Assembly (NCBI GenBank): GCA_029856045.1
Contig: JAHQWG010000043.1
Coordinates: 32,001-96,000 of the forward strand
Length of the DNA: 64,000 nt
Direction of reading: 5' to 3'
Source of the DNA: Promethearchaeia archaeon
GTDB lineage: Archaea; Asgardarchaeota; Lokiarchaeia; Sigyniarchaeales; SOKP01
Shown here: piece after piece, positions 1 through 64,000 of the stretch
Layout of the letters: every line of letters begins with the position of its first letter
Position numbering within the stretch: the stretch's first letter is position 1
Position numbers and translations under genes: made by a program
Notes under the pieces: generated by a model
Told to the model about the DNA's origin: nothing
What the model saw: the letters and a program-made list of their open reading frames with translations, nothing else
The model's database searches: none

Positions 1-534
1 CAAGTAAACATTAGAATAAAAAATATTGGTACATCTACACTTACAGATATTAATATTACTTTAATAACAAATTTTTCATATTCAATATCTAAATATAACA
101 ATTATGAGTTAAATTATCTTGAACCAGAAGAAACTACTGAAATTTCTTATAAAATTTCTATTCCTAATATAGAGGATAATAATATAACTATTTTATTCAA
201 TATTTCATTTAATACTTTAAAAACTAATGAAAAGGATGAATTTCAATTTTTTCTTAAATATGATTTAGATAGTGAATCTTTCTTTACTCAGATTGTACAA
301 TTATCAATTATATTTCTTTTTATTGGCATTGGCTTGTTTTATGCATTAGCTCTCTTATATAGAATAAGAATAAACAAAAAGATAGAGAAAATTTTTGAAA
401 AACCTCCTGAAAGAATTAGGAAAGGTAAATATGTGAAAGTTTCTGAATTACGTGCAAAGGAAATTGATAAAAGAGAAATTAAAAAAGAAAAAGCTGATTT
501 GGATGAACTACTTAAAAAAGAAAAGATAAAATAA
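1..534 (+). CDS. Partial (5'-truncated) membrane-anchored protein with Ig-like/CARDB-type domain and C-terminal TM helix
   Basis: Frame 1 is open from base 1 (QVNIRIKNIGTSTLTDINITL...LEPEETTEISYKI) and continues into the 334..534 ORF; hydrophobic stretch IVQLSIIFLFIGIGLFYALALLY then a Lys-rich tail. Confidence 0.7.
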   Translation, partial: QVNIRIKNIGTSTLTDINITLITNFSYSISKYNNYELNYLEPEETTEISYKISIPNIEDNNITILFNISFNTLKTNEKDEFQFFLKYDLDSESFFTQIVQLSIIFLFIGIGLFYALALLYRIRINKKIEKIFEKPPERIRKGKYVKVSELRAKEIDKREIKKEKADLDELLKKEKIK

Positions 535-568
535 GTCAATAAATACGATAAAAAAATATAAGAAAAAA

Positions 569-925
569 TTATTGAGAACTTAAAACATTAATCAGATTAC
601 GCCTTATTAGAGCCAATGAAGATAATGCATCATTTCCTGCTAAAGCAATCAAAATCAATTGTTCTGATCCAACCAATATTAAAAATCCATCTTCTAAAGT
701 AAGAGTAATATCTTGTAATTTACCTTTTGAAATATCTTTTCCGATCTCATCAGAATTCTTAATAATATTAACACAGTCTAATGCAATTTTCTTGTGGTCC
801 ATTTCTGTTAACGTTTGACCAATAATTACATTGCCTTGAGTATCAGCTGCGATCAATCCTTCACATACTTCAACAGCATCCATCAGATTAGCAAGAGATT
901 GTTCGAGTTTTTCTTTATCGACCAT
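569..925 (-). CDS. Roadblock/LC7 domain protein
   Basis: 118 aa; GLIAADTQGNVI and LQDITLTLEDGFLILV...LILIAL fit the roadblock beta-strand pattern. Confidence 0.8.
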   Translation of the reverse strand: MVDKEKLEQSLANLMDAVEVCEGLIAADTQGNVIIGQTLTEMDHKKIALDCVNIIKNSDEIGKDISKGKLQDITLTLEDGFLILVGSEQLILIALAGNDALSSLALIRRNLINVLSSQ

Positions 926-1165
926 TTGTTTGACACTTCAATTTTTATTTTCTATAAGATCCTTAATACATTTTAATGAAATATAATAATATATTAATAC
1001 CTTTATTTTAATTTAAAATTTTATCTATGAAGGCATGTTAATTTGAAATTTCAAATTCAAAATAATTAAAATTTTTAAAAAAACTCATCAATATTAAATA
1101 GAATCAGTTTTTATCGATAAAGCGATGCTTTGAAATTGGATTTTTTAAAAAGATTATCAATACTT

Positions 1166-1450
1166 TTATTTTAGAACTATTAGGATAAACATATCCTCTT
1201 TAGCAACCATTACTTCGCCTTTACTAGTCTCTAGTCTGATAAATTTTAGTTCTCCTTCCTTAAGAGATTCAACACATTGCTTTCCTTTTCCAATAAGAGA
1301 GGTTATATAAGCAGAGACATTTTCAGCAATTTCAATATCAAGATTACTTTTAATGGGGAGACCGTTGGAATCAGCAATTATTACCCCTCTAACACCTTCT
1401 TTTTCTTCAAATCGCCTAATTATGGCTTTTATTGCTTTTGAATCAATCAT
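1166..1450 (-). CDS. Roadblock/LC7 protein, dynein light chain roadblock-like
   Basis: 94 aa; GVRGVIIADSNGLPIKS...LKFIRLETSKGEVMVA...FILIV parallels eukaryotic DYNLRB. Confidence 0.85.
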   Translation of the reverse strand: MIDSKAIKAIIRRFEEKEGVRGVIIADSNGLPIKSNLDIEIAENVSAYITSLIGKGKQCVESLKEGELKFIRLETSKGEVMVAKEDMFILIVLK

Positions 1451-1616
1451 TATAAAAAAGACCTAATCTATTTTAAAAAATAACTTTGTTAAATTTTATA
1501 TTACGTAGATATTATATTTTATTTTATTTTTTTTATATATCTTTTTAATAAGAGAATTTAAATATAAATCTTCACTTAAAAACAATTTTGTATGAACTCA
1601 TCTTGGTTTTCTACTA

Positions 1617-2516
1617 ATGGAAAAGTTTCCTAATCGTCTAATAAATCAGTCTTTATTAAGTAAAGAAAATATTGACTCAATGAATGAATTTTCTGCAAAT
1701 CAAAATTATAATCTTCTTTTAAATGAAATGAGTTTAAAAAAAATTATTAGAAGAAATATTTGGAATTGCCATTTAGATTCTATGCTAACAAACTATATTA
1801 AAGATGTCAAGCAAGAAAAAGAAGAAATTAATTTCCGTAAAAGTGGTAAAATATTATTTTCATCATCTTATTTACTCAAAGCAAAAACCAAACGTATTAT
1901 AAATGATTCACTTGATACACAAGATAGTATTGAAGAAATGGAGGAAATAAATAAAAATAATTTTGAAGATGAAATACTTGATGATTATGATGAGAAAACT
2001 AAAACCAATAAGCATTTGGACTTAAGAACAATAAATCAAAAAATAAATAATAATGAAATCTGCCTGAAATCACCAAAAAATATGGTTTATAAATCGATTA
2101 ATCTAAATGATTTAGCTCTCGCATTAACAGAAGTAATGAAAATCAAAGATAAAGAAAAAATATCAAGAAAACCAAAAGATAATATTAAGGAAAAAATCAG
2201 CTTTCTTCCTAAAAGTCTTATTGAAAATAACAAAGAAAAGCGAGAAAACCTAAATATAAGAATTCAAAATTTTTATAATAAACTCTTAGAAGTATATGAT
2301 AATGAACCAATATCTTTTCTAAATTTGCTTAATAAGCCAAATAGGCAGTGCTTGGTCGATTTATTAATTTATATTTTATATCTGTGTAATAGAAAAAAAA
2401 TAAAAATCTGGCAAAGAGTTTCTCAAGAAAACATAGATGATATACAAGAATCTAAATGTGAAAATTATGAAAATTTAGGTAACAGTAAAAATATATACAT
2501 TTCTCCTGTCTTATAA
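1617..2516 (+). CDS. scpA: Segregation/condensation protein A (kleisin)
   Basis: N-terminal IWNCHL...NFRKSGKILFSSSYLLKAKT, acidic linker, C-terminal winged helix LLIYILYLCNRKKIKIWQ...NIYI. Confidence 0.7.
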   Translation: MEKFPNRLINQSLLSKENIDSMNEFSANQNYNLLLNEMSLKKIIRRNIWNCHLDSMLTNYIKDVKQEKEEINFRKSGKILFSSSYLLKAKTKRIINDSLDTQDSIEEMEEINKNNFEDEILDDYDEKTKTNKHLDLRTINQKINNNEICLKSPKNMVYKSINLNDLALALTEVMKIKDKEKISRKPKDNIKEKISFLPKSLIENNKEKRENLNIRIQNFYNKLLEVYDNEPISFLNLLNKPNRQCLVDLLIYILYLCNRKKIKIWQRVSQENIDDIQESKCENYENLGNSKNIYISPVL

Positions 2517-2598
2517 TTAACTTTATTTATAAGATTGTTTATAGAAAAGATATATTTATCTATTTTCTAATATATTCATATTATTTAATTTTAAAAAA

Positions 2599-4209
2599 AT
2601 GAATTTATCGTTTAATATGACTTTAGGATATTTTGGTTTAGTCTTACATGGACATATTCCATATTGTAAACGTTCTGGTACTTGGCCTGCGGGGGAGGAA
2701 TGGTTGTTTGAAGCGATTTTAGAGACTTATATTCCTATGCTTAATATTTTAAGGGAACTTAAAAACAATGGTATTAATACAGCAATTACTATAAATATTA
2801 CTCCGATTTTGGCGGACCAATTAGCTGATGAATATATGAAAAATCGTTTTTCGGAATATATGGAAGATTTAATTTCTCGAGCTAAAAAAGATATTAAACG
2901 ATTTGAAAATCATATTATAAGAAAACAAATTGCAGATTTTCATCTTAAAAATTTCGAAGAAGCTTTGGATGCATTTTATCATGATTATTATAGGGATATT
3001 TTAGGGACTTTTAAATGGCTGCAAGAGGAAAATATGATTGAAATAATTACATCTGCGGCTACTCATGGCTTTTTACCGTTACTAGAAAGCGATTCAGGAA
3101 TTTTTTCTCAAATACAAATTGGTGTAGATACATACAAGAAATATTTTAATAAGGATCCCCTTGGATTTTGGTTACCCGAATGTGCTTATAGGCCAAAAGA
3201 AGAGAAATATGGAATTTTTAGGGAAAGCATTGATTATTGGTTAAACAATTCGGGTATAAAATATTTTTTTGTTGAAGCTCATGGAATTTTAGATGCAAAT
3301 ATTATTGAAAAAAAAAACAATATAGGATTAAATACAAATTTTGGATATAAGTTAAAGAATGGTCTTGCGGTTTTTGGGAGAAATAAAAAGACTAGTCGGC
3401 AAGTTTGGGATGCACAAATTGGATATCCTGGTGATTTTTTCTATAGAGAATTTCATAAAAAAGACCATCAATCTGGTCTGCATTATTGGAGAATTACAGA
3501 TAAAAAAGTAAATAACGAAAATAAAGAACTTTATGATCCAGTTAAAGCACAAGAAAGCGTTAATTCTCATGCAAATCATTTTATTTCTTCATTAATTGAA
3601 GAGTTAAAAAGTTATAATAAAAATTTTCAAAAAAAAGGAATAATCATATCACCATTTGATTTCGAACTATTTGGACATTGGTGGATGGAAGGGATTGCTT
3701 GGCTAAAAAAAGTGTTCGAATTAGTCTCCAAAAGTGAAATTGTAAGTATGACAACAATCTCTGATTATGTTTCGAAATTTAAAGCCGAATTTTCAATCAT
3801 TGAAATGGGAGAGAGCAGTTGGGGAGAGGGCGGTCACTATCAAGTGTGGAAAAATAAAGAACATATATGGATTTGGCCGTATATAAACTCAAGCATGAGA
3901 GAATTCGAAAAAGTATTGGAAATAAATCCCAATCCTAACGAATGGGGTAAAAGGCTGTTTAAACAAATGGCTAGAGAAATGCTTTTAATGGAAGGGAGCG
4001 ATTGGCCTTTTTTACTTTATACTAAACAAGCTAAAGATTATGCAAATCAGAGATTTCATAATCATCATCAAAGATTTAATAAATTATTATGGGCTGCAAA
4101 AGATTTGAAAGATAAAAATAGAATTAGTTTACAAGAATTAGAAACAATAGAAACTATTGATACTTGTTTTCAAGATATTAACATTAATTATTTTAAGAAA
4201 ATCCAATAA
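2599..4209 (+). CDS. GH57 1,4-alpha-glucan branching enzyme
   Basis: LVLHGHIPY, EEWLFEAILETYIP, ATHGFLP, GFWLPECAY (nucleophile), PFDFELFGHWWMEG, SDWPF. Confidence 0.92.
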   Translation: MNLSFNMTLGYFGLVLHGHIPYCKRSGTWPAGEEWLFEAILETYIPMLNILRELKNNGINTAITINITPILADQLADEYMKNRFSEYMEDLISRAKKDIKRFENHIIRKQIADFHLKNFEEALDAFYHDYYRDILGTFKWLQEENMIEIITSAATHGFLPLLESDSGIFSQIQIGVDTYKKYFNKDPLGFWLPECAYRPKEEKYGIFRESIDYWLNNSGIKYFFVEAHGILDANIIEKKNNIGLNTNFGYKLKNGLAVFGRNKKTSRQVWDAQIGYPGDFFYREFHKKDHQSGLHYWRITDKKVNNENKELYDPVKAQESVNSHANHFISSLIEELKSYNKNFQKKGIIISPFDFELFGHWWMEGIAWLKKVFELVSKSEIVSMTTISDYVSKFKAEFSIIEMGESSWGEGGHYQVWKNKEHIWIWPYINSSMREFEKVLEINPNPNEWGKRLFKQMAREMLLMEGSDWPFLLYTKQAKDYANQRFHNHHQRFNKLLWAAKDLKDKNRISLQELETIETIDTCFQDININYFKKIQ

Positions 4210-4212
4210 AAA

Positions 4213-4845
4213 TTATAAAAAATAATTTTTGAATAAATTCATTGTGCGTTCTTCTCCAATTGTGGTATTCCCCATATGCCCGGGAAATATAATAAAATTA
4301 TCAGAAAGGTCCTCATTATACATAATTTTATTTTTTATGCTTTCAAATAAAAGTTTTTGATTACCACCTTCAAAATCGGATCTACCAATACTCCTTCTAA
4401 AAATCAAATCTCCAGAAAATAAGATTCCATCAACTGGAAAATCTTTATAAAATTTGATATCTTTAGTATAAAAACATAAACTTCCTGGACTATGCCCTGG
4501 AGTTTCTAATACATGAAGATTAAATTCGTCCACTTTAACTATATCACCTTCAAAAAGCCATCTACCCGCTTCTTTTTTTACTATACTTTTATCTTTCTCA
4601 TTATACATCAATGGAATCTGATAAGTTCTAATGAGAGCTCGCATTGCCCTTGTATGATCAAAATGCCCATGAGTGAGTAAAATTGCGAGTGGAATTAAAG
4701 AATTATTATCAATCATAGTCATTATTCGATCGGATTCTTCTCCAGGGTCTATAATAACTACTTCTTTAGATTTTTCTGAGCCAAAGATATAACAGTTTGT
4801 AGCCAGCATTCCAACGATTAGCTTTTCAAGAATCATAAATCTCAA
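4213..4845 (-). CDS. MBL-fold metallo-hydrolase (glyoxalase II-like)
   Basis: THGHFDH, TPGHSPG, FSGD, PGH motifs. Confidence 0.9.
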   Translation of the reverse strand: MRFMILEKLIVGMLATNCYIFGSEKSKEVVIIDPGEESDRIMTMIDNNSLIPLAILLTHGHFDHTRAMRALIRTYQIPLMYNEKDKSIVKKEAGRWLFEGDIVKVDEFNLHVLETPGHSPGSLCFYTKDIKFYKDFPVDGILFSGDLIFRRSIGRSDFEGGNQKLLFESIKNKIMYNEDLSDNFIIFPGHMGNTTIGEERTMNLFKNYFL

Positions 4846-4948
4846 AATTAACTAAAGGTTATTAATTTTTTTATAATTTTTTAGAAATCATCAAATTTCT
4901 AAGAACGTTGTTAAATAAATGAAAAAAAAAAAGAAATAATAGAAAAAT

Positions 4949-5248
4949 CTAAATTAAGCCATTGCCTTTAGTAAATAGCTCATTTAATTCTTCTATTTTT
5001 TCTAACATAATAACACCTTTCGGCGTTAAGGATATTTCCAATTTTTTGTTTTTATTCTTTTTTACATGTATAAGATCCCGATTTAAAAGTGTATCTTTGA
5101 CTCTCAAAAATGAATTATAATAAGAAAATTTGTTTAATTCATTATAGAAGGTATGCTTATTCATCTTGTAATCTTTTCTTTTTGAAAGAATTTGTAAGGT
5201 ATCCTTAAAACCCTTTTTTTTCATAAGTTCTAATATTTCAAACGACAA
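4949..5248 (-). CDS. Winged-helix DNA-binding protein
   Basis: LLNRDLI...ISLTPKG wing signature; 99 aa. Confidence 0.6.
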   Translation of the reverse strand: MSFEILELMKKKGFKDTLQILSKRKDYKMNKHTFYNELNKFSYYNSFLRVKDTLLNRDLIHVKKNKNKKLEISLTPKGVIMLEKIEELNELFTKGNGLI

Positions 5249-5577
5249 AATGCTATACCAAACCCTAATCTAAGTTCGATTTTATGAGTAACAAAATTAA
5301 TCCTCTTTTATAAGTTTTATTTTTTTTAACAATAAAGTTATTTTAGGAGAATTAATACTCAAAACTAAGTTAAATTACTTAAAAAAATTGATTTTTTCTT
5401 ATTCTTTAGTAAGATGAATTTCTAATTTATGGAAAAGAAAATCAGATATAAATAATTTTAAACCAATTAAGAAATTCTTGAAAGAATCATAGAAGAAACT
5501 TCATTTTTTAAAGTTTTAGATGAAGACATTCATTAAAAAAAAAAATAATAGATTTTAATATTATACCCTTAAAATTT

Positions 5578-6081
5578 CTAATCTAATCCCCGTATTTGCA
5601 ATTTTGGTGTTATTTTTGATGCTCCAGCAAAATTTGTTAATACTGGGCAGTGACTAAATACTTTTTCCATTAGTTCTTCTACCTTCTCTTTTGGAGCAGA
5701 TGATTTGATTCTTATAACAGGTTCTAGTTTATCATAACCAGGTAGCATATTATCATCGAGCCCAAAAAGTGCACCAAGATTAATATGACCACGAGAAAAT
5801 ACTTTCATCTCTTCTAAAGGAATATCAAGAATCATACTCCAGAATTTAGTAACAGCAATAATACAGGCACCAATAGAGCCTAATATAGCTAATAAAGGAG
5901 AAGGCCCTTGATTTGTCCCTCCTAAACCTTCAGGAGCATCAATTAAAACTACATGAGGTTTAGCCCCCATAGAAACTTTTGTCTGCATACCTTCCGGGAG
6001 CATTTCACACTCTACATTAAAGTTTTTTTCTCCGGCATTGATATCTTTTTTAATATCTTCATACGTTTCTTTAAATCCCAT
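5578..6081 (-). CDS. OsmC/Ohr family protein
   Basis: DAPEGLGGTNQGPSP...LGSIGAC and HCPV cysteine pair. Confidence 0.88.
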   Translation of the reverse strand: MGFKETYEDIKKDINAGEKNFNVECEMLPEGMQTKVSMGAKPHVVLIDAPEGLGGTNQGPSPLLAILGSIGACIIAVTKFWSMILDIPLEEMKVFSRGHINLGALFGLDDNMLPGYDKLEPVIRIKSSAPKEKVEELMEKVFSHCPVLTNFAGASKITPKLQIRGLD

Positions 6082-6287
6082 ATTTCTTCACATTTATGTA
6101 AAATTTTTATTTTCTGTTAATCTTAATTATATTTTAATATTTGTTAGAATTTTTAAAAATATTTTGAATTTAAATTAGTAAATCTAAATATTCTAAAATA
6201 AATATCTGTCTGTGTTGTAAATAAAGAAATCGATTTAATCATTGAATTTGATGATCTAATAAAGAATTTAGAAAATTATTATTATTT

Positions 6288-7556
6288 TTAGTCTTTTTCT
6301 CTGGTTGGTTTTAATAATTTAGATAAATTACCTTTTTGATATTCATTTAACACCTTTTCTACAGTATTAACACTTAGTTTATTCAATGAATATATATCTA
6401 CTAGATGATCTCTCAGTAAATGATAAGATATTTCACCTATTTGCATAGTGAAAAGAATATCAATCTCTTTTTGAATAAAAAATTTGGCTACAGATAATCC
6501 TGCCCTGATTTTTTTATCAATAAAGGGATTTTTTAATATTTCCGATTCTTTCAATATATAATTTTCTATATTACCAAGAAAAAAAAAATTTGCTCGTCCA
6601 AAATGCTCCACAATTTCAGAATTTAAATCCTTTTTATTTTTAATTGGAATAACTATTTTAATTAATTTTTTCTCACTTGGTTCAATATATACCATAAATG
6701 ATTCTATTTGTGGTATTATTTTATATATTTGAGATTCAATTTTTTCTGAAATTTCATGTGCTTTATCAACATTAATGGTTTTTCTAACATTTATTTTTAC
6801 CTCTCCAAAAATTAAAGATCCCGATTTTCTTAATTTTAGATCTTTAAAATCATCAACACCCTCAATTTCATTCAAGATTTCCTTAATAGATTCGTCAAAC
6901 TTTTTACTTGGACTTACATCCATTAATGAAAAAATAGCGTCCTTTATTGAAATAATTCCAATTCTAAACACTAATGTTGATATGACCATTGTAATAACTC
7001 CCTCAATAAATGGAATTTGAAAAGAACTAGCTAAAATTGCTATAAAAACTATGAACGATGATATAACATCGATCATCCGCTCCTTGGAATTAAGAATTAA
7101 AAGATCTGAATTTATTTTAACCCCCATGTATCTTAAATATCTTGAAATTACAAAGGACAATCCAATAGATATAATAGATATTGTTAAAGCAAAAAAAGGA
7201 TTATATATTTCAGGTAATTCGAAAATATTATAAAAACCTTCAAAAAATAAAAAAATTGTTCCCAAAGTCATAAATATTGACAAAGTTAAAGTCATTAGAG
7301 ACTCCGCTTTATAAAACCCAAATTGAAATTTTAATGTTTTTTCCCTTTTAGAGATTCGAAAACCGATCCATGATGCAACCATAATCATTAAATCCGAAAA
7401 ATTATTCAATGCATCACTTTGTAGAGCTGAACTATTTGAGAAAAATCCGATTAAAATTTTAAAAAAAAATAAAATAAACGCAATAATTCCTGAAACTAAA
7501 GTTGCCTTTTGGCCTTTTTTAAATATTTTTTTTGTTTTTAGTTGTATTTCAGTCAT
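6288..7556 (-). CDS. Cation diffusion facilitator with C-terminal NifB/NifX-type domain
   Basis: Six TM helices, SSALQSDALNNFSD, ZT-dimer domain, then EHFGRANFF...IGEISYHLL. Confidence 0.85.
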   Translation of the reverse strand: MTEIQLKTKKIFKKGQKATLVSGIIAFILFFFKILIGFFSNSSALQSDALNNFSDLMIMVASWIGFRISKREKTLKFQFGFYKAESLMTLTLSIFMTLGTIFLFFEGFYNIFELPEIYNPFFALTISIISIGLSFVISRYLRYMGVKINSDLLILNSKERMIDVISSFIVFIAILASSFQIPFIEGVITMVISTLVFRIGIISIKDAIFSLMDVSPSKKFDESIKEILNEIEGVDDFKDLKLRKSGSLIFGEVKINVRKTINVDKAHEISEKIESQIYKIIPQIESFMVYIEPSEKKLIKIVIPIKNKKDLNSEIVEHFGRANFFFLGNIENYILKESEILKNPFIDKKIRAGLSVAKFFIQKEIDILFTMQIGEISYHLLRDHLVDIYSLNKLSVNTVEKVLNEYQKGNLSKLLKPTREKD

Positions 7557-7623
7557 ATTTAAGTTATGAATAAAGATTAATATTTAAAAGAAATACTAAA
7601 AATCCGAAAATTTTCTTTTTAAA

Positions 7624-8859
7624 TTAATGATATAATAATTCTGTAACGTTTTTAGTTAGTGATGGAAGGTGTCTACTTTCTTTGCGTAAATAATTCATCG
7701 CTTTTTCTAATCCTTCTAAAGTTAAATTAAACATAGGAAAAATTTTGGATAATACTTTCCTGGTATAACACGCCCAATCGGGATTAATAATCTCTGGATT
7801 TAACCATACAGTGAAAGGAAAATGTTCTTTTAATTTTTGCATATAAATTGCCCCTGGAATTTCATTGCGATGATAATAGTAAATTGAGCCGTATCGCTCT
7901 GATAATTCATATGGTGCCATTGCTGCGTCTCCAACAATTATTACTCTATACTTTGAATCATATTTACGAATAAAATCTTCAAATAAAATACTGCGATTAT
8001 CTTCTCGAGCTGCGGTCTCATATAATCGTTCATAGATACAATTATGAAAATAGTAATATTTAAAATCACGAAAATGAGATAATTGATGAGCAGCAGAAAA
8101 CAATTTATTAACTAGAGTAGCGTAAGGCGTCATACTTCCACCAACATCAAGAAGTAAAAGTACTTTAATGTCATTTTTTCTTCTTTTATGAAAGACCAAC
8201 TCAATATCTCCGCAATTTTTGCAGGTTTCATCAATTGTTTTATCTAGATCTAACTCATCTTGCTTTCCAATTTCTTCTAATTTTTTCAAACGTTTCAAAG
8301 CGACTTTAATTTGCCTTGTATCCAAAACAATATCTTTTCGATAATCTTTGAAAATTCGTTTTTCTGCAATTTGAACTGCCATTCTTGCACCACTACTGCC
8401 ACCAACTCTGATACCAAATGGGTTTTTTCCAGAGTGCCCCAAGGGAGATGTTCCCTGTTGCCCTATAAAACGATTGCCAAAATTATGAGGTTCATCTTGT
8501 TCCTTCATGATTTTTTCAAAATATTCCCTTAATTCTTCTAAATCCTTAGGAATCATACCCGGCGGCATTTGAAGCTGAAAAGGGAGATTATCAAAATCTA
8601 ATGGTTGATTTAACCAGTCCCATATCTCGTCTTTTATGGATTGGGGGAATTCTACATCTATATCCTTATAAAAAGAAGCAAAACATCTATCAAATATATC
8701 AAAATCATGTTCTGATTTCACAAGAATACTCCGACAAGTATAATAATATGAAACCATATCGGAAATAAGTCCTTTATTAAATGCTTCTAATAATGTTAAA
8801 AATTCCGTTATACTAACTGGTAATTTTCCCTTTAAAAAATAAAAGAAATCAACAAACAT
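7624..8859 (-). CDS. VWA domain protein (CoxE-like), MoxR partner
   Basis: MIDAS-like LLLDVGGSM, YYYFHNCIY, VGDAAMAPYEL, WLNPE. Confidence 0.85.
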   Translation of the reverse strand: MFVDFFYFLKGKLPVSITEFLTLLEAFNKGLISDMVSYYYTCRSILVKSEHDFDIFDRCFASFYKDIDVEFPQSIKDEIWDWLNQPLDFDNLPFQLQMPPGMIPKDLEELREYFEKIMKEQDEPHNFGNRFIGQQGTSPLGHSGKNPFGIRVGGSSGARMAVQIAEKRIFKDYRKDIVLDTRQIKVALKRLKKLEEIGKQDELDLDKTIDETCKNCGDIELVFHKRRKNDIKVLLLLDVGGSMTPYATLVNKLFSAAHQLSHFRDFKYYYFHNCIYERLYETAAREDNRSILFEDFIRKYDSKYRVIIVGDAAMAPYELSERYGSIYYYHRNEIPGAIYMQKLKEHFPFTVWLNPEIINPDWACYTRKVLSKIFPMFNLTLEGLEKAMNYLRKESRHLPSLTKNVTELLYH

Positions 8860-8899
8860 ATTGTTTGAACATTTAATTTTTATTTTGATTATTTTTTTT

Positions 8900-9763
8900 T
8901 TATGGCTTTACAGAAAAACCAGTTTTTTTTGAGATATACTCCATATCCTGTTCTTTCTTAATGAGAACTCCCAAAAACGGAATATCCTTTTCCAAATCAT
9001 CAGCAGTTATTCCACTTTTTAATAAAACTCCAATCCAATCTAATAATTCTGAAGTTGAGGGCTTTTTTCTAAGATTTTTATATAATCGAAGTGAATAAAA
9101 TTGCTTTAAACATTGCATTAAAATATTCCTTTTTAGATTTGGATAATGCAATTGACAAATCTGTCCCATAAAATCTTTCTCTGGAAATTCAATCCAATGA
9201 AAAACACAACGTCTCAGAAATGCATCTGGTAGCTCTTTTTCATTATTTGAAGTGATTATGACAATTGGACGATAATTTGCTTTAATAACCTCTTTAGTTT
9301 CCTTGATATAAAATTCCATTACATCTAACTCTTGTAAGAGGTCATTTGGAAATTCTATGTCAGCTTTATCTATTTCATCAATGAGGAGAACAACTTGTTC
9401 ATTAGAAACAAAAGCCTCACCTAAAGGACCATAAGTAATGTAATCTTTAATATTATTAACATTTCGATCATTTGAACCAAATCGACTATCATTAAGTCTT
9501 TGAACGGTGTCGTACATATAACACCCATCTATTGCTTCAGAGGTTGATTTAACATTCCAAACAAATAGATTTTTTCCTAATGCTTCCGAAATCGCATGAG
9601 CTAAGAGAGTTTTACCAGTTCCAGGCTCTCCCTTAACTAATAAAGGTCTCTCAAGCGCAATCGAAACATTAACTATATTTCTAAGTTGAGGATCTGCGAT
9701 ATATCGAATTCTATCTGTGTTCACATTGCCAATAAATTGATCAAATTGATAATTACTAGCCAT
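8900..9763 (-). CDS. MoxR family AAA+ ATPase
   Basis: Walker A GEPGTGKT, Walker B LLIDEIDKAD, TSNNEKELPDAFLRRC. Confidence 0.92.
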   Translation of the reverse strand: MASNYQFDQFIGNVNTDRIRYIADPQLRNIVNVSIALERPLLVKGEPGTGKTLLAHAISEALGKNLFVWNVKSTSEAIDGCYMYDTVQRLNDSRFGSNDRNVNNIKDYITYGPLGEAFVSNEQVVLLIDEIDKADIEFPNDLLQELDVMEFYIKETKEVIKANYRPIVIITSNNEKELPDAFLRRCVFHWIEFPEKDFMGQICQLHYPNLKRNILMQCLKQFYSLRLYKNLRKKPSTSELLDWIGVLLKSGITADDLEKDIPFLGVLIKKEQDMEYISKKTGFSVKP

Positions 9764-9868
9764 TATATGTAAATTAAAGAAATACAGAATTAAAAATTTG
9801 TTATTATTATTTTAAGGATTGCCTAATCCAAAAAGAAAAAAAAAAAAGAAAATAAGAAGAAGATTTTT

Positions 9869-11044
9869 TTATTTATTTTGGCTTAAAATGGTAACAGAGC
9901 ATACAGTGTAGGCTCCACCTAAATTATGAGCGAGGCCAATTTTTGCATCTGGGGTTTGTCTTCCATCTGCTCTTCCTTGAACTTGTTTAGTTACTTCATA
10001 GAGCATACGACAACCTGTAGCTCCTATTGGATGACCAAAACTTTTAAGACCACCCGATGGATTAACCGCAGTTTCTCCGTCCCAATTAAACGTACCATTT
10101 TTTAATTCTTCAGCTGCTTGTCCTCTTTCACATAATTGAAGATCCTGGCAATTTAATAATTCAGTAATTGTAAAACAATCGTGGACTTCAGCGCAATCAA
10201 TTTCTTTACGAGGATTTGTTATTCCTGCTTCTTTATATGCCAATTTAGCGGCGGTTGTTGTCGATGGAAATGATGTAAAGTCAAAATTTGGCCAGTACCA
10301 AGGCAGATTAGTATAAACTGATAATGCATTTGCTTTAACTATGACATAATCATCTCCATGGGCGTAACTTGGTGCAAGTTCCGGTCTGGTTAGAATTAAA
10401 GCTGCCGAACCATCTGACATTGCACAGCAATCAAAACGACCTAATGGATCTGCGATCATTGGAGCTTTCATAACCGTTTCCAGTGAAACAGGTTTCCTAA
10501 AATGCGCTTTAGGATGGTATGAACCATTATCATGATTCTTTACAGCAACCCTAGCAAGATCTTCTTTTGTCCATCCATATTCCTTAAAACTACGAGTAGC
10601 AGCAAACGAAAACATAGCGGGTGCTGAAGGCATTGGTAATACTGGAAACCCAAATTCTCGAAATCCAGGTAATCCTTTAGAACCTTCATCCAAAAGCTTT
10701 TCAACTCCACATGCCAGAACTACATCATTTACACCAGAAGCGACTGCATTACACGCATTTCTAAATGCATCCATACCCGAAGCACAATAATTCTCTATTC
10801 TTGTAATTGGCTTACCCCATAATTTTAACGCATCAGCAACTGTTCCTCCTGAAAGTCCTGTAAAATAATATTGGATTCCAACCCAAATAGCTTCAATATC
10901 ATCTCGTTTAACACCTGCATCTGCCATTGCGTCATCTGTTGATTTTATTAAAAGTGAAAACTGGTTTTCATCCCATAATTCTCCAAACTTTGTTGCACCA
11001 ACACCAATTATAGCAACTTTATCTCTTATTCCTTTAACAGCCAT
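9869..11044 (-). CDS. Acetyl-CoA acetyltransferase (SCP2-type thiolase)
   Basis: ENYCASG catalytic Cys, EVHDCF, NPSGGLKSFGHPIGATG, HNLGG. Confidence 0.92.
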   Translation of the reverse strand: MAVKGIRDKVAIIGVGATKFGELWDENQFSLLIKSTDDAMADAGVKRDDIEAIWVGIQYYFTGLSGGTVADALKLWGKPITRIENYCASGMDAFRNACNAVASGVNDVVLACGVEKLLDEGSKGLPGFREFGFPVLPMPSAPAMFSFAATRSFKEYGWTKEDLARVAVKNHDNGSYHPKAHFRKPVSLETVMKAPMIADPLGRFDCCAMSDGSAALILTRPELAPSYAHGDDYVIVKANALSVYTNLPWYWPNFDFTSFPSTTTAAKLAYKEAGITNPRKEIDCAEVHDCFTITELLNCQDLQLCERGQAAEELKNGTFNWDGETAVNPSGGLKSFGHPIGATGCRMLYEVTKQVQGRADGRQTPDAKIGLAHNLGGAYTVCSVTILSQNK

Positions 11045-11059
11045 TTTTTATTACCTCCT

Positions 11060-12502
11060 TTATGGTCTCCCCCTTACGGGTCTACATTTCCAATAATAAT
11101 TCATAAAATTTGCTCCTTCATGCACTTTTCTGAATGTTAATTCAACTTCCATATCAATTTCTACTTCTTCTTCAGGATTTTCGCATTCTGTCATATCACA
11201 TAAAATACGACCACCACCATCTAAATCAAGTACACATCTTGGGGTTGGTTTACTGTAATATCCACCGCCGACCAAATGATCCAGGGTATAGGTAAATATT
11301 TTTCCTTTTAACTTTAAGGGAATTTCAGTTAAATCTCGACTTCCACATATACTACAAATTGGCCAAATTGGATATTGTACAACATTACAACTATTACATT
11401 TCATACCGTGCATCGGATATATTGAAGCACTATCACGCCAAATAGTAACAGGAGATGATTTACGAATATAACGATCTTTTATTAAATATTTTCTATTGTC
11501 TATAAATATGCTGTAATTTTTTAATTCAATCATACTCTTTTCTGATTTAATCATTCCCATTCTTGTCTTTTTTATATTTCTAATGCCTTTATCATTTACA
11601 ATTTTCATATAAAACGCTATTGCTCCATCACCATATCCAGCAAATAAGATTTTCTGTTCAGGTTTAACTCTTTTTAGCGCTGTAATCAATAACATAAAAC
11701 AGAAAGGTGTTCCAGTGTCTCCAAGGGTAAAAAACAAACTATCTTGAATTTGTGCTTGAGAAAATTTCAACATTTTGCTTACTCGACCAAGAAGTCCTGG
11801 ATTGTTGTAATAATAGACCACTATTCCCATATCTTCTGGTTTTAGATTATTTTTATCCATAACTCCCTTTATAGCTGCGGTTATATTGTTGACATAACCA
11901 TATTTTGCCTCATGTTTAGGTTCGAAATTTCTTACAAAAGAATCAGAATCAGTTCTCTTCCAAGGTCCAGTTACGTTATCAGATACACTAAAATAATTTT
12001 CAATTGATACCAAAATATCTTCTACAGTCCCCTCTCCTATAAGAAAAGCGGCTGCTCCATCAGACATTGCAAATTCAGACATTGTTGAGGGTTCTGGTTC
12101 TCTTTTATCAGAAGCAATCACAATAATGTTTTTGATATCATCATTGCTTTTAATAGTGTCAAATGCTCTTGCCATAGCTGCAGCTCCAGCATTTATTGAA
12201 TCTGTAAAATCCATGCTAATTATGTCTTTTTTTAAGTCTAGAACCGTAGCAATTAATGAGGAAGAATTTTTCTCGAGATAAGGTTGAGTAGTAGTAGCAA
12301 AATATAAACCATCTATAGTAGATTTATCAAAACCCCACAGACAATCTATTCCAGCCTCAACAGCCATTGTTATGCTATCTTCGTCGTGATTTGCAACTGT
12401 TTTATTTCCTGGGATTACAGGAAAACCCCATGCATCAGCAATTAACTTTCTTGAAAGTAAGTACCTGGGCAAATATGCACCATAAGACTTTATTCCTATC
12501 AT
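11060..12502 (-). CDS. HMG-CoA-synthase-like domain fused to DUF35 Zn-ribbon/OB fold
   Basis: YGAYLPRY, DEDSITMAVEA, GDTG, GYGDG; C-terminal CNSC...CSICG and ELTFRK...NYYWK. Confidence 0.85.
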   Translation of the reverse strand: MIGIKSYGAYLPRYLLSRKLIADAWGFPVIPGNKTVANHDEDSITMAVEAGIDCLWGFDKSTIDGLYFATTTQPYLEKNSSSLIATVLDLKKDIISMDFTDSINAGAAAMARAFDTIKSNDDIKNIIVIASDKREPEPSTMSEFAMSDGAAAFLIGEGTVEDILVSIENYFSVSDNVTGPWKRTDSDSFVRNFEPKHEAKYGYVNNITAAIKGVMDKNNLKPEDMGIVVYYYNNPGLLGRVSKMLKFSQAQIQDSLFFTLGDTGTPFCFMLLITALKRVKPEQKILFAGYGDGAIAFYMKIVNDKGIRNIKKTRMGMIKSEKSMIELKNYSIFIDNRKYLIKDRYIRKSSPVTIWRDSASIYPMHGMKCNSCNVVQYPIWPICSICGSRDLTEIPLKLKGKIFTYTLDHLVGGGYYSKPTPRCVLDLDGGGRILCDMTECENPEEEVEIDMEVELTFRKVHEGANFMNYYWKCRPVRGRP

Positions 12503-12754
12503 AATTTCTCAAAATTTTTTTTTTATATTTTTTTAAATTATATTGTGAATATTTTATGTTGAGAAATTTAATAATATTCGGAAAAATGGTCACTTATTAA
12601 ATGTAATTGGAAATAAGAGAAAAAAAATCAATTAATTATTTTGTATAATTTCCGATAAAATATTTTTGTATTTGAATATCTTTTTTTAGTTTTTTTTTCT
12701 TATTCTACTTAATTAATAAATAATTAATAAATAATTTTGATTTTAGTGTAAATT

Positions 12755-14368
12755 ATGAAATCTATGTACGATTTAGGTGTTCCAGTTCCTGCCAATAAAT
12801 CTTTGGTGGCCCGAACAATTAAAAATGTTACAAAGGAGCAACGTGAAAGAGTACTTCAAGAAATAGAGTATAATATGTTTTCTTTTCCAGCAGATTTACT
12901 TGTCTTAGATTTTCTTTCAGATAGTGGCACTTCCACGATGACTGATTTACAATGGTCTGCTCTTTTTCATGGAGATGAGTCTTATGGGAGAAATAAGGGA
13001 TATTATGTACTATTAGATGCAATTCGGGATACCTTTGAAAGAGGTAATAAGCCTAGAAAGGTAATAGATCTAATTCTCACAGGAGAAACAAATATCCAAA
13101 AGTTATTAGATGAATTATATTTAAAATCATTTGAAGGTGGATTCGTTAATGGTGGAATTCATCAACTCATTCGTCCTAATGCTTTTATTGTCCCTCAAGG
13201 TCGGTGTGCAGAGCATTTGTTATTTTCAACTCTCGCAGAAGTTTTAAAAAAAATTGACAGAGCGAAAAAATATGTTATTCCAAGTAATGGACATTTTGAT
13301 ACAACAGCTGCAAATATTGCAGCGAACAGAATTATTCCTGTGAATCTATTTTCTTCTGATATTTTAAATGAATTTCCCCTTGATCAGATTGATATTAAAA
13401 ATCCATTCAAGGGAGATATGGATACTAAAAAATTAGAAGAATTAATTAATGTTAAGGGTCCAGATTCTATTCCTTTAATCTATTTAACAATTACAAACAA
13501 TACAGCTGCGGGGCAACCAGTTTCTATGAAAAATATTAAATCAGTGCAAAAGATTGCCAGAAAATTCGGGATTCCTTTATTTTTTGATGCATGTAGGTTC
13601 GCAGAAAATACTTTTTTTATTAAAAAATTCGAGAATGGTTATCAAAATAAATCAATCTCGAGAATAATTGAAGAAATGTTCTCATATGTGGATGGGTTTT
13701 CAATAAGTTTTAAAAAAGATGGGTTAGCTAATATGGGAGGAGGGTTATTCTTTAGAGATAATGGTGTTTTTCATAAGCGTTTTTCTATTTATGGTGATAT
13801 TGGACTCCAACTAAAGGAAAAACAAATTTTAACCTATGGAAATGATTCATATGGAGGGTTAAGTGGGAGGGATATTATGGCATTAACAGTAGGTTTATAT
13901 GAAATCGTAAAGGAACCATACTTAAATAGAAGAATTGGACAAGTAAGGGATTTTACAAAAAAATTAGCTCAAAATGATATCCCAGTTATTCTTCCTGCGG
14001 GAGGTCATGCAGTTTATATTGACATGGAAAAATTTTTTCAGGGAACAAATATGAAAATTGGTGATTTTGGGGGTGTAGGTTTTACTATAGAGCTTTTAAA
14101 ACATTACGGAATAAGAGCCTGTGAATTAGGACCTTTTGCATTTGAGTGGGATAAAAAACCTCCAGAACAGAGAAAAGATATTTTTAATTTGGTTCGATTT
14201 GCAGTACCTCGGAATGTTTATAATGAATCACATATAGCATATGCAGTTGCAGCAATAACTGAGTTATATCATAACAGGCAAAAAATTCCGAAAGTAAAAA
14301 TCTCACGTGGGGCTGATCTTAGATTACGACATTTTCAAACTGGACTTCAACCTATTTATAATGAGTAA
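12755..14368 (+). CDS. Tryptophanase / beta-eliminating lyase (PLP)
   Basis: DFLSDSGT, GDESY, HFDTT, TNNTAAGQPVS, DACRF, SFKKD (PLP Lys), GGHAVYID, LRHF. Confidence 0.85.
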   Translation: MKSMYDLGVPVPANKSLVARTIKNVTKEQRERVLQEIEYNMFSFPADLLVLDFLSDSGTSTMTDLQWSALFHGDESYGRNKGYYVLLDAIRDTFERGNKPRKVIDLILTGETNIQKLLDELYLKSFEGGFVNGGIHQLIRPNAFIVPQGRCAEHLLFSTLAEVLKKIDRAKKYVIPSNGHFDTTAANIAANRIIPVNLFSSDILNEFPLDQIDIKNPFKGDMDTKKLEELINVKGPDSIPLIYLTITNNTAAGQPVSMKNIKSVQKIARKFGIPLFFDACRFAENTFFIKKFENGYQNKSISRIIEEMFSYVDGFSISFKKDGLANMGGGLFFRDNGVFHKRFSIYGDIGLQLKEKQILTYGNDSYGGLSGRDIMALTVGLYEIVKEPYLNRRIGQVRDFTKKLAQNDIPVILPAGGHAVYIDMEKFFQGTNMKIGDFGGVGFTIELLKHYGIRACELGPFAFEWDKKPPEQRKDIFNLVRFAVPRNVYNESHIAYAVAAITELYHNRQKIPKVKISRGADLRLRHFQTGLQPIYNE

Positions 14369-14401
14369 AAAAAAATTCCGAAATAATAAATCATTAATAA
14401 A

Positions 14402-14944
14402 TTATAATATAAAAATCGCTGCTGCAATTACTGTTGTCCATTCATTTTCTACTCCAACGGTTGCGGATGCAGTTATACTTTTTGTTTTAATTGCTTTTCC
14501 TTTTTCTCTAAAAAATTTGATTTTTTCATCATAATCTAAATTTTGATTAAATCTGATACCCCAAGTTGTTCCTAACATAGATGCGGCTAAATCTTCAGCA
14601 ATCACACCAGCTTTTCTACTTTCCATACCAAAAGCCTGATACTCACTAAGATATCCATAGGAATTATTATCCCTTGATCTTGCCATACCAATTGAAGCTG
14701 AAAATAATTTGTTTAATTCGTTTGAACTGGCCTTACACATCACTGTATAGACAATTTGTCCAGGTTTCAAGAGTTTTAAACCACTTGAAATTGAAATCTC
14801 CTCACATTTAGGAGGTATGATAGATGATACTTTTACTAAATTAAATTTCTCAATACTTGCGTTTCTAAGTGCTAACTCAAACGATTGTAATTTATCATAA
14901 TGATTACCAACACCTTTAGTAAAAAAAATTTTTTTGGGTATCAT
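14402..14944 (-). CDS. pdaD: Pyruvoyl-dependent arginine decarboxylase
   Basis: SFELALRNA, NLVKVSSIIPP (Ser-Ser autocleavage site), YGYLSE. Confidence 0.88.
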   Translation of the reverse strand: MIPKKIFFTKGVGNHYDKLQSFELALRNASIEKFNLVKVSSIIPPKCEEISISSGLKLLKPGQIVYTVMCKASSNELNKLFSASIGMARSRDNNSYGYLSEYQAFGMESRKAGVIAEDLAASMLGTTWGIRFNQNLDYDEKIKFFREKGKAIKTKSITASATVGVENEWTTVIAAAIFIL

Positions 14945-14992
14945 ATAGTTATACCTTTAATAATAATGTGCATGAGCTAAAAGATTAAGTTT

Positions 14993-15166
14993 ATGATTAA
15001 ATTAAAGAGGCAAGGAATGACAAATCTTGCAATTAGTAAAGAATTAGAATATGATAATAAAATAGTTGGGAAATATCTCAAAAAATTTATGCCCGATTAC
15101 AATAAATATAAACTCTTAGCGATAAGAAACGAAAGGTATCTTCGAAAGATTTCAAAAGATTCCTAA
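14993..15166 (+). CDS. Small HTH protein (57 aa) or transposase N-terminal remnant; below the ORF-track cut-off
   Basis: Manual translation MIKLKRQGMTNLAISKELEYDNKIVGKYLKKFMPDYNKYKLLAIRNERYLRKISKDS*. Confidence 0.5.
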   Translation: MIKLKRQGMTNLAISKELEYDNKIVGKYLKKFMPDYNKYKLLAIRNERYLRKISKDS

Positions 15167-15343
15167 ATAATCGGTTCTTTTAATAGCTTCTTTAGAAATA
15201 CTTGAGAGATATTAATAATTAATTATTATATCATTCATTTTTAATTAACTTTTATCAATAATAATAAATTAATTCACAATAGGCAATCATAGATAATGCT
15301 AAATTAAGGCATGACCATCAATCAGTTTGCGAATTATTCAAAT

Positions 15344-15814
15344 TCAATCGAATACCTTTTCTAATACAATTATTATAGGTTTGAAGCCCCCTCCTCTACA
15401 GATAACATCTTGTACTTTTTTATCTCCATCATATGCAAAATTAATTCTTATTCTATCAACACCCCATGATCTTAAGAGTTTAATAGCTCTTTCAGCCAAT
15501 ATCTTCCCTATACCTTTTCCAAGATATTCTTTCTTGGTTGCCCAACTTTCAAGATACCCAATATATTCACCAAGTGAAGATTTTTTAGCTTCTAATACTC
15601 CTAGAGCTACAACTAAACTATCAAATTCAGCAACTAATGTCATTCTCTTTAAATTGGGTTTAAATTGCCGTAATCCGGAAGATTCCTTCCATTTATCTTC
15701 ATTAAATCCCATATCATATAATTCTGATAATTCTTTTAAAATTTCAAGAGTTTCTTGATAATCAGATTTTCGATAATTTCGAATTATAATTTTATCTTCA
15801 TCCATAATCAACAC
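15344..15814 (-). CDS. GNAT family N-acetyltransferase
   Basis: IIIRNYRKSD and acetyl-CoA motif A YLGKGIGKIL. Confidence 0.85.
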   Translation of the reverse strand: MLIMDEDKIIIRNYRKSDYQETLEILKELSELYDMGFNEDKWKESSGLRQFKPNLKRMTLVAEFDSLVVALGVLEAKKSSLGEYIGYLESWATKKEYLGKGIGKILAERAIKLLRSWGVDRIRINFAYDGDKKVQDVICRGGGFKPIIIVLEKVFD

Positions 15815-15830
15815 TATATTTATTTAAATT

Positions 15831-16856
15831 TTACATATATTTTTTTATTTCAATTAGTTTTGAAAAAATTCTTAAATTTTTATCTTTTTGATTTATATTC
15901 AAAATATAAGAATCTATATGGGGATACAATGGAGCTACAAAGAGCAACTCCTCATGCGGATACCATTCATCAACAAATTCATTCAATATTTCTTTCTCAA
16001 AAAATTCTCTAACATGAGAAATAGTTACTTGTATAGAATGCATATTGGCTTCAGAAGAGTTTTCAATAACAACTTCTAATTCTTGACTGTTTTTTGAAAG
16101 AGTTATTTCTGAAATTTTAAAAGGATTAAAAGTTCCTTGTAAAATTTTGGCAGAAGCTGCTTTTTCAAATAGATTTACATCATCATACGGTGCCCCTTCA
16201 AATCCTTTTAATGAAGAAATATAGAATCCCTTTAGTGCTAAAAAAGACATAGCTTTCTGTTTTTTAATTGAATCAGATTTGCTGTCCATTAACACATTTC
16301 CAAAATATTTTAAGATGGTATTATGAATATCGAAATTTATATTTTGTTTAATTTCATCACTTTTTTTTATATTCTCTAACACCGATTTGTTTTTAATGAC
16401 TACACTTTTAGCAATTTCTCCTTCAATTAATTTCCATAGAACATTACCATAATTTTTTTGTATAATTTTTAAAAGCTTTTTGATTATATAACTTCCAAAA
16501 ATTTCAATTTCATTAGGTAGGGCTACGATAATAACAATAGTTTCAGGAGTTTCTTTCTTTAATCCAGCTCTTTGTTTTTTTCGTTCAGATTTCACTAAAA
16601 ATTTTTTTGCAGAGTATATTTTATTTTTATATTCTAGATCCACATGATCTAATACTTCTTGTTCTTTAAAATCTAAAAACCAAATTGAATGGATATTTAT
16701 TGGTCGCATTGCTTTTGGATTATATATTAATTTTTCATCTGGATAAGATAATAATGGCATATGACCTCTCATTTCATCGAAATAAAGTAAGAAGACTTCA
16801 CACAGATTCAAACCAGAAGAATCTTTTATGCTTTTATCGTCAAATATGTCAGCCAT
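15831..16856 (-). CDS. uDENN/longin-like N-terminal domain plus C-terminal Ig-like module
   Basis: VFLLYFDEMRGHMPLLSYP resembles the uDENN/longin start; ATG at 16856 preferred over TTG at 16901; C-terminus aligns with those of 27913..29406 and 30424..31620. Confidence 0.55.
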   Translation of the reverse strand: MADIFDDKSIKDSSGLNLCEVFLLYFDEMRGHMPLLSYPDEKLIYNPKAMRPINIHSIWFLDFKEQEVLDHVDLEYKNKIYSAKKFLVKSERKKQRAGLKKETPETIVIIVALPNEIEIFGSYIIKKLLKIIQKNYGNVLWKLIEGEIAKSVVIKNKSVLENIKKSDEIKQNINFDIHNTILKYFGNVLMDSKSDSIKKQKAMSFLALKGFYISSLKGFEGAPYDDVNLFEKAASAKILQGTFNPFKISEITLSKNSQELEVVIENSSEANMHSIQVTISHVREFFEKEILNEFVDEWYPHEELLFVAPLYPHIDSYILNINQKDKNLRIFSKLIEIKKYM

Positions 16857-17005
16857 AATTTTTTCAGAAAGATGAAAAATTAAATATATAACAAATCTCA
16901 AATTAACAAATGTAAAGATAAAAATAAAATTTATTGTATTAATAAAGAATATATTGAATTTCTAACATCTTTATTTTATTTTTTTTTTAATCTATTTTTT
17001 TCCAG

Positions 17006-17179
17006 CTAATCTTCTCTAAGCATATAATATCTCAAATCATCAAAATAGCATCTATCAATATATATCCCTTCTTTTAATATTGTTTCTAATATAAATCCAT
17101 ACTTCTTAGCACTATATGATAAAGGTTTGTTTGGGGCAATTACTCCTGTAAAAATTTTAATTCTATAGTTTAAATCTTT
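17006..17179 (-). pseudogene. C-terminal remnant of a RimJ/RimL-type GNAT gene
   Basis: Manual translation KDLNYRIKIFTGVIAPNKPLSYSAKKYGFILETILKEGIYIDRCYFDDLRYYMLRED*; no start codon, TAG at the position of the usual Trp. Confidence 0.6.
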
Positions 17180-17626
17180 CTAAATGTTGTTTAATGGTCC
17201 TAATTTCTTAATTTGATTTGTAAAAGTAGTTACTAATTCAGCAAATTTTTTCCCTTCACTTGCGGATATCCATTCAAGCCGAAATCTATCCTTTAATCCC
17301 AAATATTTTAAGATTTTCATTAACCGTTCAAATCTATCTTTTGTAAATTCATTCCCGCTAATATAGTGACAATCTCCTATATGACACCCAGTAACTAACA
17401 CACCATCTACATTATCCTTAAAAGATTTCAGAATAAAAGCTGGTTCAACTCGACCAGAACACATTACTCGAATTATTCTAATAGAGGCAGGATACTGAAA
17501 ACGAGATACTCCAGCCAAATCAGCTCCAGCATAGCTACACCAATTGCAGCAAAAACATACAATATTAGGTTTAAATTCCCTATCTTTTTTAACTTGTTTT
17601 TTATCTGATTTTTCTACGATTTTCAT
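17180..17626 (-). CDS. mvhD: MvhD [2Fe-2S] subunit, all-Cys paralog
   Basis: [38 protein letters not shown]. Confidence 0.93.
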
Positions 17627-17645
17627 ATTTTTTCATTTATTCTCA

Positions 17646-20600
17646 TTAATTTTTTAAATAAGCCTTAATCATCGCATTTATTTGTTTAAAACTAAAATGT
17701 GAAATAAATATGGCCGAATTAGGGCATTGAACACCACAGGTACCACATCCTTTACATAACGCAGAATTAATATTGGATTTTTTTAAACAAAGTGTATAAT
17801 CTTCAAATGTTTTTTCAACCTCAATTAATTCTATTGCGTTATATGGACAAACGTCAGCACATTTCCCGCAGCCGATGCAATAATCTTCAATTACCTCAGC
17901 AACAAGACCAGAAGTTTTCATTTCTTTAGCACTTAAAATCCTGATAGCTCTTCCAGCTGCACCATTTGCTTGAGCTATTGATTCTTGAATATTCTTAGGC
18001 CAATGAGCGCAACCACATAAAAAAACTCCATCTGTTGCAAAATCAATAGGTCTTAGTTTAACATGAGCTTCTAGAAAAAAACCACTTTGATCTTGCGGAA
18101 CTTTCAGCATTTTTGATAATTCTTTAAAATTTTCAGGTGCAATCATAGGTGTAGCTAAAATTATAAGATCGCCATAAAATTCTACTTCTCCTTTTAAATT
18201 GTGTTCGAATAACGTAATTTTATAATTAAATTTTCCATTTTTAGTTTTTGAAATTATAGGAAGTTTATCCAATGAATATCGTAAGAATAAAGCGTTTTTT
18301 CTTGAATCTCTATAAAATTCTTCATTTCCTTTTTTGGACATTTGAAGATCTCGATAAATTAAAATTAATGCCAAATCAGGTTTTAATTTCTTTAAGATAT
18401 TAATATTCTTTAATGCATTTGTACAACATATATTGGAACAATATGTTATACCCTCTTTTTGTCTGGAATTCACACATAAAATAAATGTAATACTTTTAAT
18501 ATTATCTAGCCATTCTATATTTTCTTTCCTTAATTTTTGCTCTAATTCAAGTTGTGTAATAACATTTTTTTCTTTTTTATAATTGTATATTGTTTCCGGT
18601 ATCAACTCATTCGCTCCAGTTGCAACAATTATTATTCCAACTTTTATATTATTTACTTTATTTCCTTTAGTGGTTATTATAACATCATAATTTCCAATAT
18701 ATCCCCTAATTTCCGTGATATTTGAATTCAAATAAATATTAATGTTTGAATGTGATTTTACTTTATTTACAAAAGGTTCTAAAAATTCTGAGGCTTTTTG
18801 ATATCCTGGGAAAATTTGATATAAATTATTTAAATTTCCACCAAGTTTAGATTCCTTTTCTACAAGATGGGTTGTAAACCCTTGTATTGCAATATTTAAT
18901 GTGGCTATTAAACCAGAAATGCCACCTCCGATTATTAATGCCTCTGGAGTAATTGATAGTTTTGATTCTTTTTGTGGTTTTAATAATCTCGATTTTGCAA
19001 CAGCCATTTCTATGAGGTCTTTGGCTTTCTTAGTTCCATCCACTTTTTGTTCCATATGTACCCAAGAACATTGATCTCGAATATTAACCATTTCAAAAAG
19101 ATATTTATTCAAACCCGCTTCTTCACATGTTTCTTGAAATAATTTTTCATGGGTTCTAGGCGTACAGGACGCAACTATAAATCTATTTAAATCATACTCA
19201 GCAATTAATTCCTTAATTCTAGTTTGGGAATCACTAGAACATGAATATAAATTATCTACTGCAACAGTCACATTAGGTAATGTTTTGATATATTCTAAAA
19301 CCTGGGGAACATCTACATATTTTCCAATATTTATTCCACAATGGCAAATCATAACACCTATGCAAGGTTCATCTTCTAAATTTATCTTTTTTTCAGGTAC
19401 AGATACTACCTTTTCTTTTAATAGAGTATTTCTCACTAGATATAGTAATGTTGAAACCTTATTTGCTACTCCACTTGCATCAGCAACTGTTTCAGGGATA
19501 TCTAATGGTCCTTGACAAAAACCACATAGAAAAATTCCTTCTTGTTCAGATGATAATTTATCATATAATGTCTTTTCTTTAAAAAACTTATATTTATCAA
19601 CGTTTATTCCTAATATTTTGGCAACCTTCTCAGAATCCTCAGATGGTACTAATGGTGTTGCTAAAACTACTAAATTTGCCCTTAAATCATGAAATTTCCC
19701 ATCATCGAGATCTTCATATTTTATAATTAAATCTTTAGTCTTAGGGTCTTCTACTATTTTGCTAATTTTTGAATTAAAATATTTAACCCCATACTCATCT
19801 TGTGCTCTTTGAGTATATTCATAAAAATTTTTCCCATATGCCCTCAAATCATGCCTAAAAATATAACATTCTGAAGAATTCGAATGTTCTTTAGTAATTA
19901 TTGCTTCTTTTGCTGTATACATACAACAGACACTAGAACAATAAGGAATTCCAATATGAAAATCTCTAGAACCAGCACATTGTATAAAAGCAATTTTATG
20001 GGGTTCTTTCTCATCTGATAATCTTAAAACGTGCCCCTCGAATGGACCAGAAGCACATAAAATCCTTTCATACTCTAAAGAGGTAATAACATTTTCATAT
20101 TTATAACCCCAATTATCTGGAAGTTTAGAAGCTAACATATCAAAACCAATAGCAACTATAATTGCCCCAACTTCTATTTGGACTTCTTCTGGTTTCTGCT
20201 CAAAATTAATCGCTTGGGCTTCACAGATTCTTTCACAAACTCTACATACCCCTTTATTCAAAAATAAGCACATATCTGAGTCTATTAAATAAACTGGAGG
20301 TACAGCTTGTGGAAAGGGGATATAAATAGATTTTCTTCTCCCCAAATTCATATCAAAAATATTTGGAGCCTCAATCTTAGGACATTTCGAGGCACAATCT
20401 CCACAACCCTTACATTTATCCTCATCCACATATCTGGGTTTTTTTAAAATTTTTATAAAAAAATGACCTGCATGACCTGATACTTCAATGACTTCTGAAT
20501 AAGTCATTAATTTAATATTTGGATTTCTAAAAACCTCAACCATTTTTGGAGCAAGAATACATAAAGAACAATCATTAGTAGGAAATGTTTTGTCTAATTG

Positions 20601-20771
20601 AGCCATACGTCCTCCAATTGAAGGAGTCTTTTCTACTAGAAATACTTTAAATCCCATTTCAGTTAAATCTAAAGAGGCTTGAATTCCTGCAATACCACCA
20701 CCAATTACTAAGGCTGCTCCGATTAAATCATCGGTTTGACTTTTTTGTGATGAGTTTTTACTTTTACTCAT
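17646..20771 (-). CDS. hdrA: Large HdrA-like flavoprotein with two FAD modules, all-Cys
   Basis: Two GGGIxG motifs, QLDKTFPTNDCSLC, internal CHCGINI / SCTPRTHE / NIRDQCSWVH, ferredoxin motifs; 1041 aa. Confidence 0.88.
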   Translation of the reverse strand: MSKSKNSSQKSQTDDLIGAALVIGGGIAGIQASLDLTEMGFKVFLVEKTPSIGGRMAQLDKTFPTNDCSLCILAPKMVEVFRNPNIKLMTYSEVIEVSGHAGHFFIKILKKPRYVDEDKCKGCGDCASKCPKIEAPNIFDMNLGRRKSIYIPFPQAVPPVYLIDSDMCLFLNKGVCRVCERICEAQAINFEQKPEEVQIEVGAIIVAIGFDMLASKLPDNWGYKYENVITSLEYERILCASGPFEGHVLRLSDEKEPHKIAFIQCAGSRDFHIGIPYCSSVCCMYTAKEAIITKEHSNSSECYIFRHDLRAYGKNFYEYTQRAQDEYGVKYFNSKISKIVEDPKTKDLIIKYEDLDDGKFHDLRANLVVLATPLVPSEDSEKVAKILGINVDKYKFFKEKTLYDKLSSEQEGIFLCGFCQGPLDIPETVADASGVANKVSTLLYLVRNTLLKEKVVSVPEKKINLEDEPCIGVMICHCGINIGKYVDVPQVLEYIKTLPNVTVAVDNLYSCSSDSQTRIKELIAEYDLNRFIVASCTPRTHEKLFQETCEEAGLNKYLFEMVNIRDQCSWVHMEQKVDGTKKAKDLIEMAVAKSRLLKPQKESKLSITPEALIIGGGISGLIATLNIAIQGFTTHLVEKESKLGGNLNNLYQIFPGYQKASEFLEPFVNKVKSHSNINIYLNSNITEIRGYIGNYDVIITTKGNKVNNIKVGIIIVATGANELIPETIYNYKKEKNVITQLELEQKLRKENIEWLDNIKSITFILCVNSRQKEGITYCSNICCTNALKNINILKKLKPDLALILIYRDLQMSKKGNEEFYRDSRKNALFLRYSLDKLPIISKTKNGKFNYKITLFEHNLKGEVEFYGDLIILATPMIAPENFKELSKMLKVPQDQSGFFLEAHVKLRPIDFATDGVFLCGCAHWPKNIQESIAQANGAAGRAIRILSAKEMKTSGLVAEVIEDYCIGCGKCADVCPYNAIELIEVEKTFEDYTLCLKKSNINSALCKGCGTCGVQCPNSAIFISHFSFKQINAMIKAYLKN

Positions 20772-21958
20772 TTTTTAGATACCTCCTTATTTTGTTGTGA
20801 GGGTATAACTTCAATAACGTTTTCCAAGAGATTTGATAAATCTATAACATTAATATCTTGGACAGTTTCTGTATCATTTTGAAGGCATCTAAAGTGAATT
20901 TCACATTTTGGACAAGTAGTGACTAAATTATCAGCAACATCTTTAGCTTCCAACATTCTATGATATCGAAGTGCTTTTGCTTTATCAGAACAATTTAGCC
21001 AACAACTTACTCCGCAACATAAAGAATTGGATTTATTGTGAACCATTTCATTATATACATAACCTACTTTTTCCAATTCTTTAAAAATATATCTTATTTT
21101 TTCATATATATTAAAAGATTTTGGTAAAAATCTACTTAATCTACATGGATCATGATAAGTTAATTTGAGTATTTTTGTGTTTTTCTTTTCCTTTTTAAAT
21201 TTAATTTTATTTTCCTTCAATTTCTCATAAAGATATTCAACAAGGTGTTTAACCTTAACATTAAAATTCTCAAACATCGAAGGATAATCAATTTTAAGAG
21301 TCCTATACCCTTCTGCACAAGAAGTTATTATTAAAGAAGCTCCACTTCTTTCAAAAGATTTAATATTATGGATTGCTAATTTTTTAAAAGCTTCGATTTT
21401 ACCTTGCCACAATAAATCATGACCACAACATTTTTCATCTTTCAACAAAACTATTGGTTCATTTTCAATTTTGCATAATATTTTTAAAGTATCTACAGCA
21501 TTATTCATTGACTCATCGAATTCATAACTAAAAAGGGGAGCACATCCTACAAAATATAAGATATTTCCCTTTTCTGATACCTCACACCCAGAAGGAACCC
21601 ACTCAAAAGTCTTTTCCGGAGTAATATTTTCTTTACTCATAATTTCCGAAAGAAGTGTATAGAATCCCTTATGAGCAATTTTAGGCATAATTCCGGCATC
21701 TAACATTTTATTTCTTGCATCACGTACTATTTCAGCAAAATTAACTTCATATGGACATTTTTCAAGGCAAGAATTGCAAGTTAAGCAATCCCAAAGCATT
21801 CCACTTTCAACAATTCGATCTTCAAAACCTTCAATGATCAGTTGTATTATCCTACTAGGAGTGTATTTTTGGATTCTTCCCATTTGGCAAATGCCACTAC
21901 ACATAGCACATTGATAGCAATTGTTAAGATATTCTCTTAATTTTCCTTTTATAATCAT
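20768..21958 (-). CDS. HdrD/GlpC-like Fe-S protein (HdrC-like N-terminus plus two CCG domains)
   Basis: CYQCAMCSGIC, CLTCNSCLEKCP, CCGH, YHDPC, CCGV, TCPKC. Confidence 0.88.
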   Translation of the reverse strand: MIIKGKLREYLNNCYQCAMCSGICQMGRIQKYTPSRIIQLIIEGFEDRIVESGMLWDCLTCNSCLEKCPYEVNFAEIVRDARNKMLDAGIMPKIAHKGFYTLLSEIMSKENITPEKTFEWVPSGCEVSEKGNILYFVGCAPLFSYEFDESMNNAVDTLKILCKIENEPIVLLKDEKCCGHDLLWQGKIEAFKKLAIHNIKSFERSGASLIITSCAEGYRTLKIDYPSMFENFNVKVKHLVEYLYEKLKENKIKFKKEKKNTKILKLTYHDPCRLSRFLPKSFNIYEKIRYIFKELEKVGYVYNEMVHNKSNSLCCGVSCWLNCSDKAKALRYHRMLEAKDVADNLVTTCPKCEIHFRCLQNDTETVQDINVIDLSNLLENVIEVIPSQQNKEVSKK

Positions 21959-21983
21959 AGAATTGTCAGAAATCTGAGTAATT

Positions 21984-23096
21984 TTAAAATTTAACTCCTA
22001 AGTTTTTTTGCGATAAATTATATCTATCTTCTTTATATTTTGAAAACTGAATTAATTTTTCTAACATTTTATCTCTTTTTCCTTCTAAATCCTCTAAAAC
22101 TTTTATATATCCCTCATTTATAGCGGATTTAACAATATTTGTTCCAAGTTTGGTTCTAGGTATAGTTGTTGTATATTTTTCAGGTGATGATAATCCACCA
22201 AATGAAATATCTGCATAAATATTAGTAAAATCATTACATGCATTACAAGCGGAACGAATATAATCTGATAATTCATTAAACGATATATGCTGAATAACTT
22301 CACTTCCTTTTAATTTTATTAACATATCTTCCTTAATATTTAATTTCTCAATCTCATCAATTTTTAAATTAAATTGAGTTTCAAATTTCTCTTTTTTATC
22401 TTTACCCATTGTAAAATTTCCATAACAAAATAATCCAAGAAGATATTTTATATTTTGAGAGGGGGTAACCCCCATTTCTTGCATGCATCTTATCGTATAA
22501 ATTTGGCAAGGCGTTCCTATAACAGCTAACTTTTTAAATTTATATCTATTTAATGCCATAATTGTAGGACTATAAGTACTAAAATTGGCAATTTCTGTTA
22601 CTTGTGAAGAAATATCAAAATGAGAACCTGCAGCTAAAATTAAATCATCTTTAGATTTTGCAATCATTGAATCTCTCGAAAATGGTCCCAACTTTTTTGA
22701 AACGATTGCTCCATCAATTAAATTATGTTCTAATAAATACAATAATATAGCAGATACTACTCCACCATCAGTTCCATTTTTTAAGAGATCTTTATCTAAC
22801 GCTTGAAATGAATATATCTTTTCATAATTGCCAAGTGGTTTGATATAATTATATTGATTATTTAAATCATTTTCTAATACTTTAGTTTGTGGACAAATAT
22901 GATAACATATTCCGCACTCTAAGCATTCATTTTCATTTATATATTGTGGTGGCAAATCTGGTTTAATAAAATCAATAATCTTATAATCAGCAGAACTACA
23001 AAAACTTACACACCCACCACATAATTGACAAATGCCTTTATCATGAACTTCTTTAATTAAATCTTTAAAATTTTTTATTGGTTTATCTTGACTCAT
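21984..23096 (-). CDS. FrhB/FpoF-like F420-dependent oxidoreductase subunit with 2[4Fe-4S] domain
   Basis: CQLCGGCVSFC, CLECGICYHICP, DGGVVS, GTPCQ, GLFC, CNACNDF, ADISFG. Confidence 0.88.
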   Translation of the reverse strand: MSQDKPIKNFKDLIKEVHDKGICQLCGGCVSFCSSADYKIIDFIKPDLPPQYINENECLECGICYHICPQTKVLENDLNNQYNYIKPLGNYEKIYSFQALDKDLLKNGTDGGVVSAILLYLLEHNLIDGAIVSKKLGPFSRDSMIAKSKDDLILAAGSHFDISSQVTEIANFSTYSPTIMALNRYKFKKLAVIGTPCQIYTIRCMQEMGVTPSQNIKYLLGLFCYGNFTMGKDKKEKFETQFNLKIDEIEKLNIKEDMLIKLKGSEVIQHISFNELSDYIRSACNACNDFTNIYADISFGGLSSPEKYTTTIPRTKLGTNIVKSAINEGYIKVLEDLEGKRDKMLEKLIQFSKYKEDRYNLSQKNLGVKF

Positions 23097-23113
23097 TTTT
23101 TAATAAAATTTTA

Positions 23114-24595
23114 TTATTTTTTTACATCGAATTCAATTTTTTTACATTTTGAATTTTTAATTCCTGAAATTTTCTTAACCAAACCGAATCCAGGTTTTAC
23201 TTCAGCTAAATCCTTAACTTCTACTAAATTGCCATTTATTAATTTATTAAATAAATCATTCCCAACTTTTGTTCTTGTAATAACTGAAGACCAGCCTGCA
23301 CTAGAACCTATTGAACCTACTGAAATATCTGCAAATTCGGACGTTAAATCACTACAATAATGGCATACATCTCTTGCTAAGGAAGTTACTTCTTTTAATG
23401 GAACTTTGGCTTCTTCTCCATTTTTATCTTTGATAATAAATTTTCCTCCACTAATGTCCATTTTTAAAATGTTCTCTAATTTCTTATTAAAAATTTCAGT
23501 GCTTATTTTGATAACATTATCATAGCTGAATGATTCCATGCAGAATAAACCAATAGTATATTTAATATTATTAAAAAAAGATGTTCCAATTGGATAAATA
23601 CTTCCTTTTTTGAGTGCTAACATCATACATGGAGTTCCAACGACTGCAATTTTATCAAATTTTTGTGCTTCATTCAAAATTGTTAAACTTGGAGAATTAG
23701 CATATTTTGTACCAGCGGTTTTATAAAGATCATCAACATTCTCAATTATAATAGGTTTTGGCCTCCAAATATCTTCAGAATGGGTTACTGCTATCGCAGC
23801 ATCAATTTCTTTTTCTTTTAGTAAATAATATAACAATGTTGTTATTATACCACCATCTTGGCATACTTCTTTAATTTCATCACTTTTTGTACTTGCAGTA
23901 TATGCATTTATATAATAATTACTTGCGGCACCATCCTTCAAATTAGGATTTAATTTATTTAAAACTGTAAAAATATGCTCAGATGGAAATGACCTCGGGC
24001 AAACAGAAAAACAAAGTCCGCATTTAATGCAAGTCTCAGAATCAATTTTAAGATCATCTGCAGTTACTGTTATTGAGCCAACTGGGCATATTGATGAACA
24101 ATAACCACAATTACAACAAAAATTATTCTCAAATACTAAAGACACTGGCTCAAAATAATTTTCTCGAAAAGAATTATCAAGGGATTTGGCTTGATATCGA
24201 ATAATTTCAATCTTAATTTCTTTATCTATCAAATTTCCCTCTTTATTTTTTACTTTTTTAATTTCTGTCTTTATTTCAATTAATTTTTCAACATAACCTT
24301 GTTGGGTTAAATATTCAACTGTTTGTACTAATTTTTTCTTATCATATTCCACTTTCTCCACTATTTCTTCAAGAGTAAGCAGAGGAAGCCCTATTAATTT
24401 TTTTAATATTAAATTTCTTTCTGTCTCAGCATCGAGAAGTGAATCTAAAATAAAATTAAAATCTTCCTCACTAAATCTTCCAAATTTTAAAATATCATCT
24501 TTTCCTTCATATAATGCACGAATTTGAAAATTACTTATAGCGTTATATGTAGATTCCATTAGATTTTTTAGATCAGTATTTTCTATAAGATTCAC
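23114..24595 (-). CDS. FrhB-like subunit with N-terminal helical/winged-helix extension and 2[4Fe-4S] domain
   Basis: CCNCGYCSSICP, CIKCGLCFSVCP, QDGG, AGTKY, GTPC, GLFCMESF, CHYCSD, ADISVG. Confidence 0.88.
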   Translation of the reverse strand: MNLIENTDLKNLMESTYNAISNFQIRALYEGKDDILKFGRFSEEDFNFILDSLLDAETERNLILKKLIGLPLLTLEEIVEKVEYDKKKLVQTVEYLTQQGYVEKLIEIKTEIKKVKNKEGNLIDKEIKIEIIRYQAKSLDNSFRENYFEPVSLVFENNFCCNCGYCSSICPVGSITVTADDLKIDSETCIKCGLCFSVCPRSFPSEHIFTVLNKLNPNLKDGAASNYYINAYTASTKSDEIKEVCQDGGIITTLLYYLLKEKEIDAAIAVTHSEDIWRPKPIIIENVDDLYKTAGTKYANSPSLTILNEAQKFDKIAVVGTPCMMLALKKGSIYPIGTSFFNNIKYTIGLFCMESFSYDNVIKISTEIFNKKLENILKMDISGGKFIIKDKNGEEAKVPLKEVTSLARDVCHYCSDLTSEFADISVGSIGSSAGWSSVITRTKVGNDLFNKLINGNLVEVKDLAEVKPGFGLVKKISGIKNSKCKKIEFDVKK

Positions 24596-24619
24596 CTTCC
24601 TAATTAAATTTTTTTTAAG

Positions 24620-24698
24620 CCCCCATATCCCTTGCAGGGATGTCCCAATAAAATTTCTTAATTTTAAGCTTTAATTTTAAAGATCATTCAAATGGGGG
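24620..24698 (-). ncRNA. Eukaryote-type (type II) SECIS element
   Basis: RNA reads CCCCCAU-UUGA-AUGAU-CUUUAAAAUU-AAA-G-CUUA-AAAU-UAAG-A-AAUUUUAUUG-GGAC-AUCCCUGCAAGGGAU-AUGGGGG. UGAU/GGAC core with tandem G.A pairs, 10-position helix II (two U.U), unpaired AAA, minihelix III, helix I CCCCCAU/AUGGGGG; directly 3' of two UGA-containing genes. Confidence 0.85.
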
Positions 24699-25155
24699 TT
24701 TTAGTTTTTAATTTTTTATCTGCATCTTTTATTTCTGCCTTAAAAACTGCTTGATCTGTTTTTAATGGGTTCAATCCCAATTTTTCTATTTTATTTACCA
24801 TATCTTCGACCGATTTTACAAATTTTACAGCTTCAGCTCCAGTGCAGTTATACATGTTTACTCGGTCTCCTCCCAAACCACGCCTATCTAGAATTCGCCT
24901 AACAAATTCGACATGTTTTGCAGCGATAAAGTTTCCAGTTTTAAATTCACATTGATTTTCTAGTCAGCCTACAACCATTACTCCATCGGCACCATTATTA
25001 ATTGCATAGATTAGGTGTTTTATATCAACTCTACCTGTACAGCGCAGACGAATAATTTTTACATTGGGACTATATTTCAATCTTGAAACACCAGCTAAAT
25101 CTGCAGCACTATAACCTCATTTATTACAAGCAAATGTAATGATATTCATTTTCAT
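24688..25155 (-). CDS. vhuD: Selenocysteine-containing MvhD/VhuD (155 aa, Sec13 and Sec64)
   Basis: MKMNIITFACNK-U-GYSAADLAG...RLRCTGRV...VVG-U-LENQC; TGA at 25119-25117 and 24966-24964 align to Cys in paralog 17180..17626. Confidence 0.92.
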
Positions 25156-25160
25156 ATATC

Positions 25161-25166
25161 TCACCT
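25161..25166 (-). promoter_or_regulatory. Shine-Dalgarno site of vhuD
   Basis: AGGTGA five bases upstream of the ATG at 25155. Confidence 0.65.
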
Positions 25167-25178
25167 GAATTTTTCGGT

Positions 25179-27122
25179 TTATGCATTTTCCTCCTTTACT
25201 AATGCTAAGACTTGATTAAATATTTGCTCATCTGTATAATATCTAATTTGTATTGCTTGAGTTGGACAACAAGTTGCACAGATTCCACATCCGTCACAAT
25301 TGATCTCATCGACCTCAGCAATTTTTCCTTCAGGTACAATAATAGCATTCTTTGGACAATTTTTTTCGCAGCGACAACAAGAAATACAATTTTCTTCATC
25401 AACAATCGCACATATTAATTCAAGCTCCGCTTCTCCCTTGGATGTTAATTCTGCAACCTTACTTGCGGTTGCTCTCGCTTGAGAAACCGAGTATGATATA
25501 TTTTTTGGTCCTTGCGCAAAACCACAAATATAAATCCCTAGATATTTTGTTTCTTGAGGACTTAAGCCAAAATGATGTTCAGTCAGGTATCCATTTGTAT
25601 CATAATCAATTCCAAGAACATCTGCTATTTGTTTCGTTCCTTTAGATGGTAATACTGCAGTTGATAAAACTACTAAGTCTGCATCAATTTTTATTATCTC
25701 ATCTGTTAATGAAGAATATACTCTTACCTTGAGATTTTTGGTTTCAGAATCCTCTATTAGTTCTGGAACTTTACCTCGAATAAAGTCAATACCTTTATCA
25801 CGAGTTCTCATATAGTATTCTTCAAAGTTCTTTTCAGATGCTCTTATATCAATGTAGCAGATGGTTATATGGCAATCAGGGATTTCTTCTTTAAGTAATT
25901 TAGCATTTTTTAAAGCGATCATGCAACACACACCAGAACAATACGCTCTTTCTGTATCTCTCGAGCCAACACATTGAATAAATAATATTTCTTTAGGTGT
26001 TTTTCCATCTGATGGTCTTTTTACATGGCCCATTGTTGGACCATTTGGTGCTAATATCCTTTCAAGCTGGATTTCGTTTATAACATTTTGATATTCTCCA
26101 TATCCATATTCTATAGGATTATATAAGTCCCAACCCGTTGCAACTATTATTGTACCCACTTCAATTTCGACATATTCAGGTTCTTGACTCAAATCAATTG
26201 CATGTGGCTCGCAAGCATCTACACAGGCATATCATTCAACGCAAGATTCTTTTTCAAGATCATAAACAAAAGGAATAGCTTGCCCAAAACATATATCGAT
26301 ACATTTTCTTGAACCTAAATTTTCTTGCCAATAATTTGGTATGTAAATTGGACATACTGGCGTACAATCTCCACAACCATTACACAAATCTTCTATAACA
26401 TATCTAGGTTTTTTCTTTATCGTAACTTCATAATTTCCAACATATCCTTCAACTTTATCAACTTCACTATAACTAATAATTTCAATATTTTCATTTCGAT
26501 TAGCTTCAAGCATTTTTGGACCAAGAATTCATATAGAACAATCATCAGTTGGAAATGTTCGATCTAACTGAGCCATTCTGCCCCCAATTGTAGTTTTACT
26601 CTCTATTAAATACACCCTTATTCCTTGATTTGCCAGATCTAATGCCGCATTTAATCCAGCGATTCCTCCACCAACTACCAAAGTAGCTTTTTTTATAGGA
26701 ATAATTTTTGTCGGTACTATTTCCAATCTTTTAGCCCTTTCATAACCTGCTCTGCTTAAAATCTTTGCTTTATTGGTTGCTGAAACTTCGTCTTCAGTAA
26801 TCCAAGAACATTGTTCTCTAATATTTACCATTTGAAAATAAAATTTACTAAGTCCTGCCCGTTCTAAAGACTCTCTATAAATCGGTTCATGAGTTCTAGG
26901 AGTTCAAGCTGCCGCTACAACCCGATTTATCTTTTTTTCTTTGATATCATCCATTATTAATTTCTGCCCTTGTTCAGTACATAAAAAACTAAAGATGCGA
27001 CTTGTTTCAATATTATCAAATTGTTTCATATACTCTGCAACTTCAGAACAATTAACTTTCGCAGAAATATTCAAGCCTCATTGACATGCATAATATCCAA
27101 TGCGTAAAATTTCTTTACTCAA
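25179..27122 (-). CDS. hdrA: Selenocysteine-containing HdrA (647 aa; Sec15, Sec73, Sec198, Sec297)
   Basis: Single frame from TTG 27122 to TAA 25179 with TGA at 27080, 26906, 26531 and 26234, in contexts CQ-U-GLNI, AA-U-TPRTHE, DDCSI-U-ILGPKM, CVE-U-YACVDAC; joins three ORF-track fragments without frameshift. Confidence 0.92.
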
Positions 27123-27315
27123 TTTTTTTTCACATCAACTCGTTTAATAATTTTTATTTTAAAATTTATACTATTAGATTAAAAAAATTCAAAATGCTCC
27201 AAATTAAAAAAATTTTTTATAATAATTTTCAGATTCAATAATTTTATATTTTGAAATTACCTTATTTAATAATTTTTATCTTAATGATTATATAAATTAT
27301 TCGATACTGACAGAA

Positions 27316-27779
27316 ATGGAAAATAAAATAATTAATTTTTACGAGAAACCTTAAGAAATTATTTTGAATTATACAATTTCGGTTATTATCCCCGATTTCC
27401 TAAATCTTTATATAAAATCATTTCCGAAATTGATAACTTCATTAATAATAATTTCGAAGACTAATAAAAAATCAAAAAAGAATTTTTAAATCCAAAAATA
27501 TATTTAAAAAAATGTATTATATTCCTAAATAAATTTAACAAAAAGAACAATACTTACAAAAGATAGACAATAGAACTATTAAGTAATTATTTCAATTCAT
27601 GTAATAGAGCAATTTTTAAAAGAGATGTGGTTAAACATTTGGGAGAAATTGATGATGAAAAAATTCTTAAGTATCTTTTAAAATATGTAGGAGATTATCA
27701 TAGTAAAGTCCGGCTTTTAATGACTAAAATGATAAAAAAAATTGAAGCAAGAATAGATAACAAACTCAATAATCAATAA
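27316..27779 (+). pseudogene. Degraded HEAT-repeat protein gene
   Basis: 3' part reads KRDVVKHLGEIDDEKILKYLLKYVGDYHSKVRLLMTKMIKKI (PBS-lyase HEAT pattern); the same frame has upstream TAA TAA and TAG stops and needs a frameshift to reach ATG 27316. Confidence 0.5.
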
Positions 27780-27912
27780 AATATCTTTTTTTTCCTCTGA
27801 TATTTTTCTAAAAAAAATGAATTGTTATTTAATTATAATAATTTTTTTTAAGGATTAAGGTTTTAAATAAGTATTTCTATTCAAATCTCAGTGTAAATAA
27901 AGGTTTTATAGA

Positions 27913-29406
27913 GTGAGTGAAGAAATAAATAAAGTAAAATCTGAATCTAAATATGAACATTCTTTTGAATATATAAGAAAAAAATTAGAAGGAAAAAAAG
28001 ATTCATTTGGAAAATTAGTAAAGGAAGTTATAAGAACAGGTGTTTGTACTCATTGTGGCACTTGTGCAGCGATTTGCAGTGCTCTTGAATGGGATCCAAT
28101 TTTAGAGGAACCAAAATTAATTGGAGTATGTTCTGGGTGTGGAATTTGTTATAATCAATGTCCAAGGACTATTACTAATCCCGAACAACTTGTTGGTCAT
28201 TTTAAAACAGGTTATGTTACAAAAAGTGGAATTCCTGAAGTTATTGGTGGTCAGGACGGAGGAACCGTTACGAGCTTATTATGTTATTTATTTGATGAAA
28301 ATTTAATTGATGGAGCAGTTGTTACTAAAAAAAATCCAAATAAACCATGGGTTCCGTTACCTCAACTTATTAATACAAAAGAAGAAGCTGTTGAAGCTGC
28401 TGGTTCTATTTATAGCCATTCACAAACAGTTGATTCTTTAATTGACGGGATTAGAAATAACATGGGCTCTATCGCATTTGTAGGAACTCCTTGCAACATA
28501 GATGCTGTGTTTAAAATGGAAAGTAGTCCACTTGGAATGTTAAAATATTTTATGAGAGCACATGTTTTTAAAATTGGATTATTTTGTATGGATTCATTTT
28601 CACATGAAGCATTATTACCATTTTTTGAGAAGGAGGGAATTAAATTAGCGGAAATAACAAAAATGGATATCAATAAAGGAAAATTTTATCTTTACAGAGG
28701 AGATACAGAAGTAAAATCCTATAAAATAAGGGAATTAGATAAATTTAAATCATCAAGTTGCAATTTTTGCACAGATTTAACTTCAGAAAATGCTGATATC
28801 TCGGTGGGTTCTGTTGGAAGTGGCCCGAAGAAAAACACAGTTTTAGCACGATCAGGTATAGGAGTAGAAATTATAGAGGATGCTATAAAAAAGGGATATT
28901 TATGTTCTGAACCATTTTCAGTGGAAAATTTAAATTCTGTCTTGTTCTTAGCAAGATTAAAGAAAGTATCTCAATATACAGTTCTTAAAAGGAAGGTTTT
29001 TATAGTTAAAGATATAGATAAAAAAGAACCATTTAAACAATCACCAGAATTGAAAGAGCAAGCTGAGATCGCAACGCCGTTTGGAACAAGAAAAATTTTA
29101 AAGGTTACTCAAAAACTGAATGAAAGTCAAACGGCTACTGCAATTACAATAGAAAATGTTATTGGATATCTTCTTGAAAATTTACAAATTAGGGTTGCTT
29201 TTGTGGAAGAACTATTTGAAAAACGACCGTGGACTACAACAATAAAAGAAATTTTTCCTTTTGAATCTATTCAGATTAATTATCCATTAGAAATTAAAGA
29301 TGGAGAACACGATCTTGGAGAAATAATTATAGATATTTCTGATTCACATAGAAAACTCTTTTTTAAGAAATATTCTCTTAAACCAAAAGAAAAAAAATCA
29401 AAATAA
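27913..29406 (+). CDS. FrhB-like F420 oxidoreductase with C-terminal Ig-like module
   Basis: CTHCGTCAAIC, CSGCGICYNQCP, QDGG, GTPC, GLFCMDSF, CNFCTD, ADISVG; about 140 extra C-terminal residues. Confidence 0.85.
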   Translation: MSEEINKVKSESKYEHSFEYIRKKLEGKKDSFGKLVKEVIRTGVCTHCGTCAAICSALEWDPILEEPKLIGVCSGCGICYNQCPRTITNPEQLVGHFKTGYVTKSGIPEVIGGQDGGTVTSLLCYLFDENLIDGAVVTKKNPNKPWVPLPQLINTKEEAVEAAGSIYSHSQTVDSLIDGIRNNMGSIAFVGTPCNIDAVFKMESSPLGMLKYFMRAHVFKIGLFCMDSFSHEALLPFFEKEGIKLAEITKMDINKGKFYLYRGDTEVKSYKIRELDKFKSSSCNFCTDLTSENADISVGSVGSGPKKNTVLARSGIGVEIIEDAIKKGYLCSEPFSVENLNSVLFLARLKKVSQYTVLKRKVFIVKDIDKKEPFKQSPELKEQAEIATPFGTRKILKVTQKLNESQTATAITIENVIGYLLENLQIRVAFVEELFEKRPWTTTIKEIFPFESIQINYPLEIKDGEHDLGEIIIDISDSHRKLFFKKYSLKPKEKKSK

Positions 29407-29484
29407 TAGATAAAAAAATTTTTCAACAAAATTTTTATTAAATCAAATTAAAAATTTAAATAAGAATAAACGAGATATAAAAAA

Positions 29485-30396
29485 ATGAAAATTAGTTTAA
29501 TAGGATTATCTGGTTGTGGAAAAACCTCTTTATATTCGGTAATATTCGCGGAAAAAACACCTGAAGAAACAAAGGGATTATCTCCAACGATACTCTATGA
29601 AACAAGAAGGCATCCCTTTTTAGGATTAGAAATATCAATTTTTGATTTTGGAGGTCAAGACCAATACATCAAAGAATATCTTGATAAGCCGAAAATATTC
29701 ATGGGCACGGATGTTCTCGTGCCTGTCGTAGATTTACACGATCCAAATTCTTTTGATAAATCAAAAAAGTATTTTGAAGATGTTTTAAAGTTATATAAAG
29801 ATAATTATCAGAAACCAAAAGTATGTCTATTTTATCATAAATATGATACTGAAGATTATCAAAAGGAACTTTTAGATACAAATATAATTAAAGCTAAAGA
29901 GTTTTTTTCGGACATGTTCAAAGATTATAACCCACAAACTTTCCTAACGAGTATCTATGATCAGCAAAATTTAACAAAGATTTTCAGAGATATATTAATG
30001 GGATCTTATTCAGAATTAAAGGGTCATATAGAAAAAGCGGAAAAGCACTTACAGGAGATAAATGCACGAATTATTATTTCCGATATATCAGGAAATGTTT
30101 TGGTTCATAATGTTCAAGGAGTTTCAAGCGGACTATCATTAAGGGCAGACTTAAGAGACTTTATCAGTTCTTGTAATGTAATTAGAGAGAATGTCTTTTT
30201 ATCTGATTCTGCAGAGTTTAAAGGAAATTCAGAAGAAGGTAAAGAGCTTCAACTATATATCTTTAAATACATATTGGCTGTTTTAATAATGAAATCGGAA
30301 AAGAAATTGGATCCTGAATCGAGTGAAAAGATAAGAGTTCTCCTCGAAGATATGAAATTATTTTCTGATATAATTGTTTCTATCCATTCTGAATAA
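29485..30396 (+). CDS. Rag/Gtr1-like small GTPase with C-terminal roadblock-like domain
   Basis: G1 GLSGCGKT, G2 SPTI, G3 DFGGQ, Rag-type G4 HKYD and G5 TSIYD; C-terminal IIISDISGNVL. Confidence 0.85.
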   Translation: MKISLIGLSGCGKTSLYSVIFAEKTPEETKGLSPTILYETRRHPFLGLEISIFDFGGQDQYIKEYLDKPKIFMGTDVLVPVVDLHDPNSFDKSKKYFEDVLKLYKDNYQKPKVCLFYHKYDTEDYQKELLDTNIIKAKEFFSDMFKDYNPQTFLTSIYDQQNLTKIFRDILMGSYSELKGHIEKAEKHLQEINARIIISDISGNVLVHNVQGVSSGLSLRADLRDFISSCNVIRENVFLSDSAEFKGNSEEGKELQLYIFKYILAVLIMKSEKKLDPESSEKIRVLLEDMKLFSDIIVSIHSE

Positions 30397-30423
30397 TTTT
30401 TTTAGAGCGATCAAACGATAAAA

Positions 30424-31620
30424 ATGAAATTAAGTCTTGTTAATGATGATAATATCATTTTGGGAGATTATCTTAGTGTAATTACTAAAATTTTTTTTGA
30501 AGAGACAACTGATATCTTGTGGGGAGGTATAAAATTAATTTCTAAAAACCCATGTAAAAGAGACTTAATTATAACCAAATCTGAATTATTCAATCAAGGT
30601 ACTTTTGAGCCTGGTGAATATATCAGAAATAGATCACAACTTATTAATCCCAAAGTAGTTCCAACAATTCCAGCAAGAAATATTCACTACTTAGTTAAAA
30701 TGACTTTAAGAATTAAAAGTCCTCTTAATTCTCAAAAAGAAATAGAAATTTTTAAAGAAAATCCCATTAAAATTCTTCCAAAAGGGAATATGTTTCAAAA
30801 TAGAACTCCCACCCCAATTAAATTAATTATGTCAGGGATGAATATTGAAATTTCTAAAGATATTTTTAAACCAGGCGAAACTATTAAGATTGATTATAAA
30901 ACAGATAATTTAACATTATTTCAAATAAGATTAAAACAGAAGACTAATTTAATCTGTATTTGTGAACCTTTTGGTGAACAATGTGGAAGTATTGAGGAAT
31001 TACCTCCAGTGATTGCGGGTGTAGCAAAAACATCCAAAACAGATCAAGGTTTTCTATTGATAAAACTTCCAAATCACGCTGAACCAAGTCATGAATATCT
31101 TTGGGAACCTCAAGAAAAAGATCAGTGGGGAATTAAATTTGGGGATTATTCTAAATGGTTTCTGGAGATAATAGGAAATAGGAAGAGAGAAGTTGGGGGA
31201 GATACAATCTCTTTTGAAATCCCAATTATTGTAATCCCTCAAAAGGAGCAAGAAATAGTCGATAATAGTTTATTTAGAGAAAGAGAAGAGGGTTTAGAAT
31301 TATTTGAACCCCCTCCTGCAATAAAAAAAGGTATGAATATAATTTCTATTGATATTAATAAAGATACTTCTTCAAGTACATTTATTTATAAATTACGAAT
31401 TAAAAATAATCTTAAAGATACTCTTAACGGTGTTACCATAGAAAATTCAGGTATTCAACAAGGTCTATTTGAGACTTATAAACATATGATGGGATTTAAT
31501 ACATGGTTACCAGGAGAAGAAAAATCAATTGAATATAAAACAAGACAAGAAATTGATACCTTAATTTCTACAATCGAAACAAATTCTCAAAAGCAAATTA
31601 GAATTCAAACAATATTATGA
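30424..31620 (+). CDS. Arrestin-fold (alpha-arrestin/Vps26-like) protein with C-terminal Ig-like module
   Basis: Two beta-sandwich repeats (ILGDYLSV...PGEY...VVPTI...IHYLVKMTL; KDIFKPGETIKI...IKLPNHAEPS...FEIPIIVI). Confidence 0.6.
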   Translation: MKLSLVNDDNIILGDYLSVITKIFFEETTDILWGGIKLISKNPCKRDLIITKSELFNQGTFEPGEYIRNRSQLINPKVVPTIPARNIHYLVKMTLRIKSPLNSQKEIEIFKENPIKILPKGNMFQNRTPTPIKLIMSGMNIEISKDIFKPGETIKIDYKTDNLTLFQIRLKQKTNLICICEPFGEQCGSIEELPPVIAGVAKTSKTDQGFLLIKLPNHAEPSHEYLWEPQEKDQWGIKFGDYSKWFLEIIGNRKREVGGDTISFEIPIIVIPQKEQEIVDNSLFREREEGLELFEPPPAIKKGMNIISIDINKDTSSSTFIYKLRIKNNLKDTLNGVTIENSGIQQGLFETYKHMMGFNTWLPGEEKSIEYKTRQEIDTLISTIETNSQKQIRIQTIL

Positions 31621-31879
31621 GCGCAATTTAATTTGTTTTATAATTTTTCAAAATATTTTTTTTATCTCCTTTAATCTTTTAAAAGAAGTATTAGAATTTG
31701 AATACAGATTTCCCTTATTTTATTATTAAATCTCAATTTTTTTTGATTTAAAATCTAGTGAAATTTAATTACAAGAAAGAAACCAGTGAAATATTTATGT
31801 TAAAAAGATAGCATATATTATATTTAAAAAGAGAAATAATTCAAATTGTTTAAGAAAAAAAATAGAGTAATTATTAAAA

Positions 31880-33085
31880 ATGAGAAGTATATTCCCAAAT
31901 TTAACGGAACAAGAAATAATGTGGAAAAATGAAGTTGATGAAACGTTAAAAAATGAGCTCGCTCCTTTTATTGATGACATTGAAAATGGGAAAAAGGAAA
32001 TGTGGGATATTATAAAATCTATTGGTAAAAAAGGATATTGTGGTGTTACATTTCCCAAACGATTCGGAGGGTTGGGACTTCCCACGAAATATGAATTAAT
32101 ATTATCTGAATCTATTTCTGCTTATAGTTTACCAGTTGATATGGCAAGATTAGCAGGATCTTATCCAGCTTTTTTAATTCGAATGTTTGGTAAATCAAAA
32201 CAACTAGGAAATTATGTTGAAGAGTTAGTAAAAGGAGAAAAAATTGGAGCTTTTTGTTTTACTGAGCCTGATGCAGGGAGTGATTTATCACGAATGAAAA
32301 CAATTGCTGAGAAAGATGAAAATGCCGATGAATATATCTTAACAGGTGAAAAGCGGTTTATTGTGAACGGTAGTATTGCAGATTATCTTGTTATATATGC
32401 CCGTAATGGAGCTTTTATAATAGAATCAGCGTGGGATGGTTTTGAAGTTATTGAAGAATATCAATTGATGGGACTTCACGGACTACATCTCGGGCATTTA
32501 AAACTTAATCAAATAAGAATCCCATTAGAAAATGCGTTATTCTTCAAAAAACTAGAAAAAGATTCACCCAAACGCTCATCCGGAAAAACATCATCTATTG
32601 ATAGTTTGCAAAATATGCTTGCTCCTGAGAGAGTTGCATTATCAGTTCAAGCTCTAGGAGTCGCAAAGACAGCATTATATACTGCTATAAAATACTCTCA
32701 AGAAAGGGTTCAATTCAAAAGACCTATCTCAGCATTTGAGGGAATTAGCTTTAAAATTGCAAAAATGGCTACTAAATTTGAAGCAGCAAAATCTTTATTA
32801 AATCGGATGGTTGATAAGATGGAAAATGGAACATTAGCAGCAATGACTAAATTATTTTGTTGCCAAATAGCATTTGAAGTTTGCGATGATGCACTTCAAA
32901 TTTTAGGCGGAATCGGATATACCAATAAATATTCTATTGAAAGATGTCTAAGAGATGTTCGCTTATTACGGATTGGGGGAGGAACTGATGAGATAATGAT
33001 GTATGTAATTCAAAAGGGAATATATAAAGGGGAATTAGAAAAAGAAACGATATCTGAAAAGGAAAAAATAAATTCTTTTTGGTGA
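31880..33085 (+). CDS. Acyl-CoA dehydrogenase
   Basis: FCFTEPDAGSD, GEKRFIVNG, RVQFKRPI, QILGGIGY, IGGGTDEI. Confidence 0.92.
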   Translation: MRSIFPNLTEQEIMWKNEVDETLKNELAPFIDDIENGKKEMWDIIKSIGKKGYCGVTFPKRFGGLGLPTKYELILSESISAYSLPVDMARLAGSYPAFLIRMFGKSKQLGNYVEELVKGEKIGAFCFTEPDAGSDLSRMKTIAEKDENADEYILTGEKRFIVNGSIADYLVIYARNGAFIIESAWDGFEVIEEYQLMGLHGLHLGHLKLNQIRIPLENALFFKKLEKDSPKRSSGKTSSIDSLQNMLAPERVALSVQALGVAKTALYTAIKYSQERVQFKRPISAFEGISFKIAKMATKFEAAKSLLNRMVDKMENGTLAAMTKLFCCQIAFEVCDDALQILGGIGYTNKYSIERCLRDVRLLRIGGGTDEIMMYVIQKGIYKGELEKETISEKEKINSFW

Positions 33086-33113
33086 GTTTAAAATTTCAAA
33101 ACAAAGTAAAATT

Positions 33114-33929
33114 TTGTCAAAAGAAGAGATGCAAGATTTTTTTTTTGAGGATCCAGTCTCTGGTAAATTAAAAAAGAGTCTTGGAGATACATCTGTAGAA
33201 TATTTCTATTTTGATGAAAATTTTATCATTGAGACTAAAAATAAACAAGTTGCAAATGCCGCGTTATTAAAAGGTAAATCTCAATTAACATTAAAAGATA
33301 AAAAATATGAATTAAAACAGTTTGATATGTTCTTCCTACCTCCGAATACTTCGGTTCAAATATTACCAAAAGAAATAGATTTCATAAATAATAAAATTTG
33401 TATCGTAAAAACGCCTATTATTAGTACAGATATAAATCCAGATTGTAAATTTGATTTACAGAGATTTGAATTTAATAACTTTTTACCTCGAGGTGAATTG
33501 AGCGACAATAAAAAAATGGGAACATTTAGAACCGTTTGGACCGCATTTAAAAATGGTTATTTTATATCAGGATTAACTGATATTCCATCCATATCCTTAA
33601 AGGAAGGAGTTGTAACAAGCGTTAATATTGAAAAATCAACAGATGGGAATTTAGAAATTTACCCTCACATACATCAAGGTTTTCCCGAAGTTTATATTTT
33701 TTGCATCCCCGATAAAACTACTGCTGTTACACAATATTTAATAAATAAGAGTGGAGAATCCATTGTCAGGGAGCGATATAATGGTGAAGGATTACTCTTC
33801 CCTGGAGAACTTGGTCATATGAATTTTGCTAAACCTAATTATAAAAATCTAAAATATTGTATTTATATGTGGATAATTGGAACCTATGGAAAAGTAAAGG
33901 AAATTAAACCTATAACACTAAAGATTTAA
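33114..33929 (+). CDS. Cupin-fold protein (KduI/IolB-like)
   Basis: FDMFFLPP, PHIHQGFPEVYIF and a later His (GHMN). Confidence 0.45.
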   Translation: MSKEEMQDFFFEDPVSGKLKKSLGDTSVEYFYFDENFIIETKNKQVANAALLKGKSQLTLKDKKYELKQFDMFFLPPNTSVQILPKEIDFINNKICIVKTPIISTDINPDCKFDLQRFEFNNFLPRGELSDNKKMGTFRTVWTAFKNGYFISGLTDIPSISLKEGVVTSVNIEKSTDGNLEIYPHIHQGFPEVYIFCIPDKTTAVTQYLINKSGESIVRERYNGEGLLFPGELGHMNFAKPNYKNLKYCIYMWIIGTYGKVKEIKPITLKI

Positions 33930-33937
33930 TTTTTTTC

Positions 33938-34345
33938 TTAAATTTTGAAAAAGATTGTGTTATTTTTTGATTTCCAAAAAATTAAACCCTTTAAAATTAA
34001 CAACTCTATTTCTCTCTTAATAGTATCTATATCTAAATTAATATTTTTATCTTTTAAATATTCAAAAATTTCTTTGTAAGATGCTTTTTCCTTTATTTTT
34101 GAGAAAGGTAATAAATCTCTACAGATATTTTTACCTCGAACAATGGATTGTGTATTAGAATAAAGCATGAAAAAATTATGAGCAAGAGCATCATTAAATT
34201 CATCATCATCATAATTTTTCATTTTTTCAAGTAAACTTAATGCTTGTTCAAATTTTTCTTCCTGGATTAATTTTTCAGCTATGGATAATTCCTCTTTAAA
34301 ATTGTTTGTATGAACCTTTTCTTTTTTTGAATTCATATCATCCAC
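33938..34345 (-). CDS. Helical hairpin plus winged-helix protein (PCI-like)
   Basis: AEKLIQEEKFEQALSLL; SYKEIFEYL...IKREIELLILKGLI...TIFF. Confidence 0.45.
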   Translation of the reverse strand: MDDMNSKKEKVHTNNFKEELSIAEKLIQEEKFEQALSLLEKMKNYDDDEFNDALAHNFFMLYSNTQSIVRGKNICRDLLPFSKIKEKASYKEIFEYLKDKNINLDIDTIKREIELLILKGLIFWKSKNNTIFFKI

Positions 34346-34526
34346 ATTTTATTATCTTTGGAATTGTGTTATTATTATAACCTCATTAAGAAAGATTTCA
34401 GAGAGTTTTTCTGTGTATTTATTTAATTCGAGAATATTAAAGGAAACATATATATATATTGAAAAATTTTTTTTAGAATTATAATCATTTAGCATCTTGT
34501 GATAATAATATTTTAATACTAAAATA

Positions 34527-36599
34527 TTGATTGATTATAAAACGCAAATATTTTTGGAAAATATTGATCTCTTGGTTGGTATTGTTAATCCAAATAATAA
34601 ATTTGAATTTGAATTCGTAAATGAACATATTTATATCAATTTATTGGGTTATACAAGTAAAGAGTTAATTGGAGAATCATTTTTAAATTTATTACATCAT
34701 GATGATTTGCATATAGTAAAAAAAATATTAAAAAGAAAAACTGAATCTGAAGATTATTTAAATGAAATAAGACTTAAACATAAAAATAATAAATATATTT
34801 GGTTTGAAATTAAGAAAAAAAGTTTTAAAGATGATAGTGATAAAAAAAAAATATTAATTATTTTAAAAAATATTTCAAACCGTAAGAAAATTGAGAAAAA
34901 GTTAAGAGAAAATGAGGATAGGTTTAAAAAACTCACTATAACTATACCAGAAATTCGTTTTTGGAAATTATTTAACCCAAAAAAATATGAAGCGGTATTA
35001 CAAAAATCATATGAAATGCTTCATACTGTCATGGAAAGCATTCCTCAATATATATTTTGGAAAGATATTAATTCTACATATTTAGGATGTAATCACAGCT
35101 ATATTAAACTTATAGGTATTGAATATCCTGAGGAAATAATAGGTAAAACAGATAATGATTTTTTAACTAATAAAGAAAAGATAAAGCATCTCAAAGAACA
35201 TGAAGCCAAAGTTATGATAACAAAAAAACCTGAATTTCATATAGTTGAATCATGGGTATTAAAAAAGGGCACCATAGTATGGTTGGATATAAATAGAATA
35301 CCTCTTTTCGATTCGGAAGAAAATGTGGTAGGAATTCTTGTCACTCTTGAAGATATTACTGAAAAAAAAATCTATGAGGAACTAATATTTGAATTAAATA
35401 ATAATTTTTTAAATTTCACAACAGATGTCCAAGAGAATTTAAAATTATTATTAGATACTTGTTTTAAATTAATGAACGGGGATCTCGTTTTATATATTTA
35501 TAAAAATTCAAATAATAAAAAAGAGCAGTATCAAGTAATCACATCCGATAATCAGGTATTTAATTACAATTCTGAATATTTCTTGGAGAATATTTTTGTA
35601 AATCAATTATTTTTGGCTGAGCATGATGTACCTCAAACCTTTTTTGATTTAAATGAAACCAAATACGCTAAGACCGATCGATTTATCATTAATAACAAGA
35701 TAAAAGCATGTTATGGAAAATTGATTCAATCTCATACAGAGTTTAACAGTGCTTTATGTGTCTTCTATAAAAATAAGCCAAATACAACTGACCGAGACAA
35801 TATGGTTTTATATTTAATCGGAGATGCAATTGAAATTGAACAAAAACGCCGGCAAATGCAACAAGATTTAGAAGCACAAAATATAATGTTAAATGAAATT
35901 AATAAAGTAAAAACAGAGTTGTTATCTAGAACTTCACATGAATTAAAAACCCCTCTTGTTTCAATAAAAGGATTTACTGAACTTTTATTGGTACGTTATA
36001 AATCCGAATTAGATGATAAAATTGTTTCAATTTTAGAAGAAATTATGAAAGGGAGTCAAAGACTTGAAAATATTATAAATTCACTTTTGCAAAGTTCAAA
36101 ATTGGATAAAGATAAGTTAGAATTAAAAATTTCTAAAGGTAATTTGACCTCCTTAATTAAAGATTGTGGAAAAGAGTTGCAAGGATTAGCAGAATTAAGG
36201 AAACAATCAATAATATTTAAGATTCAGGATTCTTTAAGTACAAATTTTGATAAAGAAATGATTCATGATGTAATTTCAAACTTATTAACAAATGCTATTA
36301 AATATACTCCTCCAGAGGGAAATATTATTATTCAATCTAAAATAAAAGATGATTTCTATATAATTTCTATAGAAGATAATGGAATTGGGCTCACTGAAGA
36401 AGAAAAAAAGCAATTATTTAAACAATTTGGTAAAATTGAAAGATATGGTAAAGGATGGGATGTAATTATAGAGGGTACTGGGCTTGGATTATATATTTCT
36501 AAAAAAATTGTAGAATTGCACGGTGGAAAGATTTGGGTTGAATCGGAAGGAAGAAATAAAGGGAGTACTTTTTATTTCTCCATTCCAAGAATAGATTAA
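34527..36599 (+). CDS. PAS-domain sensor histidine kinase (soluble)
   Basis: Two PAS domains, H-box SHELKTPL, NLLTNAIKY, DNGIG, GTGLGL, GGKIW. Confidence 0.93.
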   Translation: MIDYKTQIFLENIDLLVGIVNPNNKFEFEFVNEHIYINLLGYTSKELIGESFLNLLHHDDLHIVKKILKRKTESEDYLNEIRLKHKNNKYIWFEIKKKSFKDDSDKKKILIILKNISNRKKIEKKLRENEDRFKKLTITIPEIRFWKLFNPKKYEAVLQKSYEMLHTVMESIPQYIFWKDINSTYLGCNHSYIKLIGIEYPEEIIGKTDNDFLTNKEKIKHLKEHEAKVMITKKPEFHIVESWVLKKGTIVWLDINRIPLFDSEENVVGILVTLEDITEKKIYEELIFELNNNFLNFTTDVQENLKLLLDTCFKLMNGDLVLYIYKNSNNKKEQYQVITSDNQVFNYNSEYFLENIFVNQLFLAEHDVPQTFFDLNETKYAKTDRFIINNKIKACYGKLIQSHTEFNSALCVFYKNKPNTTDRDNMVLYLIGDAIEIEQKRRQMQQDLEAQNIMLNEINKVKTELLSRTSHELKTPLVSIKGFTELLLVRYKSELDDKIVSILEEIMKGSQRLENIINSLLQSSKLDKDKLELKISKGNLTSLIKDCGKELQGLAELRKQSIIFKIQDSLSTNFDKEMIHDVISNLLTNAIKYTPPEGNIIIQSKIKDDFYIISIEDNGIGLTEEEKKQLFKQFGKIERYGKGWDVIIEGTGLGLYISKKIVELHGGKIWVESEGRNKGSTFYFSIPRID

Positions 36600-36839
36600 T
36601 AAATAAAAAATCCTCATAAATAGAAAACAAATTCCTATTAGAAATTCTCTTTTTAATAATATTATTTTTAGACTGCCTAGTTAAAATAGGTTTTTAAATG
36701 AAAACTCTATTATCTATGAGAGAACACAAATTTTTTCAAAGGGGTTTTTGAGGAGATTTATAAATATATTTAGGTTTCGAGTTTTTAAAAGAAAGTATTT
36801 CCATGTAAAATCAAGAATATTTCTAAAAAAAAATCAGAA

Positions 36840-37193
36840 ATGACTCGCGATAAAATTAAAACACTTTTAAACATAATTGAAAAATTTAATAATATATTTT
36901 TAGAGGATATCAAGAATAATGAAAATAAATTTAAAATAATATTAAGAGAAAAAAAACCATATTCAAAAAGAAAATATCCTCGTCGAATTATAATTTCTAA
37001 TTCATATAAAACAAAAACATACTCCATTTCTACTTACGAGATTCATAAAAATAAAAATGATGAAGAAAAATATTTAGGGATATATAATGTAAAAGTAGAA
37101 GGAAATTATGATATAAAAACAATAGCGAATGATTTAAAAGAAATAATTCATGGGAAAGATGAAATTAAAATACGCCCCAATTTTACGTTTTAA
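36840..37193 (+). CDS. Hypothetical protein
   Basis: 117 aa ORF, no recognised motif. Confidence 0.45.
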   Translation: MTRDKIKTLLNIIEKFNNIFLEDIKNNENKFKIILREKKPYSKRKYPRRIIISNSYKTKTYSISTYEIHKNKNDEEKYLGIYNVKVEGNYDIKTIANDLKEIIHGKDEIKIRPNFTF

Positions 37194-37515
37194 ATAATCT
37201 ATTTAAAATTCGATTTTTTCATAATTTTTAAAAAATGTGATTTAAAATATGATAAATTTCATTATTGTATTTTCAAATTATTTAATCGTATCTATTGGAA
37301 TTTATCTTAATTAAATAATAAAATTTTTTTAAAATCCTTTTTTTCCCAATACTTTCGGGAAAACTTGTTGATAAAAATACATTTTTAAGTATTAATTTTT
37401 ATCTTTTATATTAGTTCGAGGATTCTTTAATTATTGTCGTTATCAATATCTGAGGAGATGTAGTATTTTAGATTTTAATTATTACAAAATCTCAAAAGGA
37501 GAGTTTCATCTAGAA

Positions 37516-37710
37516 TTGATTTGGTTTGAAGAGGAATTCGATTTATTATTCAATAATAAATCTAATCTTTCTAAACAAGAAAAAATAATTGCCCATCAAA
37601 TTTTAGATATTTTAAGTGAAACTATAAATAAATATTCTAATGAAAAATTCTTAACTGACTTAGTTTTTACATTAAATAAAATTGAGAAAAAGCACCCCCA
37701 ATTATTTTAG
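37516..37710 (+). CDS. Small helical hypothetical protein
   Basis: 64 aa ORF preceded by AGGAGAG. Confidence 0.5.
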   Translation: MIWFEEEFDLLFNNKSNLSKQEKIIAHQILDILSETINKYSNEKFLTDLVFTLNKIEKKHPQLF

Positions 37711-37980
37711 GCGAATTATATCATTTAAGGGTTAATTCATTAAAAAACACTTCTATATTTAGAGAGACATTTAAAATCCTTTCTTAATTGAATATAGAAA
37801 GTTTTGATGAAAATTCTTAAAATTGAATATAAAAATTTATTTTCTTTTGTCATTAATTACAAAATCCTTATAAAAAAAATTATTTAATTAGAATTTGTTA
37901 TCCATTAATAGATATATATAAATATACTATTGATATAAGATTAAAACTAACAAGTAAAATTTTATACAATTGACAGAAAT

Positions 37981-38373
37981 ATGCAACTAGATAAATCATC
38001 TTTAGAAAAGCAAATCAGTAAGGCAACGGAATATTTAGACGAAAAAAAAAATGTTAAAGCAGAACAATACTTAGATAAAATAGTAAAAAAAGATCCCGTA
38101 AATGATGAGGCTTGGCTTCTACTAGGTATAGCAAAACGCCGTTTAGGTAAAAGAAAAGAGGCTATAGAATGTTTTACCGCTGCAACTGAACTTAACGTAT
38201 CAAAAGAAGAGGCGTGGGGATTACTTACGATTACCTTAGTTGATCAAGGAAATATCGATATGGCCAAAAAAACTATTGAAAAGGCAGGACGATTGAACCC
38301 AGATAATTCTAGGATACAGTTTTTGCGCCATGCATTAATAGAAACTTATATCAAATATGGTCCATTTTTTTAA
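37981..38373 (+). CDS. TPR protein
   Basis: Repeats DPVNDEAWLLLG...AIECF and EEAWGLL...A...LNPDN. Confidence 0.85.
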   Translation: MQLDKSSLEKQISKATEYLDEKKNVKAEQYLDKIVKKDPVNDEAWLLLGIAKRRLGKRKEAIECFTAATELNVSKEEAWGLLTITLVDQGNIDMAKKTIEKAGRLNPDNSRIQFLRHALIETYIKYGPFF

Positions 38374-38428
38374 TCTTTTTGGAATATAAAATTAATTCCA
38401 TACAAACATATAGAGTAGGTGTTCGTAA

Positions 38429-39661
38429 ATGATCTTAAAAAAAGAAATTATTACTAAAAAACCTGTAAGAACTATTGAAGATTTTCTATATTCTTTTCCA
38501 AAATTTAGAGATCTTGATCTTCATGAAGGAATTTCTTTTAGTAGTAAATCAGGTTGTAAAATTAAACCGAGCATTCAATTAGCAAAACCAAGTGAAGCTA
38601 AAGAAATAGTACAGGTTTTTAAGGAAGTATATCGCGGTTCTTACCCTTACAAAGAACTGGAAGATGAAATAGAAATCCAAAAGATGATAAGAGATCCAGA
38701 TTTTCATTGGATAGTGTTTAAAATTAATAAAGATGAAATTATTGGTTGTACCGCCTTTCATGTAGATATTGAGAACAGAAGTGGAACATTTCATGGTTTT
38801 GCTATCAAAAAAAAAAATCAAGGGTTAACCGATCTTGTAAAACTCTCGAATGCATGTTTGTATTCAATTCTAAAACTCTATAAAAATAAGGTTCTGTTAT
38901 GGTATTGTGAAGTCCGTTCAGCTCATACAAAATCCCAATATATGGGAAGATTTTTAGGATTGGATCCAATTGCATTCTTGCCCAATAAAGATATTTTCTT
39001 TAATCGTGAGGAATCTGAATTTATTTATATTATGTATGATAAAGAAGCATTGGGGAAATATAGAAGTAAAGAAATTCCTAAGATTACCCATCAAGTGTTA
39101 AAATGTTATTATTATGCTTTTAAAAAATATAATCTTGATATTCCTGTCGTTAAAAATCCTGAGTTAAAACTCAATGAATTAAAAGTTAGGGAAATTAAAA
39201 ATCAGTTAATAAGGAGTATCGAAAAAGATAGGTTTGGGAATGAACTAGTAACGATTTCAATTAAAAATAGTGAATCATATATTAGATTTCTCCATCACCC
39301 ACTCATTCAAACTATTGAACAAACAACTTATAAAGTTGATAATATTGAGGAGTTATTTATTTTTGTAGAGCAAGTAAAAGAATTGATATTGAAATCAAAT
39401 ATTCGTTATTTTGAATGTTTTGTGTCGTCATATATACCAACCCATCAAGCAATTTTCCTCAATGCAGGTTTGAAACCAACAGGATATATTCCTAGTTGGA
39501 GATATAACAAACATAAAAGGATTCTTGAAGATATAATCGTTTTTACATATTGCAAGAATGAGATTAGTAAGAATATAAAATTAATCAGTGAAACTGAGGA
39601 ATTTCTTAAAACGATTTATCCTAATTGGGACATTTTTAAAATAAGAATCAATAATTATTAA
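38429..39661 (+). CDS. Tandem-GNAT-fold protein
   Basis: LAKPSEAKEI...YRGSYPY, IIGC, NQGL, and second-domain GLKPTGYIP. Confidence 0.6.
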   Translation: MILKKEIITKKPVRTIEDFLYSFPKFRDLDLHEGISFSSKSGCKIKPSIQLAKPSEAKEIVQVFKEVYRGSYPYKELEDEIEIQKMIRDPDFHWIVFKINKDEIIGCTAFHVDIENRSGTFHGFAIKKKNQGLTDLVKLSNACLYSILKLYKNKVLLWYCEVRSAHTKSQYMGRFLGLDPIAFLPNKDIFFNREESEFIYIMYDKEALGKYRSKEIPKITHQVLKCYYYAFKKYNLDIPVVKNPELKLNELKVREIKNQLIRSIEKDRFGNELVTISIKNSESYIRFLHHPLIQTIEQTTYKVDNIEELFIFVEQVKELILKSNIRYFECFVSSYIPTHQAIFLNAGLKPTGYIPSWRYNKHKRILEDIIVFTYCKNEISKNIKLISETEEFLKTIYPNWDIFKIRINNY

Positions 39662-39666
39662 TTAAA

Positions 39667-40695
39667 ATGATAAAAAGAGAAAGTCAATTAGACACATATA
39701 TTATTGATGATATTCACAAAATATTAGAATATCTTCAATTGGGAACCACTATTCCTATATGGCCAGAATTTCATAAATATATCCTATATGATCTCAATCA
39801 TTTTCATGTAAAATCAATACTACTCACTGAAACAGTTGATAGAGAATATACCGTGGGACATGTACTAATTTTTCATCACAATAGCGATACACTATACTTT
39901 GGATTTTTTGGTGTAGTAAATAATGTTAAAGAGAAGATTGATTTCTTAATTAGGGCATTAATTGAGTATGCTAAAGAAAATAATTTTAGATCAATTCAAG
40001 GTCCCATTAATATCCCAATAATTATCTACGGTTGGGGTTTTATGGAAGAAGGTAGTTTAACAGACCTTTTTATTGGTAAGCCTGTAAATCCACCCATTTA
40101 TCAAAATTTGTTCATACAAAATGATTTTTCTGTAAAAACTAAAATATTATCTTGGGAAGGATACTTCAAAAGGATTCCTGAAAAAGAAATGAATAAATTT
40201 GACTTTAGTGAATATGAAATATTCCACCCTAAAAATTGGGACGAATTAATGACCCTTAAAAAAATTTTTCTGGAATTAAATGCTAGAAATTTGGCATTTG
40301 AAACACAAATAACTCCAGATATTGGAAAACTTTTTGAAAATTATGTAGAGTTTGTGAAAGAATATGGAGATCTTTTTATGTTCCTTTTTTTGCGATATAA
40401 AATAACTGGCGAGATAGTTGGTTGTATAGCGTGTCTTCCAAATCCATTCAGAAGAAATACTCAAGGAAATTATGACTCCTTCGCTCCGTTCAGCATTGTA
40501 TTAGATAAAGTTCATCGTAAAAAAGGTGTTGGACTGTTAATAATCAAAACTATTTTTGAAGGTGCAAATGAAAAAAATATACGATATTTATCATCACCCG
40601 TTGAAAGCAGACAAAAAGTAAGCATTTATCTTGCAACATTTAAAGCTGGTTTATCCCTTTCTCGAACGCATTTAATTTTAGAATATATGTTCTAA
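39667..40695 (+). CDS. GNAT-fold protein
   Basis: YFGFF, IQGPIN, NPPIY, C-terminal motif A HRKKGVG. Confidence 0.65.
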   Translation: MIKRESQLDTYIIDDIHKILEYLQLGTTIPIWPEFHKYILYDLNHFHVKSILLTETVDREYTVGHVLIFHHNSDTLYFGFFGVVNNVKEKIDFLIRALIEYAKENNFRSIQGPINIPIIIYGWGFMEEGSLTDLFIGKPVNPPIYQNLFIQNDFSVKTKILSWEGYFKRIPEKEMNKFDFSEYEIFHPKNWDELMTLKKIFLELNARNLAFETQITPDIGKLFENYVEFVKEYGDLFMFLFLRYKITGEIVGCIACLPNPFRRNTQGNYDSFAPFSIVLDKVHRKKGVGLLIIKTIFEGANEKNIRYLSSPVESRQKVSIYLATFKAGLSLSRTHLILEYMF

Positions 40696-40727
40696 ATATT
40701 GTTTGATATTAATTTTAAAGATTAATA

Positions 40728-41582
40728 ATGTTTGAACAAAGAAAACCTCAAAATTGGCCAGAATCTTATTGGAATCATATCAAAAGAAATATTGGGCTTA
40801 TTAAAATTCTAGAACAAGAAAAATTACGAGGTGCATCTGTCACTATCTTTGGCATGGGTGGACTCGGGGGACCAGTAGCAGAGCAACTCATCAGGTCTGG
40901 GATTGAATATATTTCAATATGCGATAATAAAACATTTGAAGAATCAAATCTCAACAGACAAATTTGTACAAGAGAGGATATTGGGAAATATAAAGTTGAT
41001 ATAACTGAAGAACTTCTTAGAAAAATAAATCCAGATATAACAATTTATAAATATTATGAAGTTAGTAAAAAAAACATTTCTAAATTATTGAGAAACGCAG
41101 CAGTATCCGTTTTAACTCTTGACGATCCAATTGTATCAATTTTAATCGCCCGTGAATGTCTAAAAAGGGATATTCCTTTGGTGGAGTCTTGGGGAATCCC
41201 TTATCTTTGGGCATGGTGGTTTACTTCTAAGAACATTGATTATGAAACATGCTATAGATTCGACACCAATGAAATGACCATAAATGAGATCAAACAGTCT
41301 GAGGAAATTCTTTTGAATATGAAAAAACGAGTATTTGATATAATGCAACAATTCCCAAACATATTAGAAACATATGATCGAGAAAAGGGTACGGTCGAAG
41401 GACTACTCTCCGGGCAGTTTCCTTTTATATCTTTCGCACCAATAGTAAGGATGACCGTATCGTATCTTTCTTTTGAAATCATCTTCTCTGGAATACTAAA
41501 AATTAAACAAATGATTTTAGCGCCAAATATTATAGGTTATGATTACATTCAAATGAAACCAATTAATTTTAGTGTTGGTTAA
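40728..41582 (+). CDS. ThiF/E1-like adenylyltransferase lacking Zn-binding CxxC pairs
   Basis: RNIG...QEKLR, GMGGLG, CDNKTFEESNLNRQ, GKYK. Confidence 0.85.
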   Translation: MFEQRKPQNWPESYWNHIKRNIGLIKILEQEKLRGASVTIFGMGGLGGPVAEQLIRSGIEYISICDNKTFEESNLNRQICTREDIGKYKVDITEELLRKINPDITIYKYYEVSKKNISKLLRNAAVSVLTLDDPIVSILIARECLKRDIPLVESWGIPYLWAWWFTSKNIDYETCYRFDTNEMTINEIKQSEEILLNMKKRVFDIMQQFPNILETYDREKGTVEGLLSGQFPFISFAPIVRMTVSYLSFEIIFSGILKIKQMILAPNIIGYDYIQMKPINFSVG

Positions 41583-41702
41583 TTAGAAAATAATTAAATA
41601 AACATTTACTAATGGTTTAAATATATATATATATTGGTATTATTGATATTTTAAAGTAAAAAAAATTTTAAAAAATTATTATTTCTAACAGGGGATGGAA
41701 TT

Positions 41703-42407
41703 TTGATTTTTCAAGGAACAGAATGGATAAGGGAATTATTTATTCTTATCTTGTATCCATTTCTTGTAATATTTTTCCTAATTCTTGCATATAAAGTGTT
41801 AAAAAGAAAAAGAGACCGTGCACCAATAACTTTAAGTACATTTTATATAATAGTCAGCGTTGGTTTGATGCTAAATATTATATATTTATTAGTGACAATT
41901 ACCGAAGTAGAAATCGTTCTTTATTTGTTATATTATTTATCTTCGTTTTTAACCATCTTTTCCTTTATTTTTATTATTCTTTTTATAAATATTATTCTTA
42001 AAGTGGATTTTACAAACAAGAAATATTTGCTTATTGTATTTTTCTATGCTTTAGGATGTATTCTATTACATCTTTTTCCGGGAGGAATAACTCTCACTGA
42101 AAATTGGACACCTGTTTATAATTGGATTTTTTTTATTTTAGCCTATATTTATATTACCTTTTTTATCGCCGTTCCTTCAATCGTATATTCAATACAATTA
42201 TCTCGTAAATTTATAGATCAAAATTTAAAAAAGAAGTTGAAAATGTTTCTTATTGGTATTACTGGAATGATATTTACTTTATATGGAGCTATACTCTTTA
42301 ATACTTGGCAAGATCCAATCTTTAAGTCCATATATAGTGTTTCCGTAATAATTATATTGATTTCATCGGGATTACTAATATATTACGGAATTGGACGAAC
42401 TCTGTAA
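41703..42407 (+). CDS. Seven-TM membrane protein (receptor-like)
   Basis: Seven hydrophobic segments, basic loops KRKRDR and KKKLK. Confidence 0.65.
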   Translation: MIFQGTEWIRELFILILYPFLVIFFLILAYKVLKRKRDRAPITLSTFYIIVSVGLMLNIIYLLVTITEVEIVLYLLYYLSSFLTIFSFIFIILFINIILKVDFTNKKYLLIVFFYALGCILLHLFPGGITLTENWTPVYNWIFFILAYIYITFFIAVPSIVYSIQLSRKFIDQNLKKKLKMFLIGITGMIFTLYGAILFNTWQDPIFKSIYSVSVIIILISSGLLIYYGIGRTL

Positions 42408-42661
42408 AATTAGATATTTTTCTGCTTTTCTTCATCCGATAAATTTAAAGGATATTTATGGAAAAGGTTATTTCAAAACGAAAGTTTTAGAAAATAGTTT
42501 TTTCACTTTATTTTTTATAAGGTAAAGTTTTAACTTATAAAATTCTTTAAACTTATTTACAATATATCTCTTATATTTTATAATAAGAACAGATAATAAG
42601 TTAATTCCATAATTATTAGATTGAATATATCAGTTATTATATAAAATTGAGGTAATTTGAA

Positions 42662-42886
42662 ATGAAAGAAAAAGTAAATGAAATTATTCAAAAGATAAGA
42701 CCGCAGCTTCAAATGGATGGCGGTGATGTTGAACTTGTCGATGTATCAGACGATGGAATCGTAAAAGTAAGATTACAAGGCCATTGTCGTGGATGTGCTT
42801 ACTCGCAAATGACTCTCAAACTCGGGATTGAAAGGGCATTAAAACAAGTAATTCCTGAAATTCAATATGTAGAATCTGTACCTTAA
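42662..42886 (+). CDS. NifU C-terminal (Nfu) Fe-S carrier
   Basis: IRPQLQMDGGDVELV, GHCRGC, TLKLGIE. Confidence 0.92.
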   Translation: MKEKVNEIIQKIRPQLQMDGGDVELVDVSDDGIVKVRLQGHCRGCAYSQMTLKLGIERALKQVIPEIQYVESVP

Positions 42887-42995
42887 ATAACTGTAATTTA
42901 AGTTTATTTAAGCACTTTTTTTATCAATTCTACATTTAAGATTAATTCCCAATAAAATAAATTATATAAAGTTACTATACTTTATTGAATTAATT

Positions 42996-44246
42996 ATGAA
43001 AAGAGAAAACGATACTAATACATCTGAAAACTCCGAACAAGGAGCAGAAAAAGAAAAAGAACCTATTAAGAAAACTCAAGGACAATTAATTCAAGAAGCC
43101 TTAGGTTTAGATCAAGAAGCTATCGGTAAAATAGAAAAACAACTCTTTATTTCGAAATTTATAGATTCAATTTCTGAAGATATTTTTGATTACATTTATC
43201 GAGATCGCATTTTAGAGAAATATCTGGATATGTTAAAAAAGAACCTAAGTGAATTAGATGAAGGTCCTGAAGCTTTAACACAAGAAACTTATGAACAAAA
43301 ACAAATAGAACCTACTATTTTTGAATTAAAATCTAAAGCAGAAGAAGTTGCTCAAGAAAACGATATAAACAGATCATTGAATTCAAAATTAAAAAGAAAT
43401 GGTTTAATCGGTATGTTACCGCTTTGTATTTTAGTAATACTTATTTATATCATACCCCCTGAATTTACTTTTTATCTTATGATACCCATTTGTTTTCTTT
43501 GTTTCCTCCCACAATTACTACGCTCTCGAATAGTCCAAAAATGGAATAATTTTAAGGAAGAAAATAAAAAGATGTTTTATCAAGAAAATAGAGAGAAAAT
43601 AATTTTATTAAAAGAATTTGTACAAATTGTATTAGATAATATCCATAAATCTCTTCTTGACAAGAAAATACCTCTAGAATTAATCAAGTTCTCATTAAGT
43701 TCCAGTGATTATAAGAATTTGAAATTGATAAATGAACAAGTATTAAGAGGTGGAATAACACAATTTTTTTTTACATTTGAATATCCGCCTGGAGTAGAAC
43801 CATTTCCTATTCCAGAAATAATTAAGGAAAAATATATGGAACCTGTTGTTTCTGGGAAAAGAACAGAACAAGTCGACAATTTTTTAATTTTAAAAAATAT
43901 TAAAGTGTTAAATGGAGAAATTGAAAAATTCGAAGTTGAACTAAAAGAAGATTTAAAGAATGACATAAATACTCTATTAAATTCTTGCAAGTTTGAGAAG
44001 GCTAAAGATTTTAGTTTAATAATGCCAAATTATACGCCTGAAACAGCCATTCATTGTGTTTGTGGAGAAATTGCTGAGTTTTCAAATGTGCAGAAATGTT
44101 CTTGGAGTGAAACTGAATCAGAGGAAAAATTTGAATTTTATCTTTTTGAGTCTGAAAAGTGTAAATGTGGAGAAAAAATCTATGTTCTCTCACCTATGGA
44201 AGAACAAATAAAAATTCCAGATAAGTGGAAAAAGATTTTTGGTTAG
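42996..44246 (+). CDS. Two-TM membrane protein with C-terminal Zn-finger-like domain
   Basis: Hydrophobic hairpin near aa 135-175; HCVCGE and CKCGE. Confidence 0.55.
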   Translation: MKRENDTNTSENSEQGAEKEKEPIKKTQGQLIQEALGLDQEAIGKIEKQLFISKFIDSISEDIFDYIYRDRILEKYLDMLKKNLSELDEGPEALTQETYEQKQIEPTIFELKSKAEEVAQENDINRSLNSKLKRNGLIGMLPLCILVILIYIIPPEFTFYLMIPICFLCFLPQLLRSRIVQKWNNFKEENKKMFYQENREKIILLKEFVQIVLDNIHKSLLDKKIPLELIKFSLSSSDYKNLKLINEQVLRGGITQFFFTFEYPPGVEPFPIPEIIKEKYMEPVVSGKRTEQVDNFLILKNIKVLNGEIEKFEVELKEDLKNDINTLLNSCKFEKAKDFSLIMPNYTPETAIHCVCGEIAEFSNVQKCSWSETESEEKFEFYLFESEKCKCGEKIYVLSPMEEQIKIPDKWKKIFG

Positions 44247-44271
44247 ATTTTTTTTCAATTCATTATAAAAA

Positions 44272-45618
44272 TTATTCTTTTTTTATATCTTTATAATATT
44301 TTAAAAGCATAGCGTAGCCCCGTACAGCCCTCTCTACCTCGTTTTCAAAAACTGGAATATTCAATTTTGTTGCAATATCAATCACCCGCATTGCACCTTC
44401 TCTTTCCGCTTGGATTAGAAGAGTTATTATTGGCTTATTAGGAAATTTTTCTTTTATTTTTGAAAAAATATAGAAATCAAATTCAATTTCTTGGAAAAAT
44501 TCGAGAGCTAAAATTAAACCATCAACATCATCATCATTTAATAAAATTTCACTTCCTAAATAATAAATTGTACATATTTCAGTGCCAATAAATTTCTTTG
44601 GAGGCCAATAATCTACTGGATTACCGTATTTACAAGTTGATCCTCCTATTTTCATTGATATTAAATCTTGACTTACTTGTGAAGGCTTTGCCAAACTTAA
44701 GCCTTGCTTTCTCATTTCTTTAACAATTAATAAAATTGCGCCGGAAGATGGACCTATAATTCCTAATTTATTTCCACCTGGCTTTGGAAGCCAGAGAAAT
44801 AATTTTGATAATTCAAAAAGTTCAATATAATTTTGAACTGCAAGACCACCAGCCATTTTCAATGATTCTTCTGCAACAGTATCTTTTCCAACATAAAAAA
44901 ATAGAATTGGTTTATTTGGTGCAATTTTCGAGACTGAATCTATTAATGTTTGATCAATTTGTCTTAAAAAAAGAGAAATGACTCTTGTTGTCTCGTCTTT
45001 TTCTAGATAAAATAATGTATCTGCAATGTTGATTTTATATCCTTCACCAAGATGTATTACTTTTGAGATAGGCAAGTTTTGGCTTGGACTCCACCACCCC
45101 AATCCCCCTGCAAGACCTCCTGATTCGATAATTATGCTAACACCAAATTTTAATCCACGATTTTTTTGAAGAATATGACGTCTAACTGGAATTATCGAAG
45201 TTGTAAAATTATCAATATAATTCATGACACCAATCATAGAGGGCCCCATATATCTAATATTATATTTATTACAAGTTTCTTCTAATTCTTGGATAATGTT
45301 CCCATTTATGCTTTTTTCCCCTAATTCTGATTCAATCATAACATTTTTTATACCAAATTTACCTAATTCTTCGAATAAGTCTTTTAAATTATTTCTTAGC
45401 ATAATTATTGCTAATTCCGGAATTTCAGGAAGTGATGATAGATCATTATATGACTGGATACCTAAAAGTTCATTTGTATTTGGATTAATTATATAAATAT
45501 TTCCACTAAATCTGATATCTAGTAAATTTCTTACAACTATTTGATTAAATGTAAATTCTTTTCTTGAAGCGCCAATTATTACTAAAGATTTTGGATTAAA
45601 AAAAGGTTCTAAATTCAT
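44272..45618 (-). CDS. ADP-forming acyl-CoA synthetase alpha-subunit homolog (degenerate)
   Basis: FFNPKSLVIIGAS CoA-binding start, GNPVD; phospho-His segment not found. Confidence 0.7.
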   Translation of the reverse strand: MNLEPFFNPKSLVIIGASRKEFTFNQIVVRNLLDIRFSGNIYIINPNTNELLGIQSYNDLSSLPEIPELAIIMLRNNLKDLFEELGKFGIKNVMIESELGEKSINGNIIQELEETCNKYNIRYMGPSMIGVMNYIDNFTTSIIPVRRHILQKNRGLKFGVSIIIESGGLAGGLGWWSPSQNLPISKVIHLGEGYKINIADTLFYLEKDETTRVISLFLRQIDQTLIDSVSKIAPNKPILFFYVGKDTVAEESLKMAGGLAVQNYIELFELSKLFLWLPKPGGNKLGIIGPSSGAILLIVKEMRKQGLSLAKPSQVSQDLISMKIGGSTCKYGNPVDYWPPKKFIGTEICTIYYLGSEILLNDDDVDGLILALEFFQEIEFDFYIFSKIKEKFPNKPIITLLIQAEREGAMRVIDIATKLNIPVFENEVERAVRGYAMLLKYYKDIKKE

Positions 45619-45753
45619 AACTTACAGATTATTAAATTCGAATAGAAATTCAAATATTTAGTTTTATTTATTTTTAAGTTAAATTAATCATTAATAAAAT
45701 ATTAAATTAAATGATTTATTAAAAATCAAAAGAAAATAAAATGTGGGTAAAGT

Positions 45754-46254
45754 ATGGATAAAGAGCAAATTAAAAAAAATGCTGAGTTTTTAATAAAAGA
45801 ACTCCCAAGTATGGAAATTCCTGGCGTGGCAAAAGTTAGATGTAAATATAAAAAAATGGTTGATTTTGCAAAATGTTTTGGAATTACTGATAAGAAATAT
45901 ATTGGATCTGAAGAAGAGGGGATTATCGCTTGTCCTGCTTTTGCTAATTCTTATGCAGTTAAGGCTTTTTATACTCTAGTTCCGGGTGTAAAATTAGAAC
46001 AGGATGGTGTAAAAAGAGATTTAGCTTTAGTCCCAACAAAATTACTTCATGCCTCCCAAAAATATAATTGGGAAAATTGTTTTCCAATTAAACCTGGTGA
46101 TGTTCTTATTGCAAAAGCAAAGTTTGGTAAGGTATGGGTTCATGAAGAGTCAATGCGATTATTCGCTCAAATGTTTTTAACAGTTAAAAATCAAAATGAT
46201 GAATTAGTATGCCAAATTACTGCTGGGGCAGCAATAGCTGCAGGAGGTTATTAA
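45754..46254 (+). CDS. MaoC/hot-dog dehydratase, non-catalytic half
   Basis: IACPAF, LLHASQKY, PIKPGDVL. Confidence 0.7.
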   Translation: MDKEQIKKNAEFLIKELPSMEIPGVAKVRCKYKKMVDFAKCFGITDKKYIGSEEEGIIACPAFANSYAVKAFYTLVPGVKLEQDGVKRDLALVPTKLLHASQKYNWENCFPIKPGDVLIAKAKFGKVWVHEESMRLFAQMFLTVKNQNDELVCQITAGAAIAAGGY

Positions 46255-46257
46255 CAA

Positions 46258-46797
46258 ATGCCGAATATTTCTGATATAAAAGTTGGACAAGTCTTACGTT
46301 CTGAATTCGATCAAATAACTCGAGAATTATTACAGAAATACGCAAAATCTTCAGGTGATACAAATCCCATACATACAAATGATGCAATAGCTGAAAGAGC
46401 TGGATTAAAAGGAGTAATAGCTCATGGATTATTTAGCTCTGGCTTTATAATAAAAATGTTGGATGATTTTGTTGGAAAAAGTGGAAAACTAATAGAACTC
46501 GATATTGAAATGCGTGGCATGGTCAGGGTTGGAGACATCCTCATCACAGAAGGAACTGTTACAAAAATTGAGAGTAATAGGGTTTATTTGGATATCAAAC
46601 AAACAACAATTACACCTGTGGAAATTAAAAAAGATGGAAATGTAGTAAAAAAATTTGAAGCTGGGGAAAGAGGATATATTTCAGAAAAAGATATTGCTAG
46701 AAACCTTATTAAAACCAAGGAAGTTGATGAAGGAACTCTAACTTATAGAGAAAGAGTTGCAGCCCCAGGACATGCAATTATTGAATTAAATAAATAA
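46258..46797 (+). CDS. MaoC family (R)-enoyl-CoA hydratase
   Basis: SGDTNPIH...VIAHG hydratase-2 motif. Confidence 0.88.
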   Translation: MPNISDIKVGQVLRSEFDQITRELLQKYAKSSGDTNPIHTNDAIAERAGLKGVIAHGLFSSGFIIKMLDDFVGKSGKLIELDIEMRGMVRVGDILITEGTVTKIESNRVYLDIKQTTITPVEIKKDGNVVKKFEAGERGYISEKDIARNLIKTKEVDEGTLTYRERVAAPGHAIIELNK

Positions 46798-46909
46798 TTT
46801 GGGAGATATTTTTAATAATATTATTCTTTATTTTTTTGTTATAATTGAATGTAATAAAATTTCTTTAATTTTTTTTAAAAAAAATTATCATGATATAAAA
46901 AAAATCATT

Positions 46910-49900
46910 TTACATTCCATAAATTAAATATTTTTTACAATATAAACAATTTATTGAATCCCCACAACGATATTTCTCAACTAATTCTGGTGGTATCTTT
47001 CCCCCACAATATGGGCATTTATTTGAAAAAATAGATATTTTAATATCATAAAATTGCTCTCCAGAAGTAATTAATTTTTTATTTTTTAACTCCCTTCTAA
47101 TATCATTTCCAACTTCTGCTAATAAGGCTGTTATTTGTTGTTCACTATCTCCAGATGTTTCCAATTCTAATGTGTGATTATCACCATTTAATAAGAAATG
47201 TATAATAATCTGATTATTTTTTACTTTTGTTATTCCATAATACCATGCTTCACCAAATTTATCTTTTTCAGAAAATTCCTTATACACTAATTTTATATGA
47301 TGTTTTCCTAGTGCATCTAAGACTGATAAATAAATTAAATATAATTTTCCCAAATCAATAATTGGAAAAAGTTTCCTATCACAATGTTTTAGAGATCTAT
47401 GGCGACTTTTTACTTTTGCTAAATTTGCTTCACTTTCTGTAAAAAATAATGGACATTCAATAGATATTTCTTTTGGGTTCATTGTGATCGCTTGAGGTTT
47501 ATCTTTTGCGTCATGGAATGAGATTGTTGCATTTACAGGGCTTTTAAGGCATTGAGTAGGTTCTAGCCATAATGAAATCGATTTTTTTTCATGTAATCCT
47601 AATTTGGAGATATAAATTGTGTCTCCCCTACGATTGTATTCTATAGGTTCATGAAAGATCCATTTTAATGAAATAGGTATATCAAAATTGATTTTAAAAT
47701 TTGTTAGAGGAGAAGATGTATTATTTTCTAAACCTATTTTAAATCTAATTTGACCACCTTTTAATTCATATTCTCGGGTAATAATTAAAGCTGATTCCCT
47801 TTTTTCACTTTTTAGTATAGTTGTAATTTTAGGTGAAATTTCTTCACTCACATCATCAATTATAATCTTTGTGGCTGGTGTCGTAATATCATACATTTCA
47901 TCTAACTTTTCTTTAATTTGGTCTTGTAATACTCTGACATTATTCATTTTATTTTTAATTATTTCTAATAATTCATTAAATTGAGGATATTTTTTTGCTT
48001 TGAATAATGCATTGGAATATAATTCATATGATTCTTCTGAAGTTTTATTTGCTCGATTCAAGTCTGTATTTTGTAATGATCGGGTTCTTTCAACTTTTTT
48101 ATCAGCGCTTAAACAAATTTTTTCTATTTCTATTTGTAGTAGATATAAATCTATTGAACTTATTTTCGATTTTAATGATTCAAAATCTATTGTAAATCCT
48201 TCAGATTTTATTTTTTCAATAGCCTTTTGATAAGATGTTTTAGCAAATATCCATTTTTTCTCTGCATCTTCTAAATTTTGTACCTTATGAGATTTAGATG
48301 CAATTGTTTCAAAATTCTTCCCATTTTTTATGTGAGCATTACATATATTTTTATTGAGGTCTTTTTGATTTCTTTTAATTTTTAGCACTATTTCTTCTGA
48401 TGGTGCTTTTTGTAATGCTAATTGATAATTCTTAATTGCTTCATTCCAATTATTTATTGCAACCTCATAAGTGGATTTTGAATAATTTTTATTAGCTTCT
48501 TCTATTAAAGTCTTAGATTTACTTATTAAATATTCAAATTGGCTTTCTTGTTCAAGTATTATCTTTTCTATTAGCTCTTGGTCTTTAATTTTCTCAACAA
48601 CACGTGTTTTTATTTTTCTTCTTCCCTTTATCACAATTAATAATATTGGAACACTTGCCAAACTTATAAAAATAATCCATAAAAATATTTTAAATAAAAG
48701 ATCTGCTAATTGTCTTCTTGTTTCTATATTATCTAAGGCAGATAATGGGTTAGTTCCATAAGAAACTTCATTTCCATCAGAATATCCATCACCATCAGTA
48801 TCGGGGTTATATGGATTTGTAAGATATTCTTTTATTTCTGACCAATCATGTAACCCATCATTATCACTATCCATTGAATATATTGATAATATTATATCTT
48901 TAGAATTAGCACCATAACTTTCTGTTGTCCCAACCTCATAAATTATATTATTGGAATCTACAACCACTCCATTTACAACATCACGTGAAGATCCTCCCCA
49001 CGTTTGATTGTTTATTAAATCACCAGAAGAGTTATATTTCAATAATACAAAATCAGTTAGTCCCGCACCAAAATTTTCAGTAGAACCGACTATTATTATA
49101 TTGTTATTAGCATCAATAGCAATGTCCATCCCTAAATCATCTAGAAAACCACCCCAAGTTTTATTCCAATATTGATTTCCTGAAGAATTATATTTTATAA
49201 GAATAATATCATTTTCACCAGCACCATAACTCCTGGTATTACCAGTAATATAAATATCTCCATTAGAATCAGTTATAAGTGCCTTTCCTTCATCGTTTGA
49301 TGAATTACCCCAGGTTTTACTCCAAATTTCATTTCCTGAGGAATCAAATTTAATTAAAACTACATCTCCAGAACCCGATCCATAACTATCAGTTTTACCA
49401 GTCACATAATAATTATCGTTAGAGTCAATCTCAATATCATATCCAATATCATCAGAAGAACCACCCCATGCTTTATCTTCAAGTTGGTTTCCTGATGCAT
49501 CATATTTAAGGAACTTAATTTCATAACCATTATTTCCAGACTCAGTAGTACCAATTACATAAATATAGTTATTGGAATCTACTGCAACGCCTCGTCCATA
49601 ATCATCATCAGTAAACCATCCCCATGATTTATCTAATATTTCTATTCCTGAAGAATCATATTTATATAATTTTATATTATGCGCTGGTTCGGATGTTACA
49701 ATAGAGCCTACAATATAAATATCATCATTAGAGTCAAATGTTAGATCATATCCTCTTGTATTCTTATTAGGATCTCCAAATATTGTTTCCCATTCTTGGA
49801 TTGCCAAATGATTATATTTTATCAAAACTATATTTTCACAGTTTCTTTCGGTATTAAACGTATGACCAACTGTATATAAATTATTTTCAGAATCAAAACC

Positions 49901-50143
49901 TATTGCAAAACCCTCATCATCACCTGAATCACCCCAAGTTTTATTCAATACCGAATAATAATTATGGGGTCCTTGCGCCAAATTAGGATCAACATTTTTA
50001 TTATACAGATAATCTTCCTGTTTTTTATACTCAAAAATATTTTGCGAAAAAATAGTTATAGAGAAAGAAATTGTTATCAAACAAATTAAAAAAGTAAATG
50101 TTATATATTTTTTAAAAAAATATCTATGAAAATGAAAATTCAA
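46910..50143 (-). CDS. Single-pass membrane protein: beta-propeller, Ca-binding repeats, TM, TPR-like helices, appendage-like beta domain, Zn ribbon
   Basis: N-terminal hydrophobic helix; about 7 WG..DD.G...DSN repeats; DSDNDGL and DTDGDGYSDG; TM near aa 487-507; CPYC...CLYC. Confidence 0.75.
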   Translation of the reverse strand: MNFHFHRYFFKKYITFTFLICLITISFSITIFSQNIFEYKKQEDYLYNKNVDPNLAQGPHNYYSVLNKTWGDSGDDEGFAIGFDSENNLYTVGHTFNTERNCENIVLIKYNHLAIQEWETIFGDPNKNTRGYDLTFDSNDDIYIVGSIVTSEPAHNIKLYKYDSSGIEILDKSWGWFTDDDYGRGVAVDSNNYIYVIGTTESGNNGYEIKFLKYDASGNQLEDKAWGGSSDDIGYDIEIDSNDNYYVTGKTDSYGSGSGDVVLIKFDSSGNEIWSKTWGNSSNDEGKALITDSNGDIYITGNTRSYGAGENDIILIKYNSSGNQYWNKTWGGFLDDLGMDIAIDANNNIIIVGSTENFGAGLTDFVLLKYNSSGDLINNQTWGGSSRDVVNGVVVDSNNIIYEVGTTESYGANSKDIILSIYSMDSDNDGLHDWSEIKEYLTNPYNPDTDGDGYSDGNEVSYGTNPLSALDNIETRRQLADLLFKIFLWIIFISLASVPILLIVIKGRRKIKTRVVEKIKDQELIEKIILEQESQFEYLISKSKTLIEEANKNYSKSTYEVAINNWNEAIKNYQLALQKAPSEEIVLKIKRNQKDLNKNICNAHIKNGKNFETIASKSHKVQNLEDAEKKWIFAKTSYQKAIEKIKSEGFTIDFESLKSKISSIDLYLLQIEIEKICLSADKKVERTRSLQNTDLNRANKTSEESYELYSNALFKAKKYPQFNELLEIIKNKMNNVRVLQDQIKEKLDEMYDITTPATKIIIDDVSEEISPKITTILKSEKRESALIITREYELKGGQIRFKIGLENNTSSPLTNFKINFDIPISLKWIFHEPIEYNRRGDTIYISKLGLHEKKSISLWLEPTQCLKSPVNATISFHDAKDKPQAITMNPKEISIECPLFFTESEANLAKVKSRHRSLKHCDRKLFPIIDLGKLYLIYLSVLDALGKHHIKLVYKEFSEKDKFGEAWYYGITKVKNNQIIIHFLLNGDNHTLELETSGDSEQQITALLAEVGNDIRRELKNKKLITSGEQFYDIKISIFSNKCPYCGGKIPPELVEKYRCGDSINCLYCKKYLIYGM
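48870..49950 (-). repeat. Intragenic degenerate repeats of about 52 codons (SBBP-like beta-propeller blades); boundaries approximate
   Basis: Recurrent WG.S.DD.G..I..DSN.N.Y..G.T.SYG.G..D..LIK..SSG. Confidence 0.75.
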
Positions 50144-50412
50144 ATAATTTCACTCTTTTCATTCAATACTTATATTTAATCTTATATTAATTCAAAATTG
50201 TTCATATTAATAATTTTTAATTATAAATCTTTCTTACTTTTTAAAAATATATACCCTTATTCTTCAATCTGGAAATTTTTTTTAAAACTTGATTTTATAT
50301 CAATAAAAAAGCATAATCTCAAAATTAATTTTAAATGATAAATAGAGATATCGAAATTATTGATAAAATAATAATTTGATTTTTAAAAATCCTTTTATTA
50401 ATATGCCTACGA

Positions 50413-51060
50413 TTAAGTAGTTAAAGCAGCTTTCTTTTCCAGTTCAAAAGGACTAATTATTCTTTTCTTTTTGGCATCATAAAAGGGTAATCCTGATTGT
50501 TTTAGAAATTTTTCATCTTTATAATGCAATAAAACAGTTTGGCATTTAGTAGGTAGTTTTATATTTGCAATTCTTAATCGATCTTTTACCAAAGGTAAAT
50601 CTTTCTCATTACACATCACTTCACAGATAATCTTGCCCGCCTTTACCCGAGCAGCCTTTCCTATCGATTTCCCAAAGCTATTACGCATTCCAGATTGGAT
50701 TCTATCCGCTCCAGCGAAATTGAGTTGTCTATTTTCTCTGATAACTTGGAACGGTTTTATTTTAATTGTTAAATGGTAATTTTGACGTCCTATGCTTTTC
50801 TGAAGACTACTATTAATTGTGATTCTTATCGCTTCTAAGGCATAATGGCTTATTTGCACATTTTTTTCCGCCTTTAGTCCAACAACAAAATCATATTCTT
50901 CTCTTTTCTTCTCTTTAAGATTCAATCCACCTTGAAAAAATCTTAGTTTTGAATCAGCTCCTCCTCGAGCATATTCTCGTCGATGAGACCTACTTCTTTT
51001 CCGCTGAAAGGCAGGTCCTTTAATTTTTGAATAGCAGTGCCATGGTCTCTTTGAAGCCAT
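50413..51060 (-). CDS. rpl10e: 50S ribosomal protein uL16 (L10e)
   Basis: RPWHCY, ALEAIR, RENRQLNFAGADRIQSGMRNSFGK. Confidence 0.93.
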   Translation of the reverse strand: MASKRPWHCYSKIKGPAFQRKRSRSHRREYARGGADSKLRFFQGGLNLKEKKREEYDFVVGLKAEKNVQISHYALEAIRITINSSLQKSIGRQNYHLTIKIKPFQVIRENRQLNFAGADRIQSGMRNSFGKSIGKAARVKAGKIICEVMCNEKDLPLVKDRLRIANIKLPTKCQTVLLHYKDEKFLKQSGLPFYDAKKKRIISPFELEKKAALTT

Positions 51061-51232
51061 TAAAAATCACTTTCTAATATTAGCAAATTGAGATAAAAAA
51101 CCTTTCATAACTTATATTCTTTATTATCTTATAGTTTAAAGGAATGTGATTTAAATTTCGATAAAATTTCTTAAAAAGTGAATGATTCTCTTAAATAATC
51201 ATAAATTAATTTAAAAAATTTTATAAAATAAT

Positions 51233-52387
51233 ATGCTGAAATTAAAAAGGATATTAGAGATTAAAACGGAACTTCTTTGTAAAGGAGTAAATCTTGATGA
51301 GAGATTTATAGATAAATATAAATCCAAAGGAATTCCTTTTAAAGAAGGAAGAAAAGGTGGAGCGGGTCCTTTAGGGGGGCGATATTTTGCATTTGATGAT
51401 AATAAGACTATTTTAAATGTTCCATTATGGCATAATAATAAAGAAACTAATTTTGTATTGAAAAATGAGAAGGATGGTTATTTTGAAATATTTGATAAAT
51501 CAAAAAATTCAGTTTTCGTTAAATTAAGATTAATTCCATATCCAAATTATTATAAAATAACCACAACAGACGATATTCTCATGGAAAAAATTGCTTTAAT
51601 ACATGGGCTTGATTGTCTAGCTACAACTATTTATCAGAGATGTTGTTATTGGGAAAATGGAAGTAAATGTCAATTTTGTGGTATCGAATTAAGTTTGGCA
51701 AGAGGTGATACTATAGAAGAAAAAACTTCAAAACAACTAATTGAAGTAATAAATGCAGTTAAGATTGAAGGAAAGTTTAAACATTTACTATTAACCACAG
51801 GAACCACATCATCAATTGATAAAGGTGTATTAAAATATATAAATATACTAGAAGATATTAAAAATAAGTTTCCAGATATTCCCATTCATGTTCAAATTGA
51901 AGCGGTGGATAATCTTGAGTATATAAGCATGTTGAAAGAAGCTGGAGCTGATACATTAGGAATTCATATTGAAATACTTGATGATTCTATTAGAAAAGTT
52001 ATATGCCCAGGTAAATCAAAAACTAGTTATGAAGTGTATGAAAAGAATTGGATTCATGCACTTGAAATTTTTGGAAAAGATCAAGTAGATTCTTTCATTT
52101 TAATAGGTTTTGGAGAACCTACAGAAGAATTCTGGAATAAACTTGAAAAAATGATTAAATTAGGCGTAATTCCACATATAACTCCTGTTAGACCAGTTCC
52201 ACAATCCAAATTTAAAGCACCGATTTGTAATCCTCTAATATTATTAAATATTTTTGAATACTCAGCCAAATTAATGAAAAAATTTAATGTAAATCCATTA
52301 AATAATAAGGCTGGTTGTGTAAGATGTGGAGCTTGTAGTGGAATTATAGAAGCATATCGCTTAATAACTGGAAATTACTGGAGTTAA
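51233..52387 (+). CDS. Radical SAM protein, MSMEG_0568-like
   Basis: RKGGAGP, LHGLDCLATT, Cx8CxxC (CCYWENGSKCQFC), C-terminal AGCVRCGACS. Confidence 0.8.
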   Translation: MLKLKRILEIKTELLCKGVNLDERFIDKYKSKGIPFKEGRKGGAGPLGGRYFAFDDNKTILNVPLWHNNKETNFVLKNEKDGYFEIFDKSKNSVFVKLRLIPYPNYYKITTTDDILMEKIALIHGLDCLATTIYQRCCYWENGSKCQFCGIELSLARGDTIEEKTSKQLIEVINAVKIEGKFKHLLLTTGTTSSIDKGVLKYINILEDIKNKFPDIPIHVQIEAVDNLEYISMLKEAGADTLGIHIEILDDSIRKVICPGKSKTSYEVYEKNWIHALEIFGKDQVDSFILIGFGEPTEEFWNKLEKMIKLGVIPHITPVRPVPQSKFKAPICNPLILLNIFEYSAKLMKKFNVNPLNNKAGCVRCGACSGIIEAYRLITGNYWS

Positions 52388-52509
52388 AATTTTTTAGATT
52401 TAATAAAGATATAATTTAAAATAAAGAATTTTTATTAGGAATTAATTAATTATAATTAAATAAGTTAGATTATAATTTATTTAAATATATTTATACAGAG
52501 TTAATCACT

Positions 52510-54180
52510 TTGACTGAACTTGATGATTTTTTAAAAGAATTAACAAAATGGGAAGAAAACATATTAGGAAAATCCATTAATGGTAAAGAAATGCGACAGA
52601 CGCAGTTTAAAAATTTATCAGATATTGACATAAAAGGACTTTTTACTCCATTAGATATAAAGGAAACGAAATATATAGAAAAATTAGGATTCCCTGGGCA
52701 ATTTCCTTTCACAAGAGGGGCATATCCATCAATGTATAGGGGTCAATTTTGGACGATGCGTCAATTTGCTGGTATGGGATCAGCAGAACAAACAAACAAA
52801 CGCTATAAATTCCTAATAGGGCATGGTCAAACGGGTTTAAGTGTAGCGTTTAGTTTGCATACGATATATGGGTATGAAGCAAGCGATAAAAGGGCATTGG
52901 GAGAGATTGGAAAAGAAGGTGTCGCAATTGATACCCTTAAAGATATGGAAATCCTTTTTGATGGTATAGATTTATCAAAGATATCTACTTCAATGACCAT
53001 AAATGCTCCAGCATCTATTTTACTTTCTATGTATATAGCTGTTGCAGGGAAGCAAGGTATTTCTCCAGAAAAATTAAGAGGAACAATTCAGAATGATATT
53101 TTAAAGGAATATATTGCGCAAAAATCGTGGGTTTTTCCTCCAGAACCTTCAATGAGACTTATTGTTGATACTATTGAATATTGTACAAAATATGTGCCAC
53201 AGTGGTATCCTATAAGTATTAGTGGGTATCATATTAGAGAAGCTGGTTCTACAGCAGTCCAAGAATTAGCATTCACCCTTGCAGATGGATTTGCTTATGT
53301 AGAAGCAGCAATAAAAAGGGGATTAAATATTGATGATTTTGCTCCGAGATTATCTTTTTTCTTTAATAGTCATAATAACTTTTTTGAGGAAATTTGTAAA
53401 TATAGAGCAGCACGTCGGATATGGGCAAAACATATGCGCAATAAATACAATGCAAAGAAAAAAGAGTCTATAAGATTAAGGTTTCATACTCAGACCGCAG
53501 GAGTTTCTTTAACCGCTCAGGAACCCGAAAATAATATAGTTAGAGTTACTTTACAAGGGTTAGCTGCAGTTTTGGGAGGAACACAATCACTTCATACAAA
53601 CTCATTTGATGAGGCTTTGTGCTTGCCTACAGAGAAAGCTGCTAAAATTGCATTAAGAACTCAACAAATAATTGCATATGAATCTGGTGTTGCAGATACA
53701 GTTGATCCTTTAGCTGGCTCATATTATATTGAATGGTTAACTGATAAAATGGAACAACAAGCTGAAGAATATTTTCGTAGGATTGAAGAATTGGGTGGTG
53801 TAATTCCCGCGATTCATAAAAACTTCTTTCAAACAGAAATTGCAAATGCAGCATATAAATACCAGCGAGAAATTGATTCTAATAAAAGATTTATTATTGG
53901 AGTTAATAAATTCCAATCAGAAAAATTTGAATTACCTGAATTATTAGCCATTGAAGAAGCTGTTTCTGAACACCAAATTAATAGGTTGAATGAAATCAAG
54001 AAAAACCGAGATAATGAAAAAGTAAATATATTATTAACTAAATTAAAAGAAGCTGCAAAAGGAACTGAAAATTTGATTCCTTATATTTTGGATGCTGTTA
54101 AAGAATATACATCTGTAGGAGAAATTATTGAATCACTAAAAGAAGTTTTTGGAGTTTATAGAGAGAAACAAATAATATAA
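52510..54180 (+). CDS. Acyl-CoA mutase large subunit, isobutyryl-CoA-mutase type
   Basis: PFTRG, RQFAG, QNDILKEYIAQ, SISGYHIREAG, HTQTAG. Confidence 0.88.
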   Translation: MTELDDFLKELTKWEENILGKSINGKEMRQTQFKNLSDIDIKGLFTPLDIKETKYIEKLGFPGQFPFTRGAYPSMYRGQFWTMRQFAGMGSAEQTNKRYKFLIGHGQTGLSVAFSLHTIYGYEASDKRALGEIGKEGVAIDTLKDMEILFDGIDLSKISTSMTINAPASILLSMYIAVAGKQGISPEKLRGTIQNDILKEYIAQKSWVFPPEPSMRLIVDTIEYCTKYVPQWYPISISGYHIREAGSTAVQELAFTLADGFAYVEAAIKRGLNIDDFAPRLSFFFNSHNNFFEEICKYRAARRIWAKHMRNKYNAKKKESIRLRFHTQTAGVSLTAQEPENNIVRVTLQGLAAVLGGTQSLHTNSFDEALCLPTEKAAKIALRTQQIIAYESGVADTVDPLAGSYYIEWLTDKMEQQAEEYFRRIEELGGVIPAIHKNFFQTEIANAAYKYQREIDSNKRFIIGVNKFQSEKFELPELLAIEEAVSEHQINRLNEIKKNRDNEKVNILLTKLKEAAKGTENLIPYILDAVKEYTSVGEIIESLKEVFGVYREKQII

Positions 54181-54212
54181 TAGAAGAAAAAAATATTAGA
54201 AATGATAAAAAA

Positions 54213-54614
54213 ATGAATAAAACCAGAAGAATTAAAATTATTGCTGCTAAACCTGGTCTGGATGGGCATGATAGAGGTATTAAAGTTGTAGCGCGCGCAT
54301 TACGAGATGCAGGAATGGAAGTAATTTATACAGGTTTACATCAAACTCCAGAAGATATTGTAAACGCTGTTATACAAGAAGATCCTGATGTTTTAGCTCT
54401 AAGTCTTTTATCTGGAGCGCATAATACTCTCTGTCCAATAATTATGGAAAAACTTCACGAAAAGAATATCGATGATGTTTTAGTTGTCGTTGGAGGAATA
54501 ATACCAAGAAAAGATACCTCATTTCTTCAAAAAAAAGGACTTACTGGCTTTTTTGGTCCTGGAACCCCCTTACAGATAATTGTTGATTTTATTAAGTCCA
54601 ATTTAAAGCGTTAA
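54213..54614 (+). CDS. Cobalamin-binding small subunit of acyl-CoA mutase
   Basis: KPGLDGHDRG (DxHxxG), SLLSGAH, GGIIP. Confidence 0.92.
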   Translation: MNKTRRIKIIAAKPGLDGHDRGIKVVARALRDAGMEVIYTGLHQTPEDIVNAVIQEDPDVLALSLLSGAHNTLCPIIMEKLHEKNIDDVLVVVGGIIPRKDTSFLQKKGLTGFFGPGTPLQIIVDFIKSNLKR

Positions 54615-54651
54615 AAAAAGTCAATTTATTTTAAATATTTTTATTCTAAAT

Positions 54652-54900
54652 TCATTTTTTCTTAGGTATTTTCCATTCTGAGAATATTTCACTAATGTAG
54701 AGAGCTTTTTTTTTACAAGAAGAGCATATTTCATCAGTTAATTTCTTAAAAACATGATCTCCCTCTTGAAATAATCTTTCATTTTTAACTTTACATGATT
54801 TGCATTTTATGATTGAATATTTACTCTCTTCCATCTTTTTTTTCCGAATTAAAGCATCTCCAAGTGATGGAATTTGGGGAAATTGTGGTTCGTCACTCAA
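54652..54900 (-). CDS. Small Zn-ribbon protein
   Basis: CKSC...RLFQEGDHVFK...CSSC. Confidence 0.65.
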   Translation of the reverse strand: MSDEPQFPQIPSLGDALIRKKKMEESKYSIIKCKSCKVKNERLFQEGDHVFKKLTDEICSSCKKKALYISEIFSEWKIPKKK

Positions 54901-54938
54901 ATTATATCCACTATTTTTATTTAATTAAATATAACATA

Positions 54939-55667
54939 TTAGTTATTATTTTTATTATTATTAATTTTTTCATTATTATTTTCATTTTGATGAATCTGAT
55001 TTTGTTCTTTTTTATCCTCTTTCTCTTTTTCCTTTTTATCTATATCTTGTTCAGGTTCTTTAGGAATTTTGGAAATAATAACTTTTGAATACCGTAAAAT
55101 GTCTTTTCTCATTTTCCAACCTGTTTGCAATATATCTACAATTGAATTTTCTGGTAAATCTGGATTTTCAATATGTGAAATAGCTTCATGTACTTTATAA
55201 TCATATAAATCTCCTTTAGAAGTCGGAATTTGTTCGACTTCATACCTTTTAAACTGATTTAATAATTGATTATATATTGATTTTATATCTTTAAAATTTA
55301 ATTCTTGGGAATTATTAATATGATCTATTGCGCTCTCAAATGAATCCATTATTCTTAAAAAATCTCTTAAAATTGAAGCTCTTTCAATACTTTGAATATG
55401 TATTCTATTTTTTTCCATTCGCTTTTGATAATTTTCAAAATCAGCCTGGATTAGCATAAATTTTTTTTTCCATTCTTCTATTACTTTATCTTTTTCTTTT
55501 AATTTCGTATCTAATTTTGATTTTAATTCTTCAATAGTTTCTTGCGGAGTTTTTTCTTTTGAAGATTTTGTATCGACAGATTTTTCTCCCACTTCTGTGG
55601 TCTTTTCCGCATTTTTTTTCTTTTTTAATGTATTATCTGGTGAAATATTGTCTTCCTTTGGTTTCAT
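54939..55667 (-). CDS. grpE: Nucleotide exchange factor GrpE
   Basis: QADFENYQKR, YDYKVHEAI, QTGW...LRYSKV. Confidence 0.9.
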   Translation of the reverse strand: MKPKEDNISPDNTLKKKKNAEKTTEVGEKSVDTKSSKEKTPQETIEELKSKLDTKLKEKDKVIEEWKKKFMLIQADFENYQKRMEKNRIHIQSIERASILRDFLRIMDSFESAIDHINNSQELNFKDIKSIYNQLLNQFKRYEVEQIPTSKGDLYDYKVHEAISHIENPDLPENSIVDILQTGWKMRKDILRYSKVIISKIPKEPEQDIDKKEKEKEDKKEQNQIHQNENNNEKINNNKNNN

Positions 55668-56032
55668 TTAATAATCATTTCAAATTTTTGAATTAGATAT
55701 TATTCTTAAAGACCCATTATTTCAATTTAATAGATCTTTAATTTAATAATATAAAATAATGTTTTAATTTTTATTGTTTTCTGGATTTTTAATCGTGAAA
55801 TTATTGAATTTTTATATGCAATTCATAAGACATGGAAGAATATTTCCTTATACTATTAACGATATTAATAATTAAAGTATCCACTTAAAGAAGTTTTATT
55901 TTGACATTGAGATCATTTAAATATAAATCTAAAAATTTATAATTTTTATTTACTACTTAATTCATAAATTGTTAATCTTAATGGTTTTTATAATTAAATA
56001 AAATATAATGATTATAAAACTCCAAATTAAAG

Positions 56033-58039
56033 TTGAGATTTATGAGCGATACAGAAAGCAAAGAAAAGCCTAAAAGGAAAGAATTAATTGTTGGGATTGA
56101 TTTAGGGACATCAAATAGTGCATGTGCTTATCTAACACCAACAGGAAAGCCAGAAATAATACCAGCTGTTGAAGGGCGAACTTTAGGAGGTAAAGCTTTT
56201 CCATCTTATGTAGCTTTTACCGAAGATGGTCAAAAAATAGTTGGGGAACCTGCTAGACGCCAGGCAGTTTCCAATCCGGATGGAACGATTACTGCAATTA
56301 AGCGTAAAATGGGTACAAAATATAAAGCAAAACTTAAAGTAGGAACTGAGAGTAAGGAATTTACACCAGAAGAAATTTCAGCGATGATACTAACTAAAAT
56401 TAAAAACGACGCCTCAAAATATCTTGGTCAAAGTGTCAAAAAAGCAGTTATCACAGTTCCAGCATATTTTAATGATGCTCAAAGAACTGCGACAAAAAAT
56501 GCTGGCCAAATTGCAGGATTAGAAGTTGTAAGAATGATCAATGAACCGACTGCTGCTTGTTTAGCTTATGGATTAGATAAAATCAGCGGAAAACTTTTAA
56601 AAATTTGTGTATTAGATTTAGGTGGTGGAACATTTGATGTAACTATTATGGAATTTGGAGAAGGTGTGGTTGAGGTATTATCTACTGCTGGAGATACTCA
56701 ACTTGGTGGAACAGATATGGATAATGCCATTGTTGATTGGATTGTTGAAGAAGTTAGGAATAGACACGGAGTCGATGTAAGAAATGATAGTAAAGCTATA
56801 ATAAGGATAAGAGATGCTGGCGAAAAAGCCAAAATAGAATTATCAACTACATTATCAACAAAAATAAACCTTCCATATCTTTCTCAAAAAGAAGGTGAAC
56901 CATTTCATTTAGAGATGGATTTTAGTCGAGCTAAACTAGAAAGTTTGATTGAACCCACTCTTAAAAGACTTGATCCAATAATGCGAAGATCTATTTCAGA
57001 TGCGAAGCTCTCTGTGGGAGAAATTGAAAAAATACTTCTTGTTGGTGGCCCTACTAGAATGCCATGTGTTCAAGAACGATTTAAAAAATTTTTTAAAAAA
57101 AATCCAGAACTTTCTGTTGATCCAATGGAATGTGTTGCAACAGGAGCTGCAATTCAAGGAGGTATAATTGCAGGTGATATTGGGGATTTATTATTGTTGG
57201 ATGTTACGCCTTTATCATTAGGTGTAGAAACATTAGGTGAAGTTTTTACAAAAATAATTGAAAGAAACACTACAATTCCAACCGAGAAAAGTCAAATCTT
57301 TAGTACTGCAGCAAATAATCAACCAGCAGTTACTATCAATGTTCTACAAGGTGAAAGAGCCATGGCTAAAGATAATATAACGCTTGGCCAATTTCATTTA
57401 ACAGGTATTCCTCCTGCTCCAAGAGGAATTCCACAAATTGAAGTTACCTTTTCAATTGATGCAGACGGAATAGTAAATGTAAAAGCAAAAGATTTAGGGA
57501 CAAGAAAGGAAACAGGAATTACTATAACAGGCGCACATGGACTTAATGAAGTGGAAATAAATCAAAAAATTGAAGATGCTAAAAAATATGAAGAAAAAGA
57601 TAAAGAAATTATGGAAATGGTACAAACAAAAAATCAAGCCGATGCATTAATTTTTAGCACGGAAAAAATGATGGAAGAATATAAAGATCAACTTCAAGAA
57701 GATGAGAAGAAAAATATAGAAGCAGCCATTAAAGATCTACAAGAAGATATTAAATCAGATGATGTGCAGAGAATAAAAGAAGGAATGGATAAGTTACAAA
57801 AATCAATGTATGGATTTTCTCAACGTATTTATACCCAACAAGCTCAGCAAGATCAATATCAACAAGCAGCTGATCAAGCTCAAAAAGCCGCACAAGGATT
57901 TCCTGGAGGGGTTCAAGCTGAACCTCAAGATGTAGGAGCTGGTGGTGCTAAATATACAAAAAAAGCTGAAGATGAAAAGAAAGAAGATAAAAAGAAAGTC
58001 GTAGATGTTGAATGGGACGAAGAAGACGAAGATAAATGA
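56033..58039 (+). CDS. dnaK: Chaperone DnaK (Hsp70)
   Basis: [44 protein letters not shown]. Confidence 0.97.
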
Positions 58040-58418
58040 TTTTCATTATTATATAAAGGGCGCAAAAAATTCACCTCTAAGAATTTAGGAGGGTTATCAT
58101 TATCATCATTATTATGGTTCTTGTCCAATACGTCATAATGATTTCCTTGTATTTACCCCATACTGATAGATATCCGATTTGAACTAATAAATATAGAAAG
58201 ATTATCAATTTAGTATATATTTTAATTAAAATTTTCATCGCATTTCATATCTATATCTGTAATAGTTTACTTTATTGTACATTTTTTAATTTCCATTTGA
58301 TGAACATTTCTATTAGAAAATGATTTTTAGTTAAGTTTATAATAATTGATAATAAAAATATTTAAAAATTTTAAAAAACAAAAAGTTACGGTTAATATTT
58401 AAAAATAGGTGAAAAACA

Positions 58419-59873
58419 ATGAAAGAAAATGAAAAAAAAGAAGTAAAAAAATTAACCACACAGGCAGGTCGTCCTGTCCCAGATAATCAGAATTCACTTT
58501 CTGCTGGTGAGAGAGGACCTCTTTTATTGCAGGATGTCTATCTTTTAGAAAAATTAGCACATTTTAATAGAGAACGTACACCAGAACGAATAGTTCACGC
58601 TAAAGGAGCTGGAGCCTACGGTACTTTTACTGTAACTCATGATATTTCAAAATATACTAAAGCAAAAATCTTTTCAAAAGTTGGAAAAAAAACAGAGATG
58701 TTTGCTAGATTTTCAACAGTAGCTGGTGAAAGAGGCTCTGCTGATACGGTTAGAGATGTGAGAGGTTTTGCATTAAAATTTTACACGGAAGAAGGTAATT
58801 GGGATTTAGTTGGCAACAATACTCCCGTATTTTTTGTGAGAGACCCCATAAAATTCAGTGATTTCATCCATACTCAAAAACGTGAGCCTCATACAAACCT
58901 TCGATCCCAAACCATGTGGTGGGATTTTTGGTCTTTAGTTCCAGAATCATTGCATCAAGTAACTATCCTTTTTTCTGATCGCGGTATACCAAGAGGTTTT
59001 CCACACATGAATGGTTACGGAAGCCATACGTATAGTTTTATAAACGCTAATGATGAACGTTTTTGGGTGAAGTTTCATTTTAAAACCATGCAAGGAATTA
59101 AAAATTTTATGCAAGAAGAGGCTGATAGAATTGCTGGTACCGATCCTGATTGGGGCACCCGTGATCTTTATGAAAGAATTGAAAGGGGAGAATATCCAAA
59201 ATGGGAATTATCCATTCAAATAATGCCTGAACTTGAAGCTGAATCTTATCGATGGAATCCGTTTGATTTAACTAAGGTATGGCCTCATGGAGATTATCCT
59301 TTAATTAAAGTAGGAATAATGGAATTTAACCGAAATCCCTCAAACTATTTTGCAGAAGTAGAACAAGCAGCTTTTGATCCCTCTAATAGAGTTCCCGGCA
59401 TTTCTTTTTCACCAGATAAAATGTTACAAGCTAGAACTTTTTCTTACGCTGACGCACATCGATATCGACTTGGCGTTAATTATCAAAGTCTACCTGTAAA
59501 TAGACCAAAAAACGCTAATATATCCAATTATCATCGTGATGGTTTCATGCGGTTTGATGGTAATTTTGGAGGTTCTGTTAATTATGAACCAAATAGTTTT
59601 GGTGGACCTACAGAGAACCCAGCATTTAAAGAACCACCATTAAAAATTTCTGGTGATGCAGATGCATATGACCAACCTACAACTGATGATGATTTTGTTC
59701 AACCAGGAAATTTATACAGATTACTACCATCTGATGAACAGGAAAGACTTATTCAGAATCTTGTGAATAGTTTAAAAACTGTGCCAAAATTTATACAAGA
59801 AAGGATGCTCAAGCATTTTTTTAAAGCTGATCAAACTTGGGGTGAAAGGGTTAAAAAAGGATTGAATTTGTAG
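58419..59873 (+). CDS. Monofunctional heme catalase (small subunit)
   Basis: [33 protein letters not shown]. Confidence 0.96.
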
Positions 59874-59958
59874 AATTTTTTTTTTCCCCCCCTTTTTTTT
59901 TTTTACTCTTATATTTCTTTGAATTAGAATAAAAAATATAAATAGATACAGGAGAAAA

Positions 59959-60384
59959 ATGTCCGAAAAGGTAGAAGAATTAGATAAAAGCGATTTTAAT
60001 AAAGAAATATTAGTCCAAAATAAATTTAAAAGGAAATTATACTTCATCGCTGGTTCAAGCTGCTTAATTTTTGGATTTATTGGAATTTTTTTTCCAATTC
60101 TCCCGACGACTCCCTTTTTACTTCTGGCGGCTGCTTGTTATGCAAGAAGTTCAGAAAGTGCTTATAATTGGCTTTTAAATCATAAGATTTTCGGTAAATA
60201 CATTAGAGATTATCGAGATGGTAAAGGATTGCCACTTAAAGTAAAAATAATTACAATTACTCTTTTATGGATAACAATTCTGATCTCATTAATATTTATA
60301 AAAATTTTTTGGGTTCAGATCATATTAATCATAATTGCGATTATAGTTTCAATACATGTGGCTTTAATTAGACCAAAAAAATAA
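59959..60384 (+). CDS. YbaN/DUF454 membrane protein
   Basis: GIFFPILPTTPFLLLAAACYARSS. Confidence 0.9.
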   Translation: MSEKVEELDKSDFNKEILVQNKFKRKLYFIAGSSCLIFGFIGIFFPILPTTPFLLLAAACYARSSESAYNWLLNHKIFGKYIRDYRDGKGLPLKVKIITITLLWITILISLIFIKIFWVQIILIIIAIIVSIHVALIRPKK

Positions 60385-60632
60385 TAAAGATTAGTTTTTC
60401 CAAAACTTTAAAGGTTTTTTTTTGAACATTTTAATTTATTTTATTTTGAATTATAATTTTAAAAAATATTTTAATAATTATTGTTATTTACAAAAATAAA
60501 ATTAAGTAAAATGAAAATAATAATAATTATCCTTTTACTAAACTAATAAAAGTAATAAGTTTTATTTCTTTACTAGATAAATAACAAATAACTTAATCGA
60601 ATAAGTTAAAAAAGCGATCATTTACTACTAAA

Positions 60633-61760
60633 ATGAGTTCCAGAAAGAAAAAAAGAGATTATTATGATGTTTTGGGGATTAGCAAAGAGGCATCAGAAAA
60701 TGATATAAAACTATCTTATAGAAGACTTGCTAAAAAATATCATCCTGATTTAAATAAGACGGATCCTAGTGCTGTAGAGAAATTTAAAGAAGTTCAAGAA
60801 GCATATGAAGTGTTATCAGATCCTCAAAAAAGAAACCAATATGATAGATTTGGGTTCGATGGTGTAAGTATAAACGTAGATGAAATTTTTTCTGGGGGAA
60901 TTCCAGGAATTGACGAAATTTTTCGAAGTTTTTTTGGAGATGATTTTGGATTTGGAGGTTTTGGAAGTTTTGGAAGGAGAGGAAGAACAAGAGCATATCA
61001 AAAGAGAAGGGTAAGAGGTGGAGATATAGAAGATTCTATAGATATAACTTTCGAAGAATCAATATTTGGAAAAAAGAAAGAAATTACAATAGAAAGAATG
61101 GTTCCATGTGATGAATGTGAGGGAACTGGAGCAGAATCCCCTTCCAATGTTAAGGATTGCCCTCAATGTGGTGGAAGTGGGCAAATGACTTATAGAAGGC
61201 AAACTATAATGGGTACAATAATCCAGCAAGCAACTTGTTCAAAATGTGGTGGTGAAGGAAAAATCATCACAAAAAAATGTAAAGTTTGTAAAGGAGAAAA
61301 AGTTTTACCAGAATCTAAAAAAATAAAAATAACATTACCACCTGGAGTAGAGAATGGCATTCATTTAAAAGTTCAGGGAGCAGGGCATATTCCAACTCGA
61401 GATGCAATTCCAGGAGAACTCTATATTAAAATCAATGTAAAGGAGGAGAATACATTTTATAAAAGAAATGACGATATTTATTCAGATGTAAAAGTTGATT
61501 TTATAACAGCAATTTTGGGAGATAAAATAAAAGTAAAAACATTTGATCATAAAAATAAGAATATAATTGAAGAAGATCTACGTATACCACCTGGAACACA
61601 ATCTAATACCGAATTTCGATTTAAAAAAAGGGGTGTTCCACATTTATATGATAGAGATCGTGGTGACCATTATATTCGAATAATCGTCGAGATTCCAAGA
61701 GTTATTTCTGAAAAACAAAAACAATTGCTCCAGAAATACAAAGAATTTGAGAAAAATTAA
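60633..61760 (+). CDS. dnaJ: Chaperone DnaJ
   Basis: J domain HPD, G/F region, four CxxCxGxG-type motifs. Confidence 0.96.
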
Positions 61761-61921
61761 TAATTAAAAAATTAAAATAATTTCATTTCAATACTAATTT
61801 TTCATATAATAATTAGAATTTAATACATAAACAAATAATACATGTTAGAACTATTCAATAAAATAGTTATAGAAAAAATATTAGAAATATAAAGATTATC
61901 TGTCTATTTTGTGGCTAATAA

Positions 61922-62917
61922 ATGGTTAAAAAAATAAAAAAAGTTGAAATTTTTATTGGCACTGATAATCTTGTTGATTATCATGTACCTATTGATAAAG
62001 AAATCATGGAATTACCCAGAATAAAAGGAGCTAATTTAGTAGGAGAACATGGACTAGCTTTTTTTATTAATATTTATTACGACAATGAAAAATATATTTT
62101 ATTATTTGATACAGGTTCGATAAACTGTACAGTATTAAATAATTTTACTCAATTAAATCTTAATATCAATGAGATAAATGCTATTGCCATATCTCATGGA
62201 CATTACGATCATACTGGGTGTTTAATAAAAATTTTAGAAGAAATTTCTGATTCTCAAAATCTTCAATTATATATACATCCAGATGCATTCTGTGAAAGAT
62301 TTTTTAATCGAAATAAAGAAAATACTAAAAATAAATTATTGGGTAAGACAAGAAAAGAGATTAAAAGTCTTGAAGGTATTTTTTATCCTCAGAGAGTTGA
62401 TTACAATTCAATTCTTAAATATATAAAAAAAGATAATCTTCATCTGACTGATATTACAACGGAAATTTTCCCAAATGTTCATGTTACGGGTGAAATCCCA
62501 AGAATTAATAATATTGAAATGGTTTCAGGTTTTTATTATTGGAAATCCTCAGAAAGAGAAGAATTTACGGAAGATGATGAAATTCTTGATGATCAAACGA
62601 TTTTTATTGATTTGGGACAAGATAAAGGCTTAATAATAATTCTTGGTTGTACTCATTCGGGATTAATAAATACTATAAATTTTATAAAAAACCAGTTTGA
62701 GAGAAAAATCTCTTGCATCATTGGAGGGATGCATTTAGTAAACGCTAGTGAAAAAAGGATAAATGAAACAATAGCCTATCTAAAAAAATTACAAATTGAA
62801 AACCCTAAATTAGTAATTGTTCCCTTGCACTGTTCTGGTATAAAATTTAAAGATAAATTGAAGTTAGAATTAAGAAATGTTTATGATTTAGGTGTTGGAA
62901 CTAAATTAACATTTTAA
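61922..62917 (+). CDS. MBL-fold hydrolase (COG1237-like)
   Basis: GEHG, FDTG, SHGHYDH, DDQ, GCTHSG, GGMHL, HCSG. Confidence 0.85.
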   Translation: MVKKIKKVEIFIGTDNLVDYHVPIDKEIMELPRIKGANLVGEHGLAFFINIYYDNEKYILLFDTGSINCTVLNNFTQLNLNINEINAIAISHGHYDHTGCLIKILEEISDSQNLQLYIHPDAFCERFFNRNKENTKNKLLGKTRKEIKSLEGIFYPQRVDYNSILKYIKKDNLHLTDITTEIFPNVHVTGEIPRINNIEMVSGFYYWKSSEREEFTEDDEILDDQTIFIDLGQDKGLIIILGCTHSGLINTINFIKNQFERKISCIIGGMHLVNASEKRINETIAYLKKLQIENPKLVIVPLHCSGIKFKDKLKLELRNVYDLGVGTKLTF

Positions 62918-63112
62918 TCTTTAAATTAAAATAACCTAGAGTTTAATCTATTAAAAATTTCTAAAATTTTTTAAATTACATTGATTTTTATAACTTAACT
63001 CAATTTCAGTTTGAAATGAGAACAAATAATTGACGTTACTTATAGCTATTATCGTTTTAAAGCAAAAAACATCTAAATTAACTAAAATGAGTAAATATCA
63101 ATGGTGTGTTGA

Positions 63113-63679
63113 ATGTTATCTCAAGACTCTAAAACAAAAATTGTTAAGGAGTCAATAGTTGGTGAGATAATATCAATTACTGGTGATCTTTTTGCTGGAA
63201 TAATAATGGTTTTCTTTATAATACCTTTTGAAAGTTTTTCTTATTTAATAATTATGATTCCAGCACTATTAACGCTACGTGGAAATGTAAGTGGGACTTT
63301 CATTGCTCGAACAACAAGAGATTTATTTACTGGTGAATTATCCAAAACGCTAAAACCAATAAAACGTTGGCTTGAGAATATTGGAGCAACTTTATTCATA
63401 TCACTTCTTGTTGGAGTCTTTATTGGAATTTTATCTCAGATTGTGAGTATTCTATTGGGAAATGAAATTTTTAATCTGTTTATTTTTCTGTCAATTCCAT
63501 TGTTTACAATTCTGTTTGATCTAATTATATCTATTCCACTATCTTCATTTCTAAACATCTCTTGCTTTCGCTTTGGTTTAGATCCAAATAATCTTGTAAA
63601 TCCAATAATGACATGCGTTGATGATTTTCTAACGGTTTTTGGCTTTCTTCTATCTTTAATACTATTGGGGGTGCCTTAA
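63113..63679 (+). CDS. MgtE-type integral membrane domain protein
   Basis: PALLTLRGNVSG and GLDPNNLVNPIMTCVDD. Confidence 0.8.
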   Translation: MLSQDSKTKIVKESIVGEIISITGDLFAGIIMVFFIIPFESFSYLIIMIPALLTLRGNVSGTFIARTTRDLFTGELSKTLKPIKRWLENIGATLFISLLVGVFIGILSQIVSILLGNEIFNLFIFLSIPLFTILFDLIISIPLSSFLNISCFRFGLDPNNLVNPIMTCVDDFLTVFGFLLSLILLGVP

Positions 63680-64000
63680 ATGGAATATTTCAAGATGATT
63701 GTTAAAGAATCAATAATAATTGTCTTATTAACCTCTTTTTTAGGATTAATTTCTGGTATTTATTTATCTGATCAATATGATTTATTAAGCTCTATTCCTA
63801 TTTTTATAATGGTTATACCACCATTAAATGCATGTATTGGTGATTTATCTACAATTTTGATTTCTAAGTTCACTACATATCTATATATAGGATTAATTCC
63901 TCCTAAAATTCAAAAATCTGAAACATTAAGAAATAATTTTTTCGCATTATTAATTACCGGAATTTTATCAGTATTATTTTTAAGTATAATAAGCATAATT
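63680..64000 (+). CDS. Partial second MgtE-type membrane protein (runs off window)
   Basis: ATG directly after the previous stop; MEYFKMIVKES...VIPPLNACIGDLSTILISK. Confidence 0.7.
   Translation, partial: MEYFKMIVKESIIIVLLTSFLGLISGIYLSDQYDLLSSIPIFIMVIPPLNACIGDLSTILISKFTTYLYIGLIPPKIQKSETLRNNFFALLITGILSVLFLSIISII

Follow-up and report, generated by a model that had tools for sequence, protein, structure and literature searches.

A small domain shared by a longin protein, a flavo-Fe-S enzyme and an arrestin-like protein is inherited with a RagA-like GTPase in Asgard archaea

Why would a longin protein, a flavoenzyme and an arrestin-like protein, encoded at one locus of a Promethearchaeia archaeon, end in the same kind of tail? 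The window analysed here is a stretch of 64,000 nucleotides, in which the original prediction had recognised three such genes, called A, B and C below; all three open reading frames were found at the coordinates it gave. A fourth gene, G, sits between the two tail carriers B and C and had been left out. The features are as follows.

15344..15814, minus strand: GNAT acetyltransferase gene, 16 bp downstream of A
15831..16856, minus strand: gene A, 341 residues, longin domain, helical linker and tail (open reading frame, Atlas record and model)
15840..16127, minus strand: tail domain of A, a seven-strand Ig-like sandwich (profiles and model)
16287..16808, minus strand: longin domain of A, residues 17-190, with an FDExxGH turn between strands 1 and 2 (model)
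16569..16583, minus strand: RxKxRxG loop between strands 4 and 5 of A (R92, R96), a candidate arginine finger (conservation)
17180..27110, minus strand: hdrA (selenoprotein), two untailed FrhB paralogues, an hdrD-like gene, a large hdrA and mvhD (context, no tail)
27913..29406, plus strand: gene B, 497 residues, two-cluster ferredoxin, FrhB-family FAD/[4Fe-4S] domain and tail (Pfam)
29086..29385, plus strand: tail domain of B (profile comparison and motif spacing)
29485..30396, plus strand: gene G, 303 residues, RagA/Gtr1-like GTPase with a C-terminal extension and no tail (Pfam Gtr1_RagA, E 2e-26)
30424..31620, plus strand: gene C, 398 residues, arrestin/Vps26-like protein with four invariant cysteines and a tail (Atlas features)
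31324..31611, plus strand: tail domain of C (profile comparison and motif spacing)

The C-termini of A, B and C are one domain of about 95 residues, a seven-strand Ig-like sandwich. The 47-residue stretches first quoted for A and B are both present and align without gaps (14/47 identical), and the motif spacings were as described, x19/x11 in A and B and x20/x11 in C. In a search of the genome's 13,245 six-frame ORFs, the A tail and the B tail each found the other as its top match after itself (E about 0.015). The profile-profile comparison that had been proposed as a check gave highly significant similarity for every pair of tail families: A with B (probability 99.6%, E 7.7e-25), A with C (97.9%, E 4.2e-13) and B with C (98.4%, E 6.4e-15). 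These scores rule out chance similarity. As a control, the tail profiles were compared with the two N-terminal beta-sandwich lobes of C and scored below 4%, which rules out an internal duplication within C as the source of the tail. The tail model shows seven strands (pLDDT 94.8) and supports the Ig-like fold. Identity between carriers is now 15-30%; key motif residues are conserved across them, and in each of the three carrier families most tails keep a DxFE-type motif at the predicted tip of a hairpin.

Searches of Pfam and of PDB sequences gave no specific family for the tail, and fold searches returned generic Ig sandwiches only. The tail shares its seven-strand sandwich with the adaptin-ear (GAE) domains of the BBSome and coat adaptors and with CARDB-type Ig domains; unlike these, it has its own motif and a long hairpin between strands 3 and 4. 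The match to BBS1 (Z 9.4, rmsd 3.1, 93 aligned) is tied with glycosidase Ig domains (best Z 10.0), and GAE_BBS1 Pfam matches were weak and limited to 3/76 tails. The tail is an unannotated domain family. The original prediction knew of no description of such a link between proteins; literature searches, which mostly lay outside subscription papers, likewise found neither the domain nor the module described.

How widespread is this domain? A search of 1.84 billion representatives returned 129 matches, about 19 of them weak generic-Ig repeats and the remainder tail carrier families or their fragments; weak repeat-type matches occur in long secreted proteins. In this genome A, B and C are the only carriers. 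Three carriers in this genome together with a small family overall rule out a generic Ig repeat, and the co-occurrence is conserved, so that the second check proposed at the outset, for a generic Ig pattern, also left the idea standing. The tail was found in Lokiarchaeia, Helarchaeales, Jord/Freyarchaeia and Hodarchaeales. Three is the commonest carrier count (11/11 Jord/Freyarchaeia, 16/22 Hodarchaeales), and the identities of the carriers differ. In a tail tree of 105 columns, the C tails and the NfnB tails each form a group, but the tree does not resolve where they came from.

We then considered the carriers themselves. The A frame has an in-frame TTG upstream at 16901; the Atlas record begins at residue 16 of the ORF, the ATG at 16856, in agreement with the start originally given. 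A has no Pfam match, and the PDB sequence search gave no specific family. Its longin model matched in VIA the FLCN complex (Z 10.6, rmsd 3.3, 143 aligned), Sec22 (10.5) and a GATOR1 subunit (10.2), all tied, the fold score being equally high to the non-GAP longins Sec22 and VAMP7. The first description of A as uDENN-like holds for the longin fold and not for a DENN domain: where a C-terminal DENN, winged-helix or NPRL2-type domain would stand, the model shows a helical linker and the seven-strand sandwich. A GP motif before strand 2 marks GAP longins of the FLCN/SMCR8 type, including Asgard members (PMC12290439). It is absent in A, where the G is invariant and the next residue is H in 55/64, Q in 8/64 and N in 1/64 proteins. 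Lacking both the DENN domain and the GP motif, A is therefore neither folliculin nor NPRL2, and membership of the DENN family was rejected. A search for the NPR2 family in 251 Asgard genomes gave nothing over the cut-off.

The RxKxRxG loop of the A longin is well conserved: R92 is kept in 64/64 and R96 in 63/64 A-type proteins. It is a candidate arginine finger. The strand 4-5 loop bears ARG in Asgard FLCN-like proteins, and the two arginines of A lie in the same loop in an alignment that is not significant; the A profile reached a probability of 1.5-4% against the Asgard FLCN-like family, and mapping of the arginines onto FLCN failed. The basic loop could instead bind membranes or nucleic acid.

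B has FrhB_N and FrhB_C domains, four [4Fe-4S] cysteines and a DGG motif. Among 110 orthologues the DGG motif and all 12 cluster cysteines are kept, one cysteine in 109/110. Its best solved relatives score E 9e-46 and 3e-41, and it falls under the NCBIfam cut-offs for FrhB and FpoF. Like the F420 oxidoreductase modules FrhB, FpoF and Fsr-N, B combines a ferredoxin with FrhB_N/FrhB_C and all cluster cysteines; unlike them, it carries an Ig-like tail, belongs to a clade of its own (tailed FrhBs form a single clade, support 99) and precedes a GTPase gene rather than lying in an enzyme operon. Use of F420 by B is plausible, given the intact FrhB family and the presence of cofD and cofE families in the genome. 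Some members of the FrhB family use donors other than F420. A and B do point apart on either side of the hdr genes, as had been noted; A follows the minus-strand hdr run at its 3' end, and therefore A and B are not a divergent promoter pair. A promoter scan with a bacterial-type model found fewer sites than in shuffled sequence. In this genus, and on at least one other Lokiarchaeial contig (L057), A and B flank the hdr cluster.

G starts 78 bp downstream of B, and C starts 27 bp downstream of G. The nearest solved relatives of G include RagA and Gtr1 (E about 2e-15 to 6e-15). In about 90 orthologues the G1-G5 motifs are conserved (P-loop, switch I Thr, DxxGQ, HKxD and TSI), and about 110 conserved residues follow the G domain. 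G is 45-60% identical across Asgard classes and nearly always single-copy; a paralogue, 54% identical, lies on contig C8 of this genome, and the module holds one Rag-type gene. For C, Atlas feature matches to arrestin/Vps26 clusters reached 0.84-0.87, all ten in one family or clan, and an Arrestin_C match below the cut-off was present in 17/26 members (best E 7e-5). Its invariant cysteines are C44, C178, C180 and C187.

Do these genes travel together? With an orthologue criterion of E<=1e-60, G was found in families f1, f31, f4, f3, f32, f24, f10, f21 and one more, which are the multi-carrier tail families. Neither a G orthologue nor the tail was found in f2, f9, f14, f16 and f29, the tail being absent from the three single-contig genomes tested in f2; f7 gave one weak tail match and no G orthologue. 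The carriers are thus inherited jointly with G and usually with a CBS protein, a co-occurrence that overstates its own support since related genomes are not independent. In f15 a tailed B is retained and orthologues of A, C and G were not found, which shows that the tail can persist without these partners. In Jord/Freyarchaeia, as in Helarchaeales-type families and other families of Lokiarchaeia, a stretch of 6-12 kb holds A, CBS, B, G and C, and B is directly upstream of G in 57/58 Lokiarchaeial loci that hold both. In most genomes of the present Lokiarchaeial family a distance of 12-65 kb separates A from B or G, and unrelated genes often separate C from G; the CBS orthologue was not found in this genome. 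In f3 and f32, the tail of A is followed by fused CBS domains. In Hodarchaeales a second longin (A'), whose paralogues have no RxKxRxG loop, stands where other lineages have the arrestin-like gene. At six Hodarchaeales loci the tail is on an NfnB/SudA-type enzyme in place of FrhB, beside CBS and A; a B orthologue was not found in the five of these six genomes that were searched.

According to these results, we moderately favour a reading in which the tail, a small domain restricted to Asgards, serves for docking and joins three proteins in a regulatory module around G. The original idea of a common docking or oligomerisation domain is thus partly borne out: the swapping of carriers at one locus favours docking, which we still only infer. 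A trafficking role for the tail proteins found no specific support, and the context points to GTPase signalling. The missing GP motif of A, its loose placement, the frequent separation of C and the CBS protein not found here count against the module. In the proposed scheme, A would be a longin regulator of G, most likely a GAP using the strand 4-5 loop arginine. B would be an intact FAD/Fe-S enzyme reporting the redox state of the hydride carrier F420, NAD(P)H being the reported carrier where NfnB/SudA replaces B, and the CBS protein or the fused CBS domains would report adenylate charge. C, arrestin-like, would act as an adaptor or as an effector and may contain a metal or thiol site. The tails would assemble these parts either tail to tail among the three carriers, or each on a common surface of G or of the CBS protein. 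A complex prediction with the three tails, each with its own alignment, scored 0.02 against a mark of 0.32 and speaks neither for nor against binding. We tentatively speculate that the whole is an ancestral Asgard checkpoint for energy and redox state, a complex built through a private docking domain. In it, the flavo-Fe-S enzyme and CBS domains would set how active an arginine-finger longin GAP is towards a RagA-like GTPase, and the output would be arrestin-like.

Alternatively, each tail may bind the GTPase as an effector domain in its own right, with A, B and C binding G singly according to its nucleotide state. The switch would then act on the enzyme instead of sensing it, and no tail-to-tail complex would form. 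PDE-delta, UNC119 and RhoGDI are examples of Ig-like sandwiches with small GTPases as partners; among the untailed genes, G alone is never missing from the module, and a single motif is common to the tails of every carrier. We consider this unlikely: it does not account for a carrier number that stays near three as the carriers themselves change, and in f15 B is still tailed where an orthologue of G was not found. A tag for localisation or ligand binding (to a membrane, lipid, scaffold or metabolite), which would co-locate the carriers without direct contact, would suit both the weak similarity to CARDB-type and GAE appendages and the tail kept on B alone in f15, but a general tag would be expected on more proteins, and its confinement to one gene neighbourhood makes this quite improbable. 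Local exon-like shuffling in an ancient cluster could also have left the tail behind as a relic, with separate structural roles and genes linked by history only. This is very unlikely despite the loosened cluster in Lokiarchaeia and the divergence of the tails: the tail moved onto another flavoenzyme without a change of locus, whole families lack every part at once, and the key motif residues are conserved.

A docking module around G recalls the eukaryotic Rag/Gtr GTPases and their longin GAPs (GATOR1 NPRL2-NPRL3, FLCN-FNIP, and C9orf72-SMCR8 for Arf), which likewise pair a RagA/Gtr1-like GTPase with an arginine-loop longin. It differs from them in having no DENN or winged-helix C-terminus, no GP motif and a single Rag-type gene, and in a flavo-Fe-S enzyme, a CBS protein and an arrestin-like partner tied by a private domain. 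Eukaryotic longins form catalytic and non-catalytic pairs (PMC8213707; PMC12290439); the Hodarchaeales longin paralogues, A with the loop arginines and A' without, recall such pairs. Liu et al. described an Asgard operon with a roadblock protein, a Rab-like GTPase and a DENN protein, together with NPRL2-like longins (10.1101/2020.10.19.343400). Both that operon and the GP-motif Asgard longins join longin-type regulators with small GTPases, as here; unlike the present module, the operon pairs a Rab-like GTPase with a DENN protein and has no tail, FrhB or arrestin. The GP-motif FLCN/SMCR8-type longins (PMC12290439) are a separate family, also with no tail, FrhB or arrestin, and the one in this genome is encoded elsewhere (contig C3, 14902-16329).

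Asgards have dozens of Rag-like GTPases and longins, and matching GTPases to regulators has been described as difficult because the genes rarely share operons (PMC10933270). G is a highly conserved RagA-like GTPase for which gene order and a private shared domain independently mark out a partner set, and these partners are candidate members of an archaeal system related to the eukaryotic nutrient switch. With five small soluble proteins, it becomes possible to test what Asgard Rag GTPases sense. No TOR kinase is known in Asgards (10.1101/2020.10.19.343400), and whether Rag nutrient signalling began as redox or energy sensing before TOR existed could also be tested. If the checkpoint reading were true, the module would be a working prokaryotic equivalent of the GATOR1/FLCN-Rag hub, and Hodarchaeales would be among its owners. 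Finally, the GNAT gene adjoins every primary A gene examined in this Lokiarchaeial family, at the position where other lineages have the CBS protein.

The Ig-like domain of about 95 residues (the tail) ends three proteins of the window, listed here with the GTPase that accompanies them.

15831-16856, minus strand: A, longin domain, helical linker and tail
27913-29406: B, ferredoxin-FrhB protein with tail
29485-30396: G, RagA/Gtr1-like GTPase without tail
30424-31620: C, probable arrestin/Vps26-like protein with tail

The stretches of A and B quoted in the original prediction, and the motif spacings given there for all three proteins, were confirmed in the sequence. In a six-frame search of the genome, the tails of A and B were each other's top non-self match. 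The profile-profile similarity on which the predicted kinship hinged is significant for every pair of family alignments (hhalign: A-B, 99.6%, E 7.7e-25; B-C, 98.4%, E 6.4e-15; A-C, 97.9%, E 4.2e-13), and in a control comparison of the tails with both N-terminal lobes of C, scores stayed under 4%. With a joint profile, the 3.34 Mb genome, 100% complete by markers, holds exactly three carriers, each at E <1e-20, the next match being at E 0.15. The tail is predicted to fold as a seven-strand Ig-like sandwich (pLDDT 94.8), in which strands 3 and 4 are long and linked by a short turn bearing the motif [ED/G]-hydrophobic-F-E in most tails of all three carrier families. No solved structure was prominent in a fold search with the tail (top Z 10.0, BBS1 9.4), and kinship to CARDB-type Ig domains is distant at most. 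Among 1.84 billion representatives, the tail profile matched 129 proteins: 46 of longin type, 17 of arrestin type, 6 of FrhB type, 40 short fragments and 20 unclassified. Among the unclassified proteins, one resembles an A tail by its score. Most of the remaining 19 are long, contain repeats and look secreted, and their summed scores are weak. The alternative of a generic Ig pattern was not borne out, since the tail is a small specific domain family that co-occurs conservedly with its partners.

A had been described as uDENN-like. Its longin fold stands (residues 17-190 of the structure model; FLCN, Sec22, a GATOR1 subunit and VAMP7 tied at Z about 10), whereas the DENN domain is absent. The loop between strands 4 and 5 carries an RxKxRxG motif (R92 kept in 64/64, R96 in 63/64), and the invariant G31 is followed by H, not P. 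Membership of the GAP-longin family fails: A has neither the GP motif (PMC12290439) nor the DENN domain of FLCN-type GAP longins, and canonical GP/ARG longins are separate in the genome. A canonical Asgard longin of the FLCN-like type, bearing both the GP and the ARG motif, lies at G000:C3:14902-16329, unlinked to the module, and its family has matches largely in the module's lineages, plus family f29.

B is an intact ferredoxin-FrhB protein, its 12 cluster cysteines and DGG motif being conserved in 110 orthologues (one cysteine in 109/110). In an FrhB tree built with the tails cut off, tailed FrhBs form one clade (support 99) whose branching largely tracks genome families. Genes of the cofD and cofE families are present in the genome. 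C, probably arrestin/Vps26-like, has four invariant cysteines (C44, C178, C180 and C187; 30553-30984, plus strand), possibly a metal or thiol-switch site. G has complete RagA/Gtr1-like motifs. A second G-type copy (54% identity), seen in the source genus, lies at G000:C8:3469-4365.

The tail is a real, unannotated domain family, and the module is conserved in Asgard archaea. The tail is present in 175 of 379 Asgard genomes, most commonly in three copies, and the G orthologue, nearly always single, occurs in the same families, namely Lokiarchaeia, Helarchaeota, Jord/Freyarchaeia and Hodarchaeales/Heimdallarchaeota. Searches of genomes from families f2, f9, f14, f16 and f29 turned up neither; in those of f7, the G orthologue was missing and the tail gave a single weak match. 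Family f15, which we take to be probably Atabeyarchaeia, keeps tailed B as sole member. Outside the source genome's family, the order is A, CBS, B, G, C within 6-12 kb. A CBS-pair gene lies at most 700 bp from most primary A genes, and in two Helarchaeota families four fused CBS domains follow the A tail. Within the source genome's family, B and G are adjacent in 57/58 loci, A and C drift off, and an acetyltransferase (GNAT) gene adjoins A; the source genome yielded no CBS orthologue. In Hodarchaeales loci, C is absent and a second longin-tail paralogue, A', forms a separate clade without the arginine loop. Six Hodarchaeales loci carry the tail on an NfnB/SudA-type enzyme, which closes a nuoE/nuoF/nuoG-like/nfnA run and takes the same position adjoining CBS and A; no B orthologue was found in five searched genomes with this enzyme (83-96% complete).

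The homology, the fold, the joint inheritance and the integrity of the catalytic motifs are established. From its confinement to one neighbourhood, its roughly three copies despite carrier changes and its move between flavo-Fe-S enzymes, we infer that the tail behaves like a docking tag. As the GTPase is the one constant untailed gene, the simplest reading is that the tail carriers would form a regulator assembly for G. A may be a GAP or platform for G, by analogy with longins that so serve Rags (PMC8213707). The tailed enzyme would signal the redox state of a hydride carrier, and C would be an adaptor. CBS pairs can sense adenylates, and the CBS protein would signal these. We lean slightly towards the tail as a docking domain joining A, B and C around G, whether by contact between tails or through a shared partner; the full version, a redox-gated GAP acting on G, is rather doubtful. 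We propose that the module works similarly to the Rag hub with GATOR1 or FLCN; the Asgard operon of Liu et al., by comparison, holds a Rab-like GTPase and a DENN protein. The folds are known ones, and literature searches found no account of the tail domain, the module or this combination.

Several minor observations concern these loci. In some Lokiarchaeia, A is duplicated in tandem (L097:2669-3676, L057:944-1909), and the arginine loop of the second copy is degenerate, which recalls A' of Hodarchaeales. In two Hodarchaeales loci (L124:3-3548, L157:13775-17500), an extra run of GTPase-like genes about 3 kb from G comprises another Rag-like gene along with two or three neighbours that are divergent. 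Contig L133 is filed under Bacteroides sp. SM23_62_1 and bears a copy of the Hodarchaeales locus with 93% identity; a binning error is the probable cause. Most Jord/Freyarchaeia loci examined have a C25 (gingipain-type) peptidase gene between A and B (L112:9062-11080, L113:8141-10750). In most related Lokiarchaeia, B is preceded by a HEAT-repeat-like gene of about 530 aa, and a 49-aa remnant of it (49% identity) lies at 27618-27764 of the window, plus strand. Finally, one hdrA (25179-27110, minus strand) has in-frame TGA codons at four cysteine-like positions, which are read through if TGA encodes Sec; HdrA selenoproteins have been reported in Lokiarchaeota (PMC4989117).

Follow-up and report, generated by a model that had tools for sequence, protein, structure and literature searches.

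The closest described relatives of the element reported here are the lokiSECIS elements (Mariotti 2016, PMC4989117), which the text of that article defines by an AUGA directly before a stem and a GA (AA in VhuU) directly after it. The features given there and found again at the locus described below are the AUGA, the 9-bp stem, the A-rich apical loop and the GA; the position at the end of a coding sequence, with one element after vhuD being shared with hdrA for up to six UGAs; and the occurrence of UGA stops at the element together with its overlap with the coding sequence. The same source reports that many Loki selenoprotein stops are UGA, where closeness of the SECIS should prevent recoding; that vhuD stops vary, hdrA never ends in UGA and the VhuU AUGA doubles as a stop; and that a few VhuD elements have extra apical pairing or an expanded apical region. 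No SBP2 is known from Asgard genomes. The article text describes only the stem-loop and core, with no mention there of a third arm, of closure by a helix I or of a C-stem.

A second description, the Asgard eSECIS-like model (Huang 2024, PMC11227280; 2026 review, PMC13188914), gives these elements a eukaryote-style internal loop and lower stem, in which Huang 2024 reports having seen no conserved nucleotides. The limits for its type II are stated by Huang 2024 as a GA_[G/A]A core, an upper stem of 7–15 bp with no more than two mismatches, a ministem of 2–8 bp, a bulge of 4–12 nt and an apical loop of 2–6 nt. Euryarchaeal SECIS elements (Methanococcus/Methanopyrus), which we compare by description only, also have a 3′ location, and in their vhuD versions an AUGA faces GAC or AAC between an outer and a main stem (PMC4989117); a third arm is not reported for them in the text of that article. 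The element described here lacks their GAA_A bulge and their three consecutive G-C pairs, its helix II having a single C-G, and it falls outside the euryarchaeal type.

The hdrA-vhuD locus and its SECIS element

The window, by which we mean the whole 64-kb stretch of DNA that was analysed, carries the following genes and codons around the element:

25179..27122, minus strand: hdrA, 647 codons, stop TAA, translated with TGA read as U
27080-78, 26906-04, 26531-29 and 26234-32, minus strand: four in-frame TGA (Sec) codons of hdrA, from the translation
24688..25155, minus strand: vhuD/mvhD, 155 codons, stop TGA at 24690-88
25119-17 and 24966-64, minus strand: two Sec TGA codons of vhuD, in frame in the translation
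23114..24595, minus strand: downstream cistron encoding an FrhB-like Fe-S protein (Pfam FrhB_FdhB_N/C)

The hdrA and vhuD genes are spaced by 23 bases, and the hdrA fragments in the list of open reading frames end exactly at its four TGA codons. The vhuD product belongs to the Pfam FlpD family (PF02662, E 9.7e-44), and orthologues at 92–94% identity retain both of its TGAs. The element itself lies on the minus strand at 24698–24620, in the 92-nt junction between vhuD and the frhB-like cistron, whose GTG start is 25 nt past helix I and is preceded by AGGAAGG. The source genome, for which the closest public records are Promethearchaeota MAGs, has a tRNA-Sec gene; it also encodes three further two-Sec vhuD paralogues, one vhuU and two other selenoprotein genes, each of them followed by a canonical lokiSECIS (AUGA, 9 bp, an 11-nt AAAAA..UAG loop, 9 bp, GA).

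Every base named in the original prediction (helix I, the UGA stop, the AUGA, the GA and a hairpin AUCCCU-GCA-AGGGAU at 24641-27) is present on the minus strand, and the element can be laid out as follows:

24692..24698, minus strand: 5′ strand of helix I, CCCCCAU, inside the last three sense codons of vhuD and pairing with 24626-20
between the helix I 5′ strand and the UGA stop, minus strand: a U, read from the sequence
24689..24690, minus strand: U and G of the UGA stop, one strand of a 2-bp k-turn C-stem with partners C24642 and A24641
24684..24688, minus strand: 3-nt bulge A-A-U (its first A being the third base of the stop), then the G-A of AUGA
24687-84, minus strand: AUGA core, read from the sequence
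24673..24683, minus strand: 5′ strand of helix II, UCUUUAAAAUU, from the model alignment
24656..24672, minus strand: apical region with the conserved AAA and an insertion of about 10 nt (the covariance model places an 11-nt insert)
24668-65 with 24660-57, minus strand: predicted apical ministem CUUA/UAAG (minihelix III)
24645..24655, minus strand: 3′ strand of helix II, AAUUUUAUUGG
24641..24644, minus strand: core G-A (24644-43, putative sheared-pair partners), then C-A, the 3′ strand of the C-stem
24628..24640, minus strand: third arm UCCCU-GCA-AGGGA, present in the centroid fold
24620..24626, minus strand: 3′ strand of helix I, AUGGGGG

The hairpin had originally been drawn with six pairs. 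Five of them (24640–24628) stand, and the sixth, A24641–U24627, is an alternative pairing; family covariation makes it more likely that A24641 pairs instead with U24690 of the stop codon. As in other lokiSECIS elements, the AUGA and GA flank the stem directly, at 24687-84 and 24644-43. Over the nine family-conserved positions of helix II this copy has seven standard pairs (including the C-G and one U.G) and two U.U mismatches, and is weaker there than any other member. The 11-nt lokiSECIS loop with its A-rich start and A-G end is not found in this copy, which has instead an apical region of 21 nt, or 17 nt if two more U-A pairs form; in the model alignment the three invariant apical A positions are matched, the final G of the loop is unaligned, and the insert is common to the orthologues (L011-L013). 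Set beside the limits of Huang 2024, the stem has 11 positions with two mismatches, the predicted ministem 4 bp, the bulge AAAG plus A, and the loop AAAU, so that the earlier assignment to type II holds, with a ministem that is a prediction.

We accept the element as real because of homology, in the form of full-length matches to covariance models, and not on thermodynamic grounds. Its folding z-score is only −0.9 to −1.2, and helix II is absent from its minimum-free-energy fold, of which helix I and the hairpin are the most stable and robust parts; the drawn SECIS structure lies 0.5 kcal/mol above the minimum in an energy model that ignores G.A pairs. Folding energy alone is no proof that the element exceeds chance. 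Because MAFFT misaligned the 3′ half of the heterogeneous elements, a covariance model (R1) was seeded from four well-aligned elements of the other selenoprotein genes in the same genome, with the hdrA-vhuD copy left out, and then iterated. R1 matches the hdrA-vhuD element over its full length with 31.6 bits, and it gave about 150 full-length matches in 30 of the 151 genomes of the phylum, including all 25 of the family to which the source genome belongs, f1. A second model (R2), built from 96 of the R1 matches with the hdrA-vhuD copy in its seed, matches the element, again at full length, with 47.8 bits (E 1e-9). By family, the model matches cover the genomes of f1 (25/25), f13 (3/3) and f16 (5/5).

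These matches uphold the view of the element as an Asgard SECIS of the eukaryote-like kind. We regard the whole explanation, that this is a genuine lokiSECIS of that type serving hdrA-vhuD, with a family-wide architecture and the role proposed below, as probably correct. The R2 search detected no other SECIS in the 64-kb window at E≤0.01, and the element, as the only model match in the window, would be the one SECIS for six UGAs, four in hdrA and two in vhuD. Rfam, with its SECIS families included, gave no match at gathering score anywhere in the window and no credible match at E≤10 on 24500–24800, three weak matches (snoR4, adapt33_2 and a CRISPR repeat) being ascribed to chance; according to the text of Mariotti 2016 (PMC4989117), eukaryotic and archaeal SECIS tools likewise missed the Loki elements.

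Several further candidates were set aside. A weak match at 15456–15541 of the window (minus strand, 16 bits, 9-bp stem, AAAAGGUAUAG loop) has AAGA instead of AUGA, lies inside an ORF and is probably due to chance; another, at C3:26828-26888 (L101), overlaps the start of a sugar-kinase-like ORF; contig C51 has a weak model match only; and the simple-descriptor matches on C27 and C41 are repeats or chance. A metagenome scan with a VhuD alignment returned 80 loci, mostly of Cys-type MvhD since its patterns used Cys codons, with SECIS elements only at L017, L030 and L061.

What is particular to this copy is its apical insertion of about 10 nt, the two U.U mismatches in helix II, a G/C-rich 7-bp helix I and a UGA at −3, and its scores are the lowest among the f1 elements, which otherwise lie at about 46–85 bits with R1 and 51–78 with R2. 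Across four species-level genomes only 2 of its 79 positions differ, and one of these, 24641, falls in the proposed C-stem pair and stays pairing-compatible. This near-identity of the variant argues for function, and it also means too little variation among the four genomes for covariation of the ministem, which stands as a prediction. By itself the hdrA-vhuD element is a real but ordinary, slightly aberrant member of a known element, and adds little.

The gene string that contains the Sec-type pair also includes a Cys-type mvhD (17180-17626, minus strand) and a large hdrA-like gene (17646-20771, minus strand); two frhB-like genes and one hdrD-like gene separate the two pairs. A 51-codon ORF at L014:2356-2608 (G000:C10) encodes a small membrane-spanning protein that ends in ...GGGG-Sec-Cys and matches no Pfam family above cutoff, with a canonical lokiSECIS, complete with helix I and third arm, about 35 nt downstream; small proteins like it (a cluster of 6, e.g. 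L186) lie upstream of SECIS elements in other genomes. A 117-codon ORF at L015:1565-1984 (G000:C32) matches no Pfam family and has two in-frame TGAs side by side (..DAGC-Sec-Sec-EKV..); it is followed by a lokiSECIS in which the TAA stop lies inside helix I and UG/CA takes the place of AG/CU, as at the hdrA-vhuD element.

A third arm and a C-stem across the family

The extra hairpin had been taken for an oddity of the hdrA-vhuD element, and this does not hold. The segment following the GA folds into a hairpin of 3–7 bp in 92 of 93 distinct family elements, whatever the gene (mean z −2.9 against shuffles), the lone exception being an element that was truncated in the alignment and whose arm is obvious on inspection, and the hairpin is present also in 16 of 16 elements outside family f1, among them members of f8, f13, f16 and f19. 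Paralogues within the same genome have a GCA-loop hairpin after GA-C and a closing helix I, in sequences that differ from copy to copy. The genes upstream of arm-bearing elements are those for VhuD (49), VhuU (16), HdrA (8), a small membrane protein (6), SelD (2), a Prx-like protein (1) and others; the arm is tied to at least six selenoprotein gene families, and independently of the gene.

Covariation of the hairpin, proposed originally as a test, is seen as compensatory changes around an invariant C-G pair. In the R2-refitted alignment of 95 distinct rows that pair is C-G in 94 of 94, and the remaining outer pairs of the arm are CG80/UA8/UG5, AU37/CG8/UA8 and AU36/GU16/UA14/CG3, while the two innermost 'pairs', with pairing in only 63%, may be part of the loop. 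Taken over all its pairs, the structure has 87% of cells paired, as against 62.5% in shuffles, and the covariation score is 0.636 against 0.207 shuffled and 0.07–0.14 with partners slid, numbers that overstate the independent events, since the alignments counted were fitted to the model, which favours the structure, and many rows are close kin. All five pairs of helix I vary on both sides across the family, and family helix II is 94% paired with 9 of 9 pairs covarying. Minimum-free-energy folds of four single sister elements give the three-way junction unaided, with no fitted alignment, and the presence of the arm in other families with different stems and loops is likewise independent of that alignment. 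That the hairpin makes a three-way junction, as had been proposed, is supported by family covariation and by these unaided folds.

The arm loop contains a G in 93 of 96 rows and a C in 85 of 96, the next nucleotide being a purine as a rule, and in f1 it takes the form YUGCAR. Loops elsewhere include AGAAUGCA in f16 and, in f13, also CAAAGCA. A heptamer, GUAAGCG, is the arm loop in f8 (L196-L198, L204, L205), in f19 (L192-L195, L202, L203) and at L131 (f13), and in f8 RNAfold draws it as a C-GUAA-G tetraloop; it is different from YUGCAR, yet G-C-purine at the 3′ end is common to both. By inspection, the arm loop has no complementarity to the apical loop or to the 3′ end of tRNA-Sec. We do not put forward an anticodon-loop mimic (loop U-GCA-A), the loop sizes ranging from 3 to 8 nt, or a switch in which GGGA 24646-43 would pair with UCCC 24640-37, the loop of which would be 2 nt.

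Two nucleotides, usually A-G, precede the purine-AUGA and can pair with the two that follow the GA, usually C-U, and the pairs so formed vary in a correlated way. The G-C pair at −1 is GC in 92 rows and AU in three, with none unpaired; the A-U pair at −2 is AU in 66 and UA in four, and is mismatched in 21 of 91. The U-A variant is found in the hdrA-vhuD element and its orthologues, in a second gene of the same genome and in two other f1 elements, and it is found independently in f16. Between these strands all 96 rows have the AUGA, with a purine just before it in 93 of them, and the A of the core GA is invariant and is followed by a C in 93 of 96. Given this covarying 2-bp stem, the core becomes a k-turn with a 3-nt bulge, and the family layout would be a 2-bp C-stem (AG/CU as a rule, UG/CA at hdrA-vhuD), a bulge R-A-U, tandem G.A/A.G, helix II as the non-canonical stem, and an A-rich apical loop. 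In 34 of 95 rows helix II opens with a non-Watson-Crick pair, and the first pair of a k-turn non-canonical stem is commonly of this kind.

The same order of C-stem, 3-nt bulge, tandem G.A/A.G and non-canonical stem makes up the standard k-turns of Kt-7, the U4 snRNA 5′ stem-loop and box C/D, the bulge of the U4 snRNA k-turn being AAU. In the hdrA-vhuD element the corresponding parts are U24690–A24641, G24689–C24642 and a bulge A-A-U, with the −1 and −2 pairs covarying. Judged by its sequence, the core is a standard, canonical k-turn adjoining a three-way junction of C-stem, helix I and third arm, and its G.A pairs would presumably have the sheared geometry of k-turns, which are kinked by about 50 degrees and bind proteins of the L7Ae family. 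In k-junctions such as those of the TPP riboswitch and DUF-3268 (PMC10573300) the third helix similarly lies on the non-bulged strand, directly opposite the bulge and between A1n and the C-helix; the arm described here begins two nucleotides after the A of the GA, and as those two covary as the C-stem the layout resembles a k-junction without quite fitting the strict form. Of all the elements, the selD SECIS comes nearest to a true k-junction. It lies on the minus strand of the same contig, outside the window (G000:C44, ~100.3–100.5 kb), and has a 9-bp helix I (AAUGAUGAC/GUCAUCAUU) abutting U-AUGA, a 7-bp helix II with a type II top, and 7 nt after the GA, then a 3-bp hairpin ACC-UGUGU-GGU directly before helix I.

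With eukaryotic SECIS elements (Rfam SECIS_1; SBP2/L30-bound) the hdrA-vhuD element shares the AUGA...GA quartet, the purine before the AUGA, the unpaired adenines atop helix II and a helix I below. It differs from them in the absence of an Rfam match, in its shorter helix II, in having a 2-bp C-stem and a 3-nt bulge instead of a large internal loop, in its additional third arm, and in lying at the stop codon and not far out in the 3′ UTR. Where the eSECIS-like model has the 3′ strand of an internal loop, the element has a conserved hairpin, together with two nucleotides that pair across. A third arm is not mentioned in the article texts, figures and supplements aside, of Mariotti 2016, Huang 2024, Sun 2021 and the 2026 review, nor in what a literature search on SECIS and three-way junctions returned, and the conserved third arm appears to be undescribed so far.

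The stop codon within the element

The UGA stop of vhuD (24690-88) does lie inside the element, immediately before the AUGA, as had been noted; what cannot be kept is its description as an oddity. In all 86 elements with a clear upstream frame the stop is within −23 to +18 nt of the AUGA. The stop is UGA in 37 of these; 31 use the UGA of the AUGA itself, 22 use a UAG at −4, and a UGA at −3 is confined to the hdrA-vhuD element and its orthologue. Among the VhuU genes (L016:801-1046 and 15 related loci) it is the core AUGA that supplies the in-frame UGA stop, as has been published already for VhuU.1. A stop embedded in or touching the element is the rule, and the UGA stop there, which is discussed in Mariotti 2016, is published knowledge. 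Because the vhuD stop lies in the C-stem and bulge, and helix I in the last vhuD codons, a ribosome arriving at the stop would already have melted the element, and the UGA would then act as a terminator of translation; the same argument is made in Mariotti 2016.

Alternative readings and a possible role for the arm

The original prediction had held the extra hairpin and the embedded UGA to be special to vhuD, coupling its translation to SECIS availability and recruiting a vhuD-specific factor. All the motifs are indeed present, and termination does require a ribosome to open helix I, placed as it is in the last codons; but the arm, and a stop equally close by, also occur at elements downstream of the genes for VhuU, HdrA, SelD, Prx-like and small membrane proteins, as well as in five of the families (f1, f8 and so on), and Mariotti 2016 had already described UGA stops at the element as general among Loki archaea. 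Since arm and stop closeness are family-wide, no vhuD-specific coupling is needed, and we consider the proposal, which this distribution largely refutes, to be very unlikely. Much the same low probability attaches to the idea that the hairpin and helix I form a separate element beside the SECIS, such as an mRNA-stability or processing hairpin, a terminator, or a regulator of the frhB start. Its intercistronic position, 25 nt before the next start, and the stability of helix I and the arm, unmatched elsewhere in the fold, would suit such an element, yet the arm is fixed directly after GA-C regardless of what lies downstream, helix I always encloses both core and arm, and the conserved loop motif and the covarying C-stem tie the arm to the core; a terminator in particular is rejected for want of a U-tract downstream of the element.

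A different doubt concerns this copy alone, which could be a decaying SECIS, functioning poorly or not at all, with the six TGAs read poorly or with other help. It has the lowest f1 score, an expanded loop and the two U.U mismatches, and helix II is missing from its minimum-free-energy fold. The variant is nevertheless nearly unchanged in four species-level genomes in which both vhuD TGAs are kept, no second match turned up in the window, the SECIS structure costs no more than 0.5 kcal/mol over the minimum even though G.A pairs are ignored, and expanded apical regions have been published for a few VhuD elements (PMC4989117, article text); we think decay most improbable.

On the reading we favour, that of a working SECIS with a family-wide architecture, this one RNA element would let six upstream UGAs, 0.27 to 2.4 kb away, be read as selenocysteine. 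The most likely role of the arm would be a structural one: held between helix I and the third arm, the 2-bp C-stem would be clamped, giving a pre-set kink. The arm loop may in addition offer a second, sequence-specific contact for the reader in an organism without SBP2, be it L7Ae, EFsec or another protein. Against this stands work on k-junctions, in which L7Ae can be blocked by a third helix close by (PMC10573300). We also advance, tentatively and as a possibility that may well prove wrong, a broader interpretation: Asgard SECIS elements would be k-turn-centred three-way junctions and not two-helix eukaryote-like hairpins, the G-C-purine loop of the arm would be the determinant for an archaeal SECIS reader (EFsec, L7Ae with a partner, or a new protein), and the eukaryotic internal loop would be the remnant left after loss of the arm, its role having passed to SBP2.

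It has been proposed that Asgard SECIS elements connect selenocysteine decoding in archaea with that in eukaryotes, and we know of no archaeon in which the SECIS-reading protein has been identified. Current SECIS descriptors end at the core and upper stem, and a third arm with a fixed loop motif, together with the C-stem, changes the structural model by which Asgard SECIS elements are searched for and compared. The arm gives a concrete bait, and concrete mutants, for finding the SECIS reader, and the third arm and its G-C-purine motif should sharpen the prediction of selenoprotein genes in Asgard genomes.

Follow-up and report, generated by a model that had tools for sequence, protein, structure and literature searches.

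An hdrA gene with four in-frame UGA codons at conserved cysteine positions, among them a recent change in the inserted ferredoxin, in a Promethearchaeia archaeon

The window analyzed here is a 64-kb stretch of contig JAHQWG010000043.1 (positions 32,001 to 96,000, forward strand) from a metagenome-assembled genome (MAG) of a Promethearchaeia archaeon of the order Sigyniarchaeales. The source genome comprises 3.34 Mb in 55 contigs with a G+C content of 29%. A Gtr1/RagA-type GTPase encoded near hdrA is in keeping with a Lokiarchaeia-type Asgard archaeon. On the minus strand the window carries an hdrA gene interrupted by in-frame TGA codons, followed by a vhuD gene with two further TGA codons and by a selenocysteine insertion element (SECIS); the coordinates of these features and of the genes downstream are listed in Table 1. 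ORF calling with the standard genetic code cuts hdrA into four fragments, the ends of which are the TGAs. When TGA is translated as selenocysteine (Sec, U), a single frame of 647 residues results with exactly four in-frame TGA codons (U15, U73, U198 and U297), and this frame contains neither frameshifts nor internal TAA or TAG codons. A plus-strand reading of the same interval was rejected because stops occur throughout, and the gene is assigned to the minus strand. A preliminary description, made from the sequence without database searches, had reported one frame broken solely by four TGA codons at Cys positions of Fe-S motifs; its coordinates proved exact and each of its motifs was recovered.

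Table 1. Features of the hdrA-vhuD locus, with positions in the window; Sec residues are predictions
Feature	Position	Strand	Remarks
hdrA selenoprotein gene	25179..27122	minus	TTG start, 647 codons, TAA stop
UGA, Sec15	27078..27080	minus	ACQU motif (C-Q-U), N-terminal cluster domain; aligns to Cys13 of 5odc
UGA, Sec73	26904..26906	minus	AAAUTPRTHE motif; aligns to Cys71 of 5odc
UGA, Sec198	26529..26531	minus	DDCSIU, canonical HdrA Sec site; aligns to Cys197 of 5odc
UGA, Sec297	26232..26234	minus	CVEUYACVDAC; aligns to Cys in solved HdrA chains
vhuD/mvhD (FlpD family)	24688..25155	minus	155 aa; PF02662, E 1e-43
vhuD Sec13	25119-25117	minus	in-frame TGA
vhuD Sec64	24966-24964	minus	in-frame TGA
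Shared Loki-type SECIS	24620..24698	minus	from comparison of paralogues and orthologues
SECIS lower stem (CCCCCAU/AUGGGGG)	24698-24692 / 24626-24620	minus	
SECIS AUGA	24687-24684	minus	
SECIS helix	24683-24673 / 24655-24645	minus	two U.U mismatches
SECIS GA	24644-24643	minus	
SECIS extra GC hairpin	24642-24627	minus	
FrhB-like gene	23114-24595	minus	likely operon
FrhB-like gene	21984-23096	minus	likely operon
HdrD-like gene (Fer4 + 2xCCG)	20768-21958	minus	likely operon
Fused double HdrA, Cys only	17646-20771	minus	1041 aa; likely operon
MvhD, Cys only	17180-17626	minus	likely operon

The read-through protein is collinear with the solved HdrA chains, covering residues 6-644, and in the alignment with HdrA homologues proposed in the preliminary description all four TGA codons fall on Cys. 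The top match was 9sfi_A (E 5.4e-201, HdrA residues 7-639), followed by 5odc_A (E 1e-191) and 7bkb_A (E 2e-173). U198 stands opposite a modelled non-standard residue (X, Sec) in 9sfi, which is a Sec-HdrA of the Methanococcales type, and U297 lies in the inserted ferredoxin, where it takes the second Cys of the latter of two CxxCxxCxxxC motifs. The domains follow in the order N-terminal cluster domain, FAD/thioredoxin-reductase-like domain, inserted ferredoxin and C-terminal ferredoxin. Pfam matches were obtained to Pyr_redox_2, NAD_binding_8 and FAD_oxidored (residues 146-235) and to two ferredoxin (Fer4) domains, and the FAD-binding GxGxxG motif is present as VVGGGIAG. The cluster motifs expected of HdrA are the Cys of the N-terminal domain together with Cys197, the C-x10-C-x3-CC motif, and the 2x[4Fe-4S] ferredoxin motifs of the inserted and C-terminal domains. 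Measured against these, the sets for six [4Fe-4S] clusters are complete, as Cys or Sec, and conserved among the aligned homologues (positions 13, 15, 48, 73, 198, 247-257, 294-304, 384/395/399/400, 579-589 and 609-619). Cys-type HdrA of Methanothermococcus and Methanothermobacter (5odc, 8rvu) matches with 640 bits over residues 6-642 and retains the FAD domain as well as every cluster motif, but has Cys at all of the sites and involves no recoding. The Cys-only double HdrA of the same cluster agrees with the present protein at the motifs CHC, SCTPRTHE and CSLC, and its fourth motif carries an insertion (C-x7-C-x2-C-x3-C), consistent with the less clean alignment noted in the preliminary description.

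The vhuD gene starts 23 nt downstream of the hdrA stop codon, has its predicted Sec residues in the motifs CNKU and VGU, and itself ends in TGA. This stop codon abuts the AUGA core of the SECIS (UGAAUGA, 24684-24690, minus strand), and reading through it would give just seven more residues before a TAA. The SECIS has the AUGA...GA kink-turn core around a main helix and the A-rich start of the apical loop known from the lokiSECIS; its apical region is 17 nt long, A-rich, and begins with AAAG. It differs from the published lokiSECIS in its longer helix and apical region, since the genus has an 11-bp helix and 17-19 nt in place of the 9-bp stem and 11-nt loop. Orthologues of 65-70% identity have the published form (AUGA, 9-bp stem, 11-nt A-rich loop, GA/AA), in some cases shifted by one nucleotide (10+10 or 10+9), and additional apical pairing has been described for a few VhuD SECIS elements (PMC4989117). 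Applied to the orthologous elements, RNAalifold recovered both the helix and the lower stem and showed compensatory double changes at seven pairs. A scan of the whole window at the Rfam gathering thresholds gave no matches, so that the Rfam models miss this SECIS, and single-sequence folding of the 3' region was no better than that of shuffled sequences (z ~0); the element was recognized only through comparison of paralogues and orthologues. A short extra hairpin, rich in GC and with (U)GCA/GCG as its loop, is also present in all hdrA-vhuD SECIS elements examined, including the equivalents in L038-L048; it follows the GA core and precedes the 3' strand of the lower stem. A connection between the enlarged SECIS and the gain of the fourth Sec was considered and rejected, as the same variant occurs in the 86% identical lineage that has Cys297.

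The genome contains four Sec-hdrA genes, with 4, 3, 3 and 3 TGA codons. Each is followed by a two-Sec vhuD and then by a SECIS, and the same layout was found in 14 orthologous loci of relatives. The genes downstream on the minus strand (17180..24595) are likely the remainder of the hdrA-vhuD operon. Genes for a hydrogenase or for HdrBC, with which the bifurcating heterodisulfide reductase subunit HdrA reduces CoM-S-S-CoB, are absent from the cluster, and Sec and Cys forms of HdrA-MvhD thus occur side by side in one hydrogenase-free cluster. A further Cys-only HdrA of 785 aa with a C-terminal MvhD-like fusion is encoded elsewhere in the genome (C32:103012-105369).

Of the selenocysteine machinery that the preliminary description had proposed to look for, tRNA-Sec, SepSecS, SPS/SelD and EFSec are encoded in the genome, together with a PSTK-like gene. 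A tRNA-Sec with anticodon TCA was detected at 61 bits, above the Rfam cut-off, and is adjoined by the SepSecS gene; the 64-kb window itself contains no tRNA genes. An EFSec/SelB-type factor (268 bits) is encoded on the same contig, and a SelD/SPS gene interrupted by a single in-frame TGA (C44:100694-101497) lies on the contig of hdrA, approximately 4.7 kb past the end of the window. The PSTK-like gene matches the archaeal PSTK model over positions 1-241 of 249 (E 5.7e-43), with a score of 147 bits that is below the NCBIfam cut-off of 290.5.

Genes of this kind have been described before. Mariotti et al. 2016 (PMC4989117) reported Loki HdrA proteins with up to four Sec at five positions, encoded by genes that always precede VhuD and always end in UAA or UAG, with one lokiSECIS 3' of VhuD on which up to six UGAs, spread over ~2 kb, would depend. 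Huang et al. 2024 (PMC11227280) extended the hdrA-frhD pairing and the shared SECIS across Asgard archaea. The present locus has the same layout as the multi-Sec Loki HdrA of PMC4989117: hdrA ends in TAA, a two-Sec vhuD lies downstream on the same strand, and the SECIS follows vhuD. It likewise combines up to four Sec in HdrA with six UGAs per mRNA, here over ~2.4 kb, and Sec is always located at a conserved Cys, with the site near 198 always included. The Sec-HdrA of Methanococcales, known from the cryo-EM structure of the M. maripaludis Hdr-Vhu-Fwd complex (PMC13518236; PDB 9sfi), agrees with the present protein in domain architecture over the full length, carries Sec at its DC(S/A)xU site and is likewise paired with a two-Sec VhuD. 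That protein contains only one Sec, and its SECIS is of the archaeal type, whereas the present HdrA has three Sec more; the operon partners found here are FrhB-like and HdrD-like, and neither a [NiFe] hydrogenase nor HdrBC is among them.

The distribution of Sec positions was determined from an alignment of 54 HdrA sequences, taken from the source genome and from relatives, and from a TGA survey of 41 related genomes of the same order. HdrA matches in the 41 genomes carry one to five TGA codons; among those listed, approximately ten have four and one has five. The preliminary description had regarded four Sec as an unusually heavy load. This view was not upheld, as four-Sec Loki HdrA was published in 2016 (PMC4989117) and relatives carry one to five TGAs. 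All but two of the in-frame TGA codons in the 54 aligned sequences sit on columns otherwise occupied by Cys, a placement far beyond chance. Sec is found at ten Cys columns (15, 48, 73, 198, 247, 297, 399, 400, 589 and 615), frequently at 15, 48, 73 and 198 and rarely at 247, 399, 400, 589 and 615. Sec is thus able to occupy ten Cys positions of HdrA in this archaeal order. Position 15 is U in most Loki HdrA and Cys in few, position 73 is U across the orthologue group and in several paralogues and Cys elsewhere, and position 198 is U in 53 of the 54 sequences, the sole Cys belonging to an all-Cys paralogue.

The two TGA codons on non-Cys columns belong to L066 (G001:C125:22300-24500) and L082 (G002:C68:950-2850) and correspond to the equivalents of Leu161 and Gly90. 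L082 has an internal TAA as well, and pseudogenes or assembly errors may account for both cases. The match with five TGA codons, L064 (G020:C12:40300-42500), is a HdrA paralogue from a sister genus with TGA at columns 15, 198, 399, 400 and 615. Two of its predicted Sec residues are neighbors that make up the CC pair of the C-x3-CC motif, which belongs to the thioredoxin-reductase-domain cluster, and one is in the C-terminal ferredoxin.

At position 297 Sec is restricted, in the 54-sequence sample, to the source genus. All orthologues of 65-70% identity have TGT or TGC at this position, which is an example of the UGA/Cys alternation among relatives that the preliminary description had suggested looking for. 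Two metagenome contigs of 86-87% identity also have Cys297, in an identical EKESCVECYACVDAC context. The Cys-to-Sec change at 297 is recent and took place between proteins of 87% and 96% identity (~10-13% protein divergence). In PMC4989117 only the most C-terminal Sec site is located in a ferredoxin [4Fe-4S] motif, and 297 therefore lies outside its five positions. In the four-Sec HdrA of Lokiarchaeum GC14_75, listed in the supplement of PMC11227280, Sec occupies 15, 48, 73 and 198 and residue 297 is Cys, whereas the present gene uses 15, 73, 198 and 297. A non-exhaustive comparison of six-residue contexts did not find Sec at the 297 motif in the HdrA files of that supplement. The new element of the present gene is Sec at position 297, multi-Sec HdrA itself having been published.

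The four sites can be placed within the enzyme by comparison with published work on HdrA. Ligands of the N-terminal cluster (HA3/A3) are Cys residues of the N-terminal domain together with Cys197 of the other HdrA protomer (PMC9012536; PMC13518236), and low-potential electrons pass from FAD through HA3, HA5 and HA6 to ferredoxin (PMC6019823; PMC12350162). In the alignment U198 is the counterpart of Cys197, a trans ligand that reaches across to HA3 in the partner. What Sec197 does exactly is debated: a cryo-EM study of 2026 (PMC13518236) proposed that it takes part in a Sec-Cys selenylsulfide relay and is not a simple cluster ligand. The aligned HdrA sequences have four invariant Cys/Sec columns in the N-terminal domain (13, 15, 48 and 73). 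Three of these must ligate HA3, so that either U15 or U73, and possibly both, would be a ligand. Under the rule that applies to standard 2x[4Fe-4S] ferredoxins, U297 would directly ligate one of the clusters of the inserted ferredoxin, HA5 or HA6. The earlier view of these Cys as non-ligands (PMC4989117), which predates the 2017 structure, no longer holds. As placed by the alignment, all four predicted Sec residues are on the low-potential, ferredoxin-reducing branch, and the HA4 motif and the C-terminal ferredoxin have none. The preliminary description had distributed the Sec residues over the N-terminal cluster, a FAD-proximal cluster and the inserted ferredoxin; the CSIU motif does not belong to a separate FAD-proximal cluster, Cys197 being directed to HA3 of the partner (PMC9012536).

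The following mechanism is proposed. The hdrA gene would be co-transcribed with the two-Sec vhuD, and the six UGAs of the common mRNA would most likely be recoded by the one eukaryote-like SECIS just 3' of vhuD. Decoding would follow the archaeal/eukaryotic pathway with tRNA-Sec, PSTK, SepSecS, SPS and EFSec. Sec would then take the place of conserved Cys on the ferredoxin-reducing branch of a bifurcating HdrA, with U15 and U73 within the N-terminal domain that holds the [4Fe-4S] cluster HA3. Incorporation of selenium, iron ligation by the individual Sec residues and a shift in redox potential are inferred, and the retuning of potentials put forward in the preliminary description may be one outcome. 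As a tentative reading, each type of low-potential [4Fe-4S] cluster may have at least one selenolate ligand throughout the genus, HA3 having two or three (U15, U73 and U198 of the partner) and the inserted-ferredoxin cluster one (U297). If true, the enzyme would offer a naturally occurring series of cubane clusters with Sec ligation.

A serious alternative, if a somewhat doubtful one, is that Sec is inserted but that the load is near-neutral, any change of a Cys codon to TGA being decoded via the SECIS as a similar ligand and the sites toggling by drift. Such toggling would explain the occurrence of Sec at ten different Cys positions, patchily over paralogues and genera, as well as a switch at 297 that dates back no further than ~10-13% protein divergence and left the local context unchanged; Cys-only copies of HdrA and MvhD in the same operon and genome also agree with it. 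It is less easily reconciled with sites 15, 73 and 198, which stay TGA across sequences of 47-70% identity, with the TGA at 297 being kept in five assemblies, or with the location of all four Sec sites on one electron-transfer branch. Sec insertion is costly, and its persistence therefore suggests some benefit. For the choice between redox retuning and neutral toggling, the close relatives with Cys297 and Sec297 are a natural pair for testing the effect of Sec ligation on [4Fe-4S] potential and bifurcation. Multi-Sec HdrA and a single SECIS for six UGAs, for their part, were already described for Lokiarchaeota.

Conservation and selection bear on the question of whether hdrA is a live gene. 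All four TGA codons are present in three other species-level genomes of the genus, obtained in different studies, with orthologues of 96-98% identity. A JGI metagenome contig also keeps all four, so that the four-TGA gene is retained in one metagenome contig and in four assemblies of the genus. Codons flanking the TGAs vary synonymously while the TGAs are unchanged. Pairwise dN/dS of the orthologues is 0.11-0.32, and pooled pN/pS is 0.18 for segment 16-72, 0.19 for 74-197, 0.08 for 199-296 and 0.21 for 298-646; the last value indicates that the region past the last TGA is also constrained. The relaxed selection typical of a pseudogene, which the preliminary description had named as evidence against its reading, was thus not observed in any segment. 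A decaying hdrA paralogue with four nonsense mutations, redundant with other HdrA copies, is a highly improbable explanation. The breaking of hdrA into four ORFs by gene callers and the many further HdrA copies in the genome could be taken to favor it, but the interrupting codons are exclusively TGA, each on a Cys column, in a frame free of frameshifts and of internal TAA or TAG; they are kept in five assemblies, every segment is constrained, and the genome has a SECIS and Sec machinery. The same fragmentation by gene callers causes HdrA to be under-annotated in Asgard MAGs.

Errors of sequencing or assembly, or a reassignment of TGA throughout the genome (for example to Trp, Gly or Cys), are still more improbable: the source is a MAG of low G+C content in many contigs, but the same TGAs recur in independent assemblies from different studies, and TGA terminates 175 of the 1,399 stop-to-stop ORFs that have 300 codons or more, which shows that it is otherwise an ordinary stop codon without genome-wide recoding. 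These data contradict a pseudogene, a sequencing error and a reassigned code alike, and the locus is a genuine, intact hdrA, very probably a functional selenoprotein gene with its UGAs decoded via the shared SECIS.

Two minor observations were made on the proteins of this region. BLASTP of the HdrA N-terminal domain against VhuD gave no match. In the hhalign comparison the two were collinear, with U15 opposite U13, C48 opposite C39 and U73 opposite U64 (HdrA-VhuD), but the alignment was statistically weak (E 0.05, probability 1%) and may be taken as no more than a hint. A small GTPase of the Gtr1/RagA family (29485-30396, plus strand; Pfam E 2e-26) adjoins a FrhB-like gene that is divergent from hdrA.

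Follow-up and report, generated by a model that had tools for sequence, protein, structure and literature searches.

Eukaryotic Rag proteins are nutrient-switch GTPases, with RagA/B and RagC/D forming an obligate heterodimer that controls TORC1; in the established pairings, GATOR1 NPRL2–NPRL3 goes with RagA/B, FLCN–FNIP with RagC/D and SEACIT with Gtr1/2. Proteins with an arrestin fold are cargo adaptors, and the fold can also serve a GTPase, as in Rgp1 of the Ric1–Rgp1 Rab6 GEF, or read thiol redox, as in TXNIP. The longin GAPs of the Rags, FLCN and NPRL2, carry conserved loop arginines (PMC7464330; PMC8213707), and Asgard longin GAPs have a GP motif (PMC12290439), their GTPase partner being left open in that article. 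According to published work, gene order seldom pairs Asgard Rag-like GTPases with GAPs or GEFs (PMC10933270; PMC12290439), and the arrangement of genes is a poor guide to which GAP acts on which GTPase (PMC10933270).

Here, we describe one orthologous Rag-like GTPase for which the partners can be listed, together with a candidate arginine finger and a putative docking domain of small size, encoded in a window of 64,000 nucleotides (the whole stretch of DNA analysed) from an Asgard archaeon. Names with an asterisk denote members of the module: FRHB* (gene 1), GTP* (gene 2), ARR* (gene 3) and LONGIN*, a fourth member about 11 kb away. Comparison of gene content and order among Asgard genomes shows that FRHB*, ARR* and LONGIN* are inherited, and usually lost, with this particular GTPase. 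A literature search, with most subscription journals outside its coverage, found no description of the module, and no publication was found for PDB entry 8yl2.

Gene organization and distribution

An earlier note on this DNA proposed a redox-sensing GTPase operon beside an hdr locus. The open reading frames confirm three co-oriented genes on the forward strand (27913–31620) with intergenic gaps of 78 and 27 nt, and the divergent hdr run lies about 790 nt upstream of FRHB* (Table 1); the operon itself is putative. In a sequencing run labelled 'probably DNA', one contig spans the GTP*–ARR* junction, which is no proof of a transcript, and a promoter and terminator scan with a bacterial model found sites no more frequently than in shuffles.

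Table 1. Positions of the module genes, their key segments and the neighbouring hdr run in the window.
Feature	Position	Strand	Description
FRHB*	27913..29406	+	497 aa; FrhB-family flavin/Fe-S oxidoreductase
Shared domain, FRHB* copy	29089..29376	+	Residues ~393-488; N415, F435-E436, P449-x-E451
GTP*	29485..30396	+	303 aa; RagA/Gtr1-like GTPase
Roadblock tail of GTP*	30010..30393	+	Residues 176-303; invariant R220, D222, R224, R234, E235
ARR*	30424..31620	+	398 aa; arrestin/VPS26/Spo0M-fold protein
Shared domain, ARR* copy	31324..31617	+	Residues ~301-398; seven-strand sandwich in model
LONGIN*	15831..16856	-	FLCN/NPRL2-like longin; outside the interval of the earlier note
Basic loop of LONGIN*	16563..16589	-	S90-x-R92-x-K94-x-R96-x-G98, between last two longin strands; candidate arginine finger
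Shared domain, LONGIN* copy	15837..16130	-	From HHalign and model
hdrA(Sec)-frhB-frhB-hdrD-hdrA-mvhD run	17180..27122	-	Context; separates FRHB* from LONGIN*

FRHB* and GTP* are adjacent and co-oriented, with a gap of 9–137 nt, in 48 of the 50 fetched loci that hold both (some of them refetches of one genome), and their order is therefore not due to chance. The GTP*–ARR* junction is mostly interrupted in the host's own family, in which the two genes adjoin each other in 3/33 loci and the recurring neighbours encode cupin, HAD, acyl-CoA ligase-like and ribosomal proteins. A HEAT gene often lies upstream of FRHB* in this family; it was not found in this genome or in distant families and was rejected as a core member. 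The module has hdrA/frhB genes next to it in f6, f12, f22 and f23 as well.

Among 301 Asgard genomes of 30 families, a GTP* orthologue is present in seven families (f1, f5, f6, f12, f22, f23 and f26), every one of which also has a flavin/Fe-S oxidoreductase tagged with the shared C-terminal domain described below. This domain is found in the same seven families and in f17; the remaining 22 of the 30 have neither. In family f2, which belongs to the host's order, the module is missing from all 11 genomes. The neighbourhood is conserved across Asgard genomes, with gene strings kept in several classes: FRHB*-GTP*-ARR*-LONGIN*-CBS in f4, in which LONGIN* directly follows ARR*, CBS-LONGIN*-X-FRHB*-GTP*-ARR* in f12 and f23, and CBS-LONGIN*-CBS-FRHB*-GTP*-ARR* in f6. 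The counts are not independent, since kin share gene order. In f12/f23, a gene for a secreted C25 peptidase separates the longin from FRHB*; it was set aside as a lineage-specific passenger. In six families other than the host's (f4, f5, f6, f12, f23 and f26), a CBS gene or fusion accompanies the longin, and a longin-domain-4xCBS fusion adjoins ARR*-sized and Rag genes; no CBS gene lies next to the longin in the host family. FRHB* with its domain occurs without a detected GTP* in f17 (three genomes), G133 and G300, as does LONGIN* without GTP* in G005 and G023, so these partners are also kept independently of the GTPase.

The Rag-like GTPase

GTP* scores best with Gtr1_RagA in Pfam (E 2e-26, 93 bits, versus 2e-9 and 38 bits for Arf and 1e-8 and 35 bits for Ras) and, in the PDB, with RagA/Gtr1 (2e-21), followed by RagC (1e-11) and Arl3 (3e-9), in agreement with its previous assignment as Rag-like. 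All of the G motifs are intact (G1 GxxGxGKTS, G2 T35, G3 DxGGQ, G4 HKxD and G5 TSI[YF]), including the catalytic Q58 of G3. The Rag-type HKxD and TSIYD motifs pointed out earlier hold in part: His118, Lys119 and Asp121 of the former and Thr155-Ser156 of the latter are invariant in 77 orthologues, but the final Asp is variable, being Glu in 40/77. Across Asgard classes, GTP* is 47–70% identical. The tail, noted previously as roadblock-like, does adopt a roadblock fold in the ESM Atlas model, with a TM score of 0.67 to Robl_LC7 over 121 residues; by features, it lies closest to fragments of eukaryotic Gtr1/RagA (0.84), which is no more than a lead.

The module has one GTPase gene, and a 54% identical paralogue of GTP* is confined to the host genus. 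No GTPase fusion was found among longer proteins, which is weak evidence. The genome encodes 15 strong Rag-like paralogues, of which GTP* is one and not the top scorer, so the shared domain could target another GTPase.

The partner proteins

FRHB* comprises a 2x[4Fe-4S] domain (residues 43–86), an FrhB core (~95–350), a linker and the C-terminal shared domain. Its FrhB-like identity is upheld by Pfam (FrhB_FdhB_N, E 5e-20; FrhB_FdhB_C, E 4e-40; plus the 2x[4Fe-4S] domain), by its PDB relatives (8riu_B, Fsr and FrhB) and by a full set of cofactor motifs, with scores below every NCBIfam cut-off. Twelve cysteines and the QDGG, GLFC, IxxGK and GSVG motifs are conserved across 62 orthologues, in which the cluster cysteines (Cys194, Cys225, Cys283 and Cys286), the FAD-binding QDGG and Ser300-Val301 are invariant. 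Four cluster cysteines, a QDGG helix and the F420-site GSV and IxKGK motifs characterize the FrhB family (PMC3591093); at IxKGK, Ile253 and Gly256 are invariant, with Lys257 in 60/62 and Lys255 in 45/62. The host has CofD- and CofE-family genes, and the family includes HCAR, a non-F420 member; use of F420 by FRHB* is a candidate function.

ARR* has no significant Pfam match (best, Arrestin_C, E 0.054). Its predicted model (pLDDT 84) shows a two-lobed arrestin fold in residues 1–275, followed by the shared domain, and bears out the arrestin-fold assignment of gene 3 in searches with VIA and Foldseek: Spo0M (Z 14.0, r.m.s.d. 2.0, 117 aligned), VPS26 (Z 13.7, 6.3, 240), Rgp1 and arrestin (both Z 13.0). 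A four-cysteine site (Cys44, Cys178, Cys180 and Cys187) is invariant in 104/104 sequences. The C-terminal PPxY motifs of α-arrestins were not found; [LP]PxY occurs in 1/104 sequences.

LONGIN* consists of a longin domain (residues 15–190), a helical part, a linker and the shared domain (model pLDDT 78). By VIA, its top structural matches are FLCN (Z 10.3, r.m.s.d. 3.3, 144 aligned) and a GATOR1 chain (8fw5_B, Z 10.1), on a par with other longins such as Sec22 (Z 10.0). The basic loop, which we take to be the counterpart of the arginine-finger loop in longin GAPs, is well conserved (Arg92 59/65, Lys94 58/65, Arg96 56/65 and Gly98 58/65). Before strand 2, Gly31 (62/65) is mostly followed by His rather than by the Pro of the GP motif. 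The model contains helices and the β-sandwich only, with no DENN core, and no DENN Pfam match was found in 26 members; 'longin' is the right name for this protein and 'DENN protein' is wrong. The earlier suggestion of a uDENN-like GAP/GEF was correct in that the protein belongs to the module; judged from its arginine loop and model, it looks more like a GAP of the FLCN/NPRL2 type than a GEF.

The shared C-terminal domain

FRHB*, ARR* and LONGIN* each end in one β-sandwich domain of ~95 residues. HHalign relates the FRHB* and LONGIN* copies at 97.1%, FRHB* and ARR* at 91.5% and ARR* and LONGIN* at 96.5% (controls at most 1.1%). With a profile built from these same families, exactly three carriers were found in this genome (next match E 0.011), and full-domain matches among 1.8 billion representatives are these architectures or their fragments. 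No PDB sequence match fell below E 0.17, the clusters reached by ESM features were all unnamed or CARDB-like and scored below 0.85, and the structural matches are generic Ig folds, among which no adaptin-ear entry stood out. This common domain, the strongest link in the module, and the CBS partner of other lineages had both been overlooked in the earlier note.

Co-folding of two GTP* copies with the FRHB* domain scored 0.52 (best of three controls 0.01), in a range (at most 0.60) that holds only 7/80 solved calibration pairs and both mismatches and is more often wrong than right, for a job unlike the calibration set. The runs agree in at least 74% of contacts, with partner pLDDT of at least 69, and the calibration mark was reached by 58/80 solved and 2/110 mismatched pairs. 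The predicted complex lends weak support to a contact between the GTP* dimer and the domain.

Replacement of the oxidoreductase in family f26

In 10 of the 22 genomes of f26, the domain is carried by an NfnB/GltD-like oxidoreductase at the position of FRHB* (HHalign 98.1%), probably after one exchange only, the carriers forming one clade with a support of 92 in a quick tree. Because this enzyme replaces FRHB*, the redox link outlasts the enzyme and is not F420-specific. Of the input of F420 or ferredoxin redox state suggested previously, the association with a redox enzyme is thus retained and the F420 specificity is weakened, as the replacement is of the NAD(P) type. The family has no ARR*, but two longins, the second, tandem one of which is without the basic arginine loop. 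Loss of F420 synthesis is unsupported as the cause of the swap, with CofE-family genes in all 22 genomes, and so is derivation of the NfnB tag from FRHB*: the tag scores higher with the longin-type profile, in a tree without resolution.

Proposed function

Our tentative reading, at slightly below even probability, is a regulatory module built around the GTPase, through which a Rag-type switch would be linked to the redox and energy state of the cell. GTP* would dimerize via its roadblock tail, and each partner would be recruited to the dimer by the shared domain, acting as a docking tag on a flexible linker. LONGIN* would be the GAP, either as a homodimer or together with a paralogue that lacks the arginines, and a CBS partner may make its activity dependent on AMP/ADP/ATP. 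The tagged oxidoreductase would provide the redox input (F420-type here and NAD(P)/ferredoxin-type in one lineage), and ARR*, with its four-cysteine site, could be a nucleotide-state-dependent adaptor or an exchange-factor subunit.

Control may instead run in the opposite direction, which we consider somewhat unlikely: through the tag, GTP* and the arrestin adaptor would position, assemble, switch or turn over the F420/NAD(P) oxidoreductase where it meets an electron-bifurcating complex (HdrA–MvhD, or NuoEFG-like/NfnAB), with the longin/CBS proteins as the source of the signal and the enzyme as output. The retention of every catalytic motif by FRHB*, its survival without GTP* in some genomes and the cargo-adaptor role of arrestin-fold proteins favour this direction. 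In most lineages, moreover, the module lies beside hdrA or beside nfnAB, and in f26 the tagged NfnB is one of the subunits encoded by an operon for a multi-subunit oxidoreductase, in which GTP* is the first gene. However, the tag is also carried by the longin and the arrestin, neither of which is cargo-like, and there is no sign of a membrane anchor in the four host proteins (maximum 19-residue hydropathy 0.9–1.8).

Less probable, and in our judgement decidedly unlikely, is a heteromeric scaffold of enzyme, arrestin and longin in which the shared domains bind each other, as GAE domains do in the BBSome, and only the longin contacts GTP*. Three paralogous sandwiches per genome are the usual count and BBS1 is among the structural matches of the domain (Z 9.3, r.m.s.d. 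3.2, 94 aligned; tied with many generic Ig folds), but the co-fold, itself weak, favours the GTPase, and the carriers vary, as in f26, which fits a fixed trimer no better than competition for one site. That the module has no functional link to redox, being an ancient block of genes whose F420 enzyme, otherwise ordinary, gained a neighbour's Ig-like domain by local recombination and is carried along, is very improbable: large syntenic blocks are common in the host family and the genome has nine FrhB paralogues, but the N, FE and PxE residues of the FRHB* copy are the same and invariant in different classes, rearrangements have left FRHB* and GTP* side by side (in f26 even in tail-to-tail orientation), and an oxidoreductase unrelated to FRHB* acquired this tag as well, at the very same locus.

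The regulatory reading, taken to its full extent, would be a complete pre-TOR Asgard energy-status switch with a Rag-type GTPase, an FLCN/NPRL2-like GAP tuned by adenylate-binding CBS domains, an exchangeable flavin/Fe-S enzyme, docked by its own tag, through which the GTPase would directly read how reduced an electron carrier is, and an arrestin output; this whole is unlikely as it stands. If true, it would identify what an archaeal Rag responds to and with which proteins it works, and the Rag–longin GAP pairing would predate eukaryotes. Coupling of a redox enzyme to a small GTPase through a tag that can be transferred would be an input of a new kind in this family. All parts of the module are soluble and expressible, which makes pre-TOR Rag sensing directly testable.

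Comparison with known systems

FRHB* resembles FrhB, FpoF, FqoF and the N-terminal part of Fsr, with a 2x[4Fe-4S] domain and FrhB core as in FpoF and in PDB entry 8riu_B and with the four cluster cysteines and the QDGG, IxxGK and GSV motifs of the family (PMC3591093), but differs by its additional C-terminal domain, by the lack of a partner gene for a hydrogenase or dehydrogenase on its own strand, and by Ile, Val or Leu in place of the Lys of the K75-Y76 loop. ARR* shares the two-lobed arrestin β-sandwich of VPS26, α-arrestins/TXNIP, Spo0M and Rgp1, from which it differs by its low identity (10–14%), the lack of PPxY motifs, the invariant four-cysteine site and a third, shared domain. With its CBS pairs adjoining or fused to the longin, the module is reminiscent of AMPK γ/CBS adenylate sensors; it differs in having no kinase and in the missing CBS of the host-family module, and adenylates would be its candidate ligands.

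An Asgard operon of LAMTOR-like, Rab-like and DENN genes, with NPRL2-like longins (10.1101/2020.10.19.343400), likewise encodes a GTPase with a longin/DENN-type regulator for which GAP/GEF roles were proposed; in the available text of that report, the GTPase is Rab-like and stated to be distinct from Rag, the roadblock protein stands alone, and FrhB, arrestin, CBS or the shared domain are not mentioned. GTP* combines a G domain, a roadblock tail and RagA-type motifs as in eukaryotic Rag/Gtr proteins, whereas the module has a single GTPase gene rather than an A/C pair, no TOR, Ragulator or DEPDC5 gene, partners with a private β-sandwich, and a redox enzyme as a member. LONGIN* departs from FLCN and SMCR8 in its lack of a DENN core and in Gly-His in place of the GP motif, but has an N-terminal longin fold that matches FLCN and GATOR1 best and, in a loop that may be the equivalent one, conserved arginines, and f26 pairs an arginine-bearing with an arginine-less longin, as in eukaryotic longin GAP complexes.

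Gene organization and distribution

The three co-oriented reading frames that an earlier note had proposed as an operon, with gaps of 78 and 27 nt, were confirmed in coordinates and strand. The expected neighbourhood conservation across Asgard genomes was also found, with strings recurring in families f4 (FrhB–GTPase–arrestin–longin–CBS), f12 and f23 (CBS–longin–X–FrhB–GTPase–arrestin) and f6 (CBS–longin–CBS–FrhB–GTPase–arrestin); family f5 carries a longin-domain–4×CBS fusion. In counts drawn from kin, the FrhB-like and GTPase genes are adjacent at 21/21 host-family loci and the GTPase and arrestin genes at 3/33, usually with insertions between them; the longin gene lies elsewhere, without a flanking CBS gene. 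Because other families hold longer strings and those of the host family are interrupted, the putative three-gene operon is, as read from gene order, a remnant of a larger module.

Among 41 relatives, all four genes are present in families f1, f3 and f4, and all went undetected in f2 (0/11). Across 301 genomes of the phylum the GTPase occurs in seven families, each with the shared C-terminal domain described below; f17 has the FrhB-like protein only, and 22 families have neither GTPase nor shared domain. Several genomes retain the FrhB-like or longin protein without a detected GTPase, which counts against any obligate link.

Small GTPase genes often flank the cupin-like and small gene pair in the host family. 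At L151–L155 (f23), four tandem paralogues of ~425 aa with no family match lie downstream of the arrestin gene.

Features of the locus and related copies
Feature	Position	Strand	Remarks
GNAT acetyltransferase	15344–15814	−	Directly after longin gene; near it also in f3, f4; possible further module member
Longin protein	15831–16856	−	
HdrA	25179–27122	−	647 aa; four in-frame TGA codons read through (U15, U73, U198, U297, all cysteine-type); predicted multi-selenocysteine HdrA, a type described for Lokiarchaeota (PMC4989117)
FrhB-like protein	27913–29406	+	
Rag-like GTPase	29485–30396	+	
Arrestin-fold protein	30424–31620	+	
Acyl-CoA dehydrogenase	31880–33085		Between arrestin and cupin-like genes
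Cupin-like gene	33114–33929	+	With next gene, follows arrestin gene in many host-family genomes
Small gene	33938–34345	−	
1077-aa protein	46910–50143	−	Lacks the shared domain; N-terminal hydrophobic segment, SBBP β-propeller repeats and a TSP3 repeat; a probable single membrane-spanning segment, a helical region, an Ig-like stretch and a C-terminal zinc ribbon
grpE (opposite strand), dnaK, catalase, dnaJ-like genes	53000–61760		Read from translations; catalase between dnaK and dnaJ
Second GTPase copy (L034)	C8:3469–4377		54% identical; only in host genus; no module neighbours; possible heterodimer partner
Divergent second arrestin copy (G026)	L036:7141–8304	−	Four cysteines kept, FE motif lost; within hdrA cluster

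Component proteins

The FrhB-like protein contains two ferredoxin-type clusters and a complete FrhB core (Pfam/NCBIfam, PDB relatives). Compared by the functional residues defined for the family (PMC3591093), its 62 orthologues keep all 12 cysteines and the QDGG, GLFC and GSVG motifs invariant and retain the F420-side IxxGK turn. These clusters and cofactor motifs mark it as an intact flavin/Fe–S protein rather than a degenerate sensor. F420 is a plausible cofactor because the host genome encodes CofD- and CofE-family proteins. Approximately 95 extra residues follow a variable linker at the C-terminal end.

The GTPase scores best against Gtr1/RagA in Pfam and PDB searches and its C-terminal part has a roadblock fold by structure comparison, as the earlier note had it. 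All G motifs, including Q58, are retained in the orthologue alignment, and conservation is unusually high (47–70% across Asgard classes); the host genome has 15 strong Rag-like paralogues, this one among them. Copies lacking the first ~50 residues, and so the P-loop, occur at L032 and L033 (genus g4) and L004, in genomes without the FrhB-like and arrestin-fold proteins, and G016 has a similar truncation; they may represent either decay or a non-catalytic form. At L165 and L167 (f26), two more genes for Rag-like GTPases, along with one probably of longin type, lie 2–6 kb from the GTPase and form a second GTPase cluster adjoining the module.

The third gene was correctly assigned: its model (pLDDT 84) has an arrestin/VPS26/Spo0M/Rgp1 fold over residues 1–275, beyond which a disordered linker leads to a sandwich of seven strands. 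Cys44, Cys178, Cys180 and Cys187 are invariant in 104 orthologues and likely form a metal or thiol site.

The partner previously called 'uDENN-like' has a longin fold (residues 15–190) and the same C-terminal domain as the FrhB-like and arrestin-fold proteins, but no DENN core. Its top structural matches, FLCN and a GATOR1 subunit, are tied with other longins. The loop preceding the last strand carries S-x-R-x-K-x-R-x-G, kept in 56–59 of 65 sequences; in FLCN, NPRL2 and SMCR8 the arginine finger sits in a loop of the longin fold, to which we infer this loop to be equivalent. Where GAP longins have a GP motif (PMC12290439), the protein has G-H.

Shared domain and mechanism

The three tails are homologous (HHalign 97.1, 96.5 and 91.5%; 25 control pairs all ≤1.1%). 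A joint profile matched exactly these three proteins in the host genome; among 1.8 billion representatives, full-domain matches were these architectures or their fragments, the remainder being weak, partial matches to repeat proteins. The domain is an Ig-like sandwich that matched no named family in PDB sequences, structural comparison or ESM features.

A co-fold of two GTPase chains with the FrhB-like domain (one job) scored 0.52 against 0.01 for the best control, where the mark was reached in calibration, on cases unlike this one, by 58/80 solved and 2/110 mismatched pairs, and at ≤0.60 by only seven solved complexes plus both mismatches. Runs share at least 74% of contacts, with partner pLDDT at least 69. 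We take docking of this domain on the GTPase dimer as a lead, faintly suggested by the model.

In f26, where the arrestin-fold protein went undetected, the tagged enzyme is the FrhB-like protein in 11/22 genomes, an NfnB/GltD-like flavin/Fe–S protein at the same position in 10/22 and a fragment in the remaining one. The swap operon reads GTPase–nuoE–nuoF–nuoG-like–nfnA–nfnB, tagged nfnB last, and the swap was probably one event. This replacement argues that a tagged oxidoreductase is the conserved element and that F420, plausible as it is here, is not itself essential.

That the four proteins share a pathway is well supported and, in our judgement, highly probable. We tentatively favour, at slightly below an even chance, a sensor in which the tag would dock on the GTPase dimer, the longin protein would act as GAP, the CBS partner and tagged oxidoreductase would supply inputs and the arrestin-fold protein would serve as adaptor. 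The reverse direction, with the GTPase controlling the redox enzyme, is rather unlikely, and scaffolding through tag–tag contacts more doubtful still; passive hitchhiking is very improbable.

Comparison with known systems

The module is real, and a literature search found no description of it. In the published Asgard DENN operon (10.1101/2020.10.19.343400) the GTPase is Rab-like and the partners differ. The closest working likeness is Rag with GATOR1 or FLCN–FNIP; because the Asgard module lacks the A/C pair, DENN core and GP motif, it is not a member of these complexes. Family f26 has two tandem longins, one with the arginine loop and one without, a pairing like that of FLCN–FNIP.
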